DNA of 64,000 nucleotides from Candidatus Aenigmatarchaeota archaeon (GTDB lineage Archaea > Aenigmatarchaeota > Aenigmatarchaeia > CG10238-14), in NCBI GenBank assembly GCA_018304545.1, contig JAGVVZ010000002.1, positions 99,740 through 163,739 on the forward strand. Direction: 5' to 3'. Position numbers and translations under genes: made by a program. How positions within the stretch are numbered: position 1 is the stretch's first letter; the number at the start of each line of letters is the position of its first letter. Under the pieces are notes generated by a model. That model was not told the origin of the DNA. It saw only the letters and a program-made list of their open reading frames with translations, and ran no database searches. Of the stretch, positions 1 to 64,000 are shown piece after piece.

Positions 1-1023
1 CATTATTAATGACGATACTGAAATAATTGGTATTATGTATTTAGCATTGACATAATTTTCATTTGCAAATAATAGAATTACAGTATTGCCAAATATAGAA
101 AAAATAAAAATGATTGGAATAGTAAAAAACAAGGAGTACTTAATCGTATACTTTATCAATCTGAGAGACTGATTTTTTCTGCCACCAACTGATAATTCAG
201 ATAATATCGGGAATATAGATAAAGATAAAATATTAGGTATGACGGCAACAACAGAAGAAATCAGCATGCCTACACCAAAAACACCTGTTATTTTAACTGT
301 TTTTATTATCGATAAAATCACATACTGAGCATTTGTAAATAAAGAATTTGAAAATGTACTAAGCAATCCAGGAACACTATACTCAAAGAGTTTTTTGTCG
401 TTGAAGTTTTTTATTTTAAATGTTATCATTTTTGGTGTAAAAAGTAGTGCGAGCCAAATAATATTTCCGATTAGAAAACCTACAATAGGACCAAAATATC
501 CGAAACCGAGAAGGATTAAGAGAAAGGAAATTATAAGTCTTGATATGCCAAATGCACTACCAGATATAAAATATCTCTTCATATTCTGCATGCCATAAAC
601 AATATTACCAAAGAATATTGACAAAGAATAGAAAAACATTGAAATCACTGATAAAATCAAGATCGATACAGGCATTTTAAGTAAAATGGAAATTTGTTTG
701 AAATTAATGAGTATTATAATCGAAACAATGAAACTAGAAATTAATATTATAATAAAGGATCTAGAAACTATGTTTCTAGCTCTCTCGTGTTTCTTTTTTC
801 TAATATATTCAGGAATCAATTTTGCTATAGCTATGTTAAAACCTAATATAACTATACTTGATATAAAAACAGAAAAATTTATAGCTGTAAGAGATATACC
901 AAAATCTTCTTGTGTAAGATATTTTATTGATAAAAGTTGAAAGAAAAATGACGTCAAAGTCAAAATTCCCCAAACTAAAACCATATAAAACGTATTTGAA
1001 ACAGTTTTATTGAAAACGGACAT
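1..1023 (-). CDS. Wzx-like polysaccharide/oligosaccharide flippase (MOP superfamily), N-terminal 341 codons; gene continues past the left window edge
   Basis: Absent from the ORF track because no stop lies in the window. Hand translation of the reverse strand from ATG 1023..1021 is open for all 341 codons to nt 1 (MSVFNKTVSNTFYMVLVWGILTLTSFFFQLLSIKYL...). It is a continuous series of hydrophobic helices, and it abuts the stop of the next glycosyltransferase gene. Confidence 0.6.
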   Translation of the reverse strand, partial: MSVFNKTVSNTFYMVLVWGILTLTSFFFQLLSIKYLTQEDFGISLTAINFSVFISSIVILGFNIAIAKLIPEYIRKKKHERARNIVSRSFIIILISSFIVSIIILINFKQISILLKMPVSILILSVISMFFYSLSIFFGNIVYGMQNMKRYFISGSAFGISRLIISFLLILLGFGYFGPIVGFLIGNIIWLALLFTPKMITFKIKNFNDKKLFEYSVPGLLSTFSNSLFTNAQYVILSIIKTVKITGVFGVGMLISSVVAVIPNILSLSIFPILSELSVGGRKNQSLRLIKYTIKYSLFFTIPIIFIFSIFGNTVILLFANENYVNAKYIIPIISVSSLIM

Positions 1024-2151
1024 TTATATACCTTTCACAACATTTTTATAAACATTTAATATATTTTTGATCATTTTTTCTTTGGTAAAATACATTTTCA
1101 CTCTTTTGTATGCATTATAACCCATCTTTAGTCTCAAACCTTTATCATTTAGTAGTTTACCTATGGCGTCTGATAAAGATTCTATATCTTTTGGTTTTAC
1201 AACAATACCAGTCGTATTATTAATATTAACATAGGTAATACCACTACCTTTTATATTTGTCGAAATAACAGGTTTTTTGAAACACATTGCTTCTAGTTGC
1301 ACTATTCCAAAAGCCTCTGATTTAAAAACTGACGGCAAAATGAAAATTTCGCAAGAATTATAATATTTCAATATATCTTTATCAGGTATTTTACCTAAAA
1401 ATTTTATATATTTATTTAACTTCAATTTGCGTGTTAAATCAATCAAATTATTTTTCAATTCGCCATCTCCAACAATATAAAGAATAAAATCTTTTCTTTT
1501 TACAGATAACATTTTAATTGCATTTATAAGATAGTATAACCCCTTGTAGCGAAACAATCTACCTACATAAAGTAAAACGTGTTTATCTGTTTTTATTTTA
1601 TCATTAGTCTTGAATTTCGTATAATCTATACTCAATGGCACAACAGAAGTTTTGTTTCTAAATAAATATAGAGCAAAGGATCCATGAATATAATTTTCAC
1701 TTGTAGCCATTATTTTTTTAGAAAAAAACAATAACGGTAACAAATACATATATCTTATTATATTGCCCACAAAATGTACTATTGTGTAATTTACAACATC
1801 AGAATGATAAGTGACAACTATTTTTGAATTAGGATATTTTAAAAAATAAAATAGTAAATTAAGTTCAAACCACGGATTAGGTATATGCAAATGAATCAAA
1901 TCTGGATTTGCGTCTTCTATTAATTTTATTATTGGTAAAGTAAGAGGTGTTCTAAAGATATTATAAATCCTGGGCAATCTTATTACATCTATATTATCTA
2001 TTCTCTCTCTTTTGAATTTATTTGAATTATTAAAAACTACGACTATAACCTCGTTTTTTAATTTAACAATTTCCTTAGCCACAACATAAGTAAACCTTTC
2101 AACGCCACCTATATCGGGTGGAAAATATTTACCTAGGTGAAGTATTTTCAT
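1024..2151 (-). CDS. Glycosyltransferase, GT4 (GT-B fold)
   Basis: 375 aa. N-terminal MKILHLGKYFPPDIGGVE and C-terminal SEAFGIVQLEAMCFKKPVIST (E-x7-E) are GT4 hallmarks. Confidence 0.85.
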   Translation of the reverse strand: MKILHLGKYFPPDIGGVERFTYVVAKEIVKLKNEVIVVVFNNSNKFKRERIDNIDVIRLPRIYNIFRTPLTLPIIKLIEDANPDLIHLHIPNPWFELNLLFYFLKYPNSKIVVTYHSDVVNYTIVHFVGNIIRYMYLLPLLFFSKKIMATSENYIHGSFALYLFRNKTSVVPLSIDYTKFKTNDKIKTDKHVLLYVGRLFRYKGLYYLINAIKMLSVKRKDFILYIVGDGELKNNLIDLTRKLKLNKYIKFLGKIPDKDILKYYNSCEIFILPSVFKSEAFGIVQLEAMCFKKPVISTNIKGSGITYVNINNTTGIVVKPKDIESLSDAIGKLLNDKGLRLKMGYNAYKRVKMYFTKEKMIKNILNVYKNVVKGI

Positions 2152-3118
2152 TTTTATACCAACCTCTCTTGAAAAACAAAAATAAACCTGTAGACCATCC
2201 TAACATCCATGCTATTGTCCTAACAATCAAAATTGTTAGTATTAATGGGGAATCTTCTATTTTACTGGACACACTAACTGTTTCTTTAAAATATAATAAA
2301 AAAAGAATTATAAAAGATATTATAGATATTTTTAAAAAAAATACATTTAACAACGATAGGATCAAAGAAAATGAAAGAATAAATGACAAGCCTAAAGTTA
2401 GAGCCATAGAAGTTGTAGATATGTGATCTCCCAAAATTTTATCCTTGTGTTTCCAATATAAAAAAATGTTTATCAAAGCATTGTTAAATTGTTGCCTAAA
2501 AAATTTTATCAAGGTTGGTCTATGATAATGATAAACAATAGCGCTCGGCACATATTTCATTTTACCTAGTTTTGTTAATCTATAGCCAAAATCTGATTCC
2601 CATGACCAAACAAATCTATCGTCAAACATTACTTTTTTAGCAAAATTTGTTCTAACACATAAATTCATATCAGGACCTCTATATACAAAGGTTGGGGATT
2701 TCAAAAAACGGCTTTCTAGCTCTTTACCTATTATAGTTTGAAGTTTATTTAATCCACGAGGTGTGGCGCAATAACCCGTAGTTGCTACGATATCGTTTGA
2801 ATCAAAATTAGAAATCAGTTTTTTTAACCAGTTTTTTTCGACCACACAATCAGAATTAGTGTAGGCAATAAATTGTGCTTTAGTGTGTTTAATTATAAAA
2901 TTATGGAGTCTAGGAACTGTGCCTGGCATTTTTATTAGATTTATTTTTTTATTATAATTTTTTAATATTTCATAAGTGTTATCGTCTGATATGTTGTCTA
3001 TAATAAAAATTTCTTTGTTTTTATAATCCAAATTTAGCAGTGAGTTTATACATTTAGTTATAGTATTTTCTGAATTTTTTACAGGAACAAATATAGTTAC
3101 ACTGGGTTCTTTTTTCAT
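2129..3118 (-). CDS. Glycosyltransferase, GT2 (GT-A fold) with C-terminal transmembrane helices
   Basis: 329 aa. VTIFVPVKNSENTI...EIFIIDNISDDNT is a GT2 N-terminal signature. The C-terminal about 90 aa are hydrophobic (LTLGLSFILSFSLILSLLNVFF...). Confidence 0.8.
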   Translation of the reverse strand: MKKEPSVTIFVPVKNSENTITKCINSLLNLDYKNKEIFIIDNISDDNTYEILKNYNKKINLIKMPGTVPRLHNFIIKHTKAQFIAYTNSDCVVEKNWLKKLISNFDSNDIVATTGYCATPRGLNKLQTIIGKELESRFLKSPTFVYRGPDMNLCVRTNFAKKVMFDDRFVWSWESDFGYRLTKLGKMKYVPSAIVYHYHRPTLIKFFRQQFNNALINIFLYWKHKDKILGDHISTTSMALTLGLSFILSFSLILSLLNVFFLKISIISFIILFLLYFKETVSVSSKIEDSPLILTILIVRTIAWMLGWSTGLFLFFKRGWYKNENTSPR

Positions 3119-3672
3119 TTAATCACTTCCAATTCCACATACATTTCTCCCGCTGGTATTAATCTACATAAAAATTTTTCATAAAATTTATGATTGATGT
3201 TTAAAAGTGGATAAAAAATTATGTTTAGAAAACTAAATTTAGAAAATTTTCTAACAAAATACAATTTAATTTTTTTCAATCTAAATTTTTCTTTTATAAA
3301 TTGATTCTCCGCATTTTCATACGTAAAATGTAAAAATGAATTGACAGTAAAATATCTAACATGACCTATATGTCCAAAGGCTGACAAATCTGATGCGTGG
3401 GGCGTCCAAATATATAAAATTCCGTTATTTTTAGATATTCTATGTATCTCTGACATAATTTTATGTAAATTTTCTATATGTTCTAATATATGACTAGCAA
3501 TTACCTTATCGAATATATTCGATTTAAATGGTAAGTTACTAGATTCTAATTCCGCTAATAAATCAGCATTATCAGAAAAATATTTATCTAGACCAAAAAT
3601 TGTATCATTTTCATTACCAGAATCGTATTTTTTTAACCCGCATCCTATGTCTAGAATATTAATTTTTACCAC
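3115..3672 (-). CDS. Class I SAM-dependent methyltransferase
   Basis: 185 aa. Has the ILDIGCGLKK glycine-rich motif I and FDKVIASHILEHI. 4-nt overlap with the downstream GT2 and 14-nt overlap with the upstream GT4. Confidence 0.75.
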   Translation of the reverse strand: MVKINILDIGCGLKKYDSGNENDTIFGLDKYFSDNADLLAELESSNLPFKSNIFDKVIASHILEHIENLHKIMSEIHRISKNNGILYIWTPHASDLSAFGHIGHVRYFTVNSFLHFTYENAENQFIKEKFRLKKIKLYFVRKFSKFSFLNIIFYPLLNINHKFYEKFLCRLIPAGEMYVELEVIK

Positions 3673-4801
3673 CGTTTAAGTTAATGTATATTTCTTCAGT
3701 TTTTTTACTTGTTTTTACCCAACTAAAGTTCTCGGAGTATTTTCTTCCATTATGACCTAATTCATATCTAAGTTTCTTGTTCTTTATCAATTTTAATAAA
3801 TTCTCTGTTAAATCGTTAACATTTCTTGGTCTTACTATTAGTGCTGTCTTATTTCTCAAAACAGCATTAGTATCTTCTAATATAGTAGAAGCAACAACAG
3901 GTTTCCCGCAAGCGCCTGCCTCAAGACAAGTTAAGCTTAATCCCTCTGTATCTATACTTGGAAGAACAAAAACATCTGATGCAATATACCATTTGGGTAT
4001 TTCTTTATATGAAACTGAACCAGCAAATATTATTTTATCGTTAAGTTTGAACCTATCTACCAAATCAATTAATTTTTGTTTATAGCCTGGATATATTTCC
4101 ATACCAACTAATACCAATTTAAATTTAGAAAATTTCTTACTTAAATTATATAGAGATTCTATCAAGTATTCCAATCCTTTTTTGGGATATAACATACCTA
4201 CAAATAAAATTAAGAACTTATTCTTTATATTAAGTTTTTTGCGAATATTACCTCTTATTCTTAAGTTGAATTTATGTGTATCTAAACCATAAGGGATAAC
4301 TTCTATATTTTTATTGGAAACTCCTAAAAATCTAACCAATTGATTTTTAACACCTGGGCTTACTGTAATAACTTTATTGGAAAATTTACAAACAATTTTC
4401 TTCAAAATGCGTCTAGAAGCCCTACCAAACCACGACCATTGAGGATTAAATCTAATAAATCCTGTGTCATGAATTGTTGTTACCAATGGTTTACCTTTAA
4501 AAAATTTAATAAAGATTCCGGATAAACCAGAAATTTCTGTATTAGCATGTATCACATCAAATTTTTGTTTTAAAGCTATTTTTATGGAATTTATAATGAA
4601 ATGTAAGAAAGATACTGTTCTGTTTTTTGTTTTTAATGAATTTATTTGAAATATATTATCTTGTTCTTTTCTTTTAGGATTAGAATGAACAATACAGATA
4701 ATTTCATGTTTTTTGCTAAGATTGTCATATAATTCATTAATATAAGTTTCCGTTCCACCTATCGCTGGTTTAAAACCCCTAGTTATAAACAAAATTTTCA
4801 T
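3659..4801 (-). CDS. Glycosyltransferase, GT4
   Basis: 380 aa. MKILFITRGFKPAIGGTE... and TEGLSLTCLEAGACGKPVVAS (E-x7-E). Confidence 0.85.
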   Translation of the reverse strand: MKILFITRGFKPAIGGTETYINELYDNLSKKHEIICIVHSNPKRKEQDNIFQINSLKTKNRTVSFLHFIINSIKIALKQKFDVIHANTEISGLSGIFIKFFKGKPLVTTIHDTGFIRFNPQWSWFGRASRRILKKIVCKFSNKVITVSPGVKNQLVRFLGVSNKNIEVIPYGLDTHKFNLRIRGNIRKKLNIKNKFLILFVGMLYPKKGLEYLIESLYNLSKKFSKFKLVLVGMEIYPGYKQKLIDLVDRFKLNDKIIFAGSVSYKEIPKWYIASDVFVLPSIDTEGLSLTCLEAGACGKPVVASTILEDTNAVLRNKTALIVRPRNVNDLTENLLKLIKNKKLRYELGHNGRKYSENFSWVKTSKKTEEIYINLNGGKN

Positions 4802-5278
4802 TTAATCGCCTAAATTATCAATAAATTTTAAAATTTTTTGTACGATATTACCCTGTTTGTACGATTTAATTTTGAGTTTCTTTACTGATTTAATAGCTCG
4901 CTCTAGGTAATTTATATCATAGATACAAATTGCTTTCTTATCATTTTCTAAAACTTTGGCTAGCTGCATTTGATGATCGTTAGTATGTTCATTAAACCTT
5001 CTTTGCCTAGGAACAACAATTATTGGTTTTTTATATCTAATACAAGATAATACTGTACCAATACCGCAATGCGTAATTATTATGTCAGAATTTTTTATAA
5101 TATTTAGTGTTTCATCGTAAGGAATAAATTTATACGTCTTTTTTATATTTTTAGGTTTATAATTAGAATATCCCAATTGGACAATAAATTCATGTTTATT
5201 TTTAGCTGATATTTCATCTACTTTTTTTATCAATCTATCAAACTGTTGCTCGTGTGTACCTACAGTAACAAATATCAT
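4802..5278 (-). CDS. Alg13 / Cps14G-like glycosyltransferase catalytic subunit (Glyco_tran_28_C type)
   Basis: 158 aa. The MIFVTVGTHEQQFDRLIKKVD N-terminus is typical of Alg13/EpsF/Cps14G. 4-nt overlap with the Alg14-like gene. Confidence 0.7.
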   Translation of the reverse strand: MIFVTVGTHEQQFDRLIKKVDEISAKNKHEFIVQLGYSNYKPKNIKKTYKFIPYDETLNIIKNSDIIITHCGIGTVLSCIRYKKPIIVVPRQRRFNEHTNDHQMQLAKVLENDKKAICIYDINYLERAIKSVKKLKIKSYKQGNIVQKILKFIDNLGD

Positions 5279-5739
5279 ATAAGCAAACCACCATATTGAG
5301 CCTTCTTACCATAATAATTTAACAAATATTTCCACTGAACAAAAAACAAATCAGCAAATGGATATAATATTCTACCACACAAAGAAGGTTTAAAAACCTG
5401 AGCCGAGCATTCCGTATATATTAATTTCGATCTAAACACTAATTTACCTAATATCGATATCGGAACTGTAAAGCCTGCACCTGTAGATACAATTATATCT
5501 GGCTTCTCTTTCAACAAGATAGTAATTGATTTTAAAATTATTCTAAAATAGGATAGTGGGTTACGTCTAGGATTTGTATTAAAATACACACTATAATCTC
5601 CCAAAGATTCTTTTATATGACTAATATAAAATGTGAAAAAAAATATTTTATGATTTTTTAATTCCTTTGCTATTTGTAAAGCTTCTGTTAAGTGTCCGCC
5701 AGCACTTGAAGTAATGCATATTTTCATTTTTATTACCAT
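5275..5739 (-). CDS. Alg14 / Cps14F-like glycosyltransferase accessory subunit
   Basis: 154 aa. Has the KICITSSAGGHLTEALQIAKEL motif (SSGGH-type) characteristic of the Alg14 family. Confidence 0.65.
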   Translation of the reverse strand: MVIKMKICITSSAGGHLTEALQIAKELKNHKIFFFTFYISHIKESLGDYSVYFNTNPRRNPLSYFRIILKSITILLKEKPDIIVSTGAGFTVPISILGKLVFRSKLIYTECSAQVFKPSLCGRILYPFADLFFVQWKYLLNYYGKKAQYGGLLI

Positions 5740-5793
5740 TTTTATATTTTTCTTTATAATAATACTAAGAGAAAAGTTCTAAAAGGTGGTGTT

Positions 5794-6840
5794 TTGATTA
5801 AAAATATGTTAATAATATGTGACATAGATTCTGGGGGCATATTTAATTATGCTAAACCACTTTATGAAAAATTAAAAAATGTGAAAAAAATTGATTTTTA
5901 TTATAGAACTGGTGGTTTTTTTAATAGAATTATATATTACTTGAATTTGATAAGAAAATTAAATAAGACGTATCAGTTCATAGATATCCAATCACTATCG
6001 TGGCCAATGACATTGCTAGTTATATTAATTAAAAAACTTAGCGATTCATTCAAATTGGTGTTTGAATCTCACGATGATCCATTAACTACCAGAACTAAAT
6101 ATAGACCAATGTTTATAAGAAAACTCATACTAAAAAATAGTGACTTGATAATAGCTCATTCAAAATACAATGAAAGAATAATTAAAAATTTGGGATTTAA
6201 AAATGTTTTTTATATACCATTAGGTCCGTATGTTGAAAAACCAAAAAAAATATCTCAAAATAGAGCAAAATCTATCATCAATATTAACCTGAATAAAAGA
6301 ATTCTGTTATTCTTTGGTATAATAACACCTGACAAGGGGTTAGATGTTCTTTTAAGAGCTCTGAAAATTGTAAGCGAAAGAGAAAAAAATATTTTACTTT
6401 TAATTGTTGGATCAGTAAAAAAAGAATGGGTAAGATGGGAAGATTATGAAAAATTGATATTAAATCTGAATATTAAAAATTTTATCAAAACAAAATTAGA
6501 ATATATAGGTTTGGATAAACTAACACCTTATATGTATGCTAGCGACATTATTATAATGCCTTATAGGGAAATAACAAATAGTTCTATTCCTTTTGTAACG
6601 TATGAATTTAAAAAACCTATTATAGCCACAAATATCGGTGCCACAAAAGAAATAGTAATAGATAATAAAACGGGGTTATTAGTTGAGAAAGAAAACGAAA
6701 AAGAATTAGCTAAAAAAATATTAAAGATTATTAATAACAAAAAAATATTAAAAAAAATGGGCGATGAAGGATTCAAATTATTAAATACTAAGTATTCTTG
6801 GAATACAATATCTAAAAAATATTTATTTACATTAAGATGA
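5794..6840 (+). CDS. Glycosyltransferase, GT4
   Basis: 348 aa. C-terminal half has ...IIMPYREITNSSIPFVTYEFKKPIIATNIGATKEIV..., a GT-B donor-binding region. The start may instead be ATG 5806. Confidence 0.75.
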   Translation: MIKNMLIICDIDSGGIFNYAKPLYEKLKNVKKIDFYYRTGGFFNRIIYYLNLIRKLNKTYQFIDIQSLSWPMTLLVILIKKLSDSFKLVFESHDDPLTTRTKYRPMFIRKLILKNSDLIIAHSKYNERIIKNLGFKNVFYIPLGPYVEKPKKISQNRAKSIININLNKRILLFFGIITPDKGLDVLLRALKIVSEREKNILLLIVGSVKKEWVRWEDYEKLILNLNIKNFIKTKLEYIGLDKLTPYMYASDIIIMPYREITNSSIPFVTYEFKKPIIATNIGATKEIVIDNKTGLLVEKENEKELAKKILKIINNKKILKKMGDEGFKLLNTKYSWNTISKKYLFTLR

Positions 6841-6844
6841 TAAC

Positions 6845-7384
6845 TTGGCAGAGTTAAATTATCCAAAAAATGAAATAGAATATTATTGGAGTTTTTTTGA
6901 TAAGTGCAAAATTATATTAGATGTTGGTTGCGGAACTGGTTGGTTTACAGAATTTAAAAATATAGCTATCGGTATGGACATATATACAAAAAGGTTTATT
7001 CGTGGAGACGTTAGGAAACTACCATTCAAAAAAACATCATTCGATGGAATATTTGCATCTCATATAATAGAACATACTAAAAATCCATCGGTCTGTATCA
7101 AAGAATTTAAAAGAGTATTAAAAAAGAAAGGTATTTTATTAATAAGAATACCGCAAGGTAAATACAAATATCCGGAATCTGATCCAACGCATAAATATAT
7201 GTTCACAAAAGAATCTTTAGAAAAGATAGTAAAAAAAGAAAATTTTAAAATTTTAAGTATTTGGCAAAGATATCAATTTAAAGGTATGTATAAACTACCA
7301 TCTAAAATAGCGTTACCAATTTCATTTTTTTTAGGAAATTTTCTAGAGCCAACAGAAATATTATTACTAGCCAGTTATGATTAG
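6845..7384 (+). CDS. Class I SAM-dependent methyltransferase
   Basis: 179 aa. ILDVGCGTGWF motif I, FDGIFASHIIEH, KKKGILLIRIP. Confidence 0.75.
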   Translation: MAELNYPKNEIEYYWSFFDKCKIILDVGCGTGWFTEFKNIAIGMDIYTKRFIRGDVRKLPFKKTSFDGIFASHIIEHTKNPSVCIKEFKRVLKKKGILLIRIPQGKYKYPESDPTHKYMFTKESLEKIVKKENFKILSIWQRYQFKGMYKLPSKIALPISFFLGNFLEPTEILLLASYD

Positions 7385-8459
7385 TATGAAAGTTGCTATA
7401 GTTACGGATTTTAAACCAGAAAGTGGATTGGGTAGATATGCTTTTGAGCTTCATAAGAATACAAAAAATACAAAACTATTTTATTTTAATTCTTCAGATA
7501 AAAAAGTAAACAAAGACATAGAAGTATTTAAAAAGGCCAATTATCCTATTCTAAAAACTACTTTAAATGAAATGTTTTATATACCAAACAAATTAAAAAA
7601 TTTAAGTAATTATGACGTAGTGCATGCGTCAAATCAGTTTTTATCTAAAATAAATGTAAACACAAAAAAAGTAATAACTGTACATGATATTAATTCATTA
7701 TTTTGTAGTGATTTCCATCCAATAATAAACTATTTTCACAAAAAAATATATGACAAAATAGATAATTTCAATCAAATAATAGCTGTGTCTAAAAACACAA
7801 AAAGACAATTACAAGAATATTATAATTTTGACAAAAAAAATATAGAAGTTATTTATGAAGGGATTGACAAAAAAAGGTTCAAACCAAGAAACAAGATAGA
7901 ATCTAGATCAAAATTAAAACTTCCGTTGGATAAAAAAATAATATTGCATGTAGGATCAAGTTTAGGTAGAAAAAACGTAGAGGGCGTAATAAAAATTTTT
8001 TACAAAATTAAAAAAATAGAAAAAAATAGTATTCTTATTAGAATAGGAGATTCCAATAGAAGAATAGACACACTAATAAACAATTACAACTTGAACAACT
8101 CTGTAATACAATTAAATAACGTGTCAGAAAATCTCCTTGCATTATATTATAATTCTTCGGATCTGTTCGTATTTCCGTCATATTTTGAAGGTTTTGGCTT
8201 TCCAATATTAGAAGCTATGGCATCAGGAGTAGCAATAATAGCCTCAAATAGATCGTCAATACCAGAACTTGTTGAAAATAAAGAATTTCTTTTTAATCCA
8301 AATAACATGAATTTATTTGCAAAAGCGGCTATTGAAATTTTATCAAATAATAAACTGAAATATGAAATAATTCAAAAAAATTTAAAAAAAGCAAAAAAAT
8401 TTGATTGGAAAATAACAGCAAAAAAAACTTATAAAATATATAAAAGGTGTTTAAGCTGA
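7377..8459 (+). CDS. Glycosyltransferase, GT4
   Basis: 360 aa. FPSYFEGFGFPILEAMASGVAIIASNRSSIPELV (E-x7-E). Confidence 0.85.
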   Translation: MISMKVAIVTDFKPESGLGRYAFELHKNTKNTKLFYFNSSDKKVNKDIEVFKKANYPILKTTLNEMFYIPNKLKNLSNYDVVHASNQFLSKINVNTKKVITVHDINSLFCSDFHPIINYFHKKIYDKIDNFNQIIAVSKNTKRQLQEYYNFDKKNIEVIYEGIDKKRFKPRNKIESRSKLKLPLDKKIILHVGSSLGRKNVEGVIKIFYKIKKIEKNSILIRIGDSNRRIDTLINNYNLNNSVIQLNNVSENLLALYYNSSDLFVFPSYFEGFGFPILEAMASGVAIIASNRSSIPELVENKEFLFNPNNMNLFAKAAIEILSNNKLKYEIIQKNLKKAKKFDWKITAKKTYKIYKRCLS

Positions 8460-9946
8460 GAATAAATTTTATAATAATAACTATTTTTTTATTATTTTTA
8501 CTAATAAGATTACTAATAACACAAAATTATGTTTGGGGCGCAGACGAAGGAACGCATTTATTGATAGGATTTTTCATAAAAGATATAATAAGTAATTTAA
8601 AAAATTTTGATTCAATAAAAGATTTAGCGAATTTTGCAACAAATTTTGTTGTAAAATATCCAAAGGTGACCCCAAGTTATCCGCCAATATATCATATTTT
8701 TATAGCATCTATATTATTTTTTTCAGAAAATATTATAGTATTAAGAATATTCAATATAGTAATTTTACTATTAACATCATACATAATATACCTAATATCT
8801 AAAGAAATAATAAAAGATGAAAAATATTCTATACTAGGTATAGTAATTTTTTTAACCTTTTCTAGCATGTTTCATTATGCAGATAAAATAATGACGGACA
8901 TAATACAGATTCTAGTATTTTCACTCACAATATTTTATTACATAAAGTTAAAAAATAAAAAATCTACAAACAAAATAGAATATATAAAACTTGGTGTATT
9001 ATTAGCAGTTTCTATGTTGACAAAATTCTTTTCGTTTTTTCTGTATCCAATAATATTTTTAGATTCTATATTATCAAATAAAAAACTATTAAAATACATA
9101 ATATTAGCGTTTGTTGTGTCATTCATAATATTATCACCTTATGGGTTTTTAGTATGGAAATTTAAATTATATAAATTAATTGTCCACATTGCAACCACAC
9201 CATTCGGAAGCAAGTTAAGATATTTTGATTTAAATTTAAATTTCGGATATATACTAGGTCCATTTGTGGCAATATCACTAATATACTTTATGTTAAAAAA
9301 TCATAAAAATTATTTTTACTTTATTTGGTTATTAATACCAATGATAACATTCATGTTATTCGCAGACTCTGACAATAGATTTGCGTTTTTATTAATGCCG
9401 ATATATATTATATCATCTGTTTACTCAATAAAAGAATTATCTAACAAATATAAAAAATATAATAAAATAATATTTTTAATATTTTTTGCTCTAATATTTG
9501 CACAAACTGTTATCAATATAAAAAATAATTACATAAAAGAAAGATATCCTGTAAACGAAATAATGAACATAACAAAAACAGGAGGAAACGTGTTAATACT
9601 TTCAGAGAATCCAATTTTTTCCTCTATTTATGTATTATATGGTAGAATAAATAATATAGAAGGTAATGTAATTAGGCCTTGCATATTTTGGGAAAACAAC
9701 TTATCTAAAAAGTTATTAAATGATTGGGGAATAGAGTATATAATAGATCAAAAAAATAATATGAATAAAAAAGAGTTAGAAATAGAAAAAATTTTCGAAG
9801 GAAGAGCAAATAATGAAATATTTATTTTGTACAAAAATAAGAAATTTAATAATATAGATTGTAATTATATTTGTATATTAAAAGGCGAATTATGTAAAAA
9901 CGACGGATTAAATACAGTTTTAGAATTAATAAAAAATATTAATTAG
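8447..9946 (+). CDS. GT-C-like integral membrane glycosyltransferase (ArnT/PMT-like)
   Basis: 499 aa, about 11-12 hydrophobic helices. Acidic motif WGADEGTH directly after TM1, as in GT39/GT83 enzymes. Soluble C-terminal about 130 aa. Confidence 0.55.
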   Translation: MFKLRINFIIITIFLLFLLIRLLITQNYVWGADEGTHLLIGFFIKDIISNLKNFDSIKDLANFATNFVVKYPKVTPSYPPIYHIFIASILFFSENIIVLRIFNIVILLLTSYIIYLISKEIIKDEKYSILGIVIFLTFSSMFHYADKIMTDIIQILVFSLTIFYYIKLKNKKSTNKIEYIKLGVLLAVSMLTKFFSFFLYPIIFLDSILSNKKLLKYIILAFVVSFIILSPYGFLVWKFKLYKLIVHIATTPFGSKLRYFDLNLNFGYILGPFVAISLIYFMLKNHKNYFYFIWLLIPMITFMLFADSDNRFAFLLMPIYIISSVYSIKELSNKYKKYNKIIFLIFFALIFAQTVINIKNNYIKERYPVNEIMNITKTGGNVLILSENPIFSSIYVLYGRINNIEGNVIRPCIFWENNLSKKLLNDWGIEYIIDQKNNMNKKELEIEKIFEGRANNEIFILYKNKKFNNIDCNYICILKGELCKNDGLNTVLELIKNIN

Positions 9947-11343
9947 ATTGTAATCAATACCTCACCATAATTTATAGTTGAAAACTGTCTGAAAATAATT
10001 ATTTTATTTTTGTCTACACAATATGATAATGGACCTTTATTTATAAAGTTCTTGCATGCTTCTTGTGTTGATTCCATATCAATATTATAATATAAATTTA
10101 AAATCCAAAAAATTTCTCTATCTTTAGACTGTATTAAAATTTTTTTATCTTGGTTCTCGTTTATTATATTAAGCAAATTATTTTTTATGTTATATTCCTT
10201 GTTCAAAAAATAAATCTGGATAGAGAATGAAATGAAGATAAAAACAAACAATACTGATACTATGTATAATTTCAGGAACTTATTGTTGAAATTCAATTGT
10301 CTAGAAAAGTAAATACAAAAAATTGGAAATATTGGAAATATATATCTCGGAATATCAGAAAAGGTGGTTTTTAGAAAGTAGTAAAGTCCAAATACAAAAA
10401 ATATTACAACAAACGGTATAAAATAAAATGTTTTTTTATAATCTTTAATAGTTTTATATATAATAAGATACGATAATGGCATGAAAAACAAAGCAATTAA
10501 AATTTGAATAGCAAAAATAAATTCGTTTGACATATTCAATCTAGATGAAATCCTATATGACGGTGGTAAACCCCAAAAACTTAAATATCCATAGAACAAG
10601 TTAGACGTAAACGATCTTTCTTTATAAAGATTTATTTCATCTTTAGTCCACGGATCATAAATTGGCGTTCCTAATACAATATAATTATGATAAATCCAAA
10701 AACCACTTATAATACTACAAAAAATAACTACAAAAACAAAATATTTTATTTTAAGTGATTTGTTTTTTTCAAAAAGAATAACAGATATAATAGAAGAGAT
10801 AACTAAAAGTATACCTGAAGATTTAATTAATACCAAAAGGCCACAAATTACAGAACCAATTAGATAGTTTTTATCGTAAAAAATAAACCAAAATAGCAAC
10901 AACATAAAAAATATTAAAGGCGAATCTAGCATGATGGATGAAGATAAAAACATATTAATCGGGTATAAAGTGAATAGTAACAAACATAAAATTTTTTCAT
11001 TTTTTGAAAAATTTAATTTTCTTAAAATTTTCAAAATAATTACTGTTGAACCTAAAAAAGAAAATAATTCAAATATTTTTGAAAAAATAAACCACAAAAA
11101 CTGATTTTTGAATGATAACGATAATAATGCTGTTAATATATACAAAACAAATGGCGGATACCAAATTAAATTATTAGTAATTTTTTCTTTTTCTGGTAAT
11201 ACATCATTACTCATAAAAATAGTTTTAGCTGATGCTAAATATCTTAAATCATCACCAAATCTAAAAATAGGTGATACTAGAAGCAATACAATTTTCAGAA
11301 ATAAAATAAATAAAACTACGTGTAATATGTATATATTTTTCAT
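9943..11343 (-). CDS. GT-C-like integral membrane protein (putative glycosyltransferase)
   Basis: 466 aa, polytopic. First loop is RFGDDLRYLASAK (acidic pair after TM1). Soluble C-terminal domain. Confidence 0.45.
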   Translation of the reverse strand: MKNIYILHVVLFILFLKIVLLLVSPIFRFGDDLRYLASAKTIFMSNDVLPEKEKITNNLIWYPPFVLYILTALLSLSFKNQFLWFIFSKIFELFSFLGSTVIILKILRKLNFSKNEKILCLLLFTLYPINMFLSSSIMLDSPLIFFMLLLFWFIFYDKNYLIGSVICGLLVLIKSSGILLVISSIISVILFEKNKSLKIKYFVFVVIFCSIISGFWIYHNYIVLGTPIYDPWTKDEINLYKERSFTSNLFYGYLSFWGLPPSYRISSRLNMSNEFIFAIQILIALFFMPLSYLIIYKTIKDYKKTFYFIPFVVIFFVFGLYYFLKTTFSDIPRYIFPIFPIFCIYFSRQLNFNNKFLKLYIVSVLFVFIFISFSIQIYFLNKEYNIKNNLLNIINENQDKKILIQSKDREIFWILNLYYNIDMESTQEACKNFINKGPLSYCVDKNKIIIFRQFSTINYGEVLITI

Positions 11344-11345
11344 TT

Positions 11346-12044
11346 TTAACCATCAAAAATACTAAACTTGACTTTTAAAAGTATTACTATATTTTTAATG
11401 GCGTCTTTCCAGTTTATTTTTTTACCTTCTTTTTTGGTCCTAGCAGAATAATCTATAGGTAACTCGTAAATTTCAAAACCAGATTTCAGTATTTTTGCTG
11501 AAATTTCAGCTTCAATTTCGAACCCATCAGAAAATAAATCTATTTTATTCAAAATGTCTTTATGTATACATTTATAACAAGTCTCCATGTCCGTTAAATT
11601 AGATCCAAATAATAAATTTGTTAAAAATGTTAATATTTTGTTTCCCAAGAGTTGAAAGAATTTCATATTTCTATATTCTCCCATAAATCTACTACCGTAA
11701 ACAACTTTTTTTTGTTTCATCATTAAAGGGCTTATTAAATATGGTATTTGATTAGGACTGTATTCTAAATCAGCATCTTGTATAACTATAATGTTACCTT
11801 TAGATTTAGCTATACCTAACCTAATTGCATAACCTTTGCCTTTATTTTTTTTATAAGATATTATTTTTAATTTTTTAAACTTTTTTTTAATTTTATTTAA
11901 CTCATTAAATGTTTTATCTGATGATCCATCGTTGATAATTATTATTTCAGTATCTATATTATAATCTATTTCTGAAACTTTATTTATAACATGACGTATA
12001 GTTTTTTCTTCATTATATACTGGTATTATTATAGAAAGTTTCAT
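11346..12044 (-). CDS. GT2 polyprenyl-phosphate sugar synthase-like glycosyltransferase (DPM1/GtrB/ArnC type)
   Basis: 232 aa. LSIIIPVYNEEKTI, IIIINDGSSDKT, IVIQDADLEYSP. Confidence 0.8.
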   Translation of the reverse strand: MKLSIIIPVYNEEKTIRHVINKVSEIDYNIDTEIIIINDGSSDKTFNELNKIKKKFKKLKIISYKKNKGKGYAIRLGIAKSKGNIIVIQDADLEYSPNQIPYLISPLMMKQKKVVYGSRFMGEYRNMKFFQLLGNKILTFLTNLLFGSNLTDMETCYKCIHKDILNKIDLFSDGFEIEAEISAKILKSGFEIYELPIDYSARTKKEGKKINWKDAIKNIVILLKVKFSIFDG

Positions 12045-12084
12045 TATGAGGTATTTAAAAATTTAAGCTCTTAAAGACATTATA

Positions 12085-13674
12085 ATGAAAACAAGAGACA
12101 AAAAATATTTACTAATATTAATTACGCTGTTAATAGGTTTCTTTTTAAGATCAATTATATTATGGCAAAATATAGAGATTCTAATTCAGAAAATTTTAAT
12201 TGATGACGCATTTATAGCATTCTCAATAGCTAAAAATATAGCAAATAAGAATTTGGTGTCATTTGATGGTGTTTCCATTACAAATGGTTTTCAGCCTTTA
12301 TGGGTATTCATAATAGCACCACTATTCAAGATCATACAAAATGATTCGGTAATACATTTAGTATTAACTGCATCTGCTATGCTAGATACATTAACAATAT
12401 TTTTAATGTATAGAATAGGAAGAATAATTTATAACCATAAAGTCGGTATATTGTGTTCTATAATTTACGCTATCAATCCGTTGTTTATATTTTTTACATT
12501 GAATGGTATAGAAGTATCATTAACTATTTTTTTAATAAACTTGAGTTTGTTATATTTATTTTCAATAAAAAATTTTACTTTTTTTAAATCTATATTACTT
12601 GGAACCATATTAGGCTTAACTATATTATCTCGTATGGACTCGGTTTTTCTTATCATAGGATCTTTTGCTTTTGTTATAATAAAATTTAGAAAAAACGCTT
12701 CACAAATATTTAAATATATCATAATAGTTGTCATAAGTATAATAATTGTAATATCCCCATGGTTTATTTGGAATTATATAAATTTTGAAACGTTTCTACC
12801 CAGTAGCGGTAAAGCTGTATATAAACTAGGGCACATGATATGCAATGTAAATAAATGTAATGACGCAGAACTAATAAATATATTAGTTAAGAACTTATCA
12901 ACTGGTATTTTTTTAATTATATATTATTTCGGTCCAATTAATATCACACCAATAAATATTATTTTAGCTATTTCTGTTGTATACTTCTTAGTTTCATCTA
13001 TAAAAAATAAAAATATTATTTTATTACCACAATTAACTTATGTGGGTTTTATATTGTTGTTTTATTCTCTATACATGTGGAGGTTGGATCTCAGATATTT
13101 TACAGCTTCTTCATCAATATTACTAGTAACGTTATGTGATGGTATATTCTTATTTGCTGAGGGTTTAAAAAACAACAAGCGTCTAGTGGCATCATTAATT
13201 TTCGCGATTTTACTAACTCAAATAATAATCAATGGTTATAAGGAATGGACAAGGGGTTATACACCATGGCAAACAATGATGTACGAAGGTAGTTTATGGA
13301 TAAAAAACAACACGGGGAAGGATGTTGTCGTTTCATCATTCAATAGTGGGTTAATACAGTATTATTCTCAAAGAAGAACTATCAATCTAGATGGTGTGAT
13401 AAACTTTGAAGCTATAAAATCAATAGAAAACAAAAACGTAACAGATTATATAAAATCTAAAAATTCCACTTACTTTTTAGATGCAATTTTAGATATAAAA
13501 AGTGATATTTCTGATAAAAATGCAGGATTGTGGGAAGTAAACTTGTGGACCTCTTACATGGGAAAAAACTATGAAAATTTTTTAAAAATAATAAAAACGG
13601 AAATGAGAGAATTTGAGACTGTTAGTGGGGATAATATGAAAGTTATATTTTTCATAGCACGAGTAATTAATTAA
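12085..13674 (+). CDS. GT-C-like integral membrane protein (putative lipid-linked-sugar glycosyltransferase)
   Basis: 529 aa, polytopic. LIDDAFIAFSIAKNIANK motif after TM1. C-terminal soluble region is ...WIKNNTGKDVVVSSFNSGLIQYYSQRRTINLDGVIN. Confidence 0.5.
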   Translation: MKTRDKKYLLILITLLIGFFLRSIILWQNIEILIQKILIDDAFIAFSIAKNIANKNLVSFDGVSITNGFQPLWVFIIAPLFKIIQNDSVIHLVLTASAMLDTLTIFLMYRIGRIIYNHKVGILCSIIYAINPLFIFFTLNGIEVSLTIFLINLSLLYLFSIKNFTFFKSILLGTILGLTILSRMDSVFLIIGSFAFVIIKFRKNASQIFKYIIIVVISIIIVISPWFIWNYINFETFLPSSGKAVYKLGHMICNVNKCNDAELINILVKNLSTGIFLIIYYFGPINITPINIILAISVVYFLVSSIKNKNIILLPQLTYVGFILLFYSLYMWRLDLRYFTASSSILLVTLCDGIFLFAEGLKNNKRLVASLIFAILLTQIIINGYKEWTRGYTPWQTMMYEGSLWIKNNTGKDVVVSSFNSGLIQYYSQRRTINLDGVINFEAIKSIENKNVTDYIKSKNSTYFLDAILDIKSDISDKNAGLWEVNLWTSYMGKNYENFLKIIKTEMREFETVSGDNMKVIFFIARVIN

Positions 13675-13706
13675 TACTTTAATACACTCACTTATTATGG
13701 ATAAAA

Positions 13707-15005
13707 ATGAAGACAATTTGTATAATAGGAGCAGGATCCGCGGGTTTAGCAGCAGCTTTGAAATTAAAGGAAATTGGATTTGATGTAACTATATTAGAAA
13801 AAGAAAATTATATAGGCGGATTGGCTTCTAGATATAAGATACTCTGGGATAGAAAAACATATTACATAAACAAAACTTATCATCACATACTAGAGGGAGA
13901 TTTTTACACAATAAAGATGATAAATGATTTCGGAATAAAAAATAAGTTTAAAAAAACGAAGGTAAAAACAGGTTTTGTGTATAAAAACAAAATATGGGGA
14001 TTATCTTCGCCGTTAGACATGATTAAGTTTCCTATACCTTTTTTAGATAAAATAAGACTTGTTTTTTTTATAATCACTTCTTCTATAAAACGGGATTGGA
14101 CTGATACTGAAAAAGTAAATGCAAGGGATTGGATAGTTAAAAGAGCTGGAAAAAACAATTATAATATAATTTTCGAAAAGTTAATAAGAAATAAATTTAA
14201 TAAACTCCCAGAACAAATTTCAGCCGCGTGGTTTGGTACAAGATTTGTTAGAGAATCTCAATCTTTTATGAAAAAATTTGGTTGGTTAGAAGGTGGCGGC
14301 GAAGGATTAATACTGGACTTGATAGCAAAAAAATTACGAAAATTAAATTGTAAAATTAAAACAAATATTCAGATAAAAAAAATTGATGTAAAAAACAAAA
14401 TAATCACATTTATATCTGATAATAATAAAATTGAAGAAAAATTTGATATTATATTAAGCACACTACCACCAGAAGTTTATATTAAATTAGCAACAATGAA
14501 AGATCATTCGGTAAAGTTAGAGGAAGGCTTTAAAAAAATAGAATATTTAAGTGTTATATGTGGTTGTATAGGACTCAAAAAAAAATATAGTAATTTTTAT
14601 TGGTTAAATGTTTTAGATAATTATCCGTTTAAAGTAATATTTACGAATAGCATTTTATATAAAGATTCTGCGCCAAAAAACAAAAGCAATATTTATTTGG
14701 CAACATATTTTAGCGGCGAAAATGAATTGTGGAATAAAAACGAAAATGAAATATTTGAAGTTTATATGAAATATTTAAAAATTATATTTAAAAATTGTGA
14801 AAAAAATGTGGATTGGTACAAAATAGTTAAATTCAAATACGCAGAAGCCATATTTGATCTACACTTCAAAAATCCACCTCTGTCAGATAGTGGTATTTAT
14901 TTCGCAGGAATTTTCAGAATATTCCCAAAAATAAGAAACGTTTCATCTGCTTTGGAATCAGGTTTTGAATCTGCTGATGCAATAATAAGTGATTTTAATG
15001 AGTAA
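13707..15005 (+). CDS. FAD/NAD(P)-binding oxidoreductase (amine-oxidase / PPOX / UGM-like fold)
   Basis: 432 aa. Dinucleotide-binding N-terminus is ICIIGAGSAGLAAALKLKEIGFDVTILEKENYIGGLA. Confidence 0.75.
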   Translation: MKTICIIGAGSAGLAAALKLKEIGFDVTILEKENYIGGLASRYKILWDRKTYYINKTYHHILEGDFYTIKMINDFGIKNKFKKTKVKTGFVYKNKIWGLSSPLDMIKFPIPFLDKIRLVFFIITSSIKRDWTDTEKVNARDWIVKRAGKNNYNIIFEKLIRNKFNKLPEQISAAWFGTRFVRESQSFMKKFGWLEGGGEGLILDLIAKKLRKLNCKIKTNIQIKKIDVKNKIITFISDNNKIEEKFDIILSTLPPEVYIKLATMKDHSVKLEEGFKKIEYLSVICGCIGLKKKYSNFYWLNVLDNYPFKVIFTNSILYKDSAPKNKSNIYLATYFSGENELWNKNENEIFEVYMKYLKIIFKNCEKNVDWYKIVKFKYAEAIFDLHFKNPPLSDSGIYFAGIFRIFPKIRNVSSALESGFESADAIISDFNE

Positions 15006-16080
15006 AATAGCATTTGTGAAAGTCAAACAGGAAAAAGACGGCGTACAAAAGGCTGTTAAAAGGGCAATGGAATTGACATTGTGGAAAAAATATGTAACTG
15101 GAAATAAAATATTTTTAAAAATAAATGGTATTTCAGATCAACTAGTACCGGGTCAATGCACATCACCATGGGTAGTTGAAACGGTTTTAAAAGAAGTTAA
15201 GAGGGTGTTTCCAAAAGCCGAGATTAAAATGGGTGATGCAGATCTAGCAGCCGCGAAACAATTAAATAGAGCTGCAAAATTATGGGGAATACTAGATATT
15301 GCAGAAAAATACGATACAGAATTCGTAAATATATCAGACGAAGAAACAGTAATGCAAAATATAAATGGTAAAATACTAAAAAATATGTTGGTTTCAAAAT
15401 CTGTTTTGGAAGCTGATACTATAATAAATTTGCCCATATTAAAATCTCATTGCCTCACTAAATTAACATGTTGTTTAAAAAATCATTGGGGATTGATACC
15501 AAGGGGGGTAAGGCACAATTACCATCCTCTAGTTAACCAAGTTATAGGAGATATTAACAATTATTTCAAAAAAACAACATATAATTTAGTAGACGGAACA
15601 ATCACGATGGAAGGTGATGCGCCCAGAACGGGTATACCAAAAATAACAAATGTCATATTTGCAGGAAATGACAGGGTAGCAATAGATACAATGGCTGCAA
15701 AATTTATGTGTCTAGATCCAAAAAAAATTAATCACATAAAATTTTCTGAAAAAATGGGTGTTGGATCAATGAAATATGAGATAATTGGAGATAAATTTTT
15801 TACAAACAAATTCGTTGAAGCTAAACCGAATAAACAACCTATATTTCTTCTTGAAATGAATTTTAGGAAAGTTCCCATATTAAAAGAAATTATATTTAAA
15901 ACAAAATTTTTCGATGTTTTTGCTTGGGGAACAAGACAATACAATTCTGTTATATGGTATAATTTAAAAGGCAAAAAAATGGCTGAAAATATTATATATA
16001 ATACGTGGTATGGGCAAGAATTTGAAAAACTCTGGAATAAAACTGGAAAAACTGGAAAATTACCTTCCAATAAGCTTTAA
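14989..16080 (+). CDS. DUF362-family protein
   Basis: 363 aa. ADTIINLPILKSHCLTKLTCCLKNHWG and VDGTITMEGDAP resemble DUF362. 17-nt overlap with the FAD enzyme gene. Confidence 0.55.
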   Translation: MILMSKIAFVKVKQEKDGVQKAVKRAMELTLWKKYVTGNKIFLKINGISDQLVPGQCTSPWVVETVLKEVKRVFPKAEIKMGDADLAAAKQLNRAAKLWGILDIAEKYDTEFVNISDEETVMQNINGKILKNMLVSKSVLEADTIINLPILKSHCLTKLTCCLKNHWGLIPRGVRHNYHPLVNQVIGDINNYFKKTTYNLVDGTITMEGDAPRTGIPKITNVIFAGNDRVAIDTMAAKFMCLDPKKINHIKFSEKMGVGSMKYEIIGDKFFTNKFVEAKPNKQPIFLLEMNFRKVPILKEIIFKTKFFDVFAWGTRQYNSVIWYNLKGKKMAENIIYNTWYGQEFEKLWNKTGKTGKLPSNKL

Positions 16081-16713
16081 ACGTAAAACCAATCTGACAA
16101 ATCTAAATATTTCATTGAAATTAAATTTAGATTGACCTTCCTTTCTTTTATGAAAAATAAATGTAGATTCAACGATTCTATATCCTTTTTTTGTTGCTTT
16201 ATATATCAGTTCTGTCACAACTTTATATCCTATTGGATTTAACTTTATATCTTCCAAAACTCTTCTCTTTATAGCAGCAAAACCAGAAACAGGATCTTTG
16301 ATTTTTAATCCTAAAATAAACCTCGCTATAGAATTCGCACAATGACTTATGGCAACTCTTAGAAATGGATCTTCCACCTTAGATCCGGATATGTATTTTG
16401 ATCCTATAACTATATCATTTTCATCAATCTTTCTTAAAAGGCTTCGTATATCTTTGGGATCGTGGCTTCCGTCGCCATCCATAAGAACTATTATATTTCC
16501 CTTACTTTCTTTCAAACCTTCTAAAAAGGCTTTCCCCAAACCATCTGATTTTTGGACTATAAGTTTTGCATTTTTTATATTTGGTCTATTTTCACTTTTA
16601 TCCACAACTATAATTTCATGTTTAATATTTTTGAGCTCATGATGTATATCATAGATAAGTGTATCAATATAGGGTTCATTTTTTATTGGTATTATAATAG
16701 AGACTAGTGACAT
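16060..16713 (-). CDS. GT2 dolichyl/polyprenyl-phosphate mannose (or glucose) synthase-like
   Basis: 217 aa. VSIIIPIKNEPYI, IIVVDKS, NIIVLMDGDGSHDP, FAAIKRRVLE. Confidence 0.8.
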   Translation of the reverse strand: MSLVSIIIPIKNEPYIDTLIYDIHHELKNIKHEIIVVDKSENRPNIKNAKLIVQKSDGLGKAFLEGLKESKGNIIVLMDGDGSHDPKDIRSLLRKIDENDIVIGSKYISGSKVEDPFLRVAISHCANSIARFILGLKIKDPVSGFAAIKRRVLEDIKLNPIGYKVVTELIYKATKKGYRIVESTFIFHKRKEGQSKFNFNEIFRFVRLVLRLKLIGR

Positions 16714-16726
16714 AAAAACAAATATA

Positions 16727-18049
16727 TTACCAAGATATACCTTTAAATTTCGTTACCTTTCTGGGATCTAAAATAGGTAAACCTTCTATAATATTTGGGG
16801 AGGTTGTTATTCTCGTATGCATTAAATTAAAATCATCATCCGTGAGACTTGCAAATTCTGGCCAGTCAGTAACTATTAAACAACCATCCACGTCCCTCAA
16901 AGCGTCTTTAGCCGATTCAATATATTCTATATCTGGAAATAGTCTTACCATATTAGATGTTGCCTTTGGATCGTATGCCCTTATTGTAGCGCCTCTTTTT
17001 TTTAGTTCCTTTATAATATCTATTGCGGGTGAATATCTGACATCATCTGTATCTTTTTTAAACGCTAAACCTAAAACAGCTATTACCATTTTATTTAGTG
17101 TTCCTAGTGATTTTTCTAATTGATATACCATGATTGTTTTTTGAATTTCATTTGATGTAATTACTGATTTTAATAATGGAACGTCAATATCCAGTTTTTC
17201 TCCTAAATGAATCAAACCCTTTAAATCTTTAGGAAAACAGCTTCCGCCCCATCCTCTACCAGCTCCCAAATATTCTGGTCCTATTCTTGGATCCATACCT
17301 ACAACTTTCATAACTTTTCGCGAATCTATTCCTAAAGAATGACAATATCTTGCTAATTCATTAGCCAAACCTAATCTAGATGCCAGAGAAGCATTAGATG
17401 CGTATTTCATCATCTCGGCTGTTCTAATATCTATTGTAATTATATTTGTTCTACTTCTCCAGGGTTCATATAAAGAAAGTGCTCGAGTTGTAGAACGTTT
17501 ATCATTAGAACCTATAACTATTCTAGACGGATTTAATCCGTCTTTTACTGCATTTCCTTCAGTTAAAAACTCTGGATTCATACAAACACCAAAATCTGAT
17601 ATGTATTTTTTTCCCGAGTATTTAATCAATGTTGGAATAACAGTATCCTCGGTAGAACATGGTATAACAGTACTCTTAATAACAATCAACTGATATTTAG
17701 GATTTGTTCTTATTAGTGTTCCTATATCTTTACTGGCTCGTCTAATATATTCTAAATCAACAGAACTGTCGCCATTTGAAGGCGTGCCTACGCATACAAA
17801 GATTACATCACATTCTCTTAAATCTTTTATATTTGTTGTTGCTGTAACTAGATTTTTTTTCATACCACCGTGCAACATCTCTGGTAAACCTGGTTCATGA
17901 AAAGGCACTTTTAATTCTCTTATTATATTAATTTTATCATGATCCGTATCATAAAAAACTACTTTATACGATCCTCCAGTTTTATCGGTAAAACACGAAC
18001 CAGTCGTTAATCCAACGTAACCGGTTCCTACTATTCCTACTTTATACAT
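16727..18049 (-). CDS. ugd: UDP-glucose/GDP-mannose dehydrogenase family, most like UDP-glucose 6-dehydrogenase
   Basis: 440 aa. VGIVGTGYVGLTTG NAD-binding N-terminus and catalytic-Cys motif GWGGSCFPKDL. Confidence 0.85.
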   Translation of the reverse strand: MYKVGIVGTGYVGLTTGSCFTDKTGGSYKVVFYDTDHDKINIIRELKVPFHEPGLPEMLHGGMKKNLVTATTNIKDLRECDVIFVCVGTPSNGDSSVDLEYIRRASKDIGTLIRTNPKYQLIVIKSTVIPCSTEDTVIPTLIKYSGKKYISDFGVCMNPEFLTEGNAVKDGLNPSRIVIGSNDKRSTTRALSLYEPWRSRTNIITIDIRTAEMMKYASNASLASRLGLANELARYCHSLGIDSRKVMKVVGMDPRIGPEYLGAGRGWGGSCFPKDLKGLIHLGEKLDIDVPLLKSVITSNEIQKTIMVYQLEKSLGTLNKMVIAVLGLAFKKDTDDVRYSPAIDIIKELKKRGATIRAYDPKATSNMVRLFPDIEYIESAKDALRDVDGCLIVTDWPEFASLTDDDFNLMHTRITTSPNIIEGLPILDPRKVTKFKGISW

Positions 18050-18093
18050 GGAATAAAATAGACGTTTTTATAATAAAAGTATTACTTAAGTAT

Positions 18094-18123
18094 TAAATAG
18101 TAATAATATATTATTACTATTTA
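18094..18123. promoter_or_regulatory. Perfect 30-bp palindrome (15-bp arms) ending on the A of the ATG of the RHH-nucleotidyltransferase gene; candidate operator
   Basis: taaatagtaataata|tattattactattta; all 15 pairs checked by hand (18094 pairs with 18123 ... 18108 pairs with 18109). Confidence 0.6.
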
Positions 18124-18950
18124 TGACAAAAATTAGGGTATCATTGAGTATTGATAAAAACTTAATAAAAGACATTGATTCTAGAATCGACGGGATTGTT
18201 ATAAGATCGCGATCTGATGCTATAGAAAAAATCTTGAGGGAACATGTAATCGATAGGAAAACTGCAGTGATATTAGCAGGTGGAACGCCTCATGATCTTA
18301 TTATAAAAGAATTAAATGAGATAAGGCCATTAGTAAACATAGGCAGAAAAACACTAATAGAGGATATTATACTAAAATGTAGAGAATCTGGATTTGTCAA
18401 TATTATAATAATTGGTTTTTCACCAGTTATCGCAAGAATATATGAAGTATTAGGTGATGGAAACAAGTATGGAGTAAAAATAAACTATTTGGAAGAAAAA
18501 GAAACTCTTGGGTCAGCTAAAACTTTAGAACTTGCAAAAAATTATATAAAATCTGATTTTTTGTTTATACCTTGCGATCATTATTTTGATTTTAATTTAA
18601 AAAAACTCCATAATTTCCATTTGCAAAATAGCGGTGTTGTAACTCTTAGTGTTTACACTAAAGACAGACTAGATTCTGAGGCCGGAATAGTTGAAATGGA
18701 CGGATACAACATAATAAATTACGAAGAGAAACCTCAAAAAGCTAAAACATTTCTATCGTCTATTTTCATTGGTTTCATGAAACTTGAAATTTTTAATCTA
18801 ATACCTCCTGGACAAGTTCATTGGAATTTACAGAATAATATATTTCCTAAATTAGCCAAAGAGGGAAAACTTATAGGATATCCTGTGGCTGGCAATTGGA
18901 TAAATGTTCACACAAAAGAGGATGTCGATCTCGTGAGATCATTAAAATAA
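18123..18950 (+). CDS. Ribbon-helix-helix (CopG/NikR-like) domain fused to a sugar-phosphate nucleotidyltransferase-fold domain
   Basis: 275 aa. N-terminus IRVSLSIDKNLIKDID...RSRSDAIEKILREHV has the RHH pattern. Then AVILAGGTPHDL... follows, where the canonical G-x-G-T-R-L loop is degenerate. LGSAKTL and the EEKP motif of NTP-transferases are present. Confidence 0.7.
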   Translation: MTKIRVSLSIDKNLIKDIDSRIDGIVIRSRSDAIEKILREHVIDRKTAVILAGGTPHDLIIKELNEIRPLVNIGRKTLIEDIILKCRESGFVNIIIIGFSPVIARIYEVLGDGNKYGVKINYLEEKETLGSAKTLELAKNYIKSDFLFIPCDHYFDFNLKKLHNFHLQNSGVVTLSVYTKDRLDSEAGIVEMDGYNIINYEEKPQKAKTFLSSIFIGFMKLEIFNLIPPGQVHWNLQNNIFPKLAKEGKLIGYPVAGNWINVHTKEDVDLVRSLK

Positions 18951-19943
18951 AATAAATATAGTCACACAAAACATTAATTCCAATAATATTAACGCTAAAC
19001 TAACTTGTTTTTCGTTCAATCGCCCCAAATTCATTATAACATGCGTCCATGAATATATTTTCTTGCCATAAGGTGGTTCTAAACTATTATCTTTTTTTAG
19101 TTTACCTAAGCACTGCGCACTAAACTTAGATCTAAATTTAAGGAAAAATTCTAAAATGAAAGGGATCATAACTATCATTCCGGCTTTTTCCATGTTTCCT
19201 ATTATTACTCCGGATGCGACAACAGATCCTAAACCATAAGTAAGGCTGTCTCCTGGTAAAATTTTAGCTGGAATCCAATTATATTTAAGAAATGCTAAAA
19301 GCGCACCTGCAGTTGAAATAAATATAACAGCCGAAACTGTTTCACCGTGTTTCAATGCAAATAGGCCTAATGATATAGTATAAACCAAGCCCATTCCTGC
19401 TTCAGAACCATTAAAGCCACCCAACATATTAACAGAGTTAGCAACAAAAACAACACCTAACGGGACTAATATTAACGGGTATATTATACCAAAATTTACA
19501 GACCCTATTAATGGCAGAGTTAGTGAACTATAGCCGGCTTTTATTACCATTAATGGGATGGCTGCAAAAAGTGTCAATAGTGGTTTTTGCCATTGTTTTA
19601 AACCTTTCCTTATTTTGTCTTTACCTTTTAGTATATTGCTGGAGTTAAGATCATCAAAAAATCCTATTATAGAGATTAATAATATTGTTAATGCGGCAGC
19701 AAAAAGGTCCAAAAGTTTTGTTTGATCGTTTAAAAAAAATGTTTTGGAACCTATAAAGAACATTAAACCTACTATCAAAGACAAGACAACGGGTATACCA
19801 CCACTATTAGCTAAAAGTGGTTTATTTTTTTTATGTAAGTCAAATGCAACTATGTTATTATTTTGGAAATACACTATCAGATACTTTGTTAATATAAAAC
19901 AAACGACAAACGACAAAAGGAACGTGACAAGAAGTATAAACAT
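18942..19943 (-). CDS. aglH: UDP-GlcNAc:dolichyl-phosphate GlcNAc-1-phosphate transferase (AglH/Alg7/MraY family)
   Basis: 333 aa, polytopic. GFFDDLNS (DD motif) and NMLGGFNGSEAG (the N-x-x-D/G-G-x-N-G-L/S-E-x-G motif of the archaeal family). Confidence 0.8.
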   Translation of the reverse strand: MFILLVTFLLSFVVCFILTKYLIVYFQNNNIVAFDLHKKNKPLLANSGGIPVVLSLIVGLMFFIGSKTFFLNDQTKLLDLFAAALTILLISIIGFFDDLNSSNILKGKDKIRKGLKQWQKPLLTLFAAIPLMVIKAGYSSLTLPLIGSVNFGIIYPLILVPLGVVFVANSVNMLGGFNGSEAGMGLVYTISLGLFALKHGETVSAVIFISTAGALLAFLKYNWIPAKILPGDSLTYGLGSVVASGVIIGNMEKAGMIVMIPFILEFFLKFRSKFSAQCLGKLKKDNSLEPPYGKKIYSWTHVIMNLGRLNEKQVSLALILLELMFCVTIFILF

Positions 19944-19974
19944 ATTACCATTTAATATATGAAAATTGATTTAT

Positions 19975-20298
19975 TTATTCACTTTTTAATTTCATTATTG
20001 CTTCTACAACGTCGCCTTTTGTCTCTTCTAGTGTCTTTTTTACTCTGATCTCATCTCTAACCCCTGTCTGCTCCATAACTAAATTTATGTCGTCTTGGGA
20101 AAATTGTGGCGCACCATCTCCTGAAATTTGATATACAATTTGGCCTTTCATCGAAGTTTTCACTACTTGGGGATTATTTATTACTATGTCACCGTTTTCT
20201 GTTTTTATTATTACCTGTGATGAACTCACGTTTTCCATCGTCATTCCTAATTGTTTTAATGTTTGTTCCAATTTTTTTGGATCAATTCCTGGCATCAT
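19975..20298 (-). CDS. nac: Nascent polypeptide-associated complex protein (NAC + UBA domains)
   Basis: 107 aa. MMPGIDPKKLEQTLKQLGM..., a NAC beta-barrel region, and a C-terminal UBA-like VKKTLEETKGDVVEAIMKL. Confidence 0.85.
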   Translation of the reverse strand: MMPGIDPKKLEQTLKQLGMTMENVSSSQVIIKTENGDIVINNPQVVKTSMKGQIVYQISGDGAPQFSQDDINLVMEQTGVRDEIRVKKTLEETKGDVVEAIMKLKSE

Positions 20299-20418
20299 GA
20301 GAACAAATTGGAAAAGAAAGTTTATAAACTTAAACCATTTTGTTTGCTTCTTGTAAGTGAAAATACTTTCGAGAAAGATTTTTATTCAGGAAATAAATAT
20401 ATTATGATAGGTGAAGTA

Positions 20419-20766
20419 ATGGCGAAAGAACCTAGATATGGAGAATGGGCTTTCCTCGCTGGTGTATTATTAGCAGTTGTTCTAGGATTAGTAGAAGGTG
20501 CTGGATATTCCTTACCAGGCTACGTATTAACAGTAGTAGTGCTGTTGGGTTTAGTTGTTGGGTTAATGAATATAACAGCTAAAGAAGCTAGTCCGTTCTT
20601 ATTAGCTACGTTGGTATTAATGGCTACTAGTTCTGCAGGTTTAGAGAAATTGCCGTACATAGGCAACTATTTAGAACCTGTATTAGCATACGTGGCTATA
20701 TTCGTAGCACCAGCAGCTTTGGTTGTGGCCCTGAAAGCAGTTAAAGAAATGGCTGCATCAAAATAG
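20419..20766 (+). CDS. Small integral membrane protein (3-4 TM), unknown function
   Basis: Start moved to ATG 20419, preceded by aGGTGAagta (SD-like). MAKEPRYGEWAFLAGVLLAVVLGLVEG... The upstream part of the track ORF overlaps the nac gene and looks non-coding. Confidence 0.5.
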   Translation: MAKEPRYGEWAFLAGVLLAVVLGLVEGAGYSLPGYVLTVVVLLGLVVGLMNITAKEASPFLLATLVLMATSSAGLEKLPYIGNYLEPVLAYVAIFVAPAALVVALKAVKEMAASK

Positions 20767-20808
20767 AGCTTTGGTTTTTTATTTTGTTTTAATATTATTT
20801 TAATTAAA

Positions 20809-22041
20809 ATGTTAGACATATTATTATTCTCTCTTTTAGGAATATTTGTTGGTATAGCAGTTGGTTTATTGCCGGGAATTCACCCGAACCAAATATACAT
20901 AATACTTGTTTCTATTTTGCCTCTTCTTAGTTTTTTATCTGAATGGGACTTGATCGCCTTTGTTTTATCTATATCCATTTCTAACGTAATATCAAACTAT
21001 ATACCAACTATATTCTTCTCTATACCAGATTCTAACACTGCTATCAATGTTTTACCAGGACATAAAATGGTATTAGAGGGCAGGGGGTTAGAAGCTTTGT
21101 ATATAAGTCTTATATCTGGAATTCTGACGTTATTAATTTCAACTCTTTTATTGCCAATTTTCCTCATTCTGATTCCCTTCTTATACGATAATCTACACAA
21201 TTATATTCATTTTTTATTGATTGGTTTGTTTTTAATTATGGCTTTTTTTGAAAAAGGAAATAAAAAATATTTTTTTATTTTAGTTTTCATTATTTCTGGT
21301 ATTTGGGGTATTATAACCTTGAACTCCCCTCTTATAAAATCTGAAAATGTTTTATTTCCCTCTCTAACGGGTATGTTCGGCTTAGCTGGTCTGTTAATAG
21401 AAAGGGGTGGCTTGAAAAAACTACCAACACAGAGGCAAATAATAGATAATATAAATAATGAAGGTTTTGTTAAGACCGTATCATCGGGTATAATAGCTGG
21501 TCTTTTGGTCGGTATATTACCAGGTGCGGGAGAAAGCCAAGCCGGCGTCCTAGTATCCCATACGATAAAATTATCAGATAAAGAGTTTTTAGGCACGTTA
21601 TCTGGTATAAATATGTCGAATTTACTGTTTTCAATTGTGTCTCTTTCTAGTTTAGAAAAAATAAGAAGCGGTACAGCACTAGCAATAAATGAAATTGTTT
21701 ATAACTTTAATACGGAATATCTGTTATTTTCCGTTGGAATACTAATATTTTCCGGGTCTTTATCTGTTATTTTTACTTGGTTTTTAGGAAAAAAGACGCT
21801 TCTTTTATTAAGTAAAATAAACTACGATCTAGTATCAAAAATTATAATATTATTCACGTGCACGTTAGTGTTGTTATTTACGGGTTTTTGGGGTTTTTTT
21901 ATCCTGATAATATCTATATTCATCGGTTTGTTGCCAATCTTATTTAAAATTAAAAGAACGAGTTGTATGGGATATCTGATGTTGTCAACAATAATTTATT
22001 TTTCTGGTTTAAGTAACGTGATTGGTTTTCTATTTTTATGA
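20809..22041 (+). CDS. TctA-family (DUF112) membrane transporter subunit
   Basis: 410 aa, polytopic. Repeated GLLPGIHPNQ / GILPGAGESQAG motifs typical of the TctA large subunit. Confidence 0.7.
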   Translation: MLDILLFSLLGIFVGIAVGLLPGIHPNQIYIILVSILPLLSFLSEWDLIAFVLSISISNVISNYIPTIFFSIPDSNTAINVLPGHKMVLEGRGLEALYISLISGILTLLISTLLLPIFLILIPFLYDNLHNYIHFLLIGLFLIMAFFEKGNKKYFFILVFIISGIWGIITLNSPLIKSENVLFPSLTGMFGLAGLLIERGGLKKLPTQRQIIDNINNEGFVKTVSSGIIAGLLVGILPGAGESQAGVLVSHTIKLSDKEFLGTLSGINMSNLLFSIVSLSSLEKIRSGTALAINEIVYNFNTEYLLFSVGILIFSGSLSVIFTWFLGKKTLLLLSKINYDLVSKIIILFTCTLVLLFTGFWGFFILIISIFIGLLPILFKIKRTSCMGYLMLSTIIYFSGLSNVIGFLFL

Positions 22042-22066
22042 AATTTTTATGTGACCACAAGTGTTT

Positions 22067-22101
22067 TGTGCTACCCCTTTGTTTCCTATGGAAAAATATT
22101 G
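22067..22101. repeat. ORB-like box, copy 1 (35-nt unit; core 22074..22093)
   Basis: tgtgctacccctttgtttcctatggaaaaatattg contains the TTTCC-TAT-GGAAA dyad and a C-run. 16/20 match to the reverse complement of the oriC box at 27471..27490. Confidence 0.6.
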
Positions 22102-22127
22102 TTTTTGCACGAATAATTCGCGGGTGT

Positions 22128-22162
22128 TGTGCTACCCCTTTGTTTCCTATGGAAAAATATTG
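22128..22162. repeat. ORB-like box, copy 2 (identical 35-nt unit, 61 nt downstream of copy 1)
   Basis: 35/35 identity with 22067..22101. Lies in the 143-nt gap between the convergent TctA and PolB genes. Confidence 0.6.
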
Positions 22163-22184
22163 CATGTTACTATTCATACCCATT

Positions 22185-24905
22185 TTAATATGGAATTTCG
22201 GAAGAAATGTAAATTTTTGACCTTTTTTCACCATCATAAAATAGTAAATCGCCATTACAAAAGTTACATTTTGCGGAAAGTGGTATTCTCCTAAAAATAT
22301 TATTACAATTTTCACAAATTACACCTTCTATATTTGTAAGAAATTTTTCATAACCGTTCTCTGCTGTTGTTTCATGCTTCATAGCATCAAAAATCCCCAT
22401 TTGTTTACCAATACCCATTAATTCAGATTTGTTAACATTAAGTGCTTCAAATACTCTTTCTAGAGGTGGTAATAATTGACTTTCTATATAATATTTAGAA
22501 TCGACTTTTATTCCGTGCTTCTTTGCATACTCGGGATCTTCGGCTCTTTTAGAAACCATACCAACTCCCTGAACTATTATGAAACCTATTCTATCTCCAA
22601 TACCAGGAACTGCTGTTGCGTCTCTTTTTTTCATTTTTCTAACCAATTCCACATGTGGTTGAACACCTTTATACGTTTTAAGGGATTTAGAAATGCTTTT
22701 AGTTATAACCAGCTTACTAATGTCCATTTTACCTGTTTTTATTTGTTCTATTTTATCTCTAACAAGTTTTAATGCCTTATTTATGTTTTGTTCCTTTAGA
22801 ACTACGTTAATAATTTCTTGGAGTGTTTCTGAAACTAAGTTACACCAGTCTCTTCTAACTGTTTCTATACCTTTAGTTACGATTGATTCTTCATATCCAG
22901 AAGACAGAGGTTCAAAATTCCAACCGGCATATCTTTTTTTGTTAAGAATTAAAAGTGTTTTGAATATACTCTCAATTTTTATTTTTAATATACCGTTTAA
23001 TTCATCATTCACAAGTTTGGATATTTCTTCACCTGTCTTAAATGCTTCACTTACTTCTTTAGTTTTAGTTTTGACCATGATAGAATCTGTATCCGCATAT
23101 ATTACTGTGTGGCCTGTTTTGGTTTCAACTATTAATTTTGTTTTACCTATCATTTCTCTACCAACGCCTGTTATTGTGTTGGCTATATCAATTACATACA
23201 ATCTGGCCCTTATGTACCCAGAATATCCATAAAAGGCATTAGCTATAGTTTTAAATGCGTATTGTTTAGCATAAAGATATCTTCTTCCTTCTTCTGATTT
23301 TTCGTTTTTCATTTCTTTTTTTAGTTTGTCTCTAGTAAAAATCAAATACTCGAGTATTTCTGGTATAACGCCCTTTCTGATTTTTGGCGAAACGAAAGAC
23401 GTTCCAAGACTTGTACTCATCTTATCAATATCAATATCTTTGATGAGTAGAGTTGTGGGGCATATATTAAATGACATCATAATACTGGGATACATGGATT
23501 TGAAATCCAAATAAACAACACATTTATCATGAAATCCTATTACTGGTTTTAACACAAATCCGCCTTTTAAACCGCCTTTTATTCTCTCTTCGTTCCTTTT
23601 GTATAATTGACTACTTTCCGGTTTACATGGTAAAACGAAATTCCTCTTATTGAATTCTTTCAAAAGTAAATTATCTATTCTAGCTGCTTCTCCACCATCC
23701 AGCACATCCTGCAAAACTAAGCCAGAAACTTTTGACATTTCAAAAAATTTATCAAGCATGTTTTTCTCAAATAGAATTCTTAACGGTAACTCTGCGTCTC
23801 TTCTACTATAATCAACCAATTTTTCAAATTTTTCACTATTGTCTGTCCAGAATTTTGATATTTCACTAGGTGAAACATCTATTTTACTCTCGCCCAAAAT
23901 TAATTTTGAAACGTCACCTAAACTAAATCTTTTTAATTCTCTATAAAGACCAAACTTTACAGTTGCTTCCTTAATCAAGTCGTATATATCTGCAACGACT
24001 CTGCCCGGAACAACTATTTTCTGTTTATTGGCGAATTTATCTATTCTAATAGGCTTCTGGGAACATCTACCCAAACTTCTACTTACATTATTTTTAATAA
24101 GTCTAGTATCTATAAAAGGCAGATCAAAATTTAAAATATTGTAACCCAAAATAATATCTGGATCAAAATTATCAATTATTTTTGTTAGTTCTACTAACAT
24201 GTCTTTCTCTGAGTCAAAATTCAATGTTCCGTCATATTTCTTAGTTCTCTTAGAAATTAAGACTAAACTGCTTTTCTCTTTATAAGTTGGATAGAAAACC
24301 AAACTTATCATAATAATAGCGTCTTTTTCTGGGTTTGGTAAACCACCTTCCGAGGAAACGGATTCTATATCAATGCTCAGATATTTAATTAAACTATTTT
24401 GATCTATATTTAATTCCTGAATAGAAGTCGCTTGAAATTTTTTTTCAGTTTTAGTTATATTTGTTCTTACGAATTCGCCTATGGCTCTATACCATTTCAT
24501 ACCGTATATATTAAAATCTGTCATAAATCTGTATTTGAATAAAATATCTGCTTCGAATATCTCTTTTACATTCACGTTTAATTTTAGATCTTCACGTATA
24601 TTTGGAACAATTGCTGGATTGTTTAATGTTATTTTAATCATATTTATTGGTTTATCATGAAACCCTATTGAAAGAGTTTTTTCCTTATTCTCTATTTTCA
24701 GTACAACATCTTTATGCTTTTTAGTAATATAATCTACAAGTTCTTTCTCTTTACCAAAATTTGGAAGTACATAAAAATAGGGAAGAAAATTATCAAAAAA
24801 TATAGTAACAGAAGAGTTATCTATAGCCCTACCAAAAATCCTTACTGTCGGCCTAGCGTTTGTCAGTACATAATCTACGTCCAATATTTGAAAGTCTAAT
24901 TCCAT
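22185..24905 (-). CDS. polB: Family B DNA polymerase with a C-terminal zinc-ribbon extension
   Basis: 906 aa. Exo I YLSIDIES, Exo II NILNFDLPF, Exo III YSRRDAEL. Pol A YLDFKSMYPS, Pol B KTIANAFYGY, Pol C IYADTDS. PIP-like KQMGIFDAM is followed by about 60 aa containing CENC-x12-CNFC (nt about 22257..22316). Confidence 0.95.
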   Translation of the reverse strand: MELDFQILDVDYVLTNARPTVRIFGRAIDNSSVTIFFDNFLPYFYVLPNFGKEKELVDYITKKHKDVVLKIENKEKTLSIGFHDKPINMIKITLNNPAIVPNIREDLKLNVNVKEIFEADILFKYRFMTDFNIYGMKWYRAIGEFVRTNITKTEKKFQATSIQELNIDQNSLIKYLSIDIESVSSEGGLPNPEKDAIIMISLVFYPTYKEKSSLVLISKRTKKYDGTLNFDSEKDMLVELTKIIDNFDPDIILGYNILNFDLPFIDTRLIKNNVSRSLGRCSQKPIRIDKFANKQKIVVPGRVVADIYDLIKEATVKFGLYRELKRFSLGDVSKLILGESKIDVSPSEISKFWTDNSEKFEKLVDYSRRDAELPLRILFEKNMLDKFFEMSKVSGLVLQDVLDGGEAARIDNLLLKEFNKRNFVLPCKPESSQLYKRNEERIKGGLKGGFVLKPVIGFHDKCVVYLDFKSMYPSIMMSFNICPTTLLIKDIDIDKMSTSLGTSFVSPKIRKGVIPEILEYLIFTRDKLKKEMKNEKSEEGRRYLYAKQYAFKTIANAFYGYSGYIRARLYVIDIANTITGVGREMIGKTKLIVETKTGHTVIYADTDSIMVKTKTKEVSEAFKTGEEISKLVNDELNGILKIKIESIFKTLLILNKKRYAGWNFEPLSSGYEESIVTKGIETVRRDWCNLVSETLQEIINVVLKEQNINKALKLVRDKIEQIKTGKMDISKLVITKSISKSLKTYKGVQPHVELVRKMKKRDATAVPGIGDRIGFIIVQGVGMVSKRAEDPEYAKKHGIKVDSKYYIESQLLPPLERVFEALNVNKSELMGIGKQMGIFDAMKHETTAENGYEKFLTNIEGVICENCNNIFRRIPLSAKCNFCNGDLLFYDGEKRSKIYISSEIPY

Positions 24906-24935
24906 AATATTAATATAACATATTGTTATTTAGGT

Positions 24936-25988
24936 TTACTCTATAAGAACGACTTCTCTTGATTTAAGATTCACATTATATATTTTATAATCGCTCACTG
25001 ATATTATACTCGTTCCTTTATAATTTTTGTAAATATGCGGCTCTATATTAGTAATCACAATATCTGGCAAGTCTGTCAAAACAAAGTCACTTTTGTCTGT
25101 ATTGAAAAGCTTGTTATTTTTAGGTAAAATGAATCTTCTTTTCAATAATTTCTCTATTTCATGTGAAGACAAATCAATCTGGTTTTTATCATAAAATATT
25201 TTTGGTAGAAATAAAATTTTTAAGTTATTAATGTTTATTAATGTTGGCTGATGAATTTCTTGTTGTACAAGTTTAGTCATAAGTTCATTATTCTTTATGC
25301 TTTCAAATAGTTCGTTTTTATCAAAATAAAAATAAAAATCAATTTTCATATTTTCTATCACTTCAAAGTTAACAAATCCATCAGGAAGGAATAACATATT
25401 AATATTTTTTTCTAATCGATTCACGTTTCTGTCTATTCTAACATCTGGATAATATATGTTTTCTAAATAAAATTTAGAATCTATACGTCTACATTTAAGT
25501 CCAAGTACATCATCTGAATCAATATCAATTATTTTATCTTTTAATTTAGACTCGAAATATATTTCAATTTCACCTGTCATATCCTCAACAAGCAATTGGT
25601 TTTGTAATTTGTCTCTTATTATACCTATTATAGAAAATTCGGTTGTTTTGGGATTTATTTTGTTGATGGAAATTAACCTTTCCAAATTGTTGTTTTCTTG
25701 TATTATCTTACTTATTTTTTCATATTTTATTACATAACTTTTGGCGAATTCGTCTATCTTTAGCTGTTTTTTGTCGAAAAAATATGTTTTTAAAATACTT
25801 ATTGTAAGTTTTTCGGATTTAATTTTTATTTTATTTATGTGATCTTGAGTTATTATAAATGGACGCGGATTTAATCTATTCATTTCCTCGATAATAAAAT
25901 GTGGTTCCGAAACAACCAAAGGCAAAGCATCTTTTGATATTTGAAATCCTTTCTCCAGAAATAGTTTAATTGTTTCCTTATCGTCCAT
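24936..25988 (-). CDS. PolD small-subunit (DP1)-like protein: N-terminal helical module + OB fold + shortened phosphoesterase-like domain lacking the metal-ligand motifs
   Basis: 350 aa. IKLFLEKGFQISKDALPLVV (DP1-type N-terminus). OB fold FSIIGIIRDK..LLVEDMTGEIEIYFE..DDVLGLKCRR..IYYPDV. DP1 landmarks LLKRRFILP and LPDIVITN are kept, but D-x-H, G-D-x-x-D, G-N-H-D and G-H-x-H are not recognisable. The start overlaps the cdc6 stop. Confidence 0.6.
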   Translation of the reverse strand: MDDKETIKLFLEKGFQISKDALPLVVSEPHFIIEEMNRLNPRPFIITQDHINKIKIKSEKLTISILKTYFFDKKQLKIDEFAKSYVIKYEKISKIIQENNNLERLISINKINPKTTEFSIIGIIRDKLQNQLLVEDMTGEIEIYFESKLKDKIIDIDSDDVLGLKCRRIDSKFYLENIYYPDVRIDRNVNRLEKNINMLFLPDGFVNFEVIENMKIDFYFYFDKNELFESIKNNELMTKLVQQEIHQPTLININNLKILFLPKIFYDKNQIDLSSHEIEKLLKRRFILPKNNKLFNTDKSDFVLTDLPDIVITNIEPHIYKNYKGTSIISVSDYKIYNVNLKSREVVLIE

Positions 25989-27196
25989 CAGATCACTAAA
26001 TCATGATCAAGTATATCTCTAATTTTTTCTTTCGCTGGCTGAGAAACACTTAATTTTATTTCACGAGTTCGACCATATCTACCTAAAGAAACTATTTTAG
26101 CGTTTATTATACCTGTCATATCTAATTCGGATATTAAATCTGATATTCTTCTTTGAGTTAGTGGATACAAACCAGTTTCCTTGCATTTATTTTCATAAAT
26201 TCCGTAAACATCTCCGGTTTGTATATCTTCTCTTTTTTGATCAACTAATTGAATAGTAGACCATAAAACAACTTTAGTTTGTTTAGGAAGAGATTTTACA
26301 GACTCAACTATTCTATCATAATCTATCTTATCCTGAGCTATATCGACATGTTTCTCTGTTATTTTTGGTTCGCTGTTTCTCTCAACTATTTCACCTGCAA
26401 CCCTGAGAAGATCTAATGCTCTTCTAGCATCACCATGCTCTTGAGCTGCAAGCGCCGCGCATTTTGGAATAACTTCCTCCGATAATATGTAATTATGAAA
26501 GCCAATTTCTGCCCTATGTTTTAATATGTCTTGTAGTTCCAGAGCGTTGTATGGTGGAAACAAAAGCTCTTCTTCACTTAAAGAGCTTTTCACACGAGGA
26601 TCTAAAATATCTATAAAGTGAAGATCGTTTGTTATACCCATAATAGCTACCTTTGCTTTTTTTAGTTCCTGGTTTATTCTCGTAAAATTATAAAGAAAGC
26701 TGTCGCCCATTTTTTCTACAAGAGTGTCTACCTCGTCTAAAATCACAATAACAACCCACTCTCTGGAATCAATTATATTAAAAAATGTTTGATACACCGT
26801 TTCTGTGGGTAAACCTGTTGCGGGAATATCTTCACCCAAAAGCCTAATCAGTTCCGCTACAAGTCTATATTCCGTATCTGCGACTTTTTTCATTTTACAA
26901 TTTATATAAAGCACTTTGACGAGATTGGTGCCTTGATGGGACATCTTTTCCAGTTCCTCGCCTATATATTTTGCGCACAGGGTTTTTCCTGTACCCGTCA
27001 ATCCGTAAATAAAAATATTTGACGGCCTGCCACCTTTCAAAGAGGGTGCAACAATAGAAGCTAACGTATTTATTTGTTCATTCCTGTGTGGTATTGTTTC
27101 TGGGGCAAAGTGTGATGTTAATGCGTCTCTATTCTTAAAAACGGGTGTTGATTTTGTGATAAATTCCTGGAAAATGGTTTGAATATTACGAGACAT
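25988..27196 (-). CDS. cdc6: Orc1/Cdc6 replication initiator
   Basis: 402 aa. Walker A GLTGTGKT, Walker B VVIVILDEVD, sensor region GDARRALDLLR, C-terminal winged helix. Confidence 0.95.
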   Translation of the reverse strand: MSRNIQTIFQEFITKSTPVFKNRDALTSHFAPETIPHRNEQINTLASIVAPSLKGGRPSNIFIYGLTGTGKTLCAKYIGEELEKMSHQGTNLVKVLYINCKMKKVADTEYRLVAELIRLLGEDIPATGLPTETVYQTFFNIIDSREWVVIVILDEVDTLVEKMGDSFLYNFTRINQELKKAKVAIMGITNDLHFIDILDPRVKSSLSEEELLFPPYNALELQDILKHRAEIGFHNYILSEEVIPKCAALAAQEHGDARRALDLLRVAGEIVERNSEPKITEKHVDIAQDKIDYDRIVESVKSLPKQTKVVLWSTIQLVDQKREDIQTGDVYGIYENKCKETGLYPLTQRRISDLISELDMTGIINAKIVSLGRYGRTREIKLSVSQPAKEKIRDILDHDLVI

Positions 27197-27257
27197 AATA
27201 CTTATTTTTCCTATTGAAATAAAGCTTTTTCTATTGGAAAATATATAAACACCCTCA

Positions 27258-27277
27258 CCCCCCTGTTTCCATTGTAG
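27258..27277. promoter_or_regulatory. Origin recognition box ORB-L (C-string + TGTTTCC core)
   Basis: cccccctgtttccattgtag. Its reverse complement ctacaatggaaacagggggg matches the archaeal ORB pattern GGAAAC...GGGG (G-string). Confidence 0.7.
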
Positions 27278-27470
27278 ACTTAATATATAACTATTTAGAG
27301 AATATAACAGTATTATAATTATTTAACTACTTTAAAATGATTAAATATTTAACACGAAATTTAACAAAAAGGGTTAACAAGATCAAAACACAGAACATAT
27401 ATCAATTTATATTAAATTATTTCCTCATGTCTCAACGAAAACATAAAACAATATAAAAATTATTTTTATA

Positions 27471-27490
27471 CTACATAGGAAACAGGGGGG
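27471..27490. promoter_or_regulatory. Origin recognition box ORB-R (inverted relative to ORB-L)
   Basis: ctacataggaaacagggggg. It abuts the stop codon of the phosphoesterase gene at 27491. Confidence 0.7.
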
Positions 27491-28183
27491 TCAGCCCTGT
27501 TTTTCTGTAAGATTAAACACGTTTCCTTCTGCTAAACCGTCTTTTATTGTTATTAACCCAAAATATCCCTCAGATATTCTCCCAGGATTTAATAGCAATG
27601 TGTTTCCTATACGGTCTACGCCTCTAGCTTCATGAATGTGAGCAGAAACACTGGCAAGAGGCCTCTTTGTTTCTATAAATTCTCTTATGGTCTTAGAACC
27701 CACATGTGTACCAGTAGAAACCATATCCAGTCTTGTGTTTAATGGGGGCATATGTGTTAGCTGTATTTTCTTTGTCACGTCTTTTATATCATTCCATCCT
27801 TTTTCTAAATTAGTTTTTAATTCTTCTTCTGTTGGTTCTATTGTCGTGTTGAATGGAGTTTTAGCTCCCCCATATCCATAAAAACCCACATCTTTCAACA
27901 TCACGCCTTTGCCATGTATGCTTATACCCTCTTTTTTTATAATATCTATTACTTTAACGGTGTCATTATTTCCTGGTACGGCAAAAACAGGTTTTTTTAA
28001 CGTTTTTAACTCTTCGATGATCAGCAAAGCTATTTCTTCTTGCGAAAACCCCTTGGGTGTTGTAACATCTGTGAAGTCCCCGGTATATAGTATGGCCTCA
28101 AAACTGAATTTTTTGAGTTTTTCTAAAAAAACTAACATATTTTCTATATCATTATGATTATCCCCGATTACTATCAAATTCAT
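27491..28183 (-). CDS. Calcineurin-like metallophosphoesterase
   Basis: 230 aa. IVIGDNHND, YTGDFTD, VPGNND, LTHMPP, SAHIHEA motifs. Confidence 0.85.
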   Translation of the reverse strand: MNLIVIGDNHNDIENMLVFLEKLKKFSFEAILYTGDFTDVTTPKGFSQEEIALLIIEELKTLKKPVFAVPGNNDTVKVIDIIKKEGISIHGKGVMLKDVGFYGYGGAKTPFNTTIEPTEEELKTNLEKGWNDIKDVTKKIQLTHMPPLNTRLDMVSTGTHVGSKTIREFIETKRPLASVSAHIHEARGVDRIGNTLLLNPGRISEGYFGLITIKDGLAEGNVFNLTEKQG

Positions 28184-28191
28184 GTTATCAC

Positions 28192-28494
28192 TTATAATAT
28201 CTGTATTACAAAATCTTTTTTATTTTTGAATTTAAACCACATTTCAACAGGTATCCTATGTTCTTCTCCCAACTTCTTTATTAAATCTATTTGTTCTTTC
28301 TCTCTAGACCTTGGGTAATATTTGTTTTTTTTGGTACCCTTTACTTCAACTATTTTTTCTATTTTGTCTTCATTTGGTTTAAGTATAATATAATCTGACG
28401 ATTGTCCTATACTCATTTTTATTACATTTTGTCTTCCATATTTTTTAATCAATTCTTTTTTGGCCAAATATTCCGAATAATAACCTTTTCTCAT
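28192..28494 (-). CDS. hjc: Holliday junction resolvase Hjc-like PD-(D/E)xK nuclease
   Basis: 100 aa. MRKGYYSEYLAKKELIKKYG..SSDYIILK..KIVEVKGTKK..RIPVEMWFKF aligns by eye with Pyrococcus Hjc (RKG, E, D, E-V-K). Confidence 0.65.
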   Translation of the reverse strand: MRKGYYSEYLAKKELIKKYGRQNVIKMSIGQSSDYIILKPNEDKIEKIVEVKGTKKNKYYPRSREKEQIDLIKKLGEEHRIPVEMWFKFKNKKDFVIQIL

Positions 28495-28544
28495 TAGATC
28501 ATAATATTATTAAATATCTATAAAAATAAATTGAATTGATTATT

Positions 28545-29117
28545 ATGAAAAAAATAAGATCAATATTTAGCAAGATTTTTTCTAAAAACAACATTTTGGT
28601 TAAAGATATAATGACAAAAAACCCCTTAAGGATAGACTGGCAGGAAAGTACACAAAAAGCAGCTAAAATGATGTCAGAACACAGAGTAGGGACAGTTATA
28701 GTTTTAAAAAACAATAAACCTATAGGTATTTTAACTGACACAGATCTCACTAAAAGAATAGTCGCTTTATGTAAAGACCCCAAAAAAATTAAAGTTTCTC
28801 AAATAATGACAACGCCTCTGATTTTTTCTTCACCTAGCGACAAAATCACAGACGTAGTTTTTAAAATGAAAAAACACAGAATAAAAAGAATACCGATTAT
28901 TGATAATAGAAGTCTTGTTGGTGTTTTAACAACCACGGATATCGCTAGAAACGTGCCTGAAATGATGGAATTACTCGAAGCTAGATTGCTTATGAGGGAA
29001 AACCCACCAACATTTGAGGAGTCTATCACATCTGGTGTTTGTGAAATCTGCGGAAATTATTCTGATAACCTTGTTTTTGAAAATGATGAATGGGCATGCG
29101 AAGATTGTAAAGAATAG
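28545..29117 (+). CDS. CBS-domain pair protein with C-terminal zinc ribbon
   Basis: Start set to ATG 28545. Two CBS repeats (VKDIMTKNP.., VSQIMTTPL..) and CEICGNYSDNLVFENDEWACEDC. Confidence 0.8.
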   Translation: MKKIRSIFSKIFSKNNILVKDIMTKNPLRIDWQESTQKAAKMMSEHRVGTVIVLKNNKPIGILTDTDLTKRIVALCKDPKKIKVSQIMTTPLIFSSPSDKITDVVFKMKKHRIKRIPIIDNRSLVGVLTTTDIARNVPEMMELLEARLLMRENPPTFEESITSGVCEICGNYSDNLVFENDEWACEDCKE

Positions 29118-29151
29118 ATAATTAATATCGTTCAAGATATAGATAATTAAT

Positions 29152-29955
29152 ATGGAATTATTGAACCAAATTGTAGATATAGGAAAACCAGTTATTTATT
29201 ATTCAAATACTAATCCTGAATTTGTTAATTATAACAACTCAATATATGAAGTTATTGAGAAGATATCTAAAACTGGTTATAGAAGATTTCCTGTATTGAA
29301 AATTAAAAAATTCCCAATTAAAAAAAACAACGTTTTGGGTGTAGTGACTGTGATGGATATATTAGATGCTTTCCTTAGGAACGTTGATTTTAACTCACCT
29401 ATTTCACTTATAATGTCCAGAGATATTATCACGTGTAGGTATTATGAACCACTTGAAATTGTTATAAAAAGATTCAAATTTGCTAGAAGAGGCGGATTTC
29501 CAGTCGTAGATGATAAAATGAATTTAAAAGGACTAGTAACCGAACACGATATTGTAGATTTATTTAAGGATTATGTATCACATATTCACGTTAAAGATAT
29601 AATGACAAGAAAACCATTCTATATATCACAAAACAACTTTTATAACTGTTTGAATTCTATAATTAATACTAAATATAGAAAATTGCCGATCGTTGAAAAT
29701 AAAAAATTATGTGGTCTTATTACTGATAGATTATGTCTTGATATACTAAAAAAATGTAAATATCAAAAAGATAACCTTCATTTTTCGGTTAGTGACATTA
29801 TGATAAAAAAAATACTTACAATAAATGAAGAAAGCGATGTTAAAGATGCTATAGAATTGATGAAAAATAGTAGATGTGGCGGTTTAATTGTAACTGATGA
29901 TGATATATTAAAAGGTATTATAACAGAAAGAGATATACTAGATAGAGTGTTATAA
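29152..29955 (+). CDS. CBS-domain protein (four CBS repeats)
   Basis: 267 aa with four CBS-like repeats (e.g. SLIMSRDIITC, VKDIMTRKPFYIS, VSDIMIKKILTIN). Confidence 0.8.
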   Translation: MELLNQIVDIGKPVIYYSNTNPEFVNYNNSIYEVIEKISKTGYRRFPVLKIKKFPIKKNNVLGVVTVMDILDAFLRNVDFNSPISLIMSRDIITCRYYEPLEIVIKRFKFARRGGFPVVDDKMNLKGLVTEHDIVDLFKDYVSHIHVKDIMTRKPFYISQNNFYNCLNSIINTKYRKLPIVENKKLCGLITDRLCLDILKKCKYQKDNLHFSVSDIMIKKILTINEESDVKDAIELMKNSRCGGLIVTDDDILKGIITERDILDRVL

Positions 29956-30373
29956 TGTTGTTAAATGAAGAAAAATTTATTGATCTGGCGAGTGAATATT
30001 TGACAATAGTTAAAGGTAATAAACATGGTGCATCTTTGAATAATCTGAGTTTAAATAATATAATTAACATATCTGGTAGTGAAATAGAAAGCTTCAGTGA
30101 TAAATTATCAGAAAAAGCAAATATATAGTGCTAACAGATTTTGATTGCGAAGGAGAAAACGAAAAACAAAAGATTTATAAATTTTTTGATAAAATTAGAA
30201 TTAGATTTAATCATAACCTTAGATTAAAATTCAAAAACATCTTTAAGGTGATTAAAATAGAAGAAATTAAAAAAAATTCAACCACAATGGAGGATGATTA
30301 TAATGGCAAAATTAGCTCAATCAACAATAAAATATTTGATAGAAGCAGATTTCTCCGCGAACGGAGTAGTTGA
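29955..30373 (+). pseudogene. Small Toprim-domain protein (COG1658-like) split into two frames at an (AT)n tract; active-site Glu replaced
   Basis: Frame 1 (29955..30128): ...EYLTIVKGNKHGASLNNL...KANI*. Frame 2 from GTG 30128: VLTDFDCEGENEKQKIYKFF... (the Toprim D-x-D-x-x-G part). Removing 2 nt in gcaaATATATAgtg would join them. The tail overlaps dnaG. Confidence 0.4.
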
Positions 30374-31430
30374 AAAACCCGATGTTATAGGCGCTATTTT
30401 TGGTCAAACAGAGGGTTTATTAGGGCAAGATCTTGATTTAAGAGAACTACAAAGAACGGGCAGGATAGGAAGAATTGAGGTTAATTTAAAGGAAGATAAA
30501 GGAACAACATCAGGGACTATTCAAATACCATCAAGTTTAGATGCATCAGAAACGTCACTTATAGCAGCTGCTGTAGAAACGATAGAGAGAATAGGTCCTT
30601 GTGAATCTTCTATTAAACTTAGAGCTATTAAGGATATACGAATGGTTAAGAGGGATTATGTTGTAGATAGAGCAAAAGAGATTCTACAAAAACTACTAGA
30701 AGAAATACCAGAAACGGATCATCTTACAGAAACTGTTAAAGAATCTGTTAGGATATCGGAAATAGCAGAATATAATGGTCTTGAATGTGGTCCAGATATT
30801 CCTGACTCAAATGAAATAATCGTAGTTGAGGGTAGAGCTGATGTAATTAATCTTTTGAAAAATGGTATCAAGAATGCTGTAGCTGTTGGTGGCACGACAG
30901 TATCCAAAGAGTTAATAGATTTTTGTCAAGACAGAATAGTTACACTGTTTTTGGATGGAGATAGAGGCGGCGATTTAATACTAAAAGAGTTGAGCCAATT
31001 AATCCCAATAAGAGATGTTGTTAGAGCTCCTGATGGCAAAGAAGTGGAAGAACTAACAAAGAAAGAAATATACAAGGCATTAAGGACTAAAAATTTAGTT
31101 GAAAAACCCCGATATAAAAAACGCGAAGATTTGGATGAAAGAATGAAAGAAAAAATATCTAATACATTGGATAGAATGATAGGTACAAAAGCGGTCTACA
31201 TTTTTGATGATAAGATGAAAATTGTTGGCAAGATACCATTGAGCAGATTTACTAAAGAAAATAAAGATTTAGAAAATGCTAAAATAGTTTTGGTAGATTC
31301 TTCTATTGACGACAATATGATAGAAATTGCGGATCATAATAACATAAGTTACTTAATAGGAGAGAGTCTAGAAAATAAAACAAAACCGAAAAGAGTTAGA
31401 ACTTACACAAAAACAGAATTAAACAATTAA
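30303..31430 (+). CDS. dnaG: Archaeal DnaG primase-like Toprim protein
   Basis: Start set to ATG 30303, 8 nt after GGAGGA. TIKYLIEADFSANGVVEKPDVIGAIFGQTEGLLG. Toprim motifs IIVVEGRADVINL and LFLDGDRGGDLI. Confidence 0.9.
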   Translation: MAKLAQSTIKYLIEADFSANGVVEKPDVIGAIFGQTEGLLGQDLDLRELQRTGRIGRIEVNLKEDKGTTSGTIQIPSSLDASETSLIAAAVETIERIGPCESSIKLRAIKDIRMVKRDYVVDRAKEILQKLLEEIPETDHLTETVKESVRISEIAEYNGLECGPDIPDSNEIIVVEGRADVINLLKNGIKNAVAVGGTTVSKELIDFCQDRIVTLFLDGDRGGDLILKELSQLIPIRDVVRAPDGKEVEELTKKEIYKALRTKNLVEKPRYKKREDLDERMKEKISNTLDRMIGTKAVYIFDDKMKIVGKIPLSRFTKENKDLENAKIVLVDSSIDDNMIEIADHNNISYLIGESLENKTKPKRVRTYTKTELNN

Positions 31431-31769
31431 CTCTGTTACAATAATTTCCAACTTGCCCTTATATATACTAGGTTTTCCAATTACGCTAATGCTTGTGCTA
31501 TTTTTTAGTTTGTCTATATTTTTTATACTATTATCGAATATAACTAAATCTATGGTACCAGTTTCATCTTTAAGTTTTAAAAAGTAGGTATTTTGTTTCG
31601 AAACAAATTTACTTGTTATATTACCATGCATTTGTATCGAGTTTTCCTTTCCTGTAATTTCCATTACTTTCTTTGTTTCGGGTTCGTATATTTTATTCGA
31701 TATCAATATTAAAATTATTCCAAGAACTGACGAAATCAAACTGATTTTTATTAGAGTGCTTTCTTTCAT
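31419..31769 (-). CDS. Membrane-anchored OB-fold protein
   Basis: 116 aa. N-terminal TM (LIKISLISSVLGIILILI), then an OB-like YFLKLKDETGTIDLVIFD...VIGKPSIYKGKLEI. 12-nt convergent overlap with dnaG. Confidence 0.5.
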   Translation of the reverse strand: MKESTLIKISLISSVLGIILILISNKIYEPETKKVMEITGKENSIQMHGNITSKFVSKQNTYFLKLKDETGTIDLVIFDNSIKNIDKLKNSTSISVIGKPSIYKGKLEIIVTELIV

Positions 31770-32299
31770 TTCAATACCTTTGTGAAAATATTTTTATATA
31801 ACAGTCCATTTTTCGTTAATGTGCTTTCCATAAGATTTATTGAATTAACTTCAAATTCGCCGAATTTTATATATTGGTTTTTTCTTAAAAAATCTAGTAC
31901 TTCATTCTTATCAAATATTTTTGAAACACGACACAAAGTTAACTTTGATTCCAAATGATAGGTGCCCCCAATGTTTTTTACAGTTTTTTCTATCAGGTCT
32001 TTTAATTGTTCATCATGGTCTTTCACGCTTATCCCAATTATTTTTATATTATTCATTCTTGGAATTATTTTTATTCCATCTAACTGTACTCTAAATACAT
32101 TGGCATCTAGTTTATTCAGTCCGTTCATTATATTCTTTGTTTCATTTTCATTTTTTTCACCTAAAAAAGTAATAGTAATGTGAAGATTATCTTTTTCTAC
32201 AAAATTTCCCTTTAGCGGAATTCTAGATAGTTCATCTTGAAATCTCAATAGAGATAGTTTTATTTTATTTGGTATAAGTATGCACGTGAATAATCTCAT
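31766..32299 (-). CDS. 2H phosphoesterase (LigT/ThpR-like RNA 2',3'-cyclic phosphodiesterase)
   Basis: 177 aa. MRLFTCILIP..., first H-x-T-x motif LHITITFLGE. The second motif reads SKLTLCRV (His not evident). Confidence 0.6.
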   Translation of the reverse strand: MRLFTCILIPNKIKLSLLRFQDELSRIPLKGNFVEKDNLHITITFLGEKNENETKNIMNGLNKLDANVFRVQLDGIKIIPRMNNIKIIGISVKDHDEQLKDLIEKTVKNIGGTYHLESKLTLCRVSKIFDKNEVLDFLRKNQYIKFGEFEVNSINLMESTLTKNGLLYKNIFTKVLK

Positions 32300-32381
32300 A
32301 ATATGAATTACTTTTTTAATTTATAAATTTCACGATATCTTTAAATTTTCTAATTAACAATTACTTAAAAATGGATGAATA

Positions 32382-33455
32382 GTGAATTTCATGTTACTTG
32401 ATTATAAATATTACAATAAATTAGGTTGGAACAAAAACCCATTTGTTTTATCCGTTCTACCAGATTTAATGGTAGGATACGCTTCGCAAGCAGATTTACT
32501 CTTGTCTCATATAATGAATCAACATAAAATAGCATTAGTAATTGGTCCAACAGGATCTGGTAAAACAACATTTTTAAATTGGACAATGAAAACGGTAAGA
32601 AATAATGATCTTTCGTTATATTATGTTCCAAAACCCCCAACTAAAAAAGAGGATATGATTGATTTGTTCAAATTTATTTTTGGATATTCTGTTATAGATA
32701 ATATTTTTTTCCCTCATTTGAATATTTTGAACATTCAAAAGTATTTACTCAATAAAATTTCCAAAAAAAATGTGATTCTACTGATAGATGAATCACATGA
32801 ATCGTCTGTTGAAGTTTTAGAATGGTTCAGAACATTAAGCGATATAATTCCAAACCTCACATTAGTATTTGCTGGTTTACCAATTTTAGAAAAAAAATTA
32901 GAAACAGATTTACCAACACTTATGATGAGAATAAATACACGTGTTTATTTACAGTCATTAAACGTTACCGAAACTGATTCTTTGATTAGAAAACGGATAG
33001 AAAATGCAGGTGGTAAAGGATTGGAACCATTTTCACCTGAATGTATCAATAAAATACACAATATAACAGGTGGATTCCCACGTGAAATAATTAAAATTTG
33101 TGACGATCTATTACGTGAAAGCGTTAAAAGGAACATAAGTATAATAACATCTCAGTTTATTGATGAGGTTTATAAAACATCTATTCCGTCCGAAATGGCA
33201 CAATCTAAAATATTAATCACGTCCAAACAGAAGGAAATATTAGAATTACTAAATAAACAAACGGATTTATCACCCACAGACATAGTTAATGTCATTGGTA
33301 TAGAGAGTTACAAAACAAAATATCACGCTATACGCTCGGTTAACAATATATTGAAGAGATTAATGGATGACGATATAATTAAACGAAAACAACTTGGAAA
33401 TAGTTATGTTTATTATCTTTCTGGTAAAGGTAAAACACTATTCGTTGATGCTTAA
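32382..33455 (+). CDS. ExeA-like AAA+ ATPase fused to a C-terminal winged-helix domain
   Basis: 357 aa. Walker A IGPTGSGKTT, Walker B ILLIDESHE, ITGGFPREIIKICDDLL (ExeA-type). C-terminus KQKEILELLNK..LSPTDIV..ILKRLMDDDIIKRK. Confidence 0.6.
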   Translation: MNFMLLDYKYYNKLGWNKNPFVLSVLPDLMVGYASQADLLLSHIMNQHKIALVIGPTGSGKTTFLNWTMKTVRNNDLSLYYVPKPPTKKEDMIDLFKFIFGYSVIDNIFFPHLNILNIQKYLLNKISKKNVILLIDESHESSVEVLEWFRTLSDIIPNLTLVFAGLPILEKKLETDLPTLMMRINTRVYLQSLNVTETDSLIRKRIENAGGKGLEPFSPECINKIHNITGGFPREIIKICDDLLRESVKRNISIITSQFIDEVYKTSIPSEMAQSKILITSKQKEILELLNKQTDLSPTDIVNVIGIESYKTKYHAIRSVNNILKRLMDDDIIKRKQLGNSYVYYLSGKGKTLFVDA

Positions 33456-33523
33456 TTACTTTAAGTTTATATGGTTAAAATTATAAAATATTATTGAATT
33501 ATAAAATAGTTACAGGTGATTTC

Positions 33524-33787
33524 ATGGCTGAAACAAGAATAAAAGCACGTACTGTTGTCGGAAAAACGATTGTTAGTGAAGAAACAGGTAGAAAATTTGG
33601 TGTAGTTAGTAATGTTGATTTTGTAATAGAAAGTGGCGAACTGTTAAATTTAGTCGTTACAGATTCTACTCGACATCTAAATGAGATGAATCTTAAATCC
33701 GATGATAAAGGCAGAACTTTAATCCCATTTAGTGCTGTAAAATCTATTGGGGATTATGTTATTGTAAGCGAGAACGAATTAATTTAA
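33524..33787 (+). CDS. PRC-barrel domain protein
   Basis: Start set to ATG 33524. ARTVVGKTIVSEETGRKFGVVSNVDFVIESGELLNLVV...IPFSAVKSIGDYVIV. Confidence 0.6.
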   Translation: MAETRIKARTVVGKTIVSEETGRKFGVVSNVDFVIESGELLNLVVTDSTRHLNEMNLKSDDKGRTLIPFSAVKSIGDYVIVSENELI

Positions 33788-33827
33788 TACATTATAAACT
33801 TTAAAATTTGTTGAATAACGGCTAATT

Positions 33828-34109
33828 TTAGTTTATTTTATTTATAATATTTAAATATCTTAGTAATTTTTCTAAATCAGTATTTTTATCCTTTATTTTT
33901 ACCAATTTGATTCTAAAACCGTATTCATTGAAATTCTGTGTTAAAATAAAGCTATTTAGATATTTATTAACTATATTAGATATTGTCTGCGGATGTATCT
34001 CTGTTTTTCTTGCTATTTCCCTTATATGTATCCAATCTTCTGCTTCTTTTAGTACAAAAATGACCTTTCCTATCTTTTCTAGCATAGACTTTCCTATCTT
34101 TTTAATCAT
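33828..34109 (-). CDS. Winged-helix/HTH transcriptional regulator
   Basis: 93 aa. WIHIREIARKTEIHPQTISNIVNKYL. Confidence 0.6.
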   Translation of the reverse strand: MIKKIGKSMLEKIGKVIFVLKEAEDWIHIREIARKTEIHPQTISNIVNKYLNSFILTQNFNEYGFRIKLVKIKDKNTDLEKLLRYLNIINKIN

Positions 34110-34117
34110 TAAATATT

Positions 34118-34137
34118 AATTTGACAGCTGTCAAATT
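34118..34137. promoter_or_regulatory. Perfect 20-bp palindrome, 9 nt upstream of the wHTH gene start in a divergent intergenic region; candidate operator
   Basis: aatttgacag|ctgtcaaatt; all 10 pairs checked by hand. Confidence 0.5.
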
Positions 34138-34259
34138 TAATCTTTTCTGCTATATTTATCCCTCACTTTTTGAGATATGTTATTATATAAGAAAAATTAC
34201 TATGTTAATTTTTATTTGATATTTATAAGAATTGAGAAATATAATTAATAATTGATCAT

Positions 34260-34781
34260 ATGAATTGCCAATATTGTGACTCAGAAGTACAAAAAGAATG
34301 GGGATTTTGTCCTTTATGCGGGCACAGCATTGAAAAAACAAGCTTATTCTCAGATTTTTTAAATAAACACGTAGATCAATTTAAAAAAAAGCTTGTAAAG
34401 TATGAGGACAAACTACACGGAATAACAATTAGTATAACAAATATTGACGAACCGATAACGTTATCACGATCAGATGTAAATAAAGAAACAGATCACTACG
34501 AAATTAACCGTCAGAAATATAATACTAAGAAAATGTCTAAAAACGTGATAGAACCACATATAATTACAAATAATAGAGATGGTATTTTAAAATTCCAAAT
34601 ATGTTTACCTGATGTGAAGTCTGAAGAGGATATAGAATTACAAATTATGCCAAATTCGGCAGAATTGAGAGCCACTTCCAATGAGGTTAGTTATTTCAAA
34701 ATATTAAATGTACCTAAGAATTATTGTTTGTCAGAAAAAAAACTAGATGATGGAAAACTGGTTCTTGTTTTCACGTCTTAA
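34260..34781 (+). CDS. Zinc-ribbon protein with C-terminal Hsp20/alpha-crystallin-like domain
   Basis: 173 aa. CQYCDSEVQKEWGFCPLCG. The C-terminus VIEPHIITNNRDGILKFQICLPDVKSEEDIELQI..LRA..YFKILNVPKNY..DDGKLVLVF follows the ACD pattern. Confidence 0.55.
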   Translation: MNCQYCDSEVQKEWGFCPLCGHSIEKTSLFSDFLNKHVDQFKKKLVKYEDKLHGITISITNIDEPITLSRSDVNKETDHYEINRQKYNTKKMSKNVIEPHIITNNRDGILKFQICLPDVKSEEDIELQIMPNSAELRATSNEVSYFKILNVPKNYCLSEKKLDDGKLVLVFTS

Positions 34782-34842
34782 ATATAATTTTTATTTGTTA
34801 CACGTTTAGTTAGTAAATTAAAATACGGTATATAACTAATAA

Positions 34843-36987
34843 TTGAGTGATTTAGTGGATAATTATTTGATAACAAAAAAAATACTCGAAATTTTTAATA
34901 TAAAAAACCTGAATCCAGTTCAAAATGAAGCTATACATAAGGATTTATTAGATAAAAAAAATTTAATAATTTCATCCCCAACAGCTAGTGGAAAAACTCT
35001 TTGTGCTATAACAGCTAGTTTAAAATGTCACGTTACTGAGAGAAAGAAAGTTTTGTACTTGTGTCCTTTAGTTGCGTTAGCTCAAGAACATTATGATAAT
35101 TTTAAAAATAAATTCTCTCAACTAGGAATAAAAATTGCTTTGTCTATAGGAGACCTTGATAATTCCGATCAAAGGCTAAGAGATTATGACTGGATAATTT
35201 GTAGTAATGAAAAAATGGATAGTTTGCTAAGACACGGAATTGAATGGATAAATGATGTTGGTTTAGTTGTTGTTGATGAAATACATTTGATTTCAGATTA
35301 TTCTAGAGGACCAACGTTAGAAATATTGCTAACAAAATTGAAATTGATGATACCAAAAGCCCAAATAGTAGGCTTGAGTGCAACAATTAATAACATTAAA
35401 GAACTATCCGAATGGCTAGACTCTGATTTTATTGTTAGTTCTTGGAGGCCAGTTAAATTGTATGAAGGGGTTTCTTACGATGGAAAAATTAATTTTTTAG
35501 AAAAAAGGGATTACTATTTATCTTCTAATATATCTGACGAAAAATCAATTGTTGAAGACACATTAAATATGAAAAAACAGATTCTGATTTTTGTATCAAC
35601 TAGAAGAAACGCAGAATCTTTAGCTGAAAAATTAAGTATTTTTGTTAATGAAAAAAATTTAAACACTGAAAAAACAGAGTTGAATAACATCTCACTTTCT
35701 GTATTGAATGCTTTAGAAATACCAACTATTCAATGTGAAAAACTATCTAAATGTGTTGATAATGGAATTGCGTTTCATCATGCCGGTCTTGTAAGTGAAC
35801 AAAGAAAAATAATCGAGAACGGATTTCGTGAAGGAAAAATAAAAGTTATAGTGGCAACACCAACGTTGTCCATGGGTATAAATTTACCTGCATTTAGAGT
35901 CATAGTCAGAGATTTGAGGAGATACTATACTGGTTTAGGTTCTATGTTAATCCCAGTTATTGAGTATAAGCAATTTGTAGGTAGAGCAGGAAGACCACAA
36001 TATGATGAATTTGGGGAATCAATTATATTTGCTAGAAACGAATTACAAGCTCAAGAGTTAATTGATAAGTATATTTTATCTGACACGGAAGATATAGAGT
36101 CTAAACTTTCAGACGAGTCTGCGCTTAGATCACATGTCTTATCTCTTATAGCATCTAATTTTGTTAAAAATATGGATGAATTGAAAGATTTTTTTAAAAA
36201 AACATTTTATTATCATCAAAAAAACAATTTGTTTGGAATAGATAAAAAAATAGATAGAATAATAAAATTACTTATAAAATTTGATCAAATAAAAAATTCA
36301 AAAAATAATTTAGAAGCAACAAAAATAGGAAAAAGAATATCAGAACTTTATTTGGATCCATTGTCTGGTCATATTATAACCTCTAATCTAAGAGAAAACG
36401 CAGATATAATAGGATTTTTGCAACTTGCTATAATTACACCAGAATTTGATCCATTACCTTCTATACGGTCTGGTGAAACAGAAATTTTAGAAAAATTTTT
36501 AATCAAAAACGGTAAAAAATTTTTAATCAAAATACCAGACGAATGGGATAGTAGCTATGACAATTTCTTAAAATCCGTGAAACTAACTACAATTTTTTAT
36601 GATTGGTTGAATGAAATATCAGAAAATCAAATTTTGATAAAATATAATATAACTCCAGGTGAACTTAGAAATAAATTGTTAATTGCAGACTGGTTGTTTT
36701 ATTCTATTTACGAATTATGTTTACTTTTAAAAATGAAAATTATTTTATCCCATATAAAAAAAATTAGAATTAGATTAAGATATGGTATAAAAGAAGAATT
36801 AATCCCTCTAGTTAAATTACAAAGTATAGGTAGGGTCAGAGCTAGAAGATTGTATAATTCCAATATTAAAGATATAGGAGATTTAAGAAAAATCGATATC
36901 AGTAAATTGACTAAAATTCTTGGAGAAAAAATAGCGTTTAGTATAAAAAAACAATTGGGCGAAAAGACGCAAAATAATAAAATTTAG
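34843..36987 (+). CDS. hel308: Hel308/Hjm (Ski2-like) DNA helicase
   Basis: 714 aa. SSPTASGKT, VVVDEIH, SAT, FHHAGL, VATPTLSMGINLPA, QFVGRAGRPQYD. C-terminal HhH-like SIGRVRARRLY. Confidence 0.9.
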   Translation: MSDLVDNYLITKKILEIFNIKNLNPVQNEAIHKDLLDKKNLIISSPTASGKTLCAITASLKCHVTERKKVLYLCPLVALAQEHYDNFKNKFSQLGIKIALSIGDLDNSDQRLRDYDWIICSNEKMDSLLRHGIEWINDVGLVVVDEIHLISDYSRGPTLEILLTKLKLMIPKAQIVGLSATINNIKELSEWLDSDFIVSSWRPVKLYEGVSYDGKINFLEKRDYYLSSNISDEKSIVEDTLNMKKQILIFVSTRRNAESLAEKLSIFVNEKNLNTEKTELNNISLSVLNALEIPTIQCEKLSKCVDNGIAFHHAGLVSEQRKIIENGFREGKIKVIVATPTLSMGINLPAFRVIVRDLRRYYTGLGSMLIPVIEYKQFVGRAGRPQYDEFGESIIFARNELQAQELIDKYILSDTEDIESKLSDESALRSHVLSLIASNFVKNMDELKDFFKKTFYYHQKNNLFGIDKKIDRIIKLLIKFDQIKNSKNNLEATKIGKRISELYLDPLSGHIITSNLRENADIIGFLQLAIITPEFDPLPSIRSGETEILEKFLIKNGKKFLIKIPDEWDSSYDNFLKSVKLTTIFYDWLNEISENQILIKYNITPGELRNKLLIADWLFYSIYELCLLLKMKIILSHIKKIRIRLRYGIKEELIPLVKLQSIGRVRARRLYNSNIKDIGDLRKIDISKLTKILGEKIAFSIKKQLGEKTQNNKI

Positions 36988-36999
36988 TCCTTTAATATG

Positions 37000-37086
37000 T
37001 GGGAGAATGGGGATTTGAACCCCAGTTACCAGCGTTCTCTCTATGTCCCGAGGCTAGAGTCATAAACCAAACTAGACTATTCTCCC
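37000..37086 (-). tRNA. tRNA-Pro (anticodon CGG) with a 12-nt intron at the canonical 37/38 site
   Basis: Hand fold: acceptor GGGAGAA/TTCTCCC, D-loop with GG, anticodon stem CTAGC/GCTGG, loop CTCGGG+C, T-arm TGGGG-TTCAAAT-CCCCA, discriminator A. 87 nt in total, 75 nt without the intron (ACATAGAGAGAA). Confidence 0.7.
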
Positions 37087-37128
37087 AGAATTTCATATGA
37101 ATATTTAATTAAAATACAAATTTGTATG

Positions 37129-37512
37129 TTATTCTTTTCCTAAAAATCGAAATATTTTATGAGTCATATATCCAATTGAAAAACCAAATACTAAACCAAA
37201 TAAAACATCTAAAGGCCTACTTGTTAATATTATTATTTCATAACTTGAAATTATTATTGAGATAGGTAATAAAACAAAATGTAAGTTTAATTTTCTTTTT
37301 TCATAAAAAAATACAGTTGTTAGCGAGAATAAAATCAGTGAACTCATACTTGGAAATGAATAATCGTTAGGGCATCCAGGTAAGCTAATACACGGTCTCT
37401 TTACCTTCACTATATTTTTTATTATAGAACCAGATAAATAACTCAATGACACTATGAACAAGAATAATACAAATATAGGTATGTATTTTTTTATTGGATC
37501 CTTTCCTTTCAT
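37129..37512 (-). CDS. PAP2-like membrane protein with degenerate phosphatase motifs
   Basis: 127 aa, 4 TM. KVKRPC (K-x6-RP) is present. PSGH reads FPSMSS, and SR-x5-H-x3-D is shortened to SRPLDVLFG. Confidence 0.45.
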   Translation of the reverse strand: MKGKDPIKKYIPIFVLFLFIVSLSYLSGSIIKNIVKVKRPCISLPGCPNDYSFPSMSSLILFSLTTVFFYEKRKLNLHFVLLPISIIISSYEIIILTSRPLDVLFGLVFGFSIGYMTHKIFRFLGKE

Positions 37513-37516
37513 TTTA

Positions 37517-37939
37517 TCACATAATTTCTATGTTAATTAAAATTTTCCTTTCAGTTTTTTTCAAATCGTTTATTATATCCCTATTTATATCTATTGATGA
37601 TTTATTTGCTAAAATAGCTAGTGTTCTATCATCAATGAAGTTAGACTTTCTTATTATTATACTATTTTTATCTTTGAAGGTTAAATTTGGAGATCCTTGT
37701 GCTATTATTTCATCTGTTTTGCCATTTGTTAATAGAATTACTTTAATTTTTTTTCCAAGAATTAATTCATTTTTTAATTCTTCATTGACATCATAGCATC
37801 CTTTATTAGATTTTATTGCTATTATACAGTCTCCATTTTTTGTTAAATAATTTTGTTTAGTTATTTCTATCGTTGTCCTATGTTGTCCTAATATATTTTT
37901 ATGTCCATATGCAATTATCTGTTCTGATATTTTTTTCAT
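37517..37939 (-). CDS. DUF371-family protein
   Basis: 140 aa. IIAYGHKNILGQHRTTIEITK..LTKNGDCIIAIKS matches my recollection of DUF371. Confidence 0.5.
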   Translation of the reverse strand: MKKISEQIIAYGHKNILGQHRTTIEITKQNYLTKNGDCIIAIKSNKGCYDVNEELKNELILGKKIKVILLTNGKTDEIIAQGSPNLTFKDKNSIIIRKSNFIDDRTLAILANKSSIDINRDIINDLKKTERKILINIEIM

Positions 37940-37943
37940 AAAA

Positions 37944-38687
37944 TCAATATATTTTTCTCGCGAATGTTAACCAGCCGGTATGCATAATACCCAGAGTTTT
38001 TGGTCTTGTAAAAACCTCTGTTTGCCATTCTCTCCTTATATTTTCTATTGTTTTTAAATTAACAAAATTATACTTGTTGATTTCGTTTATAACTAACTTC
38101 ACTTGTTCTATGTACGGAGAAAAAACAACGAGCCATCCACCAATTTTTAGTGATTTATATGCGTCTTCTATAATCTTTTCTGCGTCTTTCATATCTAATG
38201 TTACCATGTCTACATTTTTTTCTTTCATACCATCTGTTATATCTTCGTTTACTATCTTCACATTTTTTAGTTTTAACATTTCTATATTTTTTTTAGCTGA
38301 ATTGTAGAAATTTGTGTTTTTTTCATAGGTTATAATTTTGCTATTTTTTAAATAATATCCTAAAAACATGCAGAGAAATCCAGATCCGGTGCCTGCGTCA
38401 ACGATTAGACTTTTATCTGGTATTCCTGTGACCGATAAAATTAGACTTGTGTCCTCAGGGGTTATTATTTGAGGCAGCCTCTTCATTTTTTTGTTTAAAA
38501 AATCAATCATTGTTGGTTTCACTATTACAAACATTTCATTAGAATGTGTGTATATTTTGTTTCCCCAATTCATTTTTTTTATTTTAGATAAGTCTAAAAT
38601 TCCATACTGTGTATGGAATTTTTCGTTGTTTAATTTAACTAGAAAGTTTCTTTTACCCATAAGCATTACATAGTCTTCTTTTATCAT
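37944..38687 (-). CDS. trmI: tRNA (adenine-N1)-methyltransferase TrmI (Gcd14 family)
   Basis: 247 aa. LPQIITPEDTSLILSVTGIPDKSLIVDAGTGSGFL, VDMVTLDM. Confidence 0.8.
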   Translation of the reverse strand: MIKEDYVMLMGKRNFLVKLNNEKFHTQYGILDLSKIKKMNWGNKIYTHSNEMFVIVKPTMIDFLNKKMKRLPQIITPEDTSLILSVTGIPDKSLIVDAGTGSGFLCMFLGYYLKNSKIITYEKNTNFYNSAKKNIEMLKLKNVKIVNEDITDGMKEKNVDMVTLDMKDAEKIIEDAYKSLKIGGWLVVFSPYIEQVKLVINEINKYNFVNLKTIENIRREWQTEVFTRPKTLGIMHTGWLTFARKIY

Positions 38688-38748
38688 ATTCTCAGTTAAA
38701 TATGATTAGTTAACCAATATAAATCACTATAGAAATGAGCCGCTAGAA

Positions 38749-38874
38749 CTATTTTTTCTTTAAATTCTTCCTACAGGTTTTACATAGAGGAGCCCTGAAT
38801 CCAAGCCAATTTACTCTAATAAGTCTTCCAACTTCTTTTATTGCTTTACCACACTTACTGCATTTTTTTTGCAT
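38749..38874 (-). CDS. Small zinc-ribbon protein (41 aa), not in the ORF track
   Basis: Hand translation gives MQKKCSKCGKAIKEVGRLIRVNWLGFRAPLCKTCRKNLKKK (CxxC...CxxC). It lies 61 nt upstream of trmI on the same strand. Confidence 0.35.
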   Translation of the reverse strand: MQKKCSKCGKAIKEVGRLIRVNWLGFRAPLCKTCRKNLKKK

Positions 38875-38932
38875 TTTATCCCTTATATATTATTTTGTAT
38901 AATAAATTATATTTAATTAGATGTGATATAAT

Positions 38933-39994
38933 TTGAAGTGCTATATAACCATCAGTCCATTGGGTGTGTTCGGAATAAGCGAAAAAGGAGAGATAATTAA
39001 ACACGTTCCATTTAGTAAAGATTCTATTTTGGCAGCCAAGAAAATACTAGATACAGGAGTTCTACCAGAAGAGAATGATATTACATCTTATCTTAAGAAA
39101 ATAGGCTATAACGAGTTTATTTCTTCCAAAAGGAGCGATATATATGAACTTGAGCACAACAATTTTGGAGATAAACTGATCAGAAAAAAAATGAGAACCA
39201 TAGCAAAAACCATTAATTTAAATGAACAGGATCTGAACAAATATTTAACAGATTTGGGTATTGAAATAACTAGAATAGAAACAAAACAGACTGTAAAGAA
39301 AGATAAAATAGTCATGGAAGCTATAGATGCTATTGACGAACTAGATAAGTCAATTAACATTTTTGTTAGCAGATTACGTGAATGGTACGGATTACATTTT
39401 CCTGAATTAAATAACATAGTGGATAACCACGAAAAATATGTCAAAATTGTATCTGCGCATGGCTTAAGAGATAATATAACGGATGAAAATTTTTTAGAAT
39501 TAGTCAAAAATAGTATGGGTATAGACCTTAATAAAAAAGATGAAGAAACATTAAAAGAATTTTCTAACAATATATTGAATTTGTATAAATTGAGAAACAA
39601 CCTTGAAGCATATGTCGAATTTGTACTTAATGAAATAGCACCTAATTTCAGCTCTGTAGCAGGACATTTATTAGCTGCGAGATTGATATCTCTTGCTGGC
39701 GGTTTAGAAAAATTAGCGAAAAAGCCATCGTCAACAATACAATTGTTAGGTGCTGAAAAAGCTCTGTTTAGGTATTTACACGGTCACGGTAGGAGTCCTA
39801 AACACGGTAGTTTGTATATGCATAATTTAATTCAACAGGCACCATTCAATAAAAAAGGTAAAATAGCTAGGATTCTCGCAGCTAAATTAAGTATTGCCAT
39901 TAAAATGGATTATTATGGGAATACAAACAGATCTAATGAGTTAAAAAAAGAACTTGAAGACAGAATAAAGGGAGTTATGCTAGAAAAAGATTGA
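38933..39994 (+). CDS. nop5: Nop56/58 (Nop5) C/D box sRNP core protein
   Basis: 353 aa, TTG start. NOSIC/Nop domain LREWYGLHFPEL, AGGLEKLAKKPSSTIQLLGAEKALFR, KGKIARILAAKLSIAIKMDYY. Confidence 0.9.
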   Translation: MKCYITISPLGVFGISEKGEIIKHVPFSKDSILAAKKILDTGVLPEENDITSYLKKIGYNEFISSKRSDIYELEHNNFGDKLIRKKMRTIAKTINLNEQDLNKYLTDLGIEITRIETKQTVKKDKIVMEAIDAIDELDKSINIFVSRLREWYGLHFPELNNIVDNHEKYVKIVSAHGLRDNITDENFLELVKNSMGIDLNKKDEETLKEFSNNILNLYKLRNNLEAYVEFVLNEIAPNFSSVAGHLLAARLISLAGGLEKLAKKPSSTIQLLGAEKALFRYLHGHGRSPKHGSLYMHNLIQQAPFNKKGKIARILAAKLSIAIKMDYYGNTNRSNELKKELEDRIKGVMLEKD

Positions 39995-40029
39995 ATAGCT
40001 TTTTAATATTATTTTCATCTATTAATACC

Positions 40030-40353
40030 ATGATCGACAATCTTCAGGGCCTATCTATGTATCTGCTCCTTGTTTTAGTTATTATAGTTGCCCTTGGCTC
40101 AATATTAATTTTGAAATCATCTTTGTATAGTTTTGATACACCGAAAACTTCTTGTTTTAAAGATGAAGATTGTGGACCAGCAACTTGTTGTCATGCTAAT
40201 AAAGCTATAAATAAAGTTTACGGATCTAACTGCTTAGGTGTTTCTTGTACGGAAGAATGCAAAAAAGGAACTATAGACTGCGGCTGTGGCAGGATAGCTT
40301 GTGTGAGCAGCAAATGTTCAATAGTTTGGACGAAAAACAATTCTTGGTGCTAA
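40030..40353 (+). CDS. Small membrane-anchored cysteine-rich protein (12 Cys in about 72 extracytoplasmic residues)
   Basis: Start set to ATG 40030. Signal anchor MYLLLVLVIIVALGSILIL, then ..SCFKDEDCGPATCCHANKA..NCLGVSCTEECKKGTIDCGCGRIACVSSKCSIVWTKNNSWC. Sits between nop5 and fibrillarin. Confidence 0.5.
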   Translation: MIDNLQGLSMYLLLVLVIIVALGSILILKSSLYSFDTPKTSCFKDEDCGPATCCHANKAINKVYGSNCLGVSCTEECKKGTIDCGCGRIACVSSKCSIVWTKNNSWC

Positions 40354-40354
40354 T

Positions 40355-41023
40355 ATGGAAATAACGCCTCATAAAAAATTTCCTGGAATTTTTTTATTTA
40401 AAAACAATCTTGCTACAAAAAATTTAGTTCCTGGAAAAAGGGTTTATGAAGAACAATTGTTTAAGCACAACGGGATCGAATACAGAGAATGGATATCTTT
40501 CCGATCAAAACCAGCAGCAGCCATAAAAAAAGGACTAAATCAATTTCCATTATTAGAAAAAATGAAAGTTCTTTATTTAGGTTTGGCAAGTTCTACAACA
40601 GCATCTCATTTTTCTGATATCGTCGGAAAAGATGGACTGATATACGGAATAGAAATTTCCGAGAGAGTGTTGAGAGACACTTTACCGGTTGCGAAGGAAA
40701 GAGAAAATTTAGTGCCTTTACTAGCTAACGGTAGGAACCCAGAGAGCTATTCATGGATAGAAGAAGTAGATCTAGTCTACGCGGATATTGCAATACCTGA
40801 CATGACAGAGGTTTTTATAAGAAACTGTGAATTTTTCTTGAAACCAAAAGGTTTTGCCATGATTGCTATTAAATCTAGAAGTATAGATGTTACACAGAAA
40901 CCTCAAATAATATATAAGAATGAAAGGAAAAAACTAGAAAATAAATTTAATGTGGTGGATTTCGTAACATTAGAACCACTTGAAAGAGATCACGGGTTCT
41001 TTGTTTGTAAGGCAAAGAGCTAA
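40355..41023 (+). CDS. flpA: Fibrillarin (rRNA/tRNA 2'-O-methyltransferase)
   Basis: 222 aa. YREWISFRSKPAAAI, VLYLGLASSTTASHFSDIV, VYADIA, HGFFVCKA. Confidence 0.9.
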   Translation: MEITPHKKFPGIFLFKNNLATKNLVPGKRVYEEQLFKHNGIEYREWISFRSKPAAAIKKGLNQFPLLEKMKVLYLGLASSTTASHFSDIVGKDGLIYGIEISERVLRDTLPVAKERENLVPLLANGRNPESYSWIEEVDLVYADIAIPDMTEVFIRNCEFFLKPKGFAMIAIKSRSIDVTQKPQIIYKNERKKLENKFNVVDFVTLEPLERDHGFFVCKAKS

Positions 41024-41092
41024 TTTATAGGTTTCATCCAACCAAATAGATTTCTTCCATTTATTAGATTTAACTTCATTTTTAAAACATTT

Positions 41093-41299
41093 CTATCTAA
41101 TATTAAACTCCCCTGTATTTGCGCTAATTCTTCCATTATTCCAACCTCCGTGTATATTTAATTCAGTTAATTTTCTTTGGGCTATTGATATTTCTTCGAT
41201 TAAAACACTTTCTTGACAACTTCTGCAGAAAATTCTTTTTTTGCCGAATCCGTCTAAAAACCTTATCAATCTTGGGGAATGACATTTATAACATTTCAT
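41093..41299 (-). CDS. Small zinc-ribbon protein, unknown function
   Basis: Start set to ATG 41299. MKCYKCHSPRLIRF..IFCRSCQ. Confidence 0.4.
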   Translation of the reverse strand: MKCYKCHSPRLIRFLDGFGKKRIFCRSCQESVLIEEISIAQRKLTELNIHGGWNNGRISANTGEFNIR

Positions 41300-41399
41300 T
41301 ATAATCACTATTCTATTTTTAATTCATGCGTATACTTTATTTTTGAAACTGTAAAGTTTCTTTGAACGAAGAAAATAGGACTAATGAGCACTCTTTTTA

Positions 41400-42518
41400 T
41401 TAAACAGAGGCCAATAATTCTTCAAAAAAATTATTTAACTCATCAATATCCATATTAATTCCTATTGCTGATTTATGTCCGCCGCCAATGGCAGAAGGGA
41501 CATTTATTTTTATCTTCTCTAATAATTCTACTAGATTGGTTTCTCTCTTATTTTGTTCTATACGAATACTTATTTTGACCTTTCCGCCCCTTTGGTTTCT
41601 ATTAACAACACAAACAATCCATTCTGGATACATCTTTCTGATTTTATCTGATAAGAAAGAGGTAATCCCACTTAAATTTACTTTTTTTGGTTCAAACACC
41701 ACAACTTTTTTATCTCTATAGAAGGTCGCGGTTTTTTCAAAATCGTTCAGAGAATTTTCTATTTCTGATACCATTTTCTCATAGAATTTTTTTACTGAAT
41801 ATGAATTGGTCGTTAATCCATTAATGAATTGGTCCGGTCTATCTTTGCACTCGATTAAGCTTAATACAGAAGTTTTTGTTCCTTCTTCTCCTTTAACCAT
41901 TCTTCCCGATCTAACCATATCCCACATAATGCCAAAAATTGAGTTTTCTATATCTTCTTGTGTTATCTTAGTTTTAATTAAATTTGGATAATTTTTTTCA
42001 GTATCTTCAAATATTTCTTTACATGCCTCAACTCTATGATCTTCTGTGACACCTATACAACCTATCCAAGAAGCACCTTCTTCCGGAAACATTTTTTTTA
42101 AAACTTTGTATATCATGAAGCTTGTAGGAACAACTTTATTATCACTTTTTTCAAAAAATCTTGGATTCAGATATAACATATTACTGGTTTTTATGTCTTG
42201 ACCGAAAATATGATGGTCTAAAATGAATCCATTGAATATATTTAATTTTTTCGGATCTATAGACAGATCTAGAGTGACCGTTAATTCGGGATTTATTACT
42301 TTTAACGAACTCAATAATCTTTTGTTTATGCTGTTAGCTCCTCTTAATGGGAATAAAATAGGATAGGATCCCGTCAAATTATTAACTATGATAGAAAATA
42401 GTGCCGCCGAAGAACATCCGTCGCCATCATCATGATGTATCAGACAAACAACATCATCCGTCTTTAATTTTTTAAGAATGTTTTCTATGCTCTCAATCAG
42501 TTCGTCTAAATTATTCAG
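41400..42518 (-). CDS. DHH/DHHA1 phosphoesterase (NrnA/RecJ-like); N-terminus extended upstream of the track ORF to a CTG overlapping the HD-gene stop
   Basis: The track ORF starts at TTG 42377, but the frame is open to 42524. The extra codons encode ...DDVVCLIHHDDGDGCSSAALF (DHH motif I/II). Downstream are ILDHHIF and the DHHA1 motif GGGHKSA. Confidence 0.7.
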   Translation of the reverse strand: MNNLDELIESIENILKKLKTDDVVCLIHHDDGDGCSSAALFSIIVNNLTGSYPILFPLRGANSINKRLLSSLKVINPELTVTLDLSIDPKKLNIFNGFILDHHIFGQDIKTSNMLYLNPRFFEKSDNKVVPTSFMIYKVLKKMFPEEGASWIGCIGVTEDHRVEACKEIFEDTEKNYPNLIKTKITQEDIENSIFGIMWDMVRSGRMVKGEEGTKTSVLSLIECKDRPDQFINGLTTNSYSVKKFYEKMVSEIENSLNDFEKTATFYRDKKVVVFEPKKVNLSGITSFLSDKIRKMYPEWIVCVVNRNQRGGKVKISIRIEQNKRETNLVELLEKIKINVPSAIGGGHKSAIGINMDIDELNNFFEELLASV

Positions 42519-43135
42519 TCTTCCTCACCGGCCTCTTGCATTTTTTGTCTCTTTAATAATTCAAATTGTTTCTCTAGTTTTAATTTTCCGTAATGATAAT
42601 ATTCTATTAGCGACACGAGGGTGTCGAGATAATGCAAAGTTAATGCCTCAAAGGATCTTGGTGGTGTTGGTCCGCCTTCACCAAAATGTGATGCTACTAT
42701 ATGAATAACTTCTTCCGGAAAATCTCTAGAATATAATTCAGCTACAGCAAGCATTGTATGATCAAGCATTATTCCAGTTGGCTCTAAATCACCGCTAGAA
42801 TCTCTATTGTATTCAAATGCCTTCATTAAATCGTGGAGTATAGTCCCGGCAAGTAAATAGTCTTCATTCAAACTGAGGCCGTATTGCTGTTTGAAGAGTT
42901 TTACAGCATCTGAGCAGAACTCTGACAATGTGACGGTATGATTAAGCACATCCCTTTCAACAGGACCCAAACTAGATGATCCGACAGCAAAAACACTTGC
43001 AGCCTTTTCTATCGCCTCTGCCTTGTACTTCTGAAATTCTTTATTTGAAAGTTTCATATCTCTGATTAGATCAATCACCCTTTTTCTAAGGTCCTTATCC
43101 TTTATTTTTTCCGCTTGTTTTAACAATCTTTCCAT
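42515..43135 (-). CDS. HD-domain phosphohydrolase
   Basis: 206 aa. LNHT..., GTILHDLMKA (HD), MLDHT, IVASHFG. Confidence 0.7.
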   Translation of the reverse strand: MERLLKQAEKIKDKDLRKRVIDLIRDMKLSNKEFQKYKAEAIEKAASVFAVGSSSLGPVERDVLNHTVTLSEFCSDAVKLFKQQYGLSLNEDYLLAGTILHDLMKAFEYNRDSSGDLEPTGIMLDHTMLAVAELYSRDFPEEVIHIVASHFGEGGPTPPRSFEALTLHYLDTLVSLIEYYHYGKLKLEKQFELLKRQKMQEAGEED

Positions 43136-43192
43136 AACATTACCTTAGTACTTTTTGGATAACATAATATTAAAAGGCTTTAGTATATTGGT

Positions 43193-43666
43193 TTATGGTA
43201 GATACAATACATTTCCTCTATGCATGCGTTCTGGCTCTATATTAGGATTTAATCTGATTATATCACCTTTTAATCTAGCAGTAGTCCATCCACTATATCT
43301 AGGATCATTTTTGATTAAATAATCTGCAATGCCCCATATTGTATCACCACGATTTACAACGTATATTTGAGGAGTTGCAATTGGATTCGGAATAACTGGT
43401 GTTGGTGTTAGAGAAAATCCATTATCTACATCTCCGCCCCCAGTTCCTGATAATCCTGATAAAGCTCCTTCATATGTATCGTTGCGTCCTTGTTGGTATC
43501 CACTAGCGTATCCATCTTGACGTGCCCCTTCCATATCTCCATTTCTTGAAACACGTCCTCCATAAAACCCGATACCAAGGAGCATAGAGGCTACTAAAAA
43601 TATCCTGACAAATTTATTACTTAAAGAATCCCTGATAGACTGCAAGTGTTGCATTCTTCTCTCCAA
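43193..43666 (-). CDS. Membrane-anchored LysM-domain protein
   Basis: 157 aa. N-terminal TM FVRIFLVASMLLGIGF, a Gly/Tyr/Gln-rich linker, and a C-terminal LysM YVVNRGDTIWGIADYL...IIRLNPNI...GNVLYLP. Confidence 0.7.
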   Translation of the reverse strand: MERRMQHLQSIRDSLSNKFVRIFLVASMLLGIGFYGGRVSRNGDMEGARQDGYASGYQQGRNDTYEGALSGLSGTGGGDVDNGFSLTPTPVIPNPIATPQIYVVNRGDTIWGIADYLIKNDPRYSGWTTARLKGDIIRLNPNIEPERMHRGNVLYLP

Positions 43667-43732
43667 AACAAAAGAAGAAAATTAACTATTTAAACCATTC
43701 TTTTCCTAAAAATTGGCAAACAAAATAAAAAA

Positions 43733-44038
43733 TTAACCAAATAGGCTTGCTAATCCACTTGCCGCTTCTTCTGCAGCCTTTTCTTCTTTCTTTTCTTCTT
43801 TCACTTCTTTCTTTTCTGCTTTAGCTTCTCCACCTGTTACAGGTGCTACTGCCATCATAGGCATTGCTGACTGCTTAATAACGTCTTCTATATTTACGCC
43901 TTCTAATGCAGATACTAACGCCTTTACTTTAGCATCTTCTGCTTTGGCTCCTGCACTCTCTAGGACTTTCTTTACATTGCCTTCATTAACTTCCTTTCCT
44001 GCGGAATGAAGCAATAATGCTGAATATACGTATTCCAC
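43733..44038 (-). CDS. rpl12: Ribosomal stalk protein P1 (L12e)
   Basis: 101 aa. [19 protein letters not shown]..., a KE-rich hinge, and the C-terminal tail SGLASLFG. Confidence 0.9.
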
Positions 44039-44041
44039 TCT

Positions 44042-44854
44042 TTACACCTCCTGAAATTTCAATTCATTTTCTAAAATTTTCAACTTTTTAAGTTTTTCAT
44101 GATCTGTAAAATCAACATGACAAGGCACAACAGTAACAGCATTTTTTATCCATTCAGCATCACTATTTTCAGGAAATATTTTATTTTTAAAGGGTAATCC
44201 AATATTGAAAAAGTGATCCTTTCTCTTATCTATCCCATTATCGTAATATCCATCTCTTATTGCACGCACAACCTTGATATTGTCAGTTTTTTTAGTCGGA
44301 ATATTTATGTTTAACCAATCGGCACCCTTAAGGCCGTTTTTTAAAACCCATTTTACTATTTTTTCTTCGACTTTTTGTGGAAAATCAAACATATGTTCGA
44401 ATCCGTTATGATCTGCATGATGTATATACTTGATTTCTTCATTATCTGGTGTGTAGCCGAAGGCTAGAGATGGTATGCCCATACAGGATGCCATAAAAGC
44501 CGCTGAGCATGTTCCTGACATAATTATTGCTGAATTACTAATTTGTTCGCCTATGTTTATTCCTGAAATAACAAAATCGGGTTTTTCATCTTTTAAATCA
44601 TGAAGCAGAGCTAACCTGACAACATCGACAGGCGTTCCGTCTACAGAAACACATTCTGTCCCGTCCAACAAGTTTCTTTTGTAGTACTTCACAGGTTTGT
44701 TAACAGTCATTCTAGATCCACCAGCTGTATTCTGAGTTTCAGTTGCATAAACATACACTTCTCCTAAATTTTCGACAGCCTTTTTTGATGCTAGTAAACC
44801 TGGAGAGTTATATCCGTCATCGCAAGTCAATAAAAATTTTATCAAATTAAACAC
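44042..44854 (-). CDS. surE: 5'/3'-nucleotidase SurE
   Basis: 270 aa. FLLTCDDGYNSPGL (SurE N-D-D-G type N-terminus) and SGINIGEQ. GTG start at 44854, or TTG at 44845. Confidence 0.85.
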   Translation of the reverse strand: MFNLIKFLLTCDDGYNSPGLLASKKAVENLGEVYVYATETQNTAGGSRMTVNKPVKYYKRNLLDGTECVSVDGTPVDVVRLALLHDLKDEKPDFVISGINIGEQISNSAIIMSGTCSAAFMASCMGIPSLAFGYTPDNEEIKYIHHADHNGFEHMFDFPQKVEEKIVKWVLKNGLKGADWLNINIPTKKTDNIKVVRAIRDGYYDNGIDKRKDHFFNIGLPFKNKIFPENSDAEWIKNAVTVVPCHVDFTDHEKLKKLKILENELKFQEV

Positions 44855-45683
44855 CCGTTTTGTTTTTTATCATATCAGCCTGCATTTTCGCTTTTCTTAG
44901 AACGTCCTCAATTATTCCTTTATCTAATATATTCCTGTTCAAGCCAAGATTTTTGGCGTTCCAATAAGCTTTTTGTAACAGTATTTTGATAGATTCTTTT
45001 GTTGTATATTTCGTGTTTACGGCAAGGTTCAACGCATATGAATGCGCCAGTTGAAGTTTTTGGATGTATTCTTCAGTACTTACGGATAAAATACCTTTAT
45101 TAAAAACAAAACCATCTTCCCAAACCCCCAACAAGTTTATACCTATATTCATTGGTTGTATATCCAATTTTTTCAGAAGATTTGCAACATCGGTTGTTAC
45201 TTTGCCGTCTTTTTTAAGAACAATCGTTTCCTTTGAAACATGAATTTTACCTTCTTTTACCATAGCAGGTATTTTTGCTCTTTGCAATTCGCCTATGGCA
45301 GGACCCGCGGGAAGTTTTGTTGGTCCTTCGGGTATAGCTATGTCAATAGGTGTTATATCGCCCTCTTTTGCATATGTGGGTGATTTATTGCCTTCTAATA
45401 TCTTGAACAATTTGAATGGGTTGATTGCAGTAAAAATTAATGCTGGTTTTTTCATATCAATTTCATATAGTTTTTCCAGCCCGCTTCTGTTTATCTCTTT
45501 CATGGCAATTTTTATCAAACGTTTTTTGGCCATAACGATTTTTGCGTCGTTTCTCATGTCCTTTCTTATTGCCTGCAACTGTTTTGACGGCATTTTATAA
45601 AGATCCACTAACCCGATTACAGGGTATTCTTTCATGTATTTGGTCAATGTTTTTACTTGCTCCTTTTTATATTCCTTTACCAA
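44847..45683 (-). CDS. rplP0: Ribosomal stalk protein uL10 (P0), lacking the usual acidic/hydrophobic C-terminal tail
   Basis: 278 aa. VIGLVDLYKMPSKQLQAIRKDMR.., PAGPAIGELQRAKIP. Ends ...KAKMQADMIKNKTGV with no E/K-rich hinge or GLxxLF motif. Confidence 0.85.
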   Translation of the reverse strand: MVKEYKKEQVKTLTKYMKEYPVIGLVDLYKMPSKQLQAIRKDMRNDAKIVMAKKRLIKIAMKEINRSGLEKLYEIDMKKPALIFTAINPFKLFKILEGNKSPTYAKEGDITPIDIAIPEGPTKLPAGPAIGELQRAKIPAMVKEGKIHVSKETIVLKKDGKVTTDVANLLKKLDIQPMNIGINLLGVWEDGFVFNKGILSVSTEEYIQKLQLAHSYALNLAVNTKYTTKESIKILLQKAYWNAKNLGLNRNILDKGIIEDVLRKAKMQADMIKNKTGV

Positions 45684-45686
45684 TTC

Positions 45687-46319
45687 TTACACCTCAAGTT
45701 TTATCGGCTTGCTCATAGTCATTTTCAAAACAATCTTTCCGAGGTTATTTCTGCCCTTGGGTAGCTTGTTCTTCAAAAATTCAATTAAAATCTTAATATT
45801 CTCATTTAACTCTTCGTCTTTCATGTCCTCTGTTCCTATAACTGTATGTAATATGGGTTGTTTTTTGATTGTTAGCCTTACGCCTTTTTTGTAATCCTTT
45901 ATAGCGTTCTCCACGTTCCCTATAAGCGGTTTGGGCATTAATCCTCTAGGAGCCAGATATTTACCTAAATGTTTACCCACTACGGGCATTAACTTAGGCT
46001 CTGACAAGAACAGTTGCGTGGAATTGATAAGTTTGCTTAGTTCTTTCTTATCTTTCTCCAATTTTTCGATTTCTGCGTCCTTTACTATAATACAACCATC
46101 TATTTTCTTGTCATCAGACGAAAATAACGTAATTGATACGGGCTTTCCAAGACCATTAGGAAGTGTTACTATTTCATCGAATTTGTTATCCGCTTTGTTT
46201 ACATCAAATTCCTTTAGATTAATAATTAGATCAAATCTTTGTTTGAAACTTCTCTTCTTAGAAGACTCTCTTAATTGTTTTATTTTATCTAAATATTCCA
46301 TTCTCTTCCCTCCTGCCAT
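45687..46319 (-). CDS. rpl1: Ribosomal protein uL1
   Basis: 210 aa. FKQRFDLIINLKEFD, LPNGLGK, LAPRGLMP. Confidence 0.9.
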   Translation of the reverse strand: MAGGKRMEYLDKIKQLRESSKKRSFKQRFDLIINLKEFDVNKADNKFDEIVTLPNGLGKPVSITLFSSDDKKIDGCIIVKDAEIEKLEKDKKELSKLINSTQLFLSEPKLMPVVGKHLGKYLAPRGLMPKPLIGNVENAIKDYKKGVRLTIKKQPILHTVIGTEDMKDEELNENIKILIEFLKNKLPKGRNNLGKIVLKMTMSKPIKLEV

Positions 46320-46481
46320 TGGCAGTAAAAACGGGCTAAACTATCTTAGAGGTACAAATTTAAATATCTTTTATGTAACTACTTGTAAATAGAAATTAAC
46401 TACTGAAAGATAGAAACGTTTATAAATGAGTCTTGACATTATTAATGTTACTAAAAAGTAGTAAATATATGGTGAAATATA

Positions 46482-46703
46482 ATGCCTTATGGTATAGATC
46501 CACAGACCGCAGAAAATTTATTTTATTTGATAATGGGCACAATTATTACTGTTTCTGGAGTGGGCGCAATTTATTATGGTCGTTTAGCTCTGAAAAGTCT
46601 TCGTGGCGGAAGAGCCGGTTCAAGTCCAGTGACAGCAGAAGATAGTGATGAATCAGAGTCGGATATTTTCGATAATATACTAAAAAGATATAGAAGAGAT
46701 TAA
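46482..46703 (+). CDS. Small single-TM protein, unknown function
   Basis: 73 aa. One TM (NLFYLIMGTIITVSGVGAIYYG) and an acidic tail. Weak support. Confidence 0.3.
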   Translation: MPYGIDPQTAENLFYLIMGTIITVSGVGAIYYGRLALKSLRGGRAGSSPVTAEDSDESESDIFDNILKRYRRD

Positions 46704-46753
46704 GAACGAGTCTATGACCAACTTTTTTATTTAAGTAAACCAATTACTATTAG

Positions 46754-47230
46754 ATGAAAAATAAAGGTATATCCCCAATAGTTGCGACAGTCCTGCTTAT
46801 AGCGTTTACCTTAGCTGTTGCCAGTCTGCTCGGTGGATGGCTTACTTCTTTGACTAAAACCCAAACAGATACGATAGAACAGGGCACGTCAAAAGCAGTA
46901 AATTGTAGCAGCGCTGTTATAGATATAGTTAATGTAATCTGCGCTAATTCATCACAACAACTAAAAGTAGCTATAAATAACGTAGGCCAAAACGAACTAT
47001 GGGACTTTTCTGTATTTGCGTCTCTTAATAATACATTTTATTCTAACAGTACAGGTGGTCCTAACTCAACAAACACCTTAAAATTAGGGGAACAAATAAT
47101 CTTGGTATATGGTTGCGACAAGAACACTTATTGTGCTAACAATGCTCTTGTGAGTAAAGTCAGAGTCACACCAGGAAGCTGTCCTCAGGCATGGGCAGAA
47201 AAAACAGTAAATGTTCGATGCACGGTTTAA
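46754..47230 (+). CDS. Archaeal type IV pilin-like protein (class III signal peptide)
   Basis: 158 aa. MKNKGISPIVATVLLIAFTLAVASLLGGWL is the canonical archaeal prepilin N-terminus. 6 Cys and 5 N-x-S/T sequons lie in the globular part. Confidence 0.75.
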   Translation: MKNKGISPIVATVLLIAFTLAVASLLGGWLTSLTKTQTDTIEQGTSKAVNCSSAVIDIVNVICANSSQQLKVAINNVGQNELWDFSVFASLNNTFYSNSTGGPNSTNTLKLGEQIILVYGCDKNTYCANNALVSKVRVTPGSCPQAWAEKTVNVRCTV

Positions 47231-47637
47231 CTCTTCTTTAAATCTTTACCTAATTTTACGACAACTTTTCCTAAAGTATCAAATTTTTCAACGAATTTAT
47301 TATCTAATTCAAAAACCCTTTTTGTTATTTCTCTATACTTTTTTTCTTGTTCTCTTCTAAAGTCTTCCAATTTCATTTCAGAATTAAAGTTATCCAGTCT
47401 TTTTTCTATTATTTCCTTTTCAATAGATTGCAATTTCTCATCAATGCTGTTAGGGCTATTATAAAACTTTTTCAATAAACTGTAGTTCCTCTCGTTGTAG
47501 TATAATTGTATGCCAATCATAGCGAGTATGGACATTAAAACTAGAAAACTTGTTAATTCAAGAAACTTTGCAGATATGATTAATGAAGTTACTGATATTA
47601 CCCAAAAGCCCCATAATACAACAGAGAATTTCATCAA
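47227..47637 (-). CDS. Two-TM protein with a coiled-coil C-terminus, unknown function
   Basis: 136 aa. Two hydrophobic helices followed by a K/E-rich heptad-like region. Confidence 0.4.
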   Translation of the reverse strand: MMKFSVVLWGFWVISVTSLIISAKFLELTSFLVLMSILAMIGIQLYYNERNYSLLKKFYNSPNSIDEKLQSIEKEIIEKRLDNFNSEMKLEDFRREQEKKYREITKRVFELDNKFVEKFDTLGKVVVKLGKDLKKS

Positions 47638-47780
47638 ATCCTAATATTTCAATGAATGAAAAAGTTAAGTAGTTTACTAGAAATGGTATTTTAATATAAA
47701 ATATATCGAACATTGTAAAATCGATTAATATGTCAAATAAATTATTTTTTGAAAACAGCAACGGAAACAAACTTTATGGT

Positions 47781-48401
47781 TTATTTCAATAAAGAATCAT
47801 ACTTCCCTTCATCTATTTCTTTCAAAATTTCTTTTGCAGGTTTGCCTTCAATAGTTAAGGGCATACTTACGACAGCACCAACAATTTCTTTCACAGCCTT
47901 TTTAAAATCTTTAGCTAGTAAAGAATCTCTTTTCATTTTTGTTATTTTTACAATTTGTTCCATTTTCAAATTTCCAAAAATTATTCTTTCCTTTTTTTCC
48001 TCTTTTTTAGGTGCCAATTCTTCAACAGGAGTCTTTGTCGGCGTTTTAGCATCTCTCTTTTCAATTACTTCTGCAGGTTTTTTTTCTTCTACTGTCGCAG
48101 GCTTAATCTTGTCTTCAGCTTTTTTTTCAACACCCATCTTTTTCAAACCCAGTTCCTTTTTAATCAGTGAAGATACAGGCGGTACACCAACCTTTATCTC
48201 GTATGAAGATTTGCTTGTATCAATGACTATTTTCACAGGGACATTCATTCCTTTGTATTCCTTTGTTTTTTCATTTATTTCGTTGAATAGTTGTCCCATG
48301 TTAACTTTATACTGAGAAAGTTTGGGAGCGGTTGTTGGTCCAGGTTTAGCATTTCCACCTTCAATCAATAAATCTAATGTTTCTTTTCCCATACTATGCA
48401 C
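47781..48401 (-). CDS. rpl11: Ribosomal protein uL11 with an about 44-aa K/E/P-rich insertion in the inter-domain linker
   Basis: 206 aa. N-domain GGNAKPGPTTAPKL..VPVKIVID, C-domain GNLKMEQIVKITKMK..AVKEIVGAVVSM. The linker KKMGVEKKAEDKIKPATVEEKKPAEVIEKRDAKTPTKTPVEELAPKKEEKKE replaces the about 13 aa of M. jannaschii L11 (sequence from memory). Confidence 0.9.
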   Translation of the reverse strand: MHSMGKETLDLLIEGGNAKPGPTTAPKLSQYKVNMGQLFNEINEKTKEYKGMNVPVKIVIDTSKSSYEIKVGVPPVSSLIKKELGLKKMGVEKKAEDKIKPATVEEKKPAEVIEKRDAKTPTKTPVEELAPKKEEKKERIIFGNLKMEQIVKITKMKRDSLLAKDFKKAVKEIVGAVVSMPLTIEGKPAKEILKEIDEGKYDSLLK

Positions 48402-48834
48402 TCGTTTTTTGTATAATAGTCACTAGTTCCGCGTTAACCGTGACCGGTATAGGCACGGTAACTTCTATCAGTTCTATAGTAACTTCACTTTTATATTTAT
48501 CAAATCTAGTGACTCTTCCCTTTTCGCCTTTGAATGGACCGCCTATTACTTCTACTATATCACCTTCAGTTATTTGTATCTCCGTTTTCTTTGTTTCCAA
48601 AAATCTTTTTATTTCGTTAATACTTACAGGGTTTCTTAATATTCCTCTTGCATGCGGTATTTCTTTTATAACATCTTGAATATCCCTTAGTTCGCCTTCT
48701 ACAAAAATATACCCCTTTATTTCCTCAGGATGAGCCAAAGCCTTTATGTCCATGGCAGCGGTTTTAGCTTTATCCGCCATTGATTCTAAAACTATATTTT
48801 CTCTTCCTATGATTGTCTTAACAGCATAAATCAT
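48394..48834 (-). CDS. spt5: Transcription elongation factor Spt5 (NusG)
   Basis: Start set to ATG 48834 (MIYAVKTIIGRE...). KOW motif GDIVEVIGGPFKGEKGRV. Confidence 0.9.
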   Translation of the reverse strand: MIYAVKTIIGRENIVLESMADKAKTAAMDIKALAHPEEIKGYIFVEGELRDIQDVIKEIPHARGILRNPVSINEIKRFLETKKTEIQITEGDIVEVIGGPFKGEKGRVTRFDKYKSEVTIELIEVTVPIPVTVNAELVTIIQKTSA

Positions 48835-48835
48835 T

Positions 48836-49006
48836 TTATCCAACCATTATTGATATTAAATAGAATATAAATCCGATTGAACCAATGACCAGAAACCCTA
48901 TACCACATATTCTTAGCACTTCTTTCATATTCTTTGCTGTCGGTTTTTTGGCCACTTGTAGTACTCTTCTGTATTTTGCAATACTCTCCTTTATATTGAG
49001 TTTCAT
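48836..49006 (-). CDS. secE: Preprotein translocase subunit SecE (Sec61 gamma); 56 aa, not in the ORF track
   Basis: Hand translation gives MKLNIKESIAKYRRVLQVAKKPTAKNMKEVLRICGIGFLVIGSIGFIFYLISIMVG. It occupies the conserved position between ftsZ and spt5. Confidence 0.75.
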   Translation of the reverse strand: MKLNIKESIAKYRRVLQVAKKPTAKNMKEVLRICGIGFLVIGSIGFIFYLISIMVG

Positions 49007-49064
49007 ATTAAATCACAAATTTAGATTGTTTTTATATAATAAAATAGATTTTTAAAGAATTCGA

Positions 49065-50153
49065 TCACTCTAAAAACTCTATGCCGAGCTCTTCTTCTAT
49101 GACAGTTTTTTTTGGTTTGAATAGATCTTCAGTTGTATAATCTTCCCCACCTTCAACACCAGTTATTATGAGCATAGCTCTTATGACATCTCCCATATCT
49201 TTTGAGACCTGAGCACCCCAAATAATTTTAGCATCCTCTGATAGTTTATTCGATATAGCTTCTACAACTTCCTGGGCCTCTTTTATGGTCATATCCTGTC
49301 CGCCAGTAACATTAATTATTGCCCCAGATGCGCCGCCTATGTCTAACGATAATAATGGATTTGCTAAGGCCTTTTCTACCGCTTCTACAGCCCTGTTTTC
49401 TGAATTGCTTTCACCTATTCCAATCATAGCTAACCCACCTTTCCTCATAACAGCTTTTACGTCAGCCAGGTCAAGATTAATTAATCCAGGCGTTGTAATC
49501 AGTTCAGCAACACCTTTAACTGAATTAACCAAAATTTCATCTGCTACTTTAAAAGCAGTAGCCAGGCTTACATTAGGGACGACTTCTAATAATCTATCAT
49601 TAGGGATTATAATTATTGTATCGACAACTTTCCTGAGATTTTCCAACCCCACCTTTGCATTTTTCATTCTTGTTTTTCCTTCCATAGTGAACGGTAAAGT
49701 GACTATACCAATTGTCAAAATATTCATTTTTTGTGTGATTTCAGCTACAATAGGTGCAGAGCCTGTTCCGGTTCCACCACCCAATCCGCAAGTAACAAAT
49801 ATCATATCCGCTCCCTGGATTAAATTTTTTATTTCCTCTCTACTTTCTTTAGCAGCTTCCATGCCAACATTAGGGTCGCCACCTGCGCCCAAGCCGCCTG
49901 TTAATTCTTTACCGATAAGAAGTTTCATATCAGAGTCGCAATAAAATAGATCTTGGGCATCAGTATTTAATGCAATGGTGTGAACACCCTGTATACCCAC
50001 TTCCATCATTCTTGTAATAGTGTTATTACCTGCTCCGCCACAGCCAACTACCTTTATGCTTGCTCTTTTCTCTTCAAGAAGTTTTTTTAATTCTTCATCT
50101 ACTTTGTTTTCTCTCTTTTTTATTATATCTTTTCTCATTGAAGGAACTGCCAT
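49065..50153 (-). CDS. ftsZ: Cell division GTPase FtsZ
   Basis: 362 aa. GCGGAGNN, tubulin signature GLGGGTGTGSAPIVAE, NTDAQ. Confidence 0.95.
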   Translation of the reverse strand: MAVPSMRKDIIKKRENKVDEELKKLLEEKRASIKVVGCGGAGNNTITRMMEVGIQGVHTIALNTDAQDLFYCDSDMKLLIGKELTGGLGAGGDPNVGMEAAKESREEIKNLIQGADMIFVTCGLGGGTGTGSAPIVAEITQKMNILTIGIVTLPFTMEGKTRMKNAKVGLENLRKVVDTIIIIPNDRLLEVVPNVSLATAFKVADEILVNSVKGVAELITTPGLINLDLADVKAVMRKGGLAMIGIGESNSENRAVEAVEKALANPLLSLDIGGASGAIINVTGGQDMTIKEAQEVVEAISNKLSEDAKIIWGAQVSKDMGDVIRAMLIITGVEGGEDYTTEDLFKPKKTVIEEELGIEFLE

Positions 50154-50253
50154 ATTTTATACCTTTTATTATCTCTTAGTTGTCACAACTATTAAATTTC
50201 TTAGAACGCAAACTTAAATGCCTTTTTATGAATATAAAAAAGAAAATTATTTT

Positions 50254-50907
50254 CTAGAATTCTTCGATAAATCTTATTTTCTGAATTTCCTTTATCCATT
50301 TTTTAATTATCTGAACACATTCTTCCTTTGTTTTTCTATGAACATCAACTTTTATGTTTATTTCCGCAACGCCATCTTTAACTGAAACTTCAACATCCTC
50401 ATCCTTCATTTTTATATAAAGTTCTAGGATAGCCTTTACTTGTTTATTCTCATCCTTTATCTGTTCTGTTATTTCCAAATCATATTCCAATTCTTTCCCC
50501 GCAAGTGGATGATTGAAGTCAACTGTTATTCTACCGCCAGATACAGACAGAACTCTTCCGCCAACATTGTTCATATTGACTATCATGCCGGGATAAGGTT
50601 CCATATTTTGTTTTTTGAATTCTGAAATTGGTATAAGTTTGATTAATTTTTCACTTCTTTTGCCAAAACCTTCTTCTAGAGGAACCTCGATTTTTTTCTT
50701 CTCGCCAATTTTCATGTCTTTTAGTGTTTTTTCGATGCCCTTTATAATAAGATTACTGCCGACAATAACAGGAACAGGGCCATATTTAAATTCAGGATTG
50801 AATATCGCATTTTCTTTGGCCACGTCCTCCTTTGTTAAATCAAATATTTGTCCGTTTTCCTTTATTCTACCCACAAAATCTATTCTTATGAAATCTCCTT
50901 CATTCAT
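50254..50907 (-). CDS. FKBP-type peptidyl-prolyl cis-trans isomerase (SlyD-like, with IF insert)
   Basis: 217 aa. GDFIRIDFVGR..NGQIFD, GIEKTLKDMKIGEKK, VDFNHPLAGKELEYDLEI. Confidence 0.85.
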   Translation of the reverse strand: MNEGDFIRIDFVGRIKENGQIFDLTKEDVAKENAIFNPEFKYGPVPVIVGSNLIIKGIEKTLKDMKIGEKKKIEVPLEEGFGKRSEKLIKLIPISEFKKQNMEPYPGMIVNMNNVGGRVLSVSGGRITVDFNHPLAGKELEYDLEITEQIKDENKQVKAILELYIKMKDEDVEVSVKDGVAEINIKVDVHRKTKEECVQIIKKWIKEIQKIRFIEEF

Positions 50908-51054
50908 TTTATCACATGAATAAATGTAAAAAAGTCTTTAAATATTAAACATGAAAATACACTTTTGCTTAGTTTATCAGCACTAAAAGATTAAAACTAT
51001 CAAAAATGTTTAAAGAAAAAAATATATAAAACATCCCAACAGAACTATATTTCA

Positions 51055-51405
51055 CTAGTATTCCATTAGGCTGTCTACTATTTTGTCTATTTGTTCTTTT
51101 TCTTCTGTAGTTTTTGGTTTGAAGACGTCTTTCATTCTTTCTCTTAGCATTTCTCTTTTAGCTGCATCTCCCATTTTTGCTATTGCTTTCATTGAGTTTT
51201 CTACTCTTGTCAATCTGGCTTTTGTGTCTTTTAGTTCTTTTGTAACTTCTACTAATGCAGACCATAATTGAGCAACTTTAACGTCGTCGGCTTGCATGTA
51301 GGCGCATCTATGTTTCTTTGCTTTTTCTAAAAGTTCTGCTAATTCAACTTGTCCGTCTTCGCATAAGAACTCTTTCCAGTCCTTTTCTTCTCCGAACAAT
51401 ACCAT
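51055..51405 (-). CDS. Conserved-looking coiled-coil protein, unknown function
   Basis: 116 aa. Codon usage resembles the neighbouring housekeeping genes. No motif recognised. Confidence 0.45.
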   Translation of the reverse strand: MVLFGEEKDWKEFLCEDGQVELAELLEKAKKHRCAYMQADDVKVAQLWSALVEVTKELKDTKARLTRVENSMKAIAKMGDAAKREMLRERMKDVFKPKTTEEKEQIDKIVDSLMEY

Positions 51406-51720
51406 TAAATTTCACCTTAAGAATGACTTCAAATTAAACTTTAAATACTTAACGGTAGTAACAACATTATTTATTTAATTTTCTTGTAAATTCATCTTTA
51501 ACTGAAGTTTTGAGGCCTCTTGAATTATAGACAACATATGGAATTCAAAGAAGTTATGGAATAATTTCCAACGAGTCCTATTTTTCGTAATTTTTTATAT
51601 ACTAACTACTAACGAGTTGTTGAGCGAGCAAAGTGAGAGGAATTTGAATTCCTGTTGCGCGACTGAGTGAGAATGCAGATGATACTATCTGAACGAAAGC
51701 AAGTGAATGGAATGAACGGG

Positions 51721-51735
51721 TAATGCGAAGGACGA
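51721..51735. repeat. Left arm of a 15-nt inverted repeat bracketing the nuclease ORF
   Basis: taatgcgaaggacga versus the reverse complement of 52497..52511 (taatacgaaggacga): 14/15. Confidence 0.5.
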
Positions 51736-52487
51736 TGCTTTTCAATATAATCTTCGTAATAAATAATATGATAATATGTAATGAGAAGACTATTAGATTT
51801 GGCCAGTTCTTCCAAACAAAATGTAGAAGAAGACATGTAAGATCGCATGGTACTATTCAAAACTCAATAGGTAAACATTTACAATCGTTAGGATTCGAGG
51901 TTGTTTATGAGTTTCAAGATGTTGATGAGGATTCTTCTTACAGGTACGACATAATTGCACAGAAAGGAAAGGAATTATGGATAATAGAGGTTAAGGATAT
52001 ATTGAATATTAGAAATTTTGGTCAAATAGAAGCATATTGTTTGCAGGCAAAGAAGGAAAATCCTAATGCAAAGGTTTGGCTGGGAACAGATTGTTTGAAT
52101 TATTTTGCTTTGGTTGAAGGTGAGATAGGTCAAATGGTGGAAAGATTGATGAAACAAGATGATTTAGGTATTATTCTAATTAATCCAGAACTTGTTTGGA
52201 TATTACCAGCACATAATGATTTATTGAATATCGAAGAAAAAGGACATTTGTGCGAGAGTTGTCAATATTGTGACGGATTTACTACAAATGGAGCTTGTAG
52301 GAATTTCTTAATTACAGTAGAACAAGGTTGTAAGAAGAATCCTAAAATGACAAAAACGGACGCAAATACTATTTTCGAGTATTCAGTAGAAAATTTCAAG
52401 TTTATTAAAAAAGAATTCTTAGAAATTAAAAGAAAGATGGGAAAAGGAATTTTTGAGAAGAAATCAGGAATTAAGTTAGAGTCATAG
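51723..52487 (+). CDS. RecB/Cas4-like PD-(D/E)xK nuclease-fold protein with a C-terminal Cys cluster
   Basis: 254 aa (alternative start ATG 51768). YRYDIIAQKGKELWIIEVKD (D...E-x-K), FGQIEAYCL (Q-x-x-x-Y), CESCQYCDGFTTNGAC (C-x2-C-x2-C-x7-C). Confidence 0.5.
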   Translation: MRRTMLFNIIFVINNMIICNEKTIRFGQFFQTKCRRRHVRSHGTIQNSIGKHLQSLGFEVVYEFQDVDEDSSYRYDIIAQKGKELWIIEVKDILNIRNFGQIEAYCLQAKKENPNAKVWLGTDCLNYFALVEGEIGQMVERLMKQDDLGIILINPELVWILPAHNDLLNIEEKGHLCESCQYCDGFTTNGACRNFLITVEQGCKKNPKMTKTDANTIFEYSVENFKFIKKEFLEIKRKMGKGIFEKKSGIKLES

Positions 52488-52496
52488 TTATTATAT

Positions 52497-52511
52497 TCGT
52501 CCTTCGTATTA
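52497..52511. repeat. Right arm of the 15-nt inverted repeat
   Basis: tcgtccttcgtatta, 10 nt after the ORF stop. Confidence 0.5.
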
Positions 52512-52583
52512 TTTCGTCGCAACAACTATTAAGCGAGATAAATATTCGTTTAATGACCTAATACGGATAAAAGGTGAATTTGT

Positions 52584-53657
52584 TTAAGGCAAGAAATCTT
52601 TGTTTTTGATCTTGTCAGGCAAATAAGTTTCAGTAACGAATTTTAACCCCTTTCCAGATAATGCTTCTAACTCCGCTTTGTACTTTTTTTCAAGCATTAT
52701 TTCTAATTCATTCTTCCACTTAGGATGTTTGAACCAGTCATACTTTAGCATTTCTTGAGCCCTTTTTATGTCGACATCCTTTGCCTTTATTGTGAAATTT
52801 TTCAAATCAAATCTTTCAATATCAGTCATCGTCAACCCGAGATATTTTGCTTTTGGTGTTCCCAATCTGTCAGATACATGAGCTAATGATATGGAACCGT
52901 ATTTTATGACGGAATAAATATACCATCCGTATGGATCACTATCTGCAAAAACATATACAGGTAAATTAAACTCATCAGATAATCTCTGAATAGTTCTTCT
53001 TACTCCTCTAGCAGCTTGACCTTGGGTTGTTATGAGGACACACTTATTTTTTTGCCAAAATCTGTCTTCATGCAATCTCTCGAAGGCTGCGTTTTTTTCA
53101 ATAACAATTATGTAGTCTGCATCAACGTTTTTGATTTCCACATCCTCCACATTGCTTGGTATTGCCCAACCACCACTGCCTAATTTAGACCAATCGATCG
53201 TGTCTCCTCTGTCTTTTATTATAACATTACCGACAGCTCTTCCTCTAACATCCGCACCTAAATGTAATTGCTCTCTCAATATGTCAAGTGTAACCTCCAG
53301 ATCAACTATCAGAGGATCTGATTCACTCTGTTCGTCGAACGTGTTTTCATTTGAATTCGGTAAAGTTCTTTTTAGTGCGTAATACAAATCTCTTAGGCTT
53401 GTATGCACGCCCTCTCCGACCAATTCTTTACAAAACGCGGCCACAAGCAATGTTTGCATGAAAGGCTTGGCGTGAGCAACATTGAAGAAAATTCTTTTAG
53501 AAATTTTATCTCCTAAAGTAAGCATTTGTGTTTTTTCGTCATAAATGACATTAGATAAAGATCTGACAGGTATATCAATATCCGGATTTTTTCCAGAATT
53601 TATATCCTTGACAACTTCTTCTCCCAATTCTTCAAGTTTTTTCTTCGTTTCCTTCAA
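52584..53657 (-). CDS. top6A: DNA topoisomerase VI subunit A (Spo11-like)
   Basis: 357 aa. SLRDLYYAL (catalytic Tyr region). Toprim IIVIEKNAAFERL and VFADSDPYGWYI. Confidence 0.9.
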   Translation of the reverse strand: MKETKKKLEELGEEVVKDINSGKNPDIDIPVRSLSNVIYDEKTQMLTLGDKISKRIFFNVAHAKPFMQTLLVAAFCKELVGEGVHTSLRDLYYALKRTLPNSNENTFDEQSESDPLIVDLEVTLDILREQLHLGADVRGRAVGNVIIKDRGDTIDWSKLGSGGWAIPSNVEDVEIKNVDADYIIVIEKNAAFERLHEDRFWQKNKCVLITTQGQAARGVRRTIQRLSDEFNLPVYVFADSDPYGWYIYSVIKYGSISLAHVSDRLGTPKAKYLGLTMTDIERFDLKNFTIKAKDVDIKRAQEMLKYDWFKHPKWKNELEIMLEKKYKAELEALSGKGLKFVTETYLPDKIKNKDFLP

Positions 53658-55215
53658 TTTCCTTCATCCCTTTCTTCTTAATCATATCCTGTAATTTAAT
53701 TAAAATAGGTTCTGGTTTCGTATCGGTTAATTTTCCTAAGGCTCCGGCCACTTCAGGAATATATCTCTCAAATATCTCTCTTCTCTTTTTCTGCATCTCG
53801 GCCTTTCTTTTTCCAGATATATGGTATTGTAATTTTCTCCCCACCTCTTGTAATCCCAATTTAATCTCCTTTATTATATCAGGATAAGATGCTACAGCTT
53901 GCTTGCTCTCAGAAACAAACGGAACCCAAACAGAAGCCATATGAACCATCACAACTACAGGTCCTGTAGGTAGTGCTTTACCGGATTGTTGTAGTCCATA
54001 TCTTTTCCAGTCGGTTGCTGTAACCGATTTTGTTATTGCACAATCTCCAGCTTGATAAAGCAGAGGAACTCTGTTAGCGAATCTCAACAGGTCACCGTTT
54101 TGATCTTGTGGTAATTCACCGCCATATGCAATGCCACACTCAATAGTGAATGGGTTTCCTCTATAAACTGATGGAGGTCTTGTTACTGCTGCAAAGAACT
54201 CGGCCTTTATTTCCTTTTGTAATCCCTTTAACAGAAGATCCTCGCCTAAAGGAGACAAGCAATCGGTTGGTGGTCTCATTAATTGGACTTTGTGCATTGC
54301 TTTGAATAATTTATCAGAATCTTCCACAGTAAGTCTCTTCGGTGATATGTTAGGATCAATACCAGCAAGTTTGCATATCTCTTCACCCGAATTTCTTCCT
54401 ACTCTGGAAAAATCGTTAGTCATGAAAGACAAAACGGTTCTGGAGTTGGTTGATTCCAGCATTCTTCTTAAAATTCCTAATTCGATACCATGTGGATGTG
54501 GTTTTATTTCTTTAGGCATTGGCGGTAATACACTGGCTCCACGTGGAAACTCAATTTTGCCATTGGGGCCCTCAAATGTTATTTCAGCATAGGGATTAGC
54601 TATGGCTATCTGTTTAACATACTCCACGACAGATTGCTTATTTTCGATGAATCTTCCTTCTATTTCCATTTCAACTTTTAATCCATGCCATTCTTTTCCG
54701 TCTTCAATAAGTTTGTGATTAAGAATCTGCGGTTCGTTTTTTTTCACGTCAATCATGAGTTCATAATACGATGTTTTACCATTACCTGTGCTGGATATAA
54801 CTGTAGTTGGTTTGCCTGTAGTTAGTTGTGCGTAAAGAACAGCGCCGCTAGCGCCAATACCTTGCTGCCCTCGTGACTGAGCAAGTTTGAAAAATTTGCT
54901 TCCATATAGCAGTTTTCCCATTGTAAATGGTATTTGTTTGTCAATAATTCCAGGGCCATTATCCTTTGTCATAACATTGAATTTATCGGCAGTATTCTGT
55001 TTTACTTCTACCCATATCCTAGGGAGAATTCTAGCAGATTCACACGCGTCTAAGGAGTTATCTACCAATTCTTTCACTACTGTGGCCAATGCCTTTGTAG
55101 GATTATCATAACCCAAAAGATGTCTATTTCTTTCAAAAAATTCAGATACGGATACTTCTCTGTGTTCTTTTGCCATTTCTTCTGCTGTTCTAGTGATTTC
55201 TGTCAGTTTGATCAC
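53632..55215 (-). CDS. top6B: DNA topoisomerase VI subunit B (GHKL ATPase)
   Basis: 527 aa. Bergerat fold ELVDNSLDA, DNGPGI, SRGQQGIGASGAVLY. Confidence 0.9.
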   Translation of the reverse strand: MIKLTEITRTAEEMAKEHREVSVSEFFERNRHLLGYDNPTKALATVVKELVDNSLDACESARILPRIWVEVKQNTADKFNVMTKDNGPGIIDKQIPFTMGKLLYGSKFFKLAQSRGQQGIGASGAVLYAQLTTGKPTTVISSTGNGKTSYYELMIDVKKNEPQILNHKLIEDGKEWHGLKVEMEIEGRFIENKQSVVEYVKQIAIANPYAEITFEGPNGKIEFPRGASVLPPMPKEIKPHPHGIELGILRRMLESTNSRTVLSFMTNDFSRVGRNSGEEICKLAGIDPNISPKRLTVEDSDKLFKAMHKVQLMRPPTDCLSPLGEDLLLKGLQKEIKAEFFAAVTRPPSVYRGNPFTIECGIAYGGELPQDQNGDLLRFANRVPLLYQAGDCAITKSVTATDWKRYGLQQSGKALPTGPVVVMVHMASVWVPFVSESKQAVASYPDIIKEIKLGLQEVGRKLQYHISGKRKAEMQKKRREIFERYIPEVAGALGKLTDTKPEPILIKLQDMIKKKGMKEIEGNEEKT

Positions 55216-55702
55216 CCCTCGCTCTTCGTTCTAACCATCTATATAATGTTTTGTGGGTACTGCCCTCTATTACCATCATTACTGCCTCTTTAGCAGATAA
55301 TATATCAGTCCACTTTCCTATTATACCCACTGTTTTTCCGAAGATAGAGATTTTAGTATTAGTATAATTTTCTATATATTTCTTTGTTTTGCCTCCGGTT
55401 CCAATTAGCCTTCCTTTAAAAATTTTCATTCTATTTTCTGATCCAGTGAAATCTGTTAAGTTGACTACTTCCAGTGAATATTCATCTTTCAATAAATTCA
55501 AGCTGCTTTCTATTTCAAACCCTCTCCCAAACGCCTTTAGTACATTTTTAGCCAAATACACGTCTACGCTTTCCCCCTCTATAGTTATATCTTCATCTAT
55601 TTTAATTTTTGTTTTAGTGCTTCTTTCAATCATTACTCGTATTTCTGGCTTTTTTTTAAGTATTGTTATCCTTTTATCGGGTATTTTTACAAAATCGATC
55701 AT
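55190..55702 (-). CDS. KH-domain RNA-binding protein (Dim2/Pno1-like)
   Basis: 170 aa. Two KH-like modules (LIGTGGKTKKYIE). Conserved neighbour of RIO kinase and aIF1A in archaea. Confidence 0.8.
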   Translation of the reverse strand: MIDFVKIPDKRITILKKKPEIRVMIERSTKTKIKIDEDITIEGESVDVYLAKNVLKAFGRGFEIESSLNLLKDEYSLEVVNLTDFTGSENRMKIFKGRLIGTGGKTKKYIENYTNTKISIFGKTVGIIGKWTDILSAKEAVMMVIEGSTHKTLYRWLERRARGDQTDRNH

Positions 55703-56427
55703 TTCTGATCCCTCTCTTTGACTATTTCATGAATAATCTTTTCTTCGTTAATAGTCTTGACACCCATTTTTGAAAAATATTTGTTTATATTTTGAATATC
55801 TCTTTTTAATAAATCAAATGATTCGTTGTTTGATAACATCATGCCATGGCTCAAGTCGATTATATATGGTTTTTCATGAATTAGAATATTGTAAGCACTT
55901 AAATCACCATGGACCAAACCAATTTTTGCCAATTTTCTGACATCTTTCACTATTTTCTTGTATAAGCTATTGCCATCCGTTCTTAGTTCGATTAGCCTCG
56001 GTGCAGGAAAATTTCCATCACCTATAAACTCCATGACCAATACATTATCTTTGCAGAAAATAGGTCTGGGCACGTCCACATTTGCATTATATGCCAAGGT
56101 CATGTTTTTGAATTCTCTTTGACACCATAAATTTACAACAAAATATTTGTCCTTTTTTACAGTTCTGAACCTGTTATCTCCTATGAGATACTTCCACATG
56201 TTTTTGAAATTGCAAGATTCTATTCTGTATATTTTGATGGCAATTGGGTTGTTTGAGTGATCTTTACCTAAAAAAACATTGCTTTCCTTTCCTTCTTTTA
56301 GTATTGTGTCAACGCTTTTGATCTTTTTCTTATTGATTAGATTATGCAGTGTCAATAAAGTTCTTCTATCAAAAACGCCTTTGGATATTTTTATATCCTC
56401 TGTATCTTCGAATTGCAGTTTTGTCAT
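55699..56427 (-). CDS. rio1: RIO-type serine protein kinase (Rio1-like)
   Basis: 242 aa. GKESNVF, AIKIYR, LVHGDLSAYNILI, IIDLSH. Confidence 0.9.
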   Translation of the reverse strand: MTKLQFEDTEDIKISKGVFDRRTLLTLHNLINKKKIKSVDTILKEGKESNVFLGKDHSNNPIAIKIYRIESCNFKNMWKYLIGDNRFRTVKKDKYFVVNLWCQREFKNMTLAYNANVDVPRPIFCKDNVLVMEFIGDGNFPAPRLIELRTDGNSLYKKIVKDVRKLAKIGLVHGDLSAYNILIHEKPYIIDLSHGMMLSNNESFDLLKRDIQNINKYFSKMGVKTINEEKIIHEIVKERDQK

Positions 56428-56465
56428 ACTATAAGAACGTGTGTATTATTTAAAAAATGATATAA

Positions 56466-56789
56466 TCAATCTATTCTAAGATTTTTTATCAGATTATTTT
56501 TTTGCATCCAGTTTGCTTGTGTTTTTGTGTATCTCCAAACAATATCCGCTCTTTCATCCGACATAACTTTCCACGGCTCTACAAGAACAAGATCGCTGAT
56601 TCTTATCCAAACTCTTTTTCTTAGTTTCCCTGGTATTCTCCCAATTCTTGATTTTCCATCATCACAGCGAATTCTCAGTTTATCTGATCCTAACATTTGC
56701 TCGACTATTGCCAGCAATTCGCCTTGTTTTGGTTTTCTTATTCTTGAAATCTCTTCTTCTTCTGTGAATACTTCTCTTCTTCTTTCCAA
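56466..56789 (-). CDS. eif1a: Translation initiation factor aIF-1A
   Basis: 107 aa. GELLAIVEQMLGSDKLRIRCDDGKSRIGRIPGKLRKRVWI..DLVLVEPW. Confidence 0.9.
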   Translation of the reverse strand: MERRREVFTEEEEISRIRKPKQGELLAIVEQMLGSDKLRIRCDDGKSRIGRIPGKLRKRVWIRISDLVLVEPWKVMSDERADIVWRYTKTQANWMQKNNLIKNLRID

Positions 56790-56838
56790 TTGATCACCGA
56801 ATAACTTATAATAGTTTCATTGTAAACTTTTAAAGTAT

Positions 56839-57363
56839 ATGCAAATAACAATCTTGCGTTTAGGTCATAGAATTTTTAGAGATCAACGTATCACTACGCA
56901 CTGCGGTTTGACAGCGAGAGCATTCGATGCCAGTGACATGACGTATTGCGGGGAAAAAGACGAGAAAATGGAAGACAGCATAAAAAAAGTTGCTAATGCC
57001 TGGGGTGATGTATTTGAGGTTAAATATGAAAAAAATTGGAAACAATTTATTAAAGAATCAAAAAATCATGGAAAGACTATCGTTTTATTGACTATGTATG
57101 GAATTGATTCTCATTCTATAATAAATGAATTAAGAAGTAAGGAACAGTTAATTGTGGTGATAGGAAGTGAGAAAGTTCCGAGCGATATATATAGTTTCGT
57201 TGATTATCAAGTTGCTATAACTAATCAGCCTATATCAGAAGTTTCGGCTCTAGGGATTTTTTTGGACAGGTTTTTCGAAAACAAACCTGATAAGAAGTTT
57301 GAGAATTCCAAAATAAAAGTTGTTCCACAGTTAAGAGGAAAAAAGACATCAAACCAGTCTTAA
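56839..57363 (+). CDS. trm56: tRNA (cytidine56-2'-O)-methyltransferase aTrm56 (SPOUT)
   Basis: 174 aa. ILRLGHRIFRDQRITTHCGLTARAFDA. Confidence 0.8.
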   Translation: MQITILRLGHRIFRDQRITTHCGLTARAFDASDMTYCGEKDEKMEDSIKKVANAWGDVFEVKYEKNWKQFIKESKNHGKTIVLLTMYGIDSHSIINELRSKEQLIVVIGSEKVPSDIYSFVDYQVAITNQPISEVSALGIFLDRFFENKPDKKFENSKIKVVPQLRGKKTSNQS

Positions 57364-57771
57364 AACATTAGCTATAATCTCGTTCTCTAAATAAACACAA
57401 GAAGATTTTGTCATTATTTTTATTTTATATTTGCCTTCACTCCCTAGATCAGGACTCATGTAAACAAAAATTTCTTCAGTTTGATTTATATTCAATCTAG
57501 TTTTTTCAGGTTTTATAACAACCCAATCCGGTCCATCTTTTATTATTTGAAAATCATCTACTTCTCCATTATTTTTTAAAATAGCTTTCAACAATCTACC
57601 TTTACCGACTTCTAGATCAACATTTGAAGATTCTATATTAATTTCAGCTGAATGGTTTTTGCACTTATCTAATGCAAATACAATATGACTGAATTCAATA
57701 AAAGTAAAATAAGAACTCATTATCAAAACAATAAGTGTAAGCGAAAACGCCATTAGATCTTTCGGGTTCAT
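57349..57771 (-). CDS. Membrane-anchored protein with one copy of the beta-sandwich repeat found in the adjacent surface protein
   Basis: 140 aa. N-terminal TM. GKGRLLKAILKNNGEVDDFQIIKDGPDWVVIKP..EEIFVYMSPDLGSEGKYKI parallels GKGILLKAKIKNLGIKQDSFKIYSDVSWASIRP..EAFAYYSPEFGALGVYET in 57936..59399. Confidence 0.5.
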   Translation of the reverse strand: MNPKDLMAFSLTLIVLIMSSYFTFIEFSHIVFALDKCKNHSAEINIESSNVDLEVGKGRLLKAILKNNGEVDDFQIIKDGPDWVVIKPEKTRLNINQTEEIFVYMSPDLGSEGKYKIKIMTKSSCVYLENEIIANVLRLV

Positions 57772-57775
57772 CAGA

Positions 57776-57934
57776 TCACTTCAATAGTAGGACTAGAGCA
57801 TAGATTAAATCTATAATTCCTAGAACAACTCCAGTCATAACAATAAAATACCCTAATCTAGATCTGATTTTTGCTTCTAAAACTATAGATACAAATAGAA
57901 GAAAATTTGCTAACAGTAGAACTTCAGTTAGCAT
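57776..57934 (-). CDS. Possible 52-aa two-TM peptide (not in the ORF track)
   Basis: Hand translation gives MLTEVLLLANFLLFVSIVLEAKIRSRLGYFIVMTGVVLGIIDLIYALVLLLK. It fills the gap between two co-oriented genes. Weak support. Confidence 0.25.
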   Translation of the reverse strand: MLTEVLLLANFLLFVSIVLEAKIRSRLGYFIVMTGVVLGIIDLIYALVLLLK

Positions 57935-57935
57935 T

Positions 57936-59399
57936 TTAATCCCCCTTCATTACAAAAAAATAAAGTACGCTGAAAATAATCAATGATATGATAACAGCTA
58001 TAACCAATGCTTTAATAGACTTATTTTGTAATAGATTTGGCCCACTAGTATCAGCCATTTTTTCTGTTGTAGTAGTACTGATTTCACTTATAGTGGTTGT
58101 CGCCTCCTCAACTTCCTTTAAAACATTAATTTTTATTGTTTCGGTGTCTTTTGATTTCTCAGATTCAGCCACTAGCATTGTCTCATAAACACCCAAAGCA
58201 CCGAATTCGGGGCTGTAATATGCAAATGCTTCCTTCGTTTCATTACCCTCTAATGCTATTGTTTTTGGTCTTATGGATGCCCATGAAACATCTGAATATA
58301 TTTTGAATGAATCTTGTTTTATTCCGAGGTTTTTAATTTTCGCTTTTAATAATATTCCTTTTCCAGATTCTATTTTAATTTCATTCGCTTCTGGTTGTAT
58401 ATCAACTCCGTAGCATTTTTCTGAAATTATTTTTAATGATCCAATTTCTGATTTATATGATGATTTCAATAGAAACTCTATACCAGTTTCTTTCTCCTCT
58501 TGTATTGTTAACACAGTAGAAATTTTTTCGCTAGCACCAGGTTTAATAGAAACAGCTTCAGAATAATCCATTTCATCTATAGACACTGTGAAAACATCCT
58601 CCTTAGTTCCAGTATTCTCTATCTCTATTTCTAATACAGTTGGTTCACCTGAGCAAACATTGATTTCGTTATCATAACTTAAAGAGAAATCATGACAATT
58701 CAATCTTTCTATTTGAATGGTTTTGGTTGAACGTGCATAGCTGTTTTGTGATTTCGCCTCTAATTCTAGCGGTTCAGTTCCAGGTGTATTATCGCACGCT
58801 GCTTTAATTGATAATTCGACTTCTTTCGATTCCCCAGAATTTAATGTGAACTCGTTTTCGCTCAATGCATAGTTTTCTGAGTCAAGATTCATCGATAAAA
58901 TGACGTTTTCTTCATATTTTCCTTTATTTTCCACTATTGCCTTTGATGAACTATCCTCACATAAACAACCAGATAATTTTTCAGGCGTTTTAATTTCTAA
59001 AATCCTGTCAGGTTTAACTTTTAGAATCGCGTCAACAGACGTATCTGATTTACCCAATATTGAAACAGTTATATTGTATTCTGCTTCTTTTGAATAACAA
59101 TCAGCTGTAATAAACAAATAAATGGTTTTAGATTCTTCCGGATTCAACGTAACAGAATCGTGTGTTAATGTATACCATTCTTTGGGAACTCCTGACACAT
59201 CCAAATAAAATGTGTCACTTTCTTGCCCCAAATTTGTAATAATAACATCAAAAGTTGCAATACCGCATGGCGAAACTTCTGATTTCTGTGAATACACTGA
59301 AGCGTTCATGGAATATTCATTATTTTCTTCTGCTATAACAAAACTGCTAAGTATTAGCAGTGACAAAAGGATAGATATTAAAAATTTATTTTTCATCAT
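57936..59399 (-). CDS. Secreted, C-terminally anchored surface protein with four CARDB-like beta-sandwich repeats (S-layer/cell-surface candidate)
   Basis: 487 aa. Signal peptide MMKNKFLISILLSLLILSSFVIA. Four repeats of the pattern x-V/I-x-N-x-G-x-x-x-D-x-F. Thr-rich linker TTTISEISTTTTE and a C-terminal TM. Confidence 0.7.
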   Translation of the reverse strand: MMKNKFLISILLSLLILSSFVIAEENNEYSMNASVYSQKSEVSPCGIATFDVIITNLGQESDTFYLDVSGVPKEWYTLTHDSVTLNPEESKTIYLFITADCYSKEAEYNITVSILGKSDTSVDAILKVKPDRILEIKTPEKLSGCLCEDSSSKAIVENKGKYEENVILSMNLDSENYALSENEFTLNSGESKEVELSIKAACDNTPGTEPLELEAKSQNSYARSTKTIQIERLNCHDFSLSYDNEINVCSGEPTVLEIEIENTGTKEDVFTVSIDEMDYSEAVSIKPGASEKISTVLTIQEEKETGIEFLLKSSYKSEIGSLKIISEKCYGVDIQPEANEIKIESGKGILLKAKIKNLGIKQDSFKIYSDVSWASIRPKTIALEGNETKEAFAYYSPEFGALGVYETMLVAESEKSKDTETIKINVLKEVEEATTTISEISTTTTEKMADTSGPNLLQNKSIKALVIAVIISLIIFSVLYFFVMKGD

Positions 59400-59508
59400 A
59401 TCTACTTAAATAAAGGTGTAAATAAAGGATTTATCCCCTTTGGAGAAAAGTTTAATAATGTTTGCTAAACTTAAAGAGAAAAAAATACAATACAAATTAG
59501 AAAAATAT

Positions 59509-59615
59509 GCCTCGATAGCTCAGTTCGGTAGAGCATCTGACTTGTATCTGATCTGACGATAAAAAGATGACTGAAAGAGATCAGAGGGTCGCGAGTTCAA
59601 GTCTCGCTCGAGGCT
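59509..59615 (+). tRNA. tRNA-Thr (anticodon UGU) with a 33-nt intron (59547..59579) at position 37/38
   Basis: GCCTCGA-TA-GCTCAGTTCGGTAGAGC-A-TCTGA-CTTGTA[intron]A-TCAGA-GGGTC-GCGAG-TTCAAGT-CTCGC-TCGAGGC-T. 74 nt after intron removal. Confidence 0.85.
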
Positions 59616-59618
59616 TTG

Positions 59619-59849
59619 ATGCAAGAACAGATGTTTTTAATAGGCATAGCACTGATTTTTATTGGCGTATTTATTACAATCGTTGCTTCTTTTATTTCAG
59701 GTTCTGGTAAAGTCGAATCAGGCGGAATCGTTTTTGTAGGACCCATACCAATAATTTTTGGGAGTAATACTAGGATTATATATATAGTAATAATTTTTAG
59801 CATACTTAGTTTGATAATATTTCTTTTTTTAAACAGGAGAATTATCTAA
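59619..59849 (+). CDS. DUF131-like small membrane protein
   Basis: ATG lies 3 nt after the tRNA-Thr discriminator. MQEQMFLIGIALIFIGVFI...GGIVFVGPIPIIFGS... (G-P-I-P motif of the family, from memory). Confidence 0.55.
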   Translation: MQEQMFLIGIALIFIGVFITIVASFISGSGKVESGGIVFVGPIPIIFGSNTRIIYIVIIFSILSLIIFLFLNRRII

Positions 59850-60491
59850 AAATTTGATTAAATTAGATATCTTGTAAGTCCACGGGCTTTCTATGCCTGC
59901 AACTTTAGTTCTTCTTTTTTTAATATCTTTTATCGGATCTTCGCATATAGTATATGCTAATCCTATATTTCTCAGTGAGTGGGCATCAGATCCAGATGTC
60001 TTACCTAAATTGAATACATTAGCAACTTTCTCGGCAAATTCTGTGTAAATTCCCCAGTCAAAAGAATTTATTACTTCTATGCCATCAAAAATTTCTAATT
60101 CTTTCAGAGTTTTTTTGTACCTCAATGTCGGAACAAAGGTGAATGGGTGAGGTAGTATACAAACGCCGTTATTATCTCTTATTTCGTCTACGAAATCCAT
60201 CAGATTTTTCTTTTTTGGTATATAGTCTATACCCAATACTAATATTTCCGCTATCTCGAACCCTTGAGTTTCAAATCCAGGTATCAATAAAAAATCTTTG
60301 TCCCCTTTAAGATTTTTTTTCATTTCAAAATATCCTTCCAATGTATCGTCATCTGTTATAGCAATACCATCTAAATTTCTTTTCTTTGCAACTTTTATCA
60401 TATTTTTCGGTGTCATGTTTGAGCCAAAGCGGTTTTTTGTTTTATAGGTATGGCAGTGTAAATCTATTTTCATGAAATTAATTATATTCAT
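59829..60491 (-). CDS. PHP-domain metal-dependent phosphoesterase
   Basis: 220 aa. IDLHCHT, GIAITDDDT, LPHPF, GSDAHS. Confidence 0.85.
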   Translation of the reverse strand: MNIINFMKIDLHCHTYKTKNRFGSNMTPKNMIKVAKKRNLDGIAITDDDTLEGYFEMKKNLKGDKDFLLIPGFETQGFEIAEILVLGIDYIPKKKNLMDFVDEIRDNNGVCILPHPFTFVPTLRYKKTLKELEIFDGIEVINSFDWGIYTEFAEKVANVFNLGKTSGSDAHSLRNIGLAYTICEDPIKDIKKRRTKVAGIESPWTYKISNLIKFLDNSPV

Positions 60492-60512
60492 ATAACTAAA
60501 AGGTAATTTTAT

Positions 60513-61286
60513 ATGAAAAACGTAAGAAAATTATTAAAGAAATTCGTAAATTTTTGCAGAAAATCGCTAAAGAAAGATTTAAAGGGAATTTTGCTTTTTG
60601 GCAGTTCTGTTTCTTCTATATCGAAAGCTAAGGATATGGATTTAATCGTAGTTTTGGACGATATTTCAGATAAGGAAAAAACATCTTTACAAATAAAAAG
60701 GTTTATAGATGAAAAATTAAAAACTGAAAACAGCGGTGAGTCTGCCGACATACCTTTCACTGAAATCAGGGAGGATAATTTATTTAATATTGTAGTTGCC
60801 AAAGAATCGGATATTAAATCAGAAAATTTAAAGAGAATATTCAATTCTGATAGATATTTGATTTCGTTTTTTGTTCCTTCATCTCTGGTTCTTTTATCAT
60901 TAAAAGAGAATCACAAAATCCTCTTTGGGGACGTGGATCTAAAATCATGGAAAGTGAACATCAACTTCCTTGATTATATGAAAACTCTCACCAGATCACT
61001 TTTTCTTTCTTTATTTTCCTTGATTTTGTTACTTATATCAATCAAAAAATCTTTTTCTGTATCATGCGATTCTTTGAAGCATCTACTTCAAAATGTTTTC
61101 ATTTTAGAAACTCGCATGCCGTCAAAAAATGTAGATTTACTATTAAAATTTTACAAGCCATCATGGTGGGTAGATATATTATCAAAATATAGAAATAATG
61201 AAACTATAAGCACGCAGAATAAAATCAAGTTTATACTTACCACGCCAATTATTACTATAGCGATTTTCACAGAGGTTTTCATATGA
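60513..61286 (+). CDS. Pol-beta-superfamily nucleotidyltransferase domain protein with hydrophobic C-terminal segments
   Basis: 257 aa. GILLFGSSVSSISKAKDMDLIVVLDD (G-S...D-x-D). Later hydrophobic stretches are SLFLSLFSLILLLISI and FILTTPIITIAIFTEVFI. Confidence 0.6.
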   Translation: MKNVRKLLKKFVNFCRKSLKKDLKGILLFGSSVSSISKAKDMDLIVVLDDISDKEKTSLQIKRFIDEKLKTENSGESADIPFTEIREDNLFNIVVAKESDIKSENLKRIFNSDRYLISFFVPSSLVLLSLKENHKILFGDVDLKSWKVNINFLDYMKTLTRSLFLSLFSLILLLISIKKSFSVSCDSLKHLLQNVFILETRMPSKNVDLLLKFYKPSWWVDILSKYRNNETISTQNKIKFILTTPIITIAIFTEVFI

Positions 61287-61903
61287 ATCTATTAATAGTC
61301 TTTGCGCTTCTTGTTCTTTCTTTTATCAACAGTGTGTTTTGGAATAATTTTTTTCGAAATAAAAATAATAAGAAATCCTTTGTTAGGAGAGTCCAAGATT
61401 TTTTACTATCTCCATTTTGCATGTTCTTGTATAAAATAGGTTTCAATCCAACAATCTTGACGGTTTTGAATTTTGTTTTAGGAACGTTATCAGTTTATTT
61501 TCTCTTGAATAAAAAATTAGAATATTTCTTTGTGCTTTTTCTTTTATCCATGATTTCGGATTCTTTCGATGGATTAATGGCTAGACTGACAAAAAACTCT
61601 TCGAAGGTTTGGGGAAAAATGGACTTGCTTGTTGATGGATGGATAAGGCTATTAGTTCTATTTTCATTTTGGATTTTGTATAGAATGCAAATTCTATTTT
61701 ACGGCATTCTTTCTCTGCTTTTTACGATAGTGATATTTTTTATAAAAAAAGACAAAATAAAACCAAAATTTTTGTTAAGGCATTTCGTTGAGCCACTTTT
61801 TATACTGGCTATATTCTATCCCTATGAGTCATTGACTGTAATTTCTCTATGTCTTTTTGCAAACCTGTTCATAGTGGTGATATCGATAAGACGAGGCAGA
61901 TAA
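61283..61903 (+). CDS. CDP-alcohol phosphatidyltransferase family protein
   Basis: 206 aa, polytopic. SDSFDGLMARLTKNSSKVWGKMDLLVDG matches D-G-x2-A-R-x8-G-x3-D-x3-D. ATGA overlap with the upstream NTase gene. Confidence 0.8.
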   Translation: MNLLIVFALLVLSFINSVFWNNFFRNKNNKKSFVRRVQDFLLSPFCMFLYKIGFNPTILTVLNFVLGTLSVYFLLNKKLEYFFVLFLLSMISDSFDGLMARLTKNSSKVWGKMDLLVDGWIRLLVLFSFWILYRMQILFYGILSLLFTIVIFFIKKDKIKPKFLLRHFVEPLFILAIFYPYESLTVISLCLFANLFIVVISIRRGR

Positions 61904-62001
61904 TATGAGTTTGGCAACAGTCCACTTCAGTTTGGGTGCTGCTATAGCTGTAATATTGTTCAGAATTGTTGATTATTACAGCAAAAAACAAATTAAGATC
62001 A

Positions 62002-63084
62002 TTAGTCAAAAAGTAGGTCCATATCCAAATTGTTTAATATCGGCGAGAAAGGTTTTGATATTGTAATACCAAAACTCATCAGCCAATCAGGGATAATATG
62101 TAAACTTCTATGCAACACCATACCTCTTTTGATTGCTGGTGCTAATTTATTTTTCCATTCATTGTCATAGTTTTCTTTCAAAAAATTATAATCAAATCTA
62201 TTTTTATTTAGACATTTTAAACAAGCACTTGCAGCGAATTTAGCACCTATTAATCCGTATATTATCCCGCCGCCAGAATATGGCTTGACTTGTGACGCAG
62301 CGTCGCCAACTAATAAAATATTATCTGCCATAGAGTCTTTTATTAAACCATATCTTATTACTCCGCCTAAAATATCTTTTTTCTCAAATTTTTGATCGAA
62401 TCTCATCTCAACAAATTTTTTAAAATAATGGACTACATTTTTTTTAGCTGCTAAACCTACTCTAGCCCATTGTTTGTTTTCCGGAACAACCCATGCAAAA
62501 AAATCTGGAGTTATTTTTGAACCAAACCACAATTCAACTATGTTATCACTAAAATCATGTTTTATTGTTTCTTGATAACCTATTACATATTCTCGGGGTA
62601 ATTTTATATTAGCAGTTTTTGCCACAGTCGAATTTGGTCCATCTGCGCCAACTAATAATTTTGATTTGAAAACTCCTTTGTTAGTTTTTATTTCTAGATA
62701 ACTAGTTTTTCTGTTAAAATTCAGAAATTTTGTTGATGTTAATATTTCTGCTCCAGCTTTCTTGGCTCTTTTTGCTATCTCTTCATCTAGTTTATGTCTG
62801 TCGATTACATATACAGCTTTCTTGGATTCTAACTCCAAATAATTTTCATCTTGAGAATAAAATCTTGCTTTTCTGACTTTATTCATTACTATACTTTTCG
62901 GTGCTTCGCTCAGCGTTAATATTCTATGACTATCTATACCTGTGCATTGAACAGGATTGCCGATGTTTTGGTGCTCCTCTAATAACAAAACATCTTTTCC
63001 AGAAGCTGCCAATAACTCCGCAGTTTTTGATCCGGAAGGGCCAGCACCGACTACAATAGCGTCATAAATCATGTTATTTCCCAA
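62002..63084 (-). CDS. Geranylgeranyl reductase family flavoprotein (digeranylgeranylglycerophospholipid reductase-like)
   Basis: 360 aa. YDAIVVGAGPSGSKTAELLA, LVGADGPNS, LVGDAASQVKPYSGGGI. Confidence 0.85.
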   Translation of the reverse strand: MGNNMIYDAIVVGAGPSGSKTAELLAASGKDVLLLEEHQNIGNPVQCTGIDSHRILTLSEAPKSIVMNKVRKARFYSQDENYLELESKKAVYVIDRHKLDEEIAKRAKKAGAEILTSTKFLNFNRKTSYLEIKTNKGVFKSKLLVGADGPNSTVAKTANIKLPREYVIGYQETIKHDFSDNIVELWFGSKITPDFFAWVVPENKQWARVGLAAKKNVVHYFKKFVEMRFDQKFEKKDILGGVIRYGLIKDSMADNILLVGDAASQVKPYSGGGIIYGLIGAKFAASACLKCLNKNRFDYNFLKENYDNEWKNKLAPAIKRGMVLHRSLHIIPDWLMSFGITISKPFSPILNNLDMDLLFD

Positions 63085-63787
63085 AATTTCTTTGTATTTC
63101 CTCGAACCATTTTATTGCTTTCAAGAACTCCCTTTTTGTGAGAGCAGGAAATAGCGCCTTCGTTATATACAACTCAGCGTAAACTGTTTGCCATGGCATA
63201 AATCCTGATAATCTTGGCATACCACCGGTTCTGATTATAAGATCAGCATTATTTTTAACGAACAAATTTTCTTGTATATCCTTTTCTGTCACAAATTTTC
63301 TACCGGATTTCATTAATTTGTTGACCGCTGTCACTATTTCGTGTTTACCTCCATATCCAAGAAGTATGTTTAGAAATCTCTTATTATATTTTTCCGTATC
63401 TTTTTCAATTTCTTTCATAGATTTGATCATATCTTCTGGAAACTTTTCCAAATCGCCATAAAATCTAACTCTTACCTCGTGTTTTTTGGATAATTTGCCT
63501 ATATCCTTTTTCCAATTTTTTATAGATTCTCTGAATATTCTAAACAGTTGTTTAACCTCTTCCTTTGATCTATTCAGATTTTCAGTGGACAACCCCCAAA
63601 ATGATAGTTCTTGTATATCTGTTTCAACCCACCACTCAAGCATTTTTTTTGCAGTTTTCATTCCTTCTTCATGTCCTTTCCACGGTACCATTCTTCTTTG
63701 TTTTGCGAATCTTCTGTTGCCGTCGGGTATGATTGCTATATGCTTAGGTAGATCGATATTTATCACCAGTTGAGATAATTTAAACAA
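63074..63787 (-). CDS. uppS: cis-Prenyltransferase (undecaprenyl/dolichyl diphosphate synthase, UppS family)
   Basis: 237 aa. HIAIIPDGNRRFA, LSFWGLSTENLNR, LIIRTGG..RLSGFMPWQ. Confidence 0.9.
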   Translation of the reverse strand: MFKLSQLVINIDLPKHIAIIPDGNRRFAKQRRMVPWKGHEEGMKTAKKMLEWWVETDIQELSFWGLSTENLNRSKEEVKQLFRIFRESIKNWKKDIGKLSKKHEVRVRFYGDLEKFPEDMIKSMKEIEKDTEKYNKRFLNILLGYGGKHEIVTAVNKLMKSGRKFVTEKDIQENLFVKNNADLIIRTGGMPRLSGFMPWQTVYAELYITKALFPALTKREFLKAIKWFEEIQRNFGK

Positions 63788-63834
63788 GTAGATAGAAAAA
63801 TATTTAGGTATAACTATTAGTAAGAGTTAGAAGT

Positions 63835-63945
63835 GGGGTTGTCATATAACCTGGCATTATGCGAGGCTCCAGTATATCATGGAGCGTTGATCCAAAGATG
63901 ATAAGAAGACACCTCGTCATTGGGGTTCAAATCCCTACAACCCCA
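63835..63945 (+). tRNA. tRNA-Trp (anticodon CCA) with a 38-nt intron (63873..63910) at position 37/38
   Basis: GGGGTTG-TC-ATAT-AACCTGGCA-TTAT-G-CGAGG-CTCCAG[intron]A-CCTCG-TCAT-TGGGG-TTCAAAT-CCCTA-CAACCCC-A. 73 nt after intron removal. Intron CATGGAG can pair with the CTCCA of the anticodon loop. Confidence 0.8.
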
Positions 63946-64000
63946 TTTAATTCCCGCAAAACATTAAATTGGAGTCACAAAAGTATATTCCAGCGACATC

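Follow-up and report, generated by a model that had tools for sequence, protein, structure and literature searches.

Fusion gene and genomic neighbourhood

The locus analysed here raises the question of whether a protein that joins a ribbon-helix-helix (RHH) domain to the fold of a sugar-nucleotide enzyme serves as an enzyme, as a regulator, or as both. The gene is found in a small archaeon from groundwater, within a 64-kb stretch of DNA, referred to as the window, which has a GC content of 30%. The sequencing runs containing the locus are DNA runs from groundwater and soil metagenomes, with no RNA run among them. The initial annotation had described an RHH domain fused to a nucleotidyltransferase (NTase) fold behind a perfect palindrome, and suggested a regulator that senses sugar nucleotides. 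Those parts of this interpretation that are open to computation were all borne out, with refinements concerning the operator and the effect on ugd. The gene product is most likely an uncharacterised DNA-binding regulator, in which an RHH domain is combined with a sugar-nucleotide enzyme fold whose catalytic loop is degraded. The gene and its divergent neighbours are located as follows:

18123..18950, plus strand: CDS of the RHH-NTase-like fusion, 275 aa and stop codon (ORF listing)
16727..18049, minus strand: nucleotide-sugar dehydrogenase gene (ugd; closest to AglM/TuaD), divergent, likely co-regulated target (Pfam, NCBIfam, synteny)
16060..16713, minus strand: GT2 glycosyltransferase gene (AglJ/Dol-P-hexose transferase-like), directly downstream of ugd

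The start at position 18123 is confirmed by the N-termini of the orthologues, which follow the pattern M(T)K-x-R-[VI]-S-L-S-L. A first homologue search with the fusion protein yielded 270 matches at E<=1e-5; among the 120 of these that were listed, nearly all comprise about 275 aa and contain the fusion. In the databases, the homologues are named “NDP-sugar pyrophosphorylase” or “mannose-1-phosphate guanylyltransferase”. The predicted structure of the fusion protein (AF2) reached a pLDDT of 91.7 and a pTM of 0.82, with the RHH domain joined directly to the NTase fold by a linker of 2-3 residues. No published description of a characterised protein combining an RHH domain with a sugar-1-phosphate NTase was found in our literature searches, in agreement with the initial annotation, to which no such example was known.

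The region from 1 to 20 kb of the window is a glycan-synthesis island. The divergent ugd contains the N-terminal, central and C-terminal UDPG_MGDP_dh domains of Pfam and matches the NCBIfam model NDP-sugDHase with 419 bits, its best equivalog being AglM with a sub-threshold score. The GT2 gene is probably part of one operon with ugd, because both share the same strand and are separated by a gap of only 13 bp. Between ugd and the fusion gene lies an intergenic region of 73 bp with 14% GC. A gene of the ugd family is present in 16 of the 22 related loci, and it is directly divergent in 10 loci including the window. The divergent or adjacent genes are always of the nucleotide-sugar type, namely ugd, NTase, SDR epimerase/dehydratase, RmlC-like, RmlD and GT2.

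The RHH domain

18123..18260, plus strand: RHH DNA-binding domain, NikR/CopG-like, residues 1-46 (Pfam RHH_1, family profile, AF2)
Within residues 1-46, plus strand: predicted DNA-reading strand K3-x-R5-V-S7-L-S9

The assignment of the first 45 or so residues to the RHH superfamily, which had been proposed from the sequence pattern, was confirmed by profile matches and by the beta-alpha-alpha order with alternating polar residues at the N-terminus. Pfam RHH_1 matches the fusion protein alone at residues 5-42 with a sub-threshold score (E 3e-3, 17.8 bits versus a GA of 20.5); it is matched by 31 of the 41 family members, with a best E-value of 3e-7. The family profile of residues 1-46 matches NikR of P. 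horikoshii (2bj1) with an E-value of 1.6e-4, and also NikR of E. coli and, weakly, CopG. The NikR models of NCBIfam match the fusion protein in residues 3-46 only and far under their cut-off. In the AF2 model, residues 3-10 (K-x-R-V-S-L-S) are extended and followed by helices at residues 12-20 and 30-43, with a pLDDT of 76-94, and DSSP did not assign residues 3-10 as a strand, as expected for a monomer. The family alignment shows that R5, S7 and S29-R30-S31 are at least 90% conserved. A Foldseek search with the isolated 46-residue RHH model returned nothing significant, the top matches being RHH-type TraM and TCP domains with E>1, and when the RHH domain by itself was used to look for homologues with other fusion partners, only four short proteins were returned.

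The NTase-like domain

18261..18947, plus strand: sugar-1-phosphate NTase-like domain, residues 47-275, proposed ligand sensor (PF00483, AF2, Foldseek)
18279..18299, plus strand: degenerate nucleotide-binding loop GGTPHDL, residues 53-59 (aligned to 7whr; canonical G-G-x-G-T-R-L)
18897..18911, plus strand: W259-I-N261-V-H263, where canonical enzymes have W-x-D-x-G with the metal-binding Asp (WMDVG in 7whr)

The remainder of the protein has the Rossmann-like (GT-A-like) NTase fold, as had been recognised from its motifs. Pfam NTP_transferase (PF00483) covers residues 48-211 (E 1e-19, 71.6 bits versus a GA of 21.2), and the best Foldseek matches of the AF2 model are RmlA, MurU and GMPPB, with a TMq of 0.70-0.75 and E-values of about 1e-17. 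The fused domain is closer to the RmlA-long and GlmU-type NTases than to the GalU-type. The glycine-rich signature G-x-G-T-R-L with its catalytic Arg is absent: the fusion protein has Asp in place of Arg, and in addition Pro and His within the loop. The reading GGTPHDL given in the initial annotation is therefore correct, and the alignment to 7whr, the 112 family sequences and the orthologues show that the degeneration is family-wide. The second Gly of the loop is replaced by Pro in 106 of the 112 family sequences, the Arg position is occupied by K, N, R or D with Lys in most members, and the close family follows the pattern GG-x-P-x-x-L. Among orthologues the loop is hypervariable (GGTPHDL, GGDPKKL, GGPASAL and GGGD---Y), including a deletion of three residues.

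The catalytic Lys about 10 residues past the loop (P-K-x-L) is exchanged for Arg (Arg68) in 111 of the 112 sequences, a conservative substitution of uncertain functional consequence. E202-K203-P204 is present in the fusion protein as initially annotated, but the lysine is not conserved in the close family, where the position is F in 32, N in 19 and K in 15 of the 112 sequences. The second metal-binding Asp of W-x-D-x-G is replaced by Asn; across the 112 sequences, N261 shows no variation and H263 almost none. In GlmU, the second metal ligand is likewise an Asn, so that N261 alone is no proof of inactivity. The positions lining the pocket are the most conserved of the whole protein, with G53, G54, K133, E202, W259, N261 and D267 invariant in the family alignment and R68, D152 and H263 conserved in at least 90% of the sequences. 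Judging from the degenerate loop, the variable EKP lysine and the Asn in place of the metal-binding Asp, the NTase-like domain may well lack catalysis, although several positions of the catalytic site are kept, such as D152 and E202, or conservatively exchanged.

Palindrome, candidate operator boxes and putative promoter elements

18094..18123, no strand: perfect 30-bp palindrome, TAAATAGTAATAATA followed by TATTATTACTATTTA, comprising boxes B3 and B4 with flanks and ending with the A of the ATG
18079..18085, no strand: candidate operator box B1, GTATTAC, abutting the A/T block
18090..18096, no strand: candidate operator box B2, GTATTAA
18100..18106, no strand: candidate operator box B3, GTAATAA
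18111..18117, no strand: candidate operator box B4, TTATTAC (B1 to B4 form a phased array conserved 5' of the orthologues)
18065..18078, no strand: A/T block TTTTTATAATAAAA, putative TATA box(es) common to both divergent promoters (archaeal promoter consensus)

The palindrome with its 15-bp arms agrees with its first description in coordinates and sequence. It is the sole perfect palindrome of this length in the 64 kb, the next longest having arms of 10 bp, and none of 300 Markov-1 shuffles reached arms of 15 bp (maximum 14, once). The palindrome is identical in the locus L001, whose protein is 97% identical, and imperfect in L002 with 65% identity. The perfect palindrome is lineage-specific, and the conserved feature is the box array. 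The proposed placement of an operator in the divergent ugd promoter region was right as to position, but the element that is conserved there is an array of four boxes and not the palindrome; likewise, the fusion and the boxes recur in related genomes, whereas the perfect palindrome is limited to the close lineage.

The boxes are 7 bp long and follow the sequence GTA(A/T)TAC, the full form consisting of four boxes with a spacing of 11-10-11 bp that extends from the TATA-like block to just 5' of the start codon. Boxes were found upstream of the gene in all 21 distinct orthologous loci with the standard RHH (19 in the anchored alignment as well as L116 and L137), in which the proteins share 38-97% identity and which belong to five DPANN lineages, namely Aenigmatarchaeota, Parvarchaeota, Nanoarchaeota, Micrarchaeota and Burarchaeum. 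Each locus has 2-7 boxes with a phasing of 10-11 bp, and the array ends 1-10 bp 5' of the start codon. Allowing for variable spacers, the consensus reads TTTAAATA-tATTAC-N4-GTATTAA-N3-GTAATAc-N4-GTATTAC. In the anchored alignment, which covers 19 loci, B1 is directly preceded by a consensus “tttaaata”, and the A/T block at 18065..18078 may represent one or more TATA boxes. The boxes would be the binding sites of RHH dimers, which in this superfamily insert a two-stranded ribbon into the major groove; indirect evidence for this comes from the conserved phased array and its co-variation with the RHH type.

The four-box chain is unique in the window; shuffled sequences contained 0.005 chains of at least three boxes and none of at least four. 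In 173 kb of related loci, the only further arrays are those of L007 and L021, where they precede SDR epimerase(-ugd) operons. The two chains of two boxes in the window, one within a PMT_2-like CDS (12349) and one across the start codon of orc1/cdc6 (27183), were rejected as noise, as 0.63 such chains are expected by chance. A metagenome-wide scan for three boxes was also set aside as uninformative on the regulon: 118 of the 120 matches listed were not beside a fusion gene, and those off-target matches that were inspected are unrelated tandem repeats in direct orientation, for example (GTATTAgcag)n, many of them in high-GC contigs. Among the matches listed, the only true sites beside fusion genes were those of L116 and L137.

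Exchange of the RHH type and extent of the family

A natural exchange of the DNA-binding domain is found within the family. P0114, P0115, P0118 and variants with a double RHH contain an RHH of the RHH_10/DUF7557 type instead. Their loci retain the divergent ugd-NTase-SDR synteny, yet they have no GTAWTAC boxes; in L023-25 an inverted repeat, TTTTACATA-N~20-TATGTAAAA, around a TATA-like block replaces them. The boxes thus co-vary with the RHH type and are gone exactly where it changes. The RHH-NTase family comprises at least 124 clusters at 50% identity, and the canonical loop is missing in 116 of the 124 full-length representative clusters. Because the other eight keep the full canonical signature (GxGTRL, PK, EKP), five of them together with W-x-D-x-G, fusions of a working enzyme with an RHH domain probably exist.

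Comparison with known systems

The nickel-responsive RHH repressor NikR (PDB 2bj1, 1q5v) is the best sequence match to the N-terminal domain and resembles the fusion protein in that an N-terminal RHH is directly joined to a C-terminal domain for ligand binding and oligomerisation; NikR is autoregulated and ligand-dependent. However, the C-terminus of NikR is an ACT-like nickel-binding domain, in contrast to the 230-residue NTase fold of the fusion protein, which contains neither the ACT-like tetramerisation domain nor the His/Cys nickel site of the NikR family. The operator of NikR consists of two half-sites about two turns apart, whereas the one predicted here consists of four heptamers with one-turn phasing. 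The plasmid and phage RHH repressors CopG, Arc, Mnt and omega resemble this predicted arrangement in that they bind short repeated or pseudo-symmetric boxes cooperatively, their dimers lining up on one face of the DNA over the promoter. In CopG, four dimers occupy successive turns, and the units read by omega are heptads of 7 bp. These proteins of about 45-70 residues differ in having no effector domain and no small-molecule input.

With regard to the NTase fold, GMPPA (PDB 7d72-7d74) offers a functional analogy only. GMPPA is described as an NTase paralogue without catalytic activity, which binds GDP-mannose and thereby controls GMPPB (PMC11228364), so that NDP-sugar binding is used for pathway control; its catalytic partner GMPPB is among the top Foldseek matches of the fusion protein. 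GMPPA acts allosterically in a protein complex, whereas the fusion protein would act on transcription, and GMPPA has a C-terminal left-handed beta-helix, whereas the fusion protein has a DNA-binding domain and ends at residue 275 with the NTase fold, with no hexapeptide/LbH domain.

The principle of joining a DNA-binding domain to a relative of the enzymes in the pathway under control is represented by NrtR (Nudix-like and wHTH), MocR/GabR (aminotransferase-like and wHTH), BirA, NadR and PutA. A nucleotidyltransferase domain is present in NadR and an RHH in PutA. NrtR, with its Nudix-like effector domain, is reported to have been annotated as an enzyme and recognised as a regulator by comparative genomics (PMC2330246). 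All of these differ from the fusion protein in their folds, DNA-binding domains and pathways; none combines an RHH with a sugar-1-phosphate NTase and none is related to archaeal glycans. AglF and AglM, the UTP-glucose-1-P uridylyltransferase and UDP-glucose dehydrogenase of archaeal N-glycosylation, correspond to the divergent target operon in related loci, which consists of ugd followed by a GalU-type NTase. The ugd of the window matches AglM best and the fused domain weakly matches AglF, with scores far under the equivalog cut-offs; since the catalytic signature is lacking, the fusion protein is not an AglF.

Proposed mechanism

We consider it fairly probable that the fusion protein is an autoregulated one-component repressor, whose RHH dimers occupy the four boxes and whose NTase-like domain serves as the sensor, not the producer, of an NDP-sugar. 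The RHH domains would pair into dimers, each reading one near-palindromic heptamer GTA(A/T)TAC, and because the heptamers are one helical turn apart (11-10-11 bp), up to four dimers could bind to a single face of the DNA and cover the whole stretch between the TATA-like block and the start codon. Bound dimers would keep the transcription machinery from assembling at the promoter of the fusion gene itself, resulting in autorepression. The back-to-back promoter of ugd-GT2 would also be affected, with B1 at the position expected for its BRE. Of the initial suggestion that the protein represses both its own gene and ugd, autoregulation is well supported by the position of the boxes, whereas the effect on ugd may be either repression or activation.

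In the NTase-like domain, the fold and the positions for binding of the base and the sugar are preserved, and the phosphate-handling catalytic signature is lost; the domain is therefore proposed to bind an NDP-sugar rather than to make one. Binding would be coupled to DNA affinity or to the cooperativity between dimers. The identity of the ligand is not constrained by the associated operons, because these differ between lineages (ugd-galU versus rml-type). In the host lineage it would most plausibly be UDP-glucose or UDP-glucuronate, and the most likely logic would be end-product feedback with the ligand as co-repressor. With an RHH and a degraded enzyme fold behind a conserved four-box operator that is shared with a sugar-nucleotide gene, the locus is therefore a promising candidate switch of surface-sugar synthesis that responds to sugar-nucleotide levels.

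Alternative explanations

Rather unlikely, in our estimate, is a bifunctional enzyme and repressor comparable to BirA, NadR and PutA, in which the NTase would be active through non-canonical residues and the RHH would autoregulate according to the occupancy by substrate or product. The fold is intact and confidently predicted (AF2, Foldseek), the protein retains D152 and E202, and the K58 and R68 of most members could replace the canonical Arg and Lys; however, the fusion protein itself has Asp at the Arg position with Pro and His in the glycine-rich loop, and a loop that varies freely among orthologues up to a deletion of three residues, together with a non-conserved EKP lysine, argues against this reading. 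The genomic context points in both directions: because no canonical NTase gene was found elsewhere within the 64-kb window, the fusion protein could still be the working enzyme of the host genome, whereas 17 related loci also carry intact genes for canonical NTases of the GalU-type, the RmlA-type and other kinds, so that a second, crippled enzyme would be redundant. The eight clusters with the full canonical signature would be in line with bifunctionality.

The protein could also be a ligand-independent repressor, its NTase-like domain being only an oligomerisation scaffold that aligns the RHH dimers with the four boxes, with regulation exerted by the protein level or another factor. The short linker suits a rigid scaffold, and NTases of the RmlA/GalU fold are commonly dimers or tetramers, but a scaffold without ligand is hard to reconcile with nucleotide-sugar pocket positions that are the most conserved of the protein, and we regard it as unlikely. 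The chance is very slight that the palindrome is unrelated to the RHH, whether as an RNA or DNA hairpin (start-codon occlusion or cruciform) or as an accidental A/T-rich feature. As a transcript, the palindrome of the window would fold into a hairpin of -12.8 kcal/mol (z = -6.3) whose stem includes the start codon; however, in 11 of the 19 loci tested (e.g., L004, L007, L011, L014, L016, L018, L020 and L021) the hairpin potential is absent or insignificant (|z| < 2), although the boxes and their phasing are conserved. Translational control by an RNA hairpin was accordingly rejected as the conserved function. The disappearance of the boxes with the change of RHH type also contradicts a role unrelated to the RHH, and chance is excluded by the shuffles of both the palindrome and the box chains.

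Significance for DPANN archaea and the RHH-NTase family

To our knowledge, very little is known about the regulation of transcription in DPANN archaea, a largely uncultured group with reduced genomes and few recognisable regulators, and our literature searches yielded no regulator for the precursor genes of archaeal glycans or N-glycosylation. We tentatively put forward, as a possibility with a little less than an even chance, that the RHH-NTase proteins are archaeal transcription factors and together make up a large, still unnamed family, mostly with a degraded loop, in which a pyrophosphorylase fold has become an NDP-sugar sensor. This would be the first described transcriptional feedback on the precursors of DPANN surface glycans, with an operator that can be read from the sequence (four GTAWTAC with one-turn phasing) and a series leading from enzyme through enzyme-plus-RHH to a sensor-only pseudoenzyme. 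The fusion family represents a defined pair of protein and operator that can be tested in vitro without culturing the host. If the proposal is true, a natural pseudoenzyme has been recruited as a sensor and could serve as an NDP-sugar-responsive biosensor switch, and proteins annotated as pyrophosphorylases or guanylyltransferases act as regulators, so that metabolic reconstructions that count them as enzymes would be distorted.

Genomic context of the fusion gene

The fusion gene codes for 275 aa (N-terminus MTKIRVSLSIDKNLIKDID) and lies, as the initial annotation had it, in a glycan-synthesis island, which occupies 1-20 kb of the window and comprises four GT1, three GT2 and two PMT_2-like genes, a methyltransferase gene, ugd and GT4.

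Features of the window
16727..18049, minus strand: ugd, with all three UDP-glucose/GDP-mannose dehydrogenase domains (Pfam)
18065..18078: A/T block, preceding the ugd ATG by about 26 bp
18079-85: putative operator box B1
18090-96: putative operator box B2
18100-06: putative operator box B3
18111-17: putative operator box B4
18094..18123: perfect 30-base palindrome with the halves TAAATAGTAATAATA and TATTATTACTATTTA, its final base being the A of the fusion-gene ATG
18123..18950, plus strand: fusion CDS
18942..19943, minus strand: GT4 (MraY/AglH-like), convergent with the fusion gene
19975..20298: NAC ORF
22185..24905: family-B DNA polymerase, adjoining the Orc1/Cdc6 gene
25988..27196, minus strand: Orc1/Cdc6

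The best score of ugd was that for the UDP-glucose 6-dehydrogenase AglM/TuaD, and the only model passed was that of a general nucleotide-sugar dehydrogenase. Where they converge, the fusion gene and GT4 overlap by 9 bp at their stop-codon ends (18942-18950), which leaves no space for a terminator. The host is an archaeon, with genes for NAC, the family-B DNA polymerase and Orc1/Cdc6; related contigs are DPANN metagenome-assembled genomes, and DNA of the window was found in groundwater and soil metagenomes. The island also contains a flavin amine-oxidase-like gene and a DUF362 gene overlapping by 17 bp (13707-16080), a pair kept together with the island in the related locus L001, with a DUF362 homologue in L010 as well. 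Pfam matches were found neither for the 466-aa ORF at 9943-11343 (minus strand; E<=1e-5) nor for the 350-aa ORF at 24936-25988 (minus strand; E<=1e-4). The A/T-rich DNA upstream of Orc1/Cdc6 (27183-27300) carries the short repeats cctattgaaa and tctattggaaa and may be a replication origin.

Domains and fold

The proposed RHH and NTase folds were both recovered. Pfam NTP_transferase covers residues 48-211 (E 1e-19); RHH_1 (residues 5-42, E 3e-3) is sub-threshold for the fusion protein alone, but is matched individually by 31 of 41 family members (best E 3e-7). A profile of residues 1-46 from 28 orthologues gave Pyrococcus horikoshii NikR as best match (E 1.6e-4), followed by an RHH antitoxin, E. 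coli and H. pylori NikR, and CopG, and the RHH assignment is thus solid at the family level. The AlphaFold2 model, based on the 41-sequence alignment (pLDDT 91.7, pTM 0.82), shows an extended N-terminal segment, helices at 12-20 and 30-43, and a linker of 2-3 residues to the first NTase strand. With Foldseek, the whole model resembled RmlA, MurU, a cyanobacterial UDP-glucose pyrophosphorylase and human GMPPB (TMq 0.70-0.75, E ~1e-17); the isolated RHH model, which is too small, had no significant match, the top non-significant ones being RHH-type TraM and TCP.

The putative operator array

A perfect palindrome ending on the ATG had been noted before and is present as described. The surrounding 73-bp intergenic region has a GC content of 14% (window 30%). 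Palindromes of this length are not common here: it is the only perfect one in the window with 15-bp arms, the runner-up has arms of 10, and 15-bp arms were reached in none of 300 Markov-1 shuffles.

The palindrome consists of B3 and B4 with their flanks. Among 22 loci from species-representative genomes of Aenigmatarchaeota, Parvarchaeota, Nanoarchaeota, Micrarchaeota and Burarchaeum (protein identity 38-97%), near-palindromic 7-bp boxes GTA(A/T)TA(C/A) precede nearly every orthologue, typically as four boxes spaced by 11, 10 and 11 bp, with two or three recognisable in some loci and six or seven in L007 and L009. The arrays stop 1-10 bp short of the start codon. The box-3-anchored alignment, with the consensus tttaaatatAttAC-N4-GTAtTAA-N3-GTAATAc-N4-GTATTAc, shows high information content in the boxes and low content in the spacers, and a TATA-like 'tttaaata' abuts box 1 on its 5' side or overlaps it. 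Of the combination of fusion and palindrome that the initial annotation had suggested seeking in relatives, the fusion and the box array recur; the perfect palindrome is identical in L001 (97%) but imperfect in L002 (65%).

The four-box chain is unique in the window, and shuffles yielded 0.005 chains of at least three boxes and no four-box chain. A GTAWTAC-like two-box pair overlapping the Orc1/Cdc6 start codon is probably due to chance. In 173 kb of related loci, other arrays occur only upstream of SDR epimerase/dehydratase genes (L007, L021), the L007 gene heading an epimerase-ugd operon; among the metagenome matches listed, two more instances were found (L116, L137). Tandem 10-11-bp direct arrays with GTATTA or GTAATA, such as (GTATTAgcag)n, also occur in unrelated contigs, many of high GC (among the matches listed, L089:1574, L140:6168, L057:289, L091:489, L026:2042, L038, L078 and L084), with no RHH-NTase gene nearby; these resemble iterons or repeat arrays of another kind.

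The boxes follow the RHH type

In the family proteins P0114, P0115 and P0118, an RHH_10/DUF7557-type RHH (TTIQISDELRKKLK) precedes the same NTase-like domain.

Loci with a swapped RHH
L023:3936-4001
L024:3935-4001
L025:3745-3809

The divergent ugd-NTase-SDR-epimerase layout is retained in these loci, GTAWTAC boxes are found nowhere in them, and their intergenic DNA carries the inverted repeat TTTTACATA-N~20-TATGTAAAA flanking a TATA-like block TTTAAATATATA. In variants of 413-419 aa (P0053, P0083, P0089, P0110, P0113, P0116; loci L146, L147, L149), an RHH_10-type RHH is followed by an additional domain of some 90 residues, then by an ordinary RHH, partly degenerate, and the NTase-like domain; their loci also lack GTAWTAC boxes. 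The boxes therefore track the RHH type and not the neighbourhood; of the computational evidence, this swap pattern argues most strongly that the fusion protein's RHH would read them. The additional domain (FAKWFEKNL...VELELIG..F..H.HDPKKVD..VCVYSD) is possibly nuclease-like. The ugd and epimerase genes next to the variants in L146 and L147 are each broken up into short ORF calls, which points to frameshifts or assembly errors.

Catalytic site and pocket

As the initial annotation had remarked, the signature loop is degenerate, reading GGTPHDL in the fusion protein. In an alignment of 112 close homologues with the canonical enzyme fragment 7whr, G-G-x-G-T-R-L becomes G-G-x-P-x-x-L, with Pro for the second Gly in 106; Glu mostly replaces the Thr, K, N, R or D (Asp in the fusion protein) stands in for the catalytic Arg, and the catalytic Lys after the loop is Arg in 111. 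The Lys position of E-K-P varies (F 32, N 19, K 15), and W-x-D-x-G has an invariant Asn in place of its Asp, with a conserved His after it. Three of the four NTase catalytic motifs are missing from the fusion protein; the fourth, E-K-P, is present in it, though its Lys varies among homologues. In distant orthologues the loop varies freely (GGTPHDL, GGDPKKL, GGRVKEL, GGPASAL and, with a three-residue deletion, GGGD---Y). In contrast, many positions lining the base and sugar pocket of canonical enzymes are invariant or nearly so (among them G53, G54, R68-P69, E124-E125, G130-x-A132-K133, D152, G194, E202, P204, G217, W259, N261, H263, D267). Phosphate-handling positions vary freely while the remaining pocket is strongly constrained, as expected of a domain that only binds; the pattern fits this reading and is not proof of it.

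Family and neighbouring genes

The first search gave 270 homologues; nearly all of the 120 listed have about 275 aa (270-279 aa in 102) and the same fusion, under names such as 'NDP-sugar pyrophosphorylase family protein', 'mannose-1-phosphate guanylyltransferase' and 'NTP transferase domain-containing protein'. When 1.84 billion cluster representatives were searched exhaustively with a profile, 154 matched at E<=1e-30, and the best 148 of these include 133 with an RHH and 124 full-length fusions. The canonical loop, P-K and E-K-P are kept in only eight of the 124 (P0154, P0160, P0175, P0180, P0185, P0210, P0223, P0236; WxDxG also in five), for example at L150:3001-3807 (GxGTRL, PK, EKP). An enzyme-like minority thus stands beside a majority of 116, including the clade of the window, with a degraded loop. 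P0210 has a non-glycan neighbourhood of amino-acid kinase, OTCase and amidohydrolase genes (NCBI assembly GCA_023659865.1).

Sixteen of the 22 related loci contain a ugd-family gene; in ten loci, counting the window, it lies directly divergent from the fusion gene. Elsewhere this position is taken by a canonical NTase (L007, L009, L013), an SDR epimerase/dehydratase (L014, L015, L016), an RmlC-like isomerase (L018, L020) or a GFO/IDH/MocA-C-methyltransferase fusion (L002); downstream neighbours include GT2, RmlD and RmlA-long-type NTase genes. In L017 and L019, ugd follows the fusion gene on the same strand with a canonical NTase gene in between, and could be co-transcribed with it. Nucleotide-sugar synthesis or modification is the regulator's constant partner, and the regulator gene itself is that of the box array. 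An intact NTase gene adjoins the fusion gene in 17 related loci, GalU-type (AAGxGTRxxPxTKxxPKEMLP) and directly after ugd in L003-L006 and L012, RmlA-type within rml-like clusters in L014, L018 and L020, so that the fusion is an extra paralogue in those loci and not the pathway enzyme. For the window's genome this argument is indirect, because no canonical NTase was found in the 64-kb window.

Alternatives and proposed mechanism

The main alternative is a bifunctional enzyme-repressor. The canonical-signature minority may combine enzyme activity with DNA binding, most family members have conservative replacements in K58 and R68, and the second metal ligand in GlmU is an Asn; we consider this reading unlikely for the fusion protein. 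A ligand-independent scaffold, with the constrained pocket to be set against it, is rated slightly lower still. A hairpin or chance origin of the palindrome is essentially excluded, as hairpin potential varies among related loci and is not conserved, and chance is contradicted by the shuffles and the RHH swap pattern.

The fusion protein belongs to the RHH superfamily, with NikR-type domains closest, and has the sugar-1-phosphate NTase fold. It is not a NikR, since the ACT-like nickel domain is missing, nor a GMPPA orthologue, since it lacks the beta-helix domain. A DNA-binding domain joined to an enzyme-derived sensor is a design well known in MocR, BirA, NadR and PutA. NrtR likewise couples a DNA-binding domain to a sensor of pathway-enzyme origin (PMC2330246), and GMPPA is described as a dead NTase paralogue able to sense the product of its pathway (PMC11228364). 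The initial annotation knew of no characterised example of the RHH-NTase architecture; none was found in the literature, nor a description of its operator or pathway, and all three appear to be undescribed.

For the favoured reading, a sugar-nucleotide-sensing regulator, the conserved layout is a TATA-like block, B1 and, reaching to the start codon, B2-B4. Archaeal repressors usually sit over the TBP/TFB and RNA polymerase assembly region; the boxes would cover this region of the fusion gene's own promoter, and we therefore infer autorepression. The distance of the A/T block from the ugd ATG fits a leaderless ugd transcript, and B1 would fall at the predicted BRE of the divergent ugd promoter, so that box occupancy should affect ugd, as repression or as activation. 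Each heptamer would take one RHH dimer, and the four dimers would share one DNA face, resembling CopG and Arc. The NTase-like domains, on their short linkers, would form contacts between dimers, and a pocket-bound NDP-sugar would adjust these contacts. By analogy, end-product co-repression, with the same logic as in NikR and MetJ, is favoured, and the ligand in the window's lineage would be UDP-glucose or UDP-glucuronate.

Follow-up and report, generated by a model that had tools for sequence, protein, structure and literature searches.

A PolB with a DP2-type zinc ribbon and an inactivated DP1-like protein are encoded beside a putative replication origin in an Aenigmatarchaeota genome

Introduction

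Zn-III belongs to the C-terminal part of DP2, the large subunit of PolD, through which DP2 contacts DP1. In Aenigmatarchaeota, Kazlauskas et al. described in 2020 a B-family polymerase (B6-aenigma1) that occurs with an inactive DP1 and no DP2, and they traced the C-terminal domain of this polymerase to Zn-III of DP2 (PMC7544198). A later study likewise reported that DP2 is missing and DP1 is retained in this phylum, and that Aenigmatarchaeota DP1 binds the polymerase, termed PolB-DP2CTD, as supported by AF3 and a yeast two-hybrid assay (Nat Ecol Evol 2025; PMC12680538). That study called the Aenigmatarchaeota PolB C-terminal domain "degenerate," with "a different predicted structure." It also described a phylogenetically related PolB3-DP2CTD in Baldrarchaeia, whose C-terminal domain is full length and eukaryote-like (PMC12680538).

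We analyzed a 64-kb stretch of DNA, hereafter called the window. It is very probably part of an Aenigmatarchaeota (DPANN) chromosome in which an orc1/DP1-like/PolB unit encodes a two-subunit replicative polymerase, with a ribbon docking PolB on a dead DP1.

Results

ORF calling and translation across the window placed orc1, a 350-aa DP1-like ORF, and PolB in a single minus-strand unit (Table 1), which is convergent with a TctA gene. The gene order, the TGATG overlap, the 30-nt gap, and the ORF coordinates were exactly as originally predicted. The ATG of the 350-aa ORF overlaps the orc1 TGA by one base ("tgatc TGATG gac"), and 30 nt separate this ORF from PolB ("TAA acctaaataacaatatgttatattaatatt ATG"). 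The peptides quoted in the original prediction were all present in the translations (IKLFLEKGFQISKDALPLVV, FSIIGIIRDK, LLVEDMTGEIEIYFE, LLKRRFILP, LPDIVITN, FLPDGFVNF, NIEPH, KQMGIFDAM, and CENC-x12-CNFC). The orc1 product contains the Pfam domains Cdc6_C, Cdc6_lid, and AAA, and it passes the NCBIfam ORC1-type equivalog model NF001625 (523 bits; cutoff, 501).

Table 1. Features of the orc1/DP1-like/PolB unit and its putative origin
Feature	Position in window (nt)	Residues	Strand	Basis
Putative oriC, two inverted ORB-like boxes and AT-rich spacer	27254..27494		.	Inverted repeat, pattern search, direct reading
orc1/cdc6 replication initiator, first in unit	25988..27196	402 aa	-	NCBIfam, Pfam
Inactivated, shortened DP1/B-subunit homologue	24936..25988	350 aa	-	NCBIfam, AF2, Foldseek, alignments
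N-terminal helical module of DP1-like protein		aa 1-45	-	
OB fold of DP1-like protein	25434-25688	about aa 101-185	-	
Reduced phosphoesterase-like domain of DP1-like protein, without metal ligands	24939-25433	aa 186-350	-	
B-family DNA polymerase, exonuclease and polymerase motifs intact	22185..24905	906 aa	-	Pfam, conservation
PIP-like box KQMGIFDAM of PolB, in flexible linker aa 833-850	22380..22406	aa 834-842	-	Alignment, pLDDT
C-terminal domain of PolB, one Cys4 zinc ribbon and short beta tail	22188..22355	aa 851-906	-	Conservation, profile, AF2
Cys4 ribbon of PolB	22257-22316	C864, C867, C880, C883	-	

Directly upstream of orc1, between it and a metallophosphoesterase (MPE) gene, two inverted ORB-like boxes (27254-27287 and 27461-27494) share the core GGAAACAGGGGGGT and enclose an AT-rich spacer of 173 nt. 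The arms of this inverted repeat (I1) are 34 nt long and 79% complementary. A search with the ORB-like pattern returned two matches, against 0.19 expected by chance, and similar box pairs lie upstream of orc1 in two related loci, L002 and L004. We take the boxes to resemble the ORB consensus. Inverted ORBs with a G-string around an AT-rich region, beside orc1, would make this a candidate archaeal oriC. The sequence therefore supports the origin-proximal position claimed in the original prediction, and the unit follows directly after a putative oriC of typical archaeal form.

The 350-aa protein had been assigned the layout of DP1, and both profile and structure searches agreed. The NCBIfam DP1 model matches residues 1 to 203 (E = 1.8e-17), although the score of 63.5 bits falls far short of the cutoff of 445. 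In a Pfam scan, PF04042 gave no match to the window protein; it does match a relative, P0071. We then searched the AF2 model (pLDDT, 85.4; pTM, 0.78) with Foldseek. The top match was Pyrococcus abyssi DP1 (9f2a_A; E = 1.7e-18), followed by Pol delta p50 (6tny_B; E = 5.6e-14), the best eukaryotic match to the small subunit. DP1 was followed by the B subunits of Pol delta, epsilon, zeta, and alpha, in that order, and the matches to DP1 and the B subunits covered about 400 alignment columns at a probability of 1.00. An alignment profile, which included four canonical DP1s, aligned with PDB chains of DP1 all the way from the N-terminal part to the C terminus (5.5e-46). The predicted structure, with a helical module, an OB fold, and a phosphoesterase fold in order, identifies the protein as a homologue in the DP1/B-subunit superfamily.

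Alignments with canonical DP1s also bore out the predicted ligand loss and shortening. None of the five phosphoesterase motifs survives: PD----- stands at motif I, FYFDKN at motif II, FLPKIF at motif IV, and T-NIEP at motif V, and the motif III region is deleted. Among the eight ligand or catalytic positions scored, at most one is kept, the motif I Asp. These alignments support a catalytically dead, shortened protein that would not qualify as an active DP1 3'-5' exonuclease. Metal ligands are still present in the DP1 of some relatives. The phosphoesterase (PDE) domain dwindles stepwise among relatives, and the DP1-like protein is as short as 280 aa in L010 and 315 aa in some other loci. At E <= 1e-10 we found 154 clusters of DP1-like relatives (50% identity); nearly all of the best 150 of these 154 are 280 to 415 aa long.

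Such shrinkage could mean that the gene is a decaying relic of DP1, left after the loss of PolD and with no present function. The DP1-like protein also diverges much faster than its neighbors, with 35% identity where orc1 has 72% and PolB 60%, and the first half of its PDE remnant is weakly conserved (0.37). However, each of the 12 related loci has an unbroken ORF, the family extends over more than 150 diverged clusters, and 17 residues are invariant among 24 members that are 36 to 63% identical to the window protein. The fold is predicted confidently, the gene appears from its overlap to be translationally coupled to orc1, and the interaction with PolB has been published (PMC12680538). The N-terminal helical module is the most conserved part (mean column conservation, 0.64), and conservation persists in the C-terminal half of the dead PDE, including KNYKG, LKRR, and PD. 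We consider a functionless relic very unlikely. The intact ORFs and the invariant residues support continuing constraint on the DP1-like protein, although it appears inactive.

PolB looks fully active, as claimed. It matches Pfam DNA_pol_B (2.5e-110) and exo1 (1.7e-32). The residues of Exo I to III (D179/E181; N256/F260/D261; Y366/D370) and of Pol A to C (D467/Y472; K552/N556/Y559/G560; Y603/D605/T606/D607) do not vary among 32 homologues. Pol delta catalytic subunits are the best PDB matches by both sequence (1.8e-104) and fold (6.1e-66; TMq, 0.80), and they outrank Thermococcales PolB on both counts; this ranking is no more than a proxy for placement in group B6, the sister of the eukaryotic Delta-like clade. 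PolB belongs to the Aenigmatarchaeota PolB group with a DP2-derived C-terminal domain. The PolB homologue in L010 carries an intein-like insert.

The PIP-like box lies in a region of low confidence (pLDDT of 33 to 40 across aa 831 to 850) and aligns with the chain end of P. abyssi PolB in the PDB ("TKQVG" versus "GKQMG"). G833 is invariant, and Q835 is kept in at least 90% of sequences. Beyond it, the C-terminal domain has a pLDDT of 71 to 82 and beta strands, which suggests a folded beta module tethered by a disordered stretch. The four ribbon cysteines are invariant (32/32 sequences), and CxxC-x12-CxxC was found in 117 of 120 PolB homologues. When a profile of the tail was compared with the PDB, the only significant matches were to DP2 Zn-III, in 6knb_B (4.9e-8) and 6hms_B (8.8e-7). 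In addition, 13 of 26 ribbon residues (50%) are identical to those in the DPANN-like DP2 of locus L013. These comparisons support the derivation of the tail from Zn-III of DP2, and not from a generic zinc ribbon. The PolB tail has no second Cys4 module, with no other Cys in its last 73 residues. Only 23 residues follow the ribbon, some 55 fewer than in DP2 of L013. The model places only short strands after aa 850, with no helical bundle to pack on a B subunit. This calls for a small correction to the original prediction: the tail is a degenerate, single-motif form of the domain and not the full eukaryote-like CysA plus CysB.

The DP1-like subunit presumably docks on PolB through the domain with the Cys4 ribbon. 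In solved complexes, a helical bundle makes much of the interface with DP1 or the B subunit. Because this bundle is missing from the PolB tail, the mode of PolB-DP1 binding may differ. The small size of the C-terminal domain relative to those of DP2 and the eukaryotic polymerases is a counterweight to the docking model. In Pol delta, the PIP plus CysA region contacts PCNA, not the B subunit, and the PolB tail aligns collinearly with this segment of yeast Pol3. The DP1-like protein may instead be mainly an adaptor to GINS/CMG, primase, or PCNA, with a ribbon that, as CysA does in Pol delta, binds PCNA or DNA and forms no stable heterodimer. The strong conservation of the N-terminal helical module would fit this role, and the N-terminal module of eukaryotic B subunits binds other replisome factors. 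However, no CysA comes nearly as close to the ribbon sequence as DP2 Zn-III does, and the conserved C-terminal half of the dead PDE also speaks against an adaptor without docking, as does the yeast two-hybrid contact between Aenigmatarchaeota DP1 and the CTD-bearing PolB (PMC12680538). We regard this alternative as unlikely; an adaptor role is, moreover, compatible with PolB binding, and the two are not mutually exclusive.

The co-occurrence of the PolB tail with a short DP1-like gene, a check set out in the original prediction, was found throughout the survey: the order orc1, DP1-like, PolB-with-tail is kept in 12/12 related loci, and every locus among them that bears a phylum name is assigned to Aenigmatarchaeota. 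MPE, orc1, DP1-like, and PolB-CTD are collinear in L001 to L010 (MPE was detected in 8 of the 10), where DP1-like identity drops as low as 22%, and L011 and L012 have the same order of orc1, DP1-like, and PolB. The GTDB names of the 10 loci are Aenigmatarchaeota in seven cases and "uncultured archaeon" in three. Homologues of both proteins are named mostly Aenigmarchaeota or Aenigmatarchaeota; a few NCBI names are bacterial (Planctomycetota, WOR-3, and Omnitrophica) or just "archaeon." In locus L013, an orc1 that is 52% identical is followed by a canonical DP1 and DP2, with a convergent TctA (33% identical) farther off. PolC_DP2 was not matched among the ORFs scanned in the window, the longest of which is 906 aa. 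This negative covers 64 kb, and a DP2, a second DP1, or another PolB may lie elsewhere in this genome; the absence of DP2 from the lineage is that reported in PMC7544198 and PMC12680538. Because its slot and flanks match those of the L013 orc1-DP1-DP2-TctA locus, PolB is taken to replace DP2 in situ; this synteny points to a swap of one gene for the other.

The same surroundings bear on a rival reading in which PolB does not replicate the chromosome but serves in repair or belongs to a mobile element that has integrated there. Kazlauskas et al. suggested that B6 PolB may originally stem from a mobile element (PMC7544198), and the intein-like insert of the L010 homologue would be in keeping with such a source. 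However, PolB fills the DP2 slot between orc1-DP1 and TctA, beside the putative oriC, and this position is conserved across the phylum. The neighbors are housekeeping genes, no integrase, capsid, or other element gene was seen near the unit among the ORFs scanned in the window, and the GC content of the PolB region is that of its surroundings. A mobile or repair polymerase is therefore extremely improbable.

Discussion

We suggest that the catalytic subunit of the proposed two-subunit replicase would be a Pol delta-like PolB with its own proofreading exonuclease. Beyond the thumb, a flexible PIP-like linker would lead to a Cys4 ribbon inherited from DP2 Zn-III. The second subunit would be a DP1 homologue with a helical module, an OB fold, and a cut-down phosphoesterase scaffold without metal ligands. 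Because every metal ligand is lost, it would be only a structural "B subunit." By analogy, the ribbon may anchor PolB to the dead DP1. In PolD, DP1 receives the C-terminal domain of DP2 in this way, and the B subunits of Pol alpha, delta, and epsilon likewise bind the C-terminal domains of their catalytic partners. The B subunit would presumably connect the polymerase to other parts of the replisome. We infer the main-replicase role of the PolB unit, and likewise what the PIP-like box does.

The window shares with archaeal PolD (P. abyssi 6HMS/6T8H) the fold and domain order of the small subunit, the homology of its PolB ribbon to DP2 Zn-III, and the position beside orc1, as in L013. We take the Pyrococcus gene order to be oriC-cdc6-DP1-DP2. 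However, the catalytic body of PolD is the double-psi-beta-barrel DP2, and that of the window is a B-family polymerase. Unlike PolD DP1, the DP1 of the window is dead as a nuclease and has no motif III region. DP2 has a helical bundle and a C-terminal PIP after Zn-III; PolB has neither of them there, and its PIP-like box precedes the ribbon. Like Pol delta, the window pairs an active proofreading PolB with a catalytically dead DP1 homologue, and yeast Pol3 and PolB have the thumb, the PIP-like motif, and the Cys4 motif in the same order. In contrast to the CysA/CysB domain of Pol delta, PolB has one Cys4 and lacks the helical pair or bundle as well as an Fe-S-type CysB. Its B subunit is about 100 aa shorter than p50/Pol31, and no third or fourth subunits are evident in the window. 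In Baldrarchaeia, too, PolB is fused to a DP2 C-terminal domain, DP1 is kept, and DP2 is lost, but the C-terminal domain in the window is the shorter, degenerate one (PMC12680538).

The described Aenigmatarchaeota system (B6-aenigma1, or PolB-DP2CTD) shows no essential difference from the window. It comes from the same phylum and has a Pol delta-like PolB, about 900 aa long, whose C terminus bears one Cys4 most similar to DP2 Zn-III, a DP1 without active-site motifs, and no DP2 nearby, so the window is another genome of the described kind. The originally predicted PolB/dead-DP1 holoenzyme is supported by the homologies, the ligand loss, the intact PolB motifs, the tail of DP2 Zn-III type, and the co-occurrence, and on the lack of DP2 and the DP1-PolB contact the published work speaks in its favor (PMC12680538). 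Its novelty does not stand: the arrangement was described at the phylum level in 2020 (PMC7544198) and gained binding support in 2025 (PMC12680538). Term searches found no mention of an oriC-orc1-DP1-PolB operon in the main text of PMC7544198 or PMC12680538; the flanks shared with the canonical orc1-DP1-DP2 locus and the ligand-retaining DP1 relatives are also unmentioned there. The increments that this locus adds to the described system are small: its origin-proximal synteny, the DP1 relatives that keep their ligands, and the extreme degree to which the PDE domain has shrunk.

The orc1-DP1-like-PolB unit and its putative origin

We translated the window and found orc1, a 350-aa DP1-like ORF, and PolB exactly where the original prediction had placed them, with every quoted peptide landmark present. 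The orc1 stop codon and the ATG of the DP1-like ORF have one base in common (TGATG), and a 30-nt gap separates the DP1-like ORF from PolB. The GC content around the unit is unremarkable, and the flanks are housekeeping genes. Because of these flanks, the conserved position, and the GC content, we rejected an integrated mobile element. As for DP2, the large PolD subunit, the 64 kb contained no ORF longer than 906 aa, and no DP2-like match was present among the ORFs scanned. A scan for sigma-70 promoters and intrinsic terminators, uninformative for an archaeon, gave counts at the shuffle level.

The spacer 5' of orc1 is 294 nt long. Two inverted ORB-like elements upstream of orc1 enclose 173 nt of AT-rich DNA, and a pattern search found their core twice in the window versus 0.19 occurrences expected by chance. 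We take this arrangement to be the classical archaeal layout of ORB, G-string, and unwinding element. The exact core was not found in related loci; a degenerate search and inverted-repeat scans revealed ORB-like pairs 5' of orc1 only in L002 and L004, which belong to a set of 10 GTDB loci found by searching with the DP1-like family. Thus, origin conservation was seen in some relatives only. Together, the inverted pair, its chance expectation, the ORB-type layout, and the pairs in L002 and L004 make it reasonable to call the unit origin-proximal and the region a putative oriC.

Positions of the unit, the putative origin elements, and neighboring genes in the window
Feature	Position	Strand	Description
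PolB	22185..24905	-	906 aa; strong Pfam polymerase and exonuclease domains
DP1-like ORF	24936..25988	-	350 aa; NCBIfam PolD small-subunit model
orc1	25988..27196	-	402 aa; NCBIfam ORC1 equivalog model, 523 bits (cutoff 501)
Inverted ORB-like pair	27254-27287 and 27461-27494		34-nt elements, core GGAAACAGGGGGGT
Metallophosphoesterase (MPE)	27491..28183	-	230 aa; calcineurin-like, YfcE/aq_1956-like
100-aa ORF	28192..28494	-	between MPE and CBS-domain genes
CBS-domain proteins	28536..29117 and 29152..29955	+	adjoin origin region
Archaeal DnaG	30294..31430		
Hel308-type helicase	34843..36987		
DHH/DHHA1 protein	41400..42377		RecJ/GAN-like
Topoisomerase VI subunits A and B	52584..55215		

The 350-aa protein as a DP1 homologue without phosphoesterase motifs

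A Pfam scan of the 350-aa protein gave no match. The protein was recognized by NCBIfam, profile searches, and structure prediction rather than by Pfam alone, and the NCBIfam PolD small-subunit model covers aa 1 to 203 (E 1.8e-17). A database search returned 83 clusters with members of 315 to 400 aa, mostly named as Aenigmarchaeota or Aenigmatarchaeota; many carry the JGI label "DNA polymerase II small subunit/delta subunit B." An exhaustive HMMER search gave 154 clusters (50% identity) at E<=1e-10, and among the best 150 of these nearly all were 280 to 415 aa long. The AF2 model, built from a 28-sequence alignment, was confident (pLDDT 85.4, pTM 0.78). When it was compared with the PDB by Foldseek, the top match was Pyrococcus abyssi DP1 (E 1.7e-18, TMq ~0.62), followed by human Pol delta p50 (5.6e-14) and the Pol epsilon B subunit, Pol zeta/Pol31, and the Pol alpha B subunit. 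The proposed DP1 homology is therefore borne out by the NCBIfam model and by a structural ranking with DP1 first and the eukaryotic B subunits next.

The phosphoesterase motifs had been read as lost, and alignments with canonical DP1s agreed for all five. Motif I, SD(V/I)H(I/V)GS, is replaced by PD-----; motif II, GDxxDG, by FYFDKN; motif IV, YHG, by LPK; and motif V, G(D/H)xH, by -NIE. The G(Q/N)HD region of motif III is deleted. The protein is nevertheless still constrained despite this loss: 17 residues, including SINK, ED, PD, and KNYKG motifs, are invariant in 24 members that are 36 to 63% identical to the window protein. DP1 homology, motif loss, and constraint together indicate a structural, catalytically dead DP1, and hence a B subunit.

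To score ligand retention, we aligned 208 sequences, comprising 204 short members (>=280 aa) and four canonical DP1 controls, at 8 ligand/catalytic positions. In 163 of the 204 short members, 0 or 1 of the 8 positions was kept, and in 12 of the 204 at least 5 were kept. Two members of the short family, P0072 and P0076, scored above the Pfam Metallophos_2 threshold (49 and 40 bits), and such members are 392 to 398 aa long. P0072 (1403..2599 of the divergent locus L012) keeps the metal ligands of motifs I to V as SDIH, GD, GN, H, and GHFH. Its gene is flanked by orc1 and by the gene for a 900-aa PolB that has the same CxxC-x12-CxxC tail. From sequence, P0072 and its PolB-CTD may represent an intermediate stage in which both proteins proofread. 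The DP1-like partner in GTDB locus L010 is only 280 aa long.

PolB and its C-terminal tail

PolB had been predicted to be fully active, and the motifs agree: Exo I to III and Pol A to C are intact, and their residues are invariant in 32 homologues. Among solved structures, it is closest to Pol delta catalytic subunits, in sequence (1.8e-104, with Thermococcales PolB behind at ~1e-98) as well as in fold (6.1e-66, TMq 0.80). As a side observation, the L010 homologue (8864..12778) is 1,304 aa long, with an intein-like insertion of ~400 aa that splits its Pol C motif (...VLYGDS and HNTDSIF...).

The PIP-like box KQMGIFDAM aligned with the end of the P. abyssi PolB PDB chain (...TKQVG). In the AF2 model, aa 833 to 850 are disordered (block means of 33 to 40 for aa 831 to 850), and aa 851 to 900 form a small beta module (pLDDT 71 to 82). 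All 32 aligned sequences keep the four tail cysteines. Of 120 PolB homologues, 117 have CxxC-x12-CxxC; in the other three, the second pair takes a CxC form.

The only significant PDB matches of the tail profile were to DP2 of PolD, exactly at the zinc ribbon Zn-III: 6knb_B 1129-1157 (E 4.9e-8) and P. abyssi 6hms_B 1121-1149 (E 8.8e-7, aligned segment FICNKCNKIFRRVPLIGKCNSCNGEILF). Compared with DP2 of a DPANN-like locus, the tail is identical at 13 of 26 positions. After Zn-III, that DP2 goes on for ~55 helical residues and has a PIP at its terminus, whereas the PolB tail stops 23 residues past the ribbon. The PolB CTD is therefore what remains of the DP2 C-terminal domain in degenerate form, with a single motif.

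Immediately N-terminal to the ribbon is another PIP-like stretch, ENGYEKFL (22317..22361, PolB aa 849-863), for which the family consensus is (E/K)xxFEDYL. It aligned with GGLMSFI of yeast Pol3, presumably the PIP of that protein, and the ribbon aligned with Pol3 CysA. In this alignment, the PolB tail is collinear with the PIP and CysA region of Pol3.

Conservation of the unit and possible replacement of DP2

A search with the DP1-like family retrieved 10 GTDB loci, and orc1, DP1-like, and PolB are collinear in all of them. Seven of these loci carry the name Aenigmatarchaeota, and the other three are labeled "uncultured archaeon." Compared with the window proteins, identity is 55 to 99% for orc1, 22 to 95% for the DP1-like protein, and 39 to 96% for PolB. 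In the divergent loci L011 and L012, a 900-aa PolB bearing this ribbon comes after the DP1-like gene. The PolB tail and the short DP1-like gene co-occur in the 10 collinear loci and in L011 and L012. In L011 (6825..7985), the MPE and DP1-like genes are separated by nothing but three small ORFs (119, 75, and 85 aa). Since no orc1 was called at this locus, the gene may have been lost, relocated, or degraded.

The closest canonical DP1s are located in loci with DP2. One of these, L013 (1032..9561), encodes orc1, a canonical DP1 (523 aa), and DP2 (1,169 aa) in this order; farther along is a convergent TctA. The window has the order orc1, DP1-like, PolB, and convergent TctA (20809..22041). The L013 orc1 and TctA are 52% and 33% identical to their window counterparts. 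These common flanks suggest that DP2 was replaced in place by PolB.

Neighboring genes and the rest of the window

The MPE gene ends inside the distal ORB box, and its product has intact motifs (GDNHND, GDFTD, GNND, and HIHE). By tblastn, it precedes the unit upstream of orc1 in 8 of 10 GTDB loci, the exceptions being L001, where the contig ends, and L010; it was also called in L011. We considered whether the MPE is a split-off DP1 nuclease domain. It is a YfcE/aq_1956-type enzyme and has no similarity to canonical DP1 (E 0.24), so we rejected this possibility.

The first CBS-domain protein ends in a CxxC...CxxC zinc ribbon. This ribbon-bearing protein is found again 5' of orc1 in L009 and in L010; at the same position, L011 has two CBS-domain genes. 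The 100-aa ORF had no Pfam or NCBIfam match; in L011, a 108-aa Hjc (Holliday-junction resolvase) gene occupies the corresponding position. The DnaG, Hel308-type, DHH/DHHA1, and topoisomerase VI genes, all of DNA metabolism, cluster within ~30 kb of the putative origin. Positions 1..16000 hold a large glycosyltransferase/PMT_2 cell-surface gene cluster. The GC content there (22 to 28%) is markedly below that of the rest of the window (30 to 36%), so this may be a glycosylation island that is variable or was gained by horizontal transfer.

Discussion

The unit is very probably an Aenigmatarchaeota PolB/B-subunit replicase. The feature is real, and the original interpretation of it holds, but such a system had been described before. 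Kazlauskas et al. (2020; PMC7544198) described the archaeal PolB group B6 and an inactivated Aenigma DP1 clade, reported that DP2 is absent from most Aenigmarchaeota, and proposed that B6 Aenigma PolB replaced it. A 2025 study in Nat Ecol Evol (PMC12680538) found the Aenigmatarchaeota PolB CTD to be degenerate and shorter, and used AF3 predictions and yeast two-hybrid assays to show that DP1 binds PolB-DP2CTD in both clades. The proposed docking of PolB on a dead DP1-like subunit was thus correct and had been published, including an interaction test (PMC7544198, PMC12680538).

Term searches of the main texts of PMC7544198 and PMC12680538 found no mention of an operon, gene neighborhood, or Orc1 in this context. 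The present analysis may add three points: a conserved origin-proximal operon whose flanks are common to an orc1-DP1-DP2 locus; a decay gradient within the short-DP1 family that includes the ligand-keeping P0072; and a tail collinear with the PIP and CysA region of yeast Pol3.

We suggest a tentative model, which we rate slightly on the doubtful side. The ancestor would have had the canonical order oriC-orc1-DP1-DP2-...-TctA, as in L013. A Pol-delta-like PolB would then have taken the place of the DP2 catalytic body, with the Zn-III ribbon retained as a docking module. The DP1 nuclease would have been lost only after this polymerase swap, and P0072-type relatives, with a metal-ligand DP1 and a PolB-CTD, would be surviving two-proofreader intermediates. 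If true, this would provide a stepwise, locus-resolved model for the passage from a PolD-type to a eukaryote-type PolB/B-subunit holoenzyme.

Like Pol alpha, delta, and epsilon, the unit combines an active B-family polymerase, a Cys-rich C-terminal anchor, and a dead DP1 homologue, and is an archaeal counterpart of that eukaryotic design. In the literature, the arrangement serves as evidence on how eukaryotic replicases were assembled out of PolD and PolB components. Because this significance has already been drawn (PMC7544198, PMC12680538), the window is one more instance and not a new concept. It is still of use as locus-level support for in situ replacement of DP2, and the ligand-keeping DP1 relatives offer a tractable way to date the nuclease loss.
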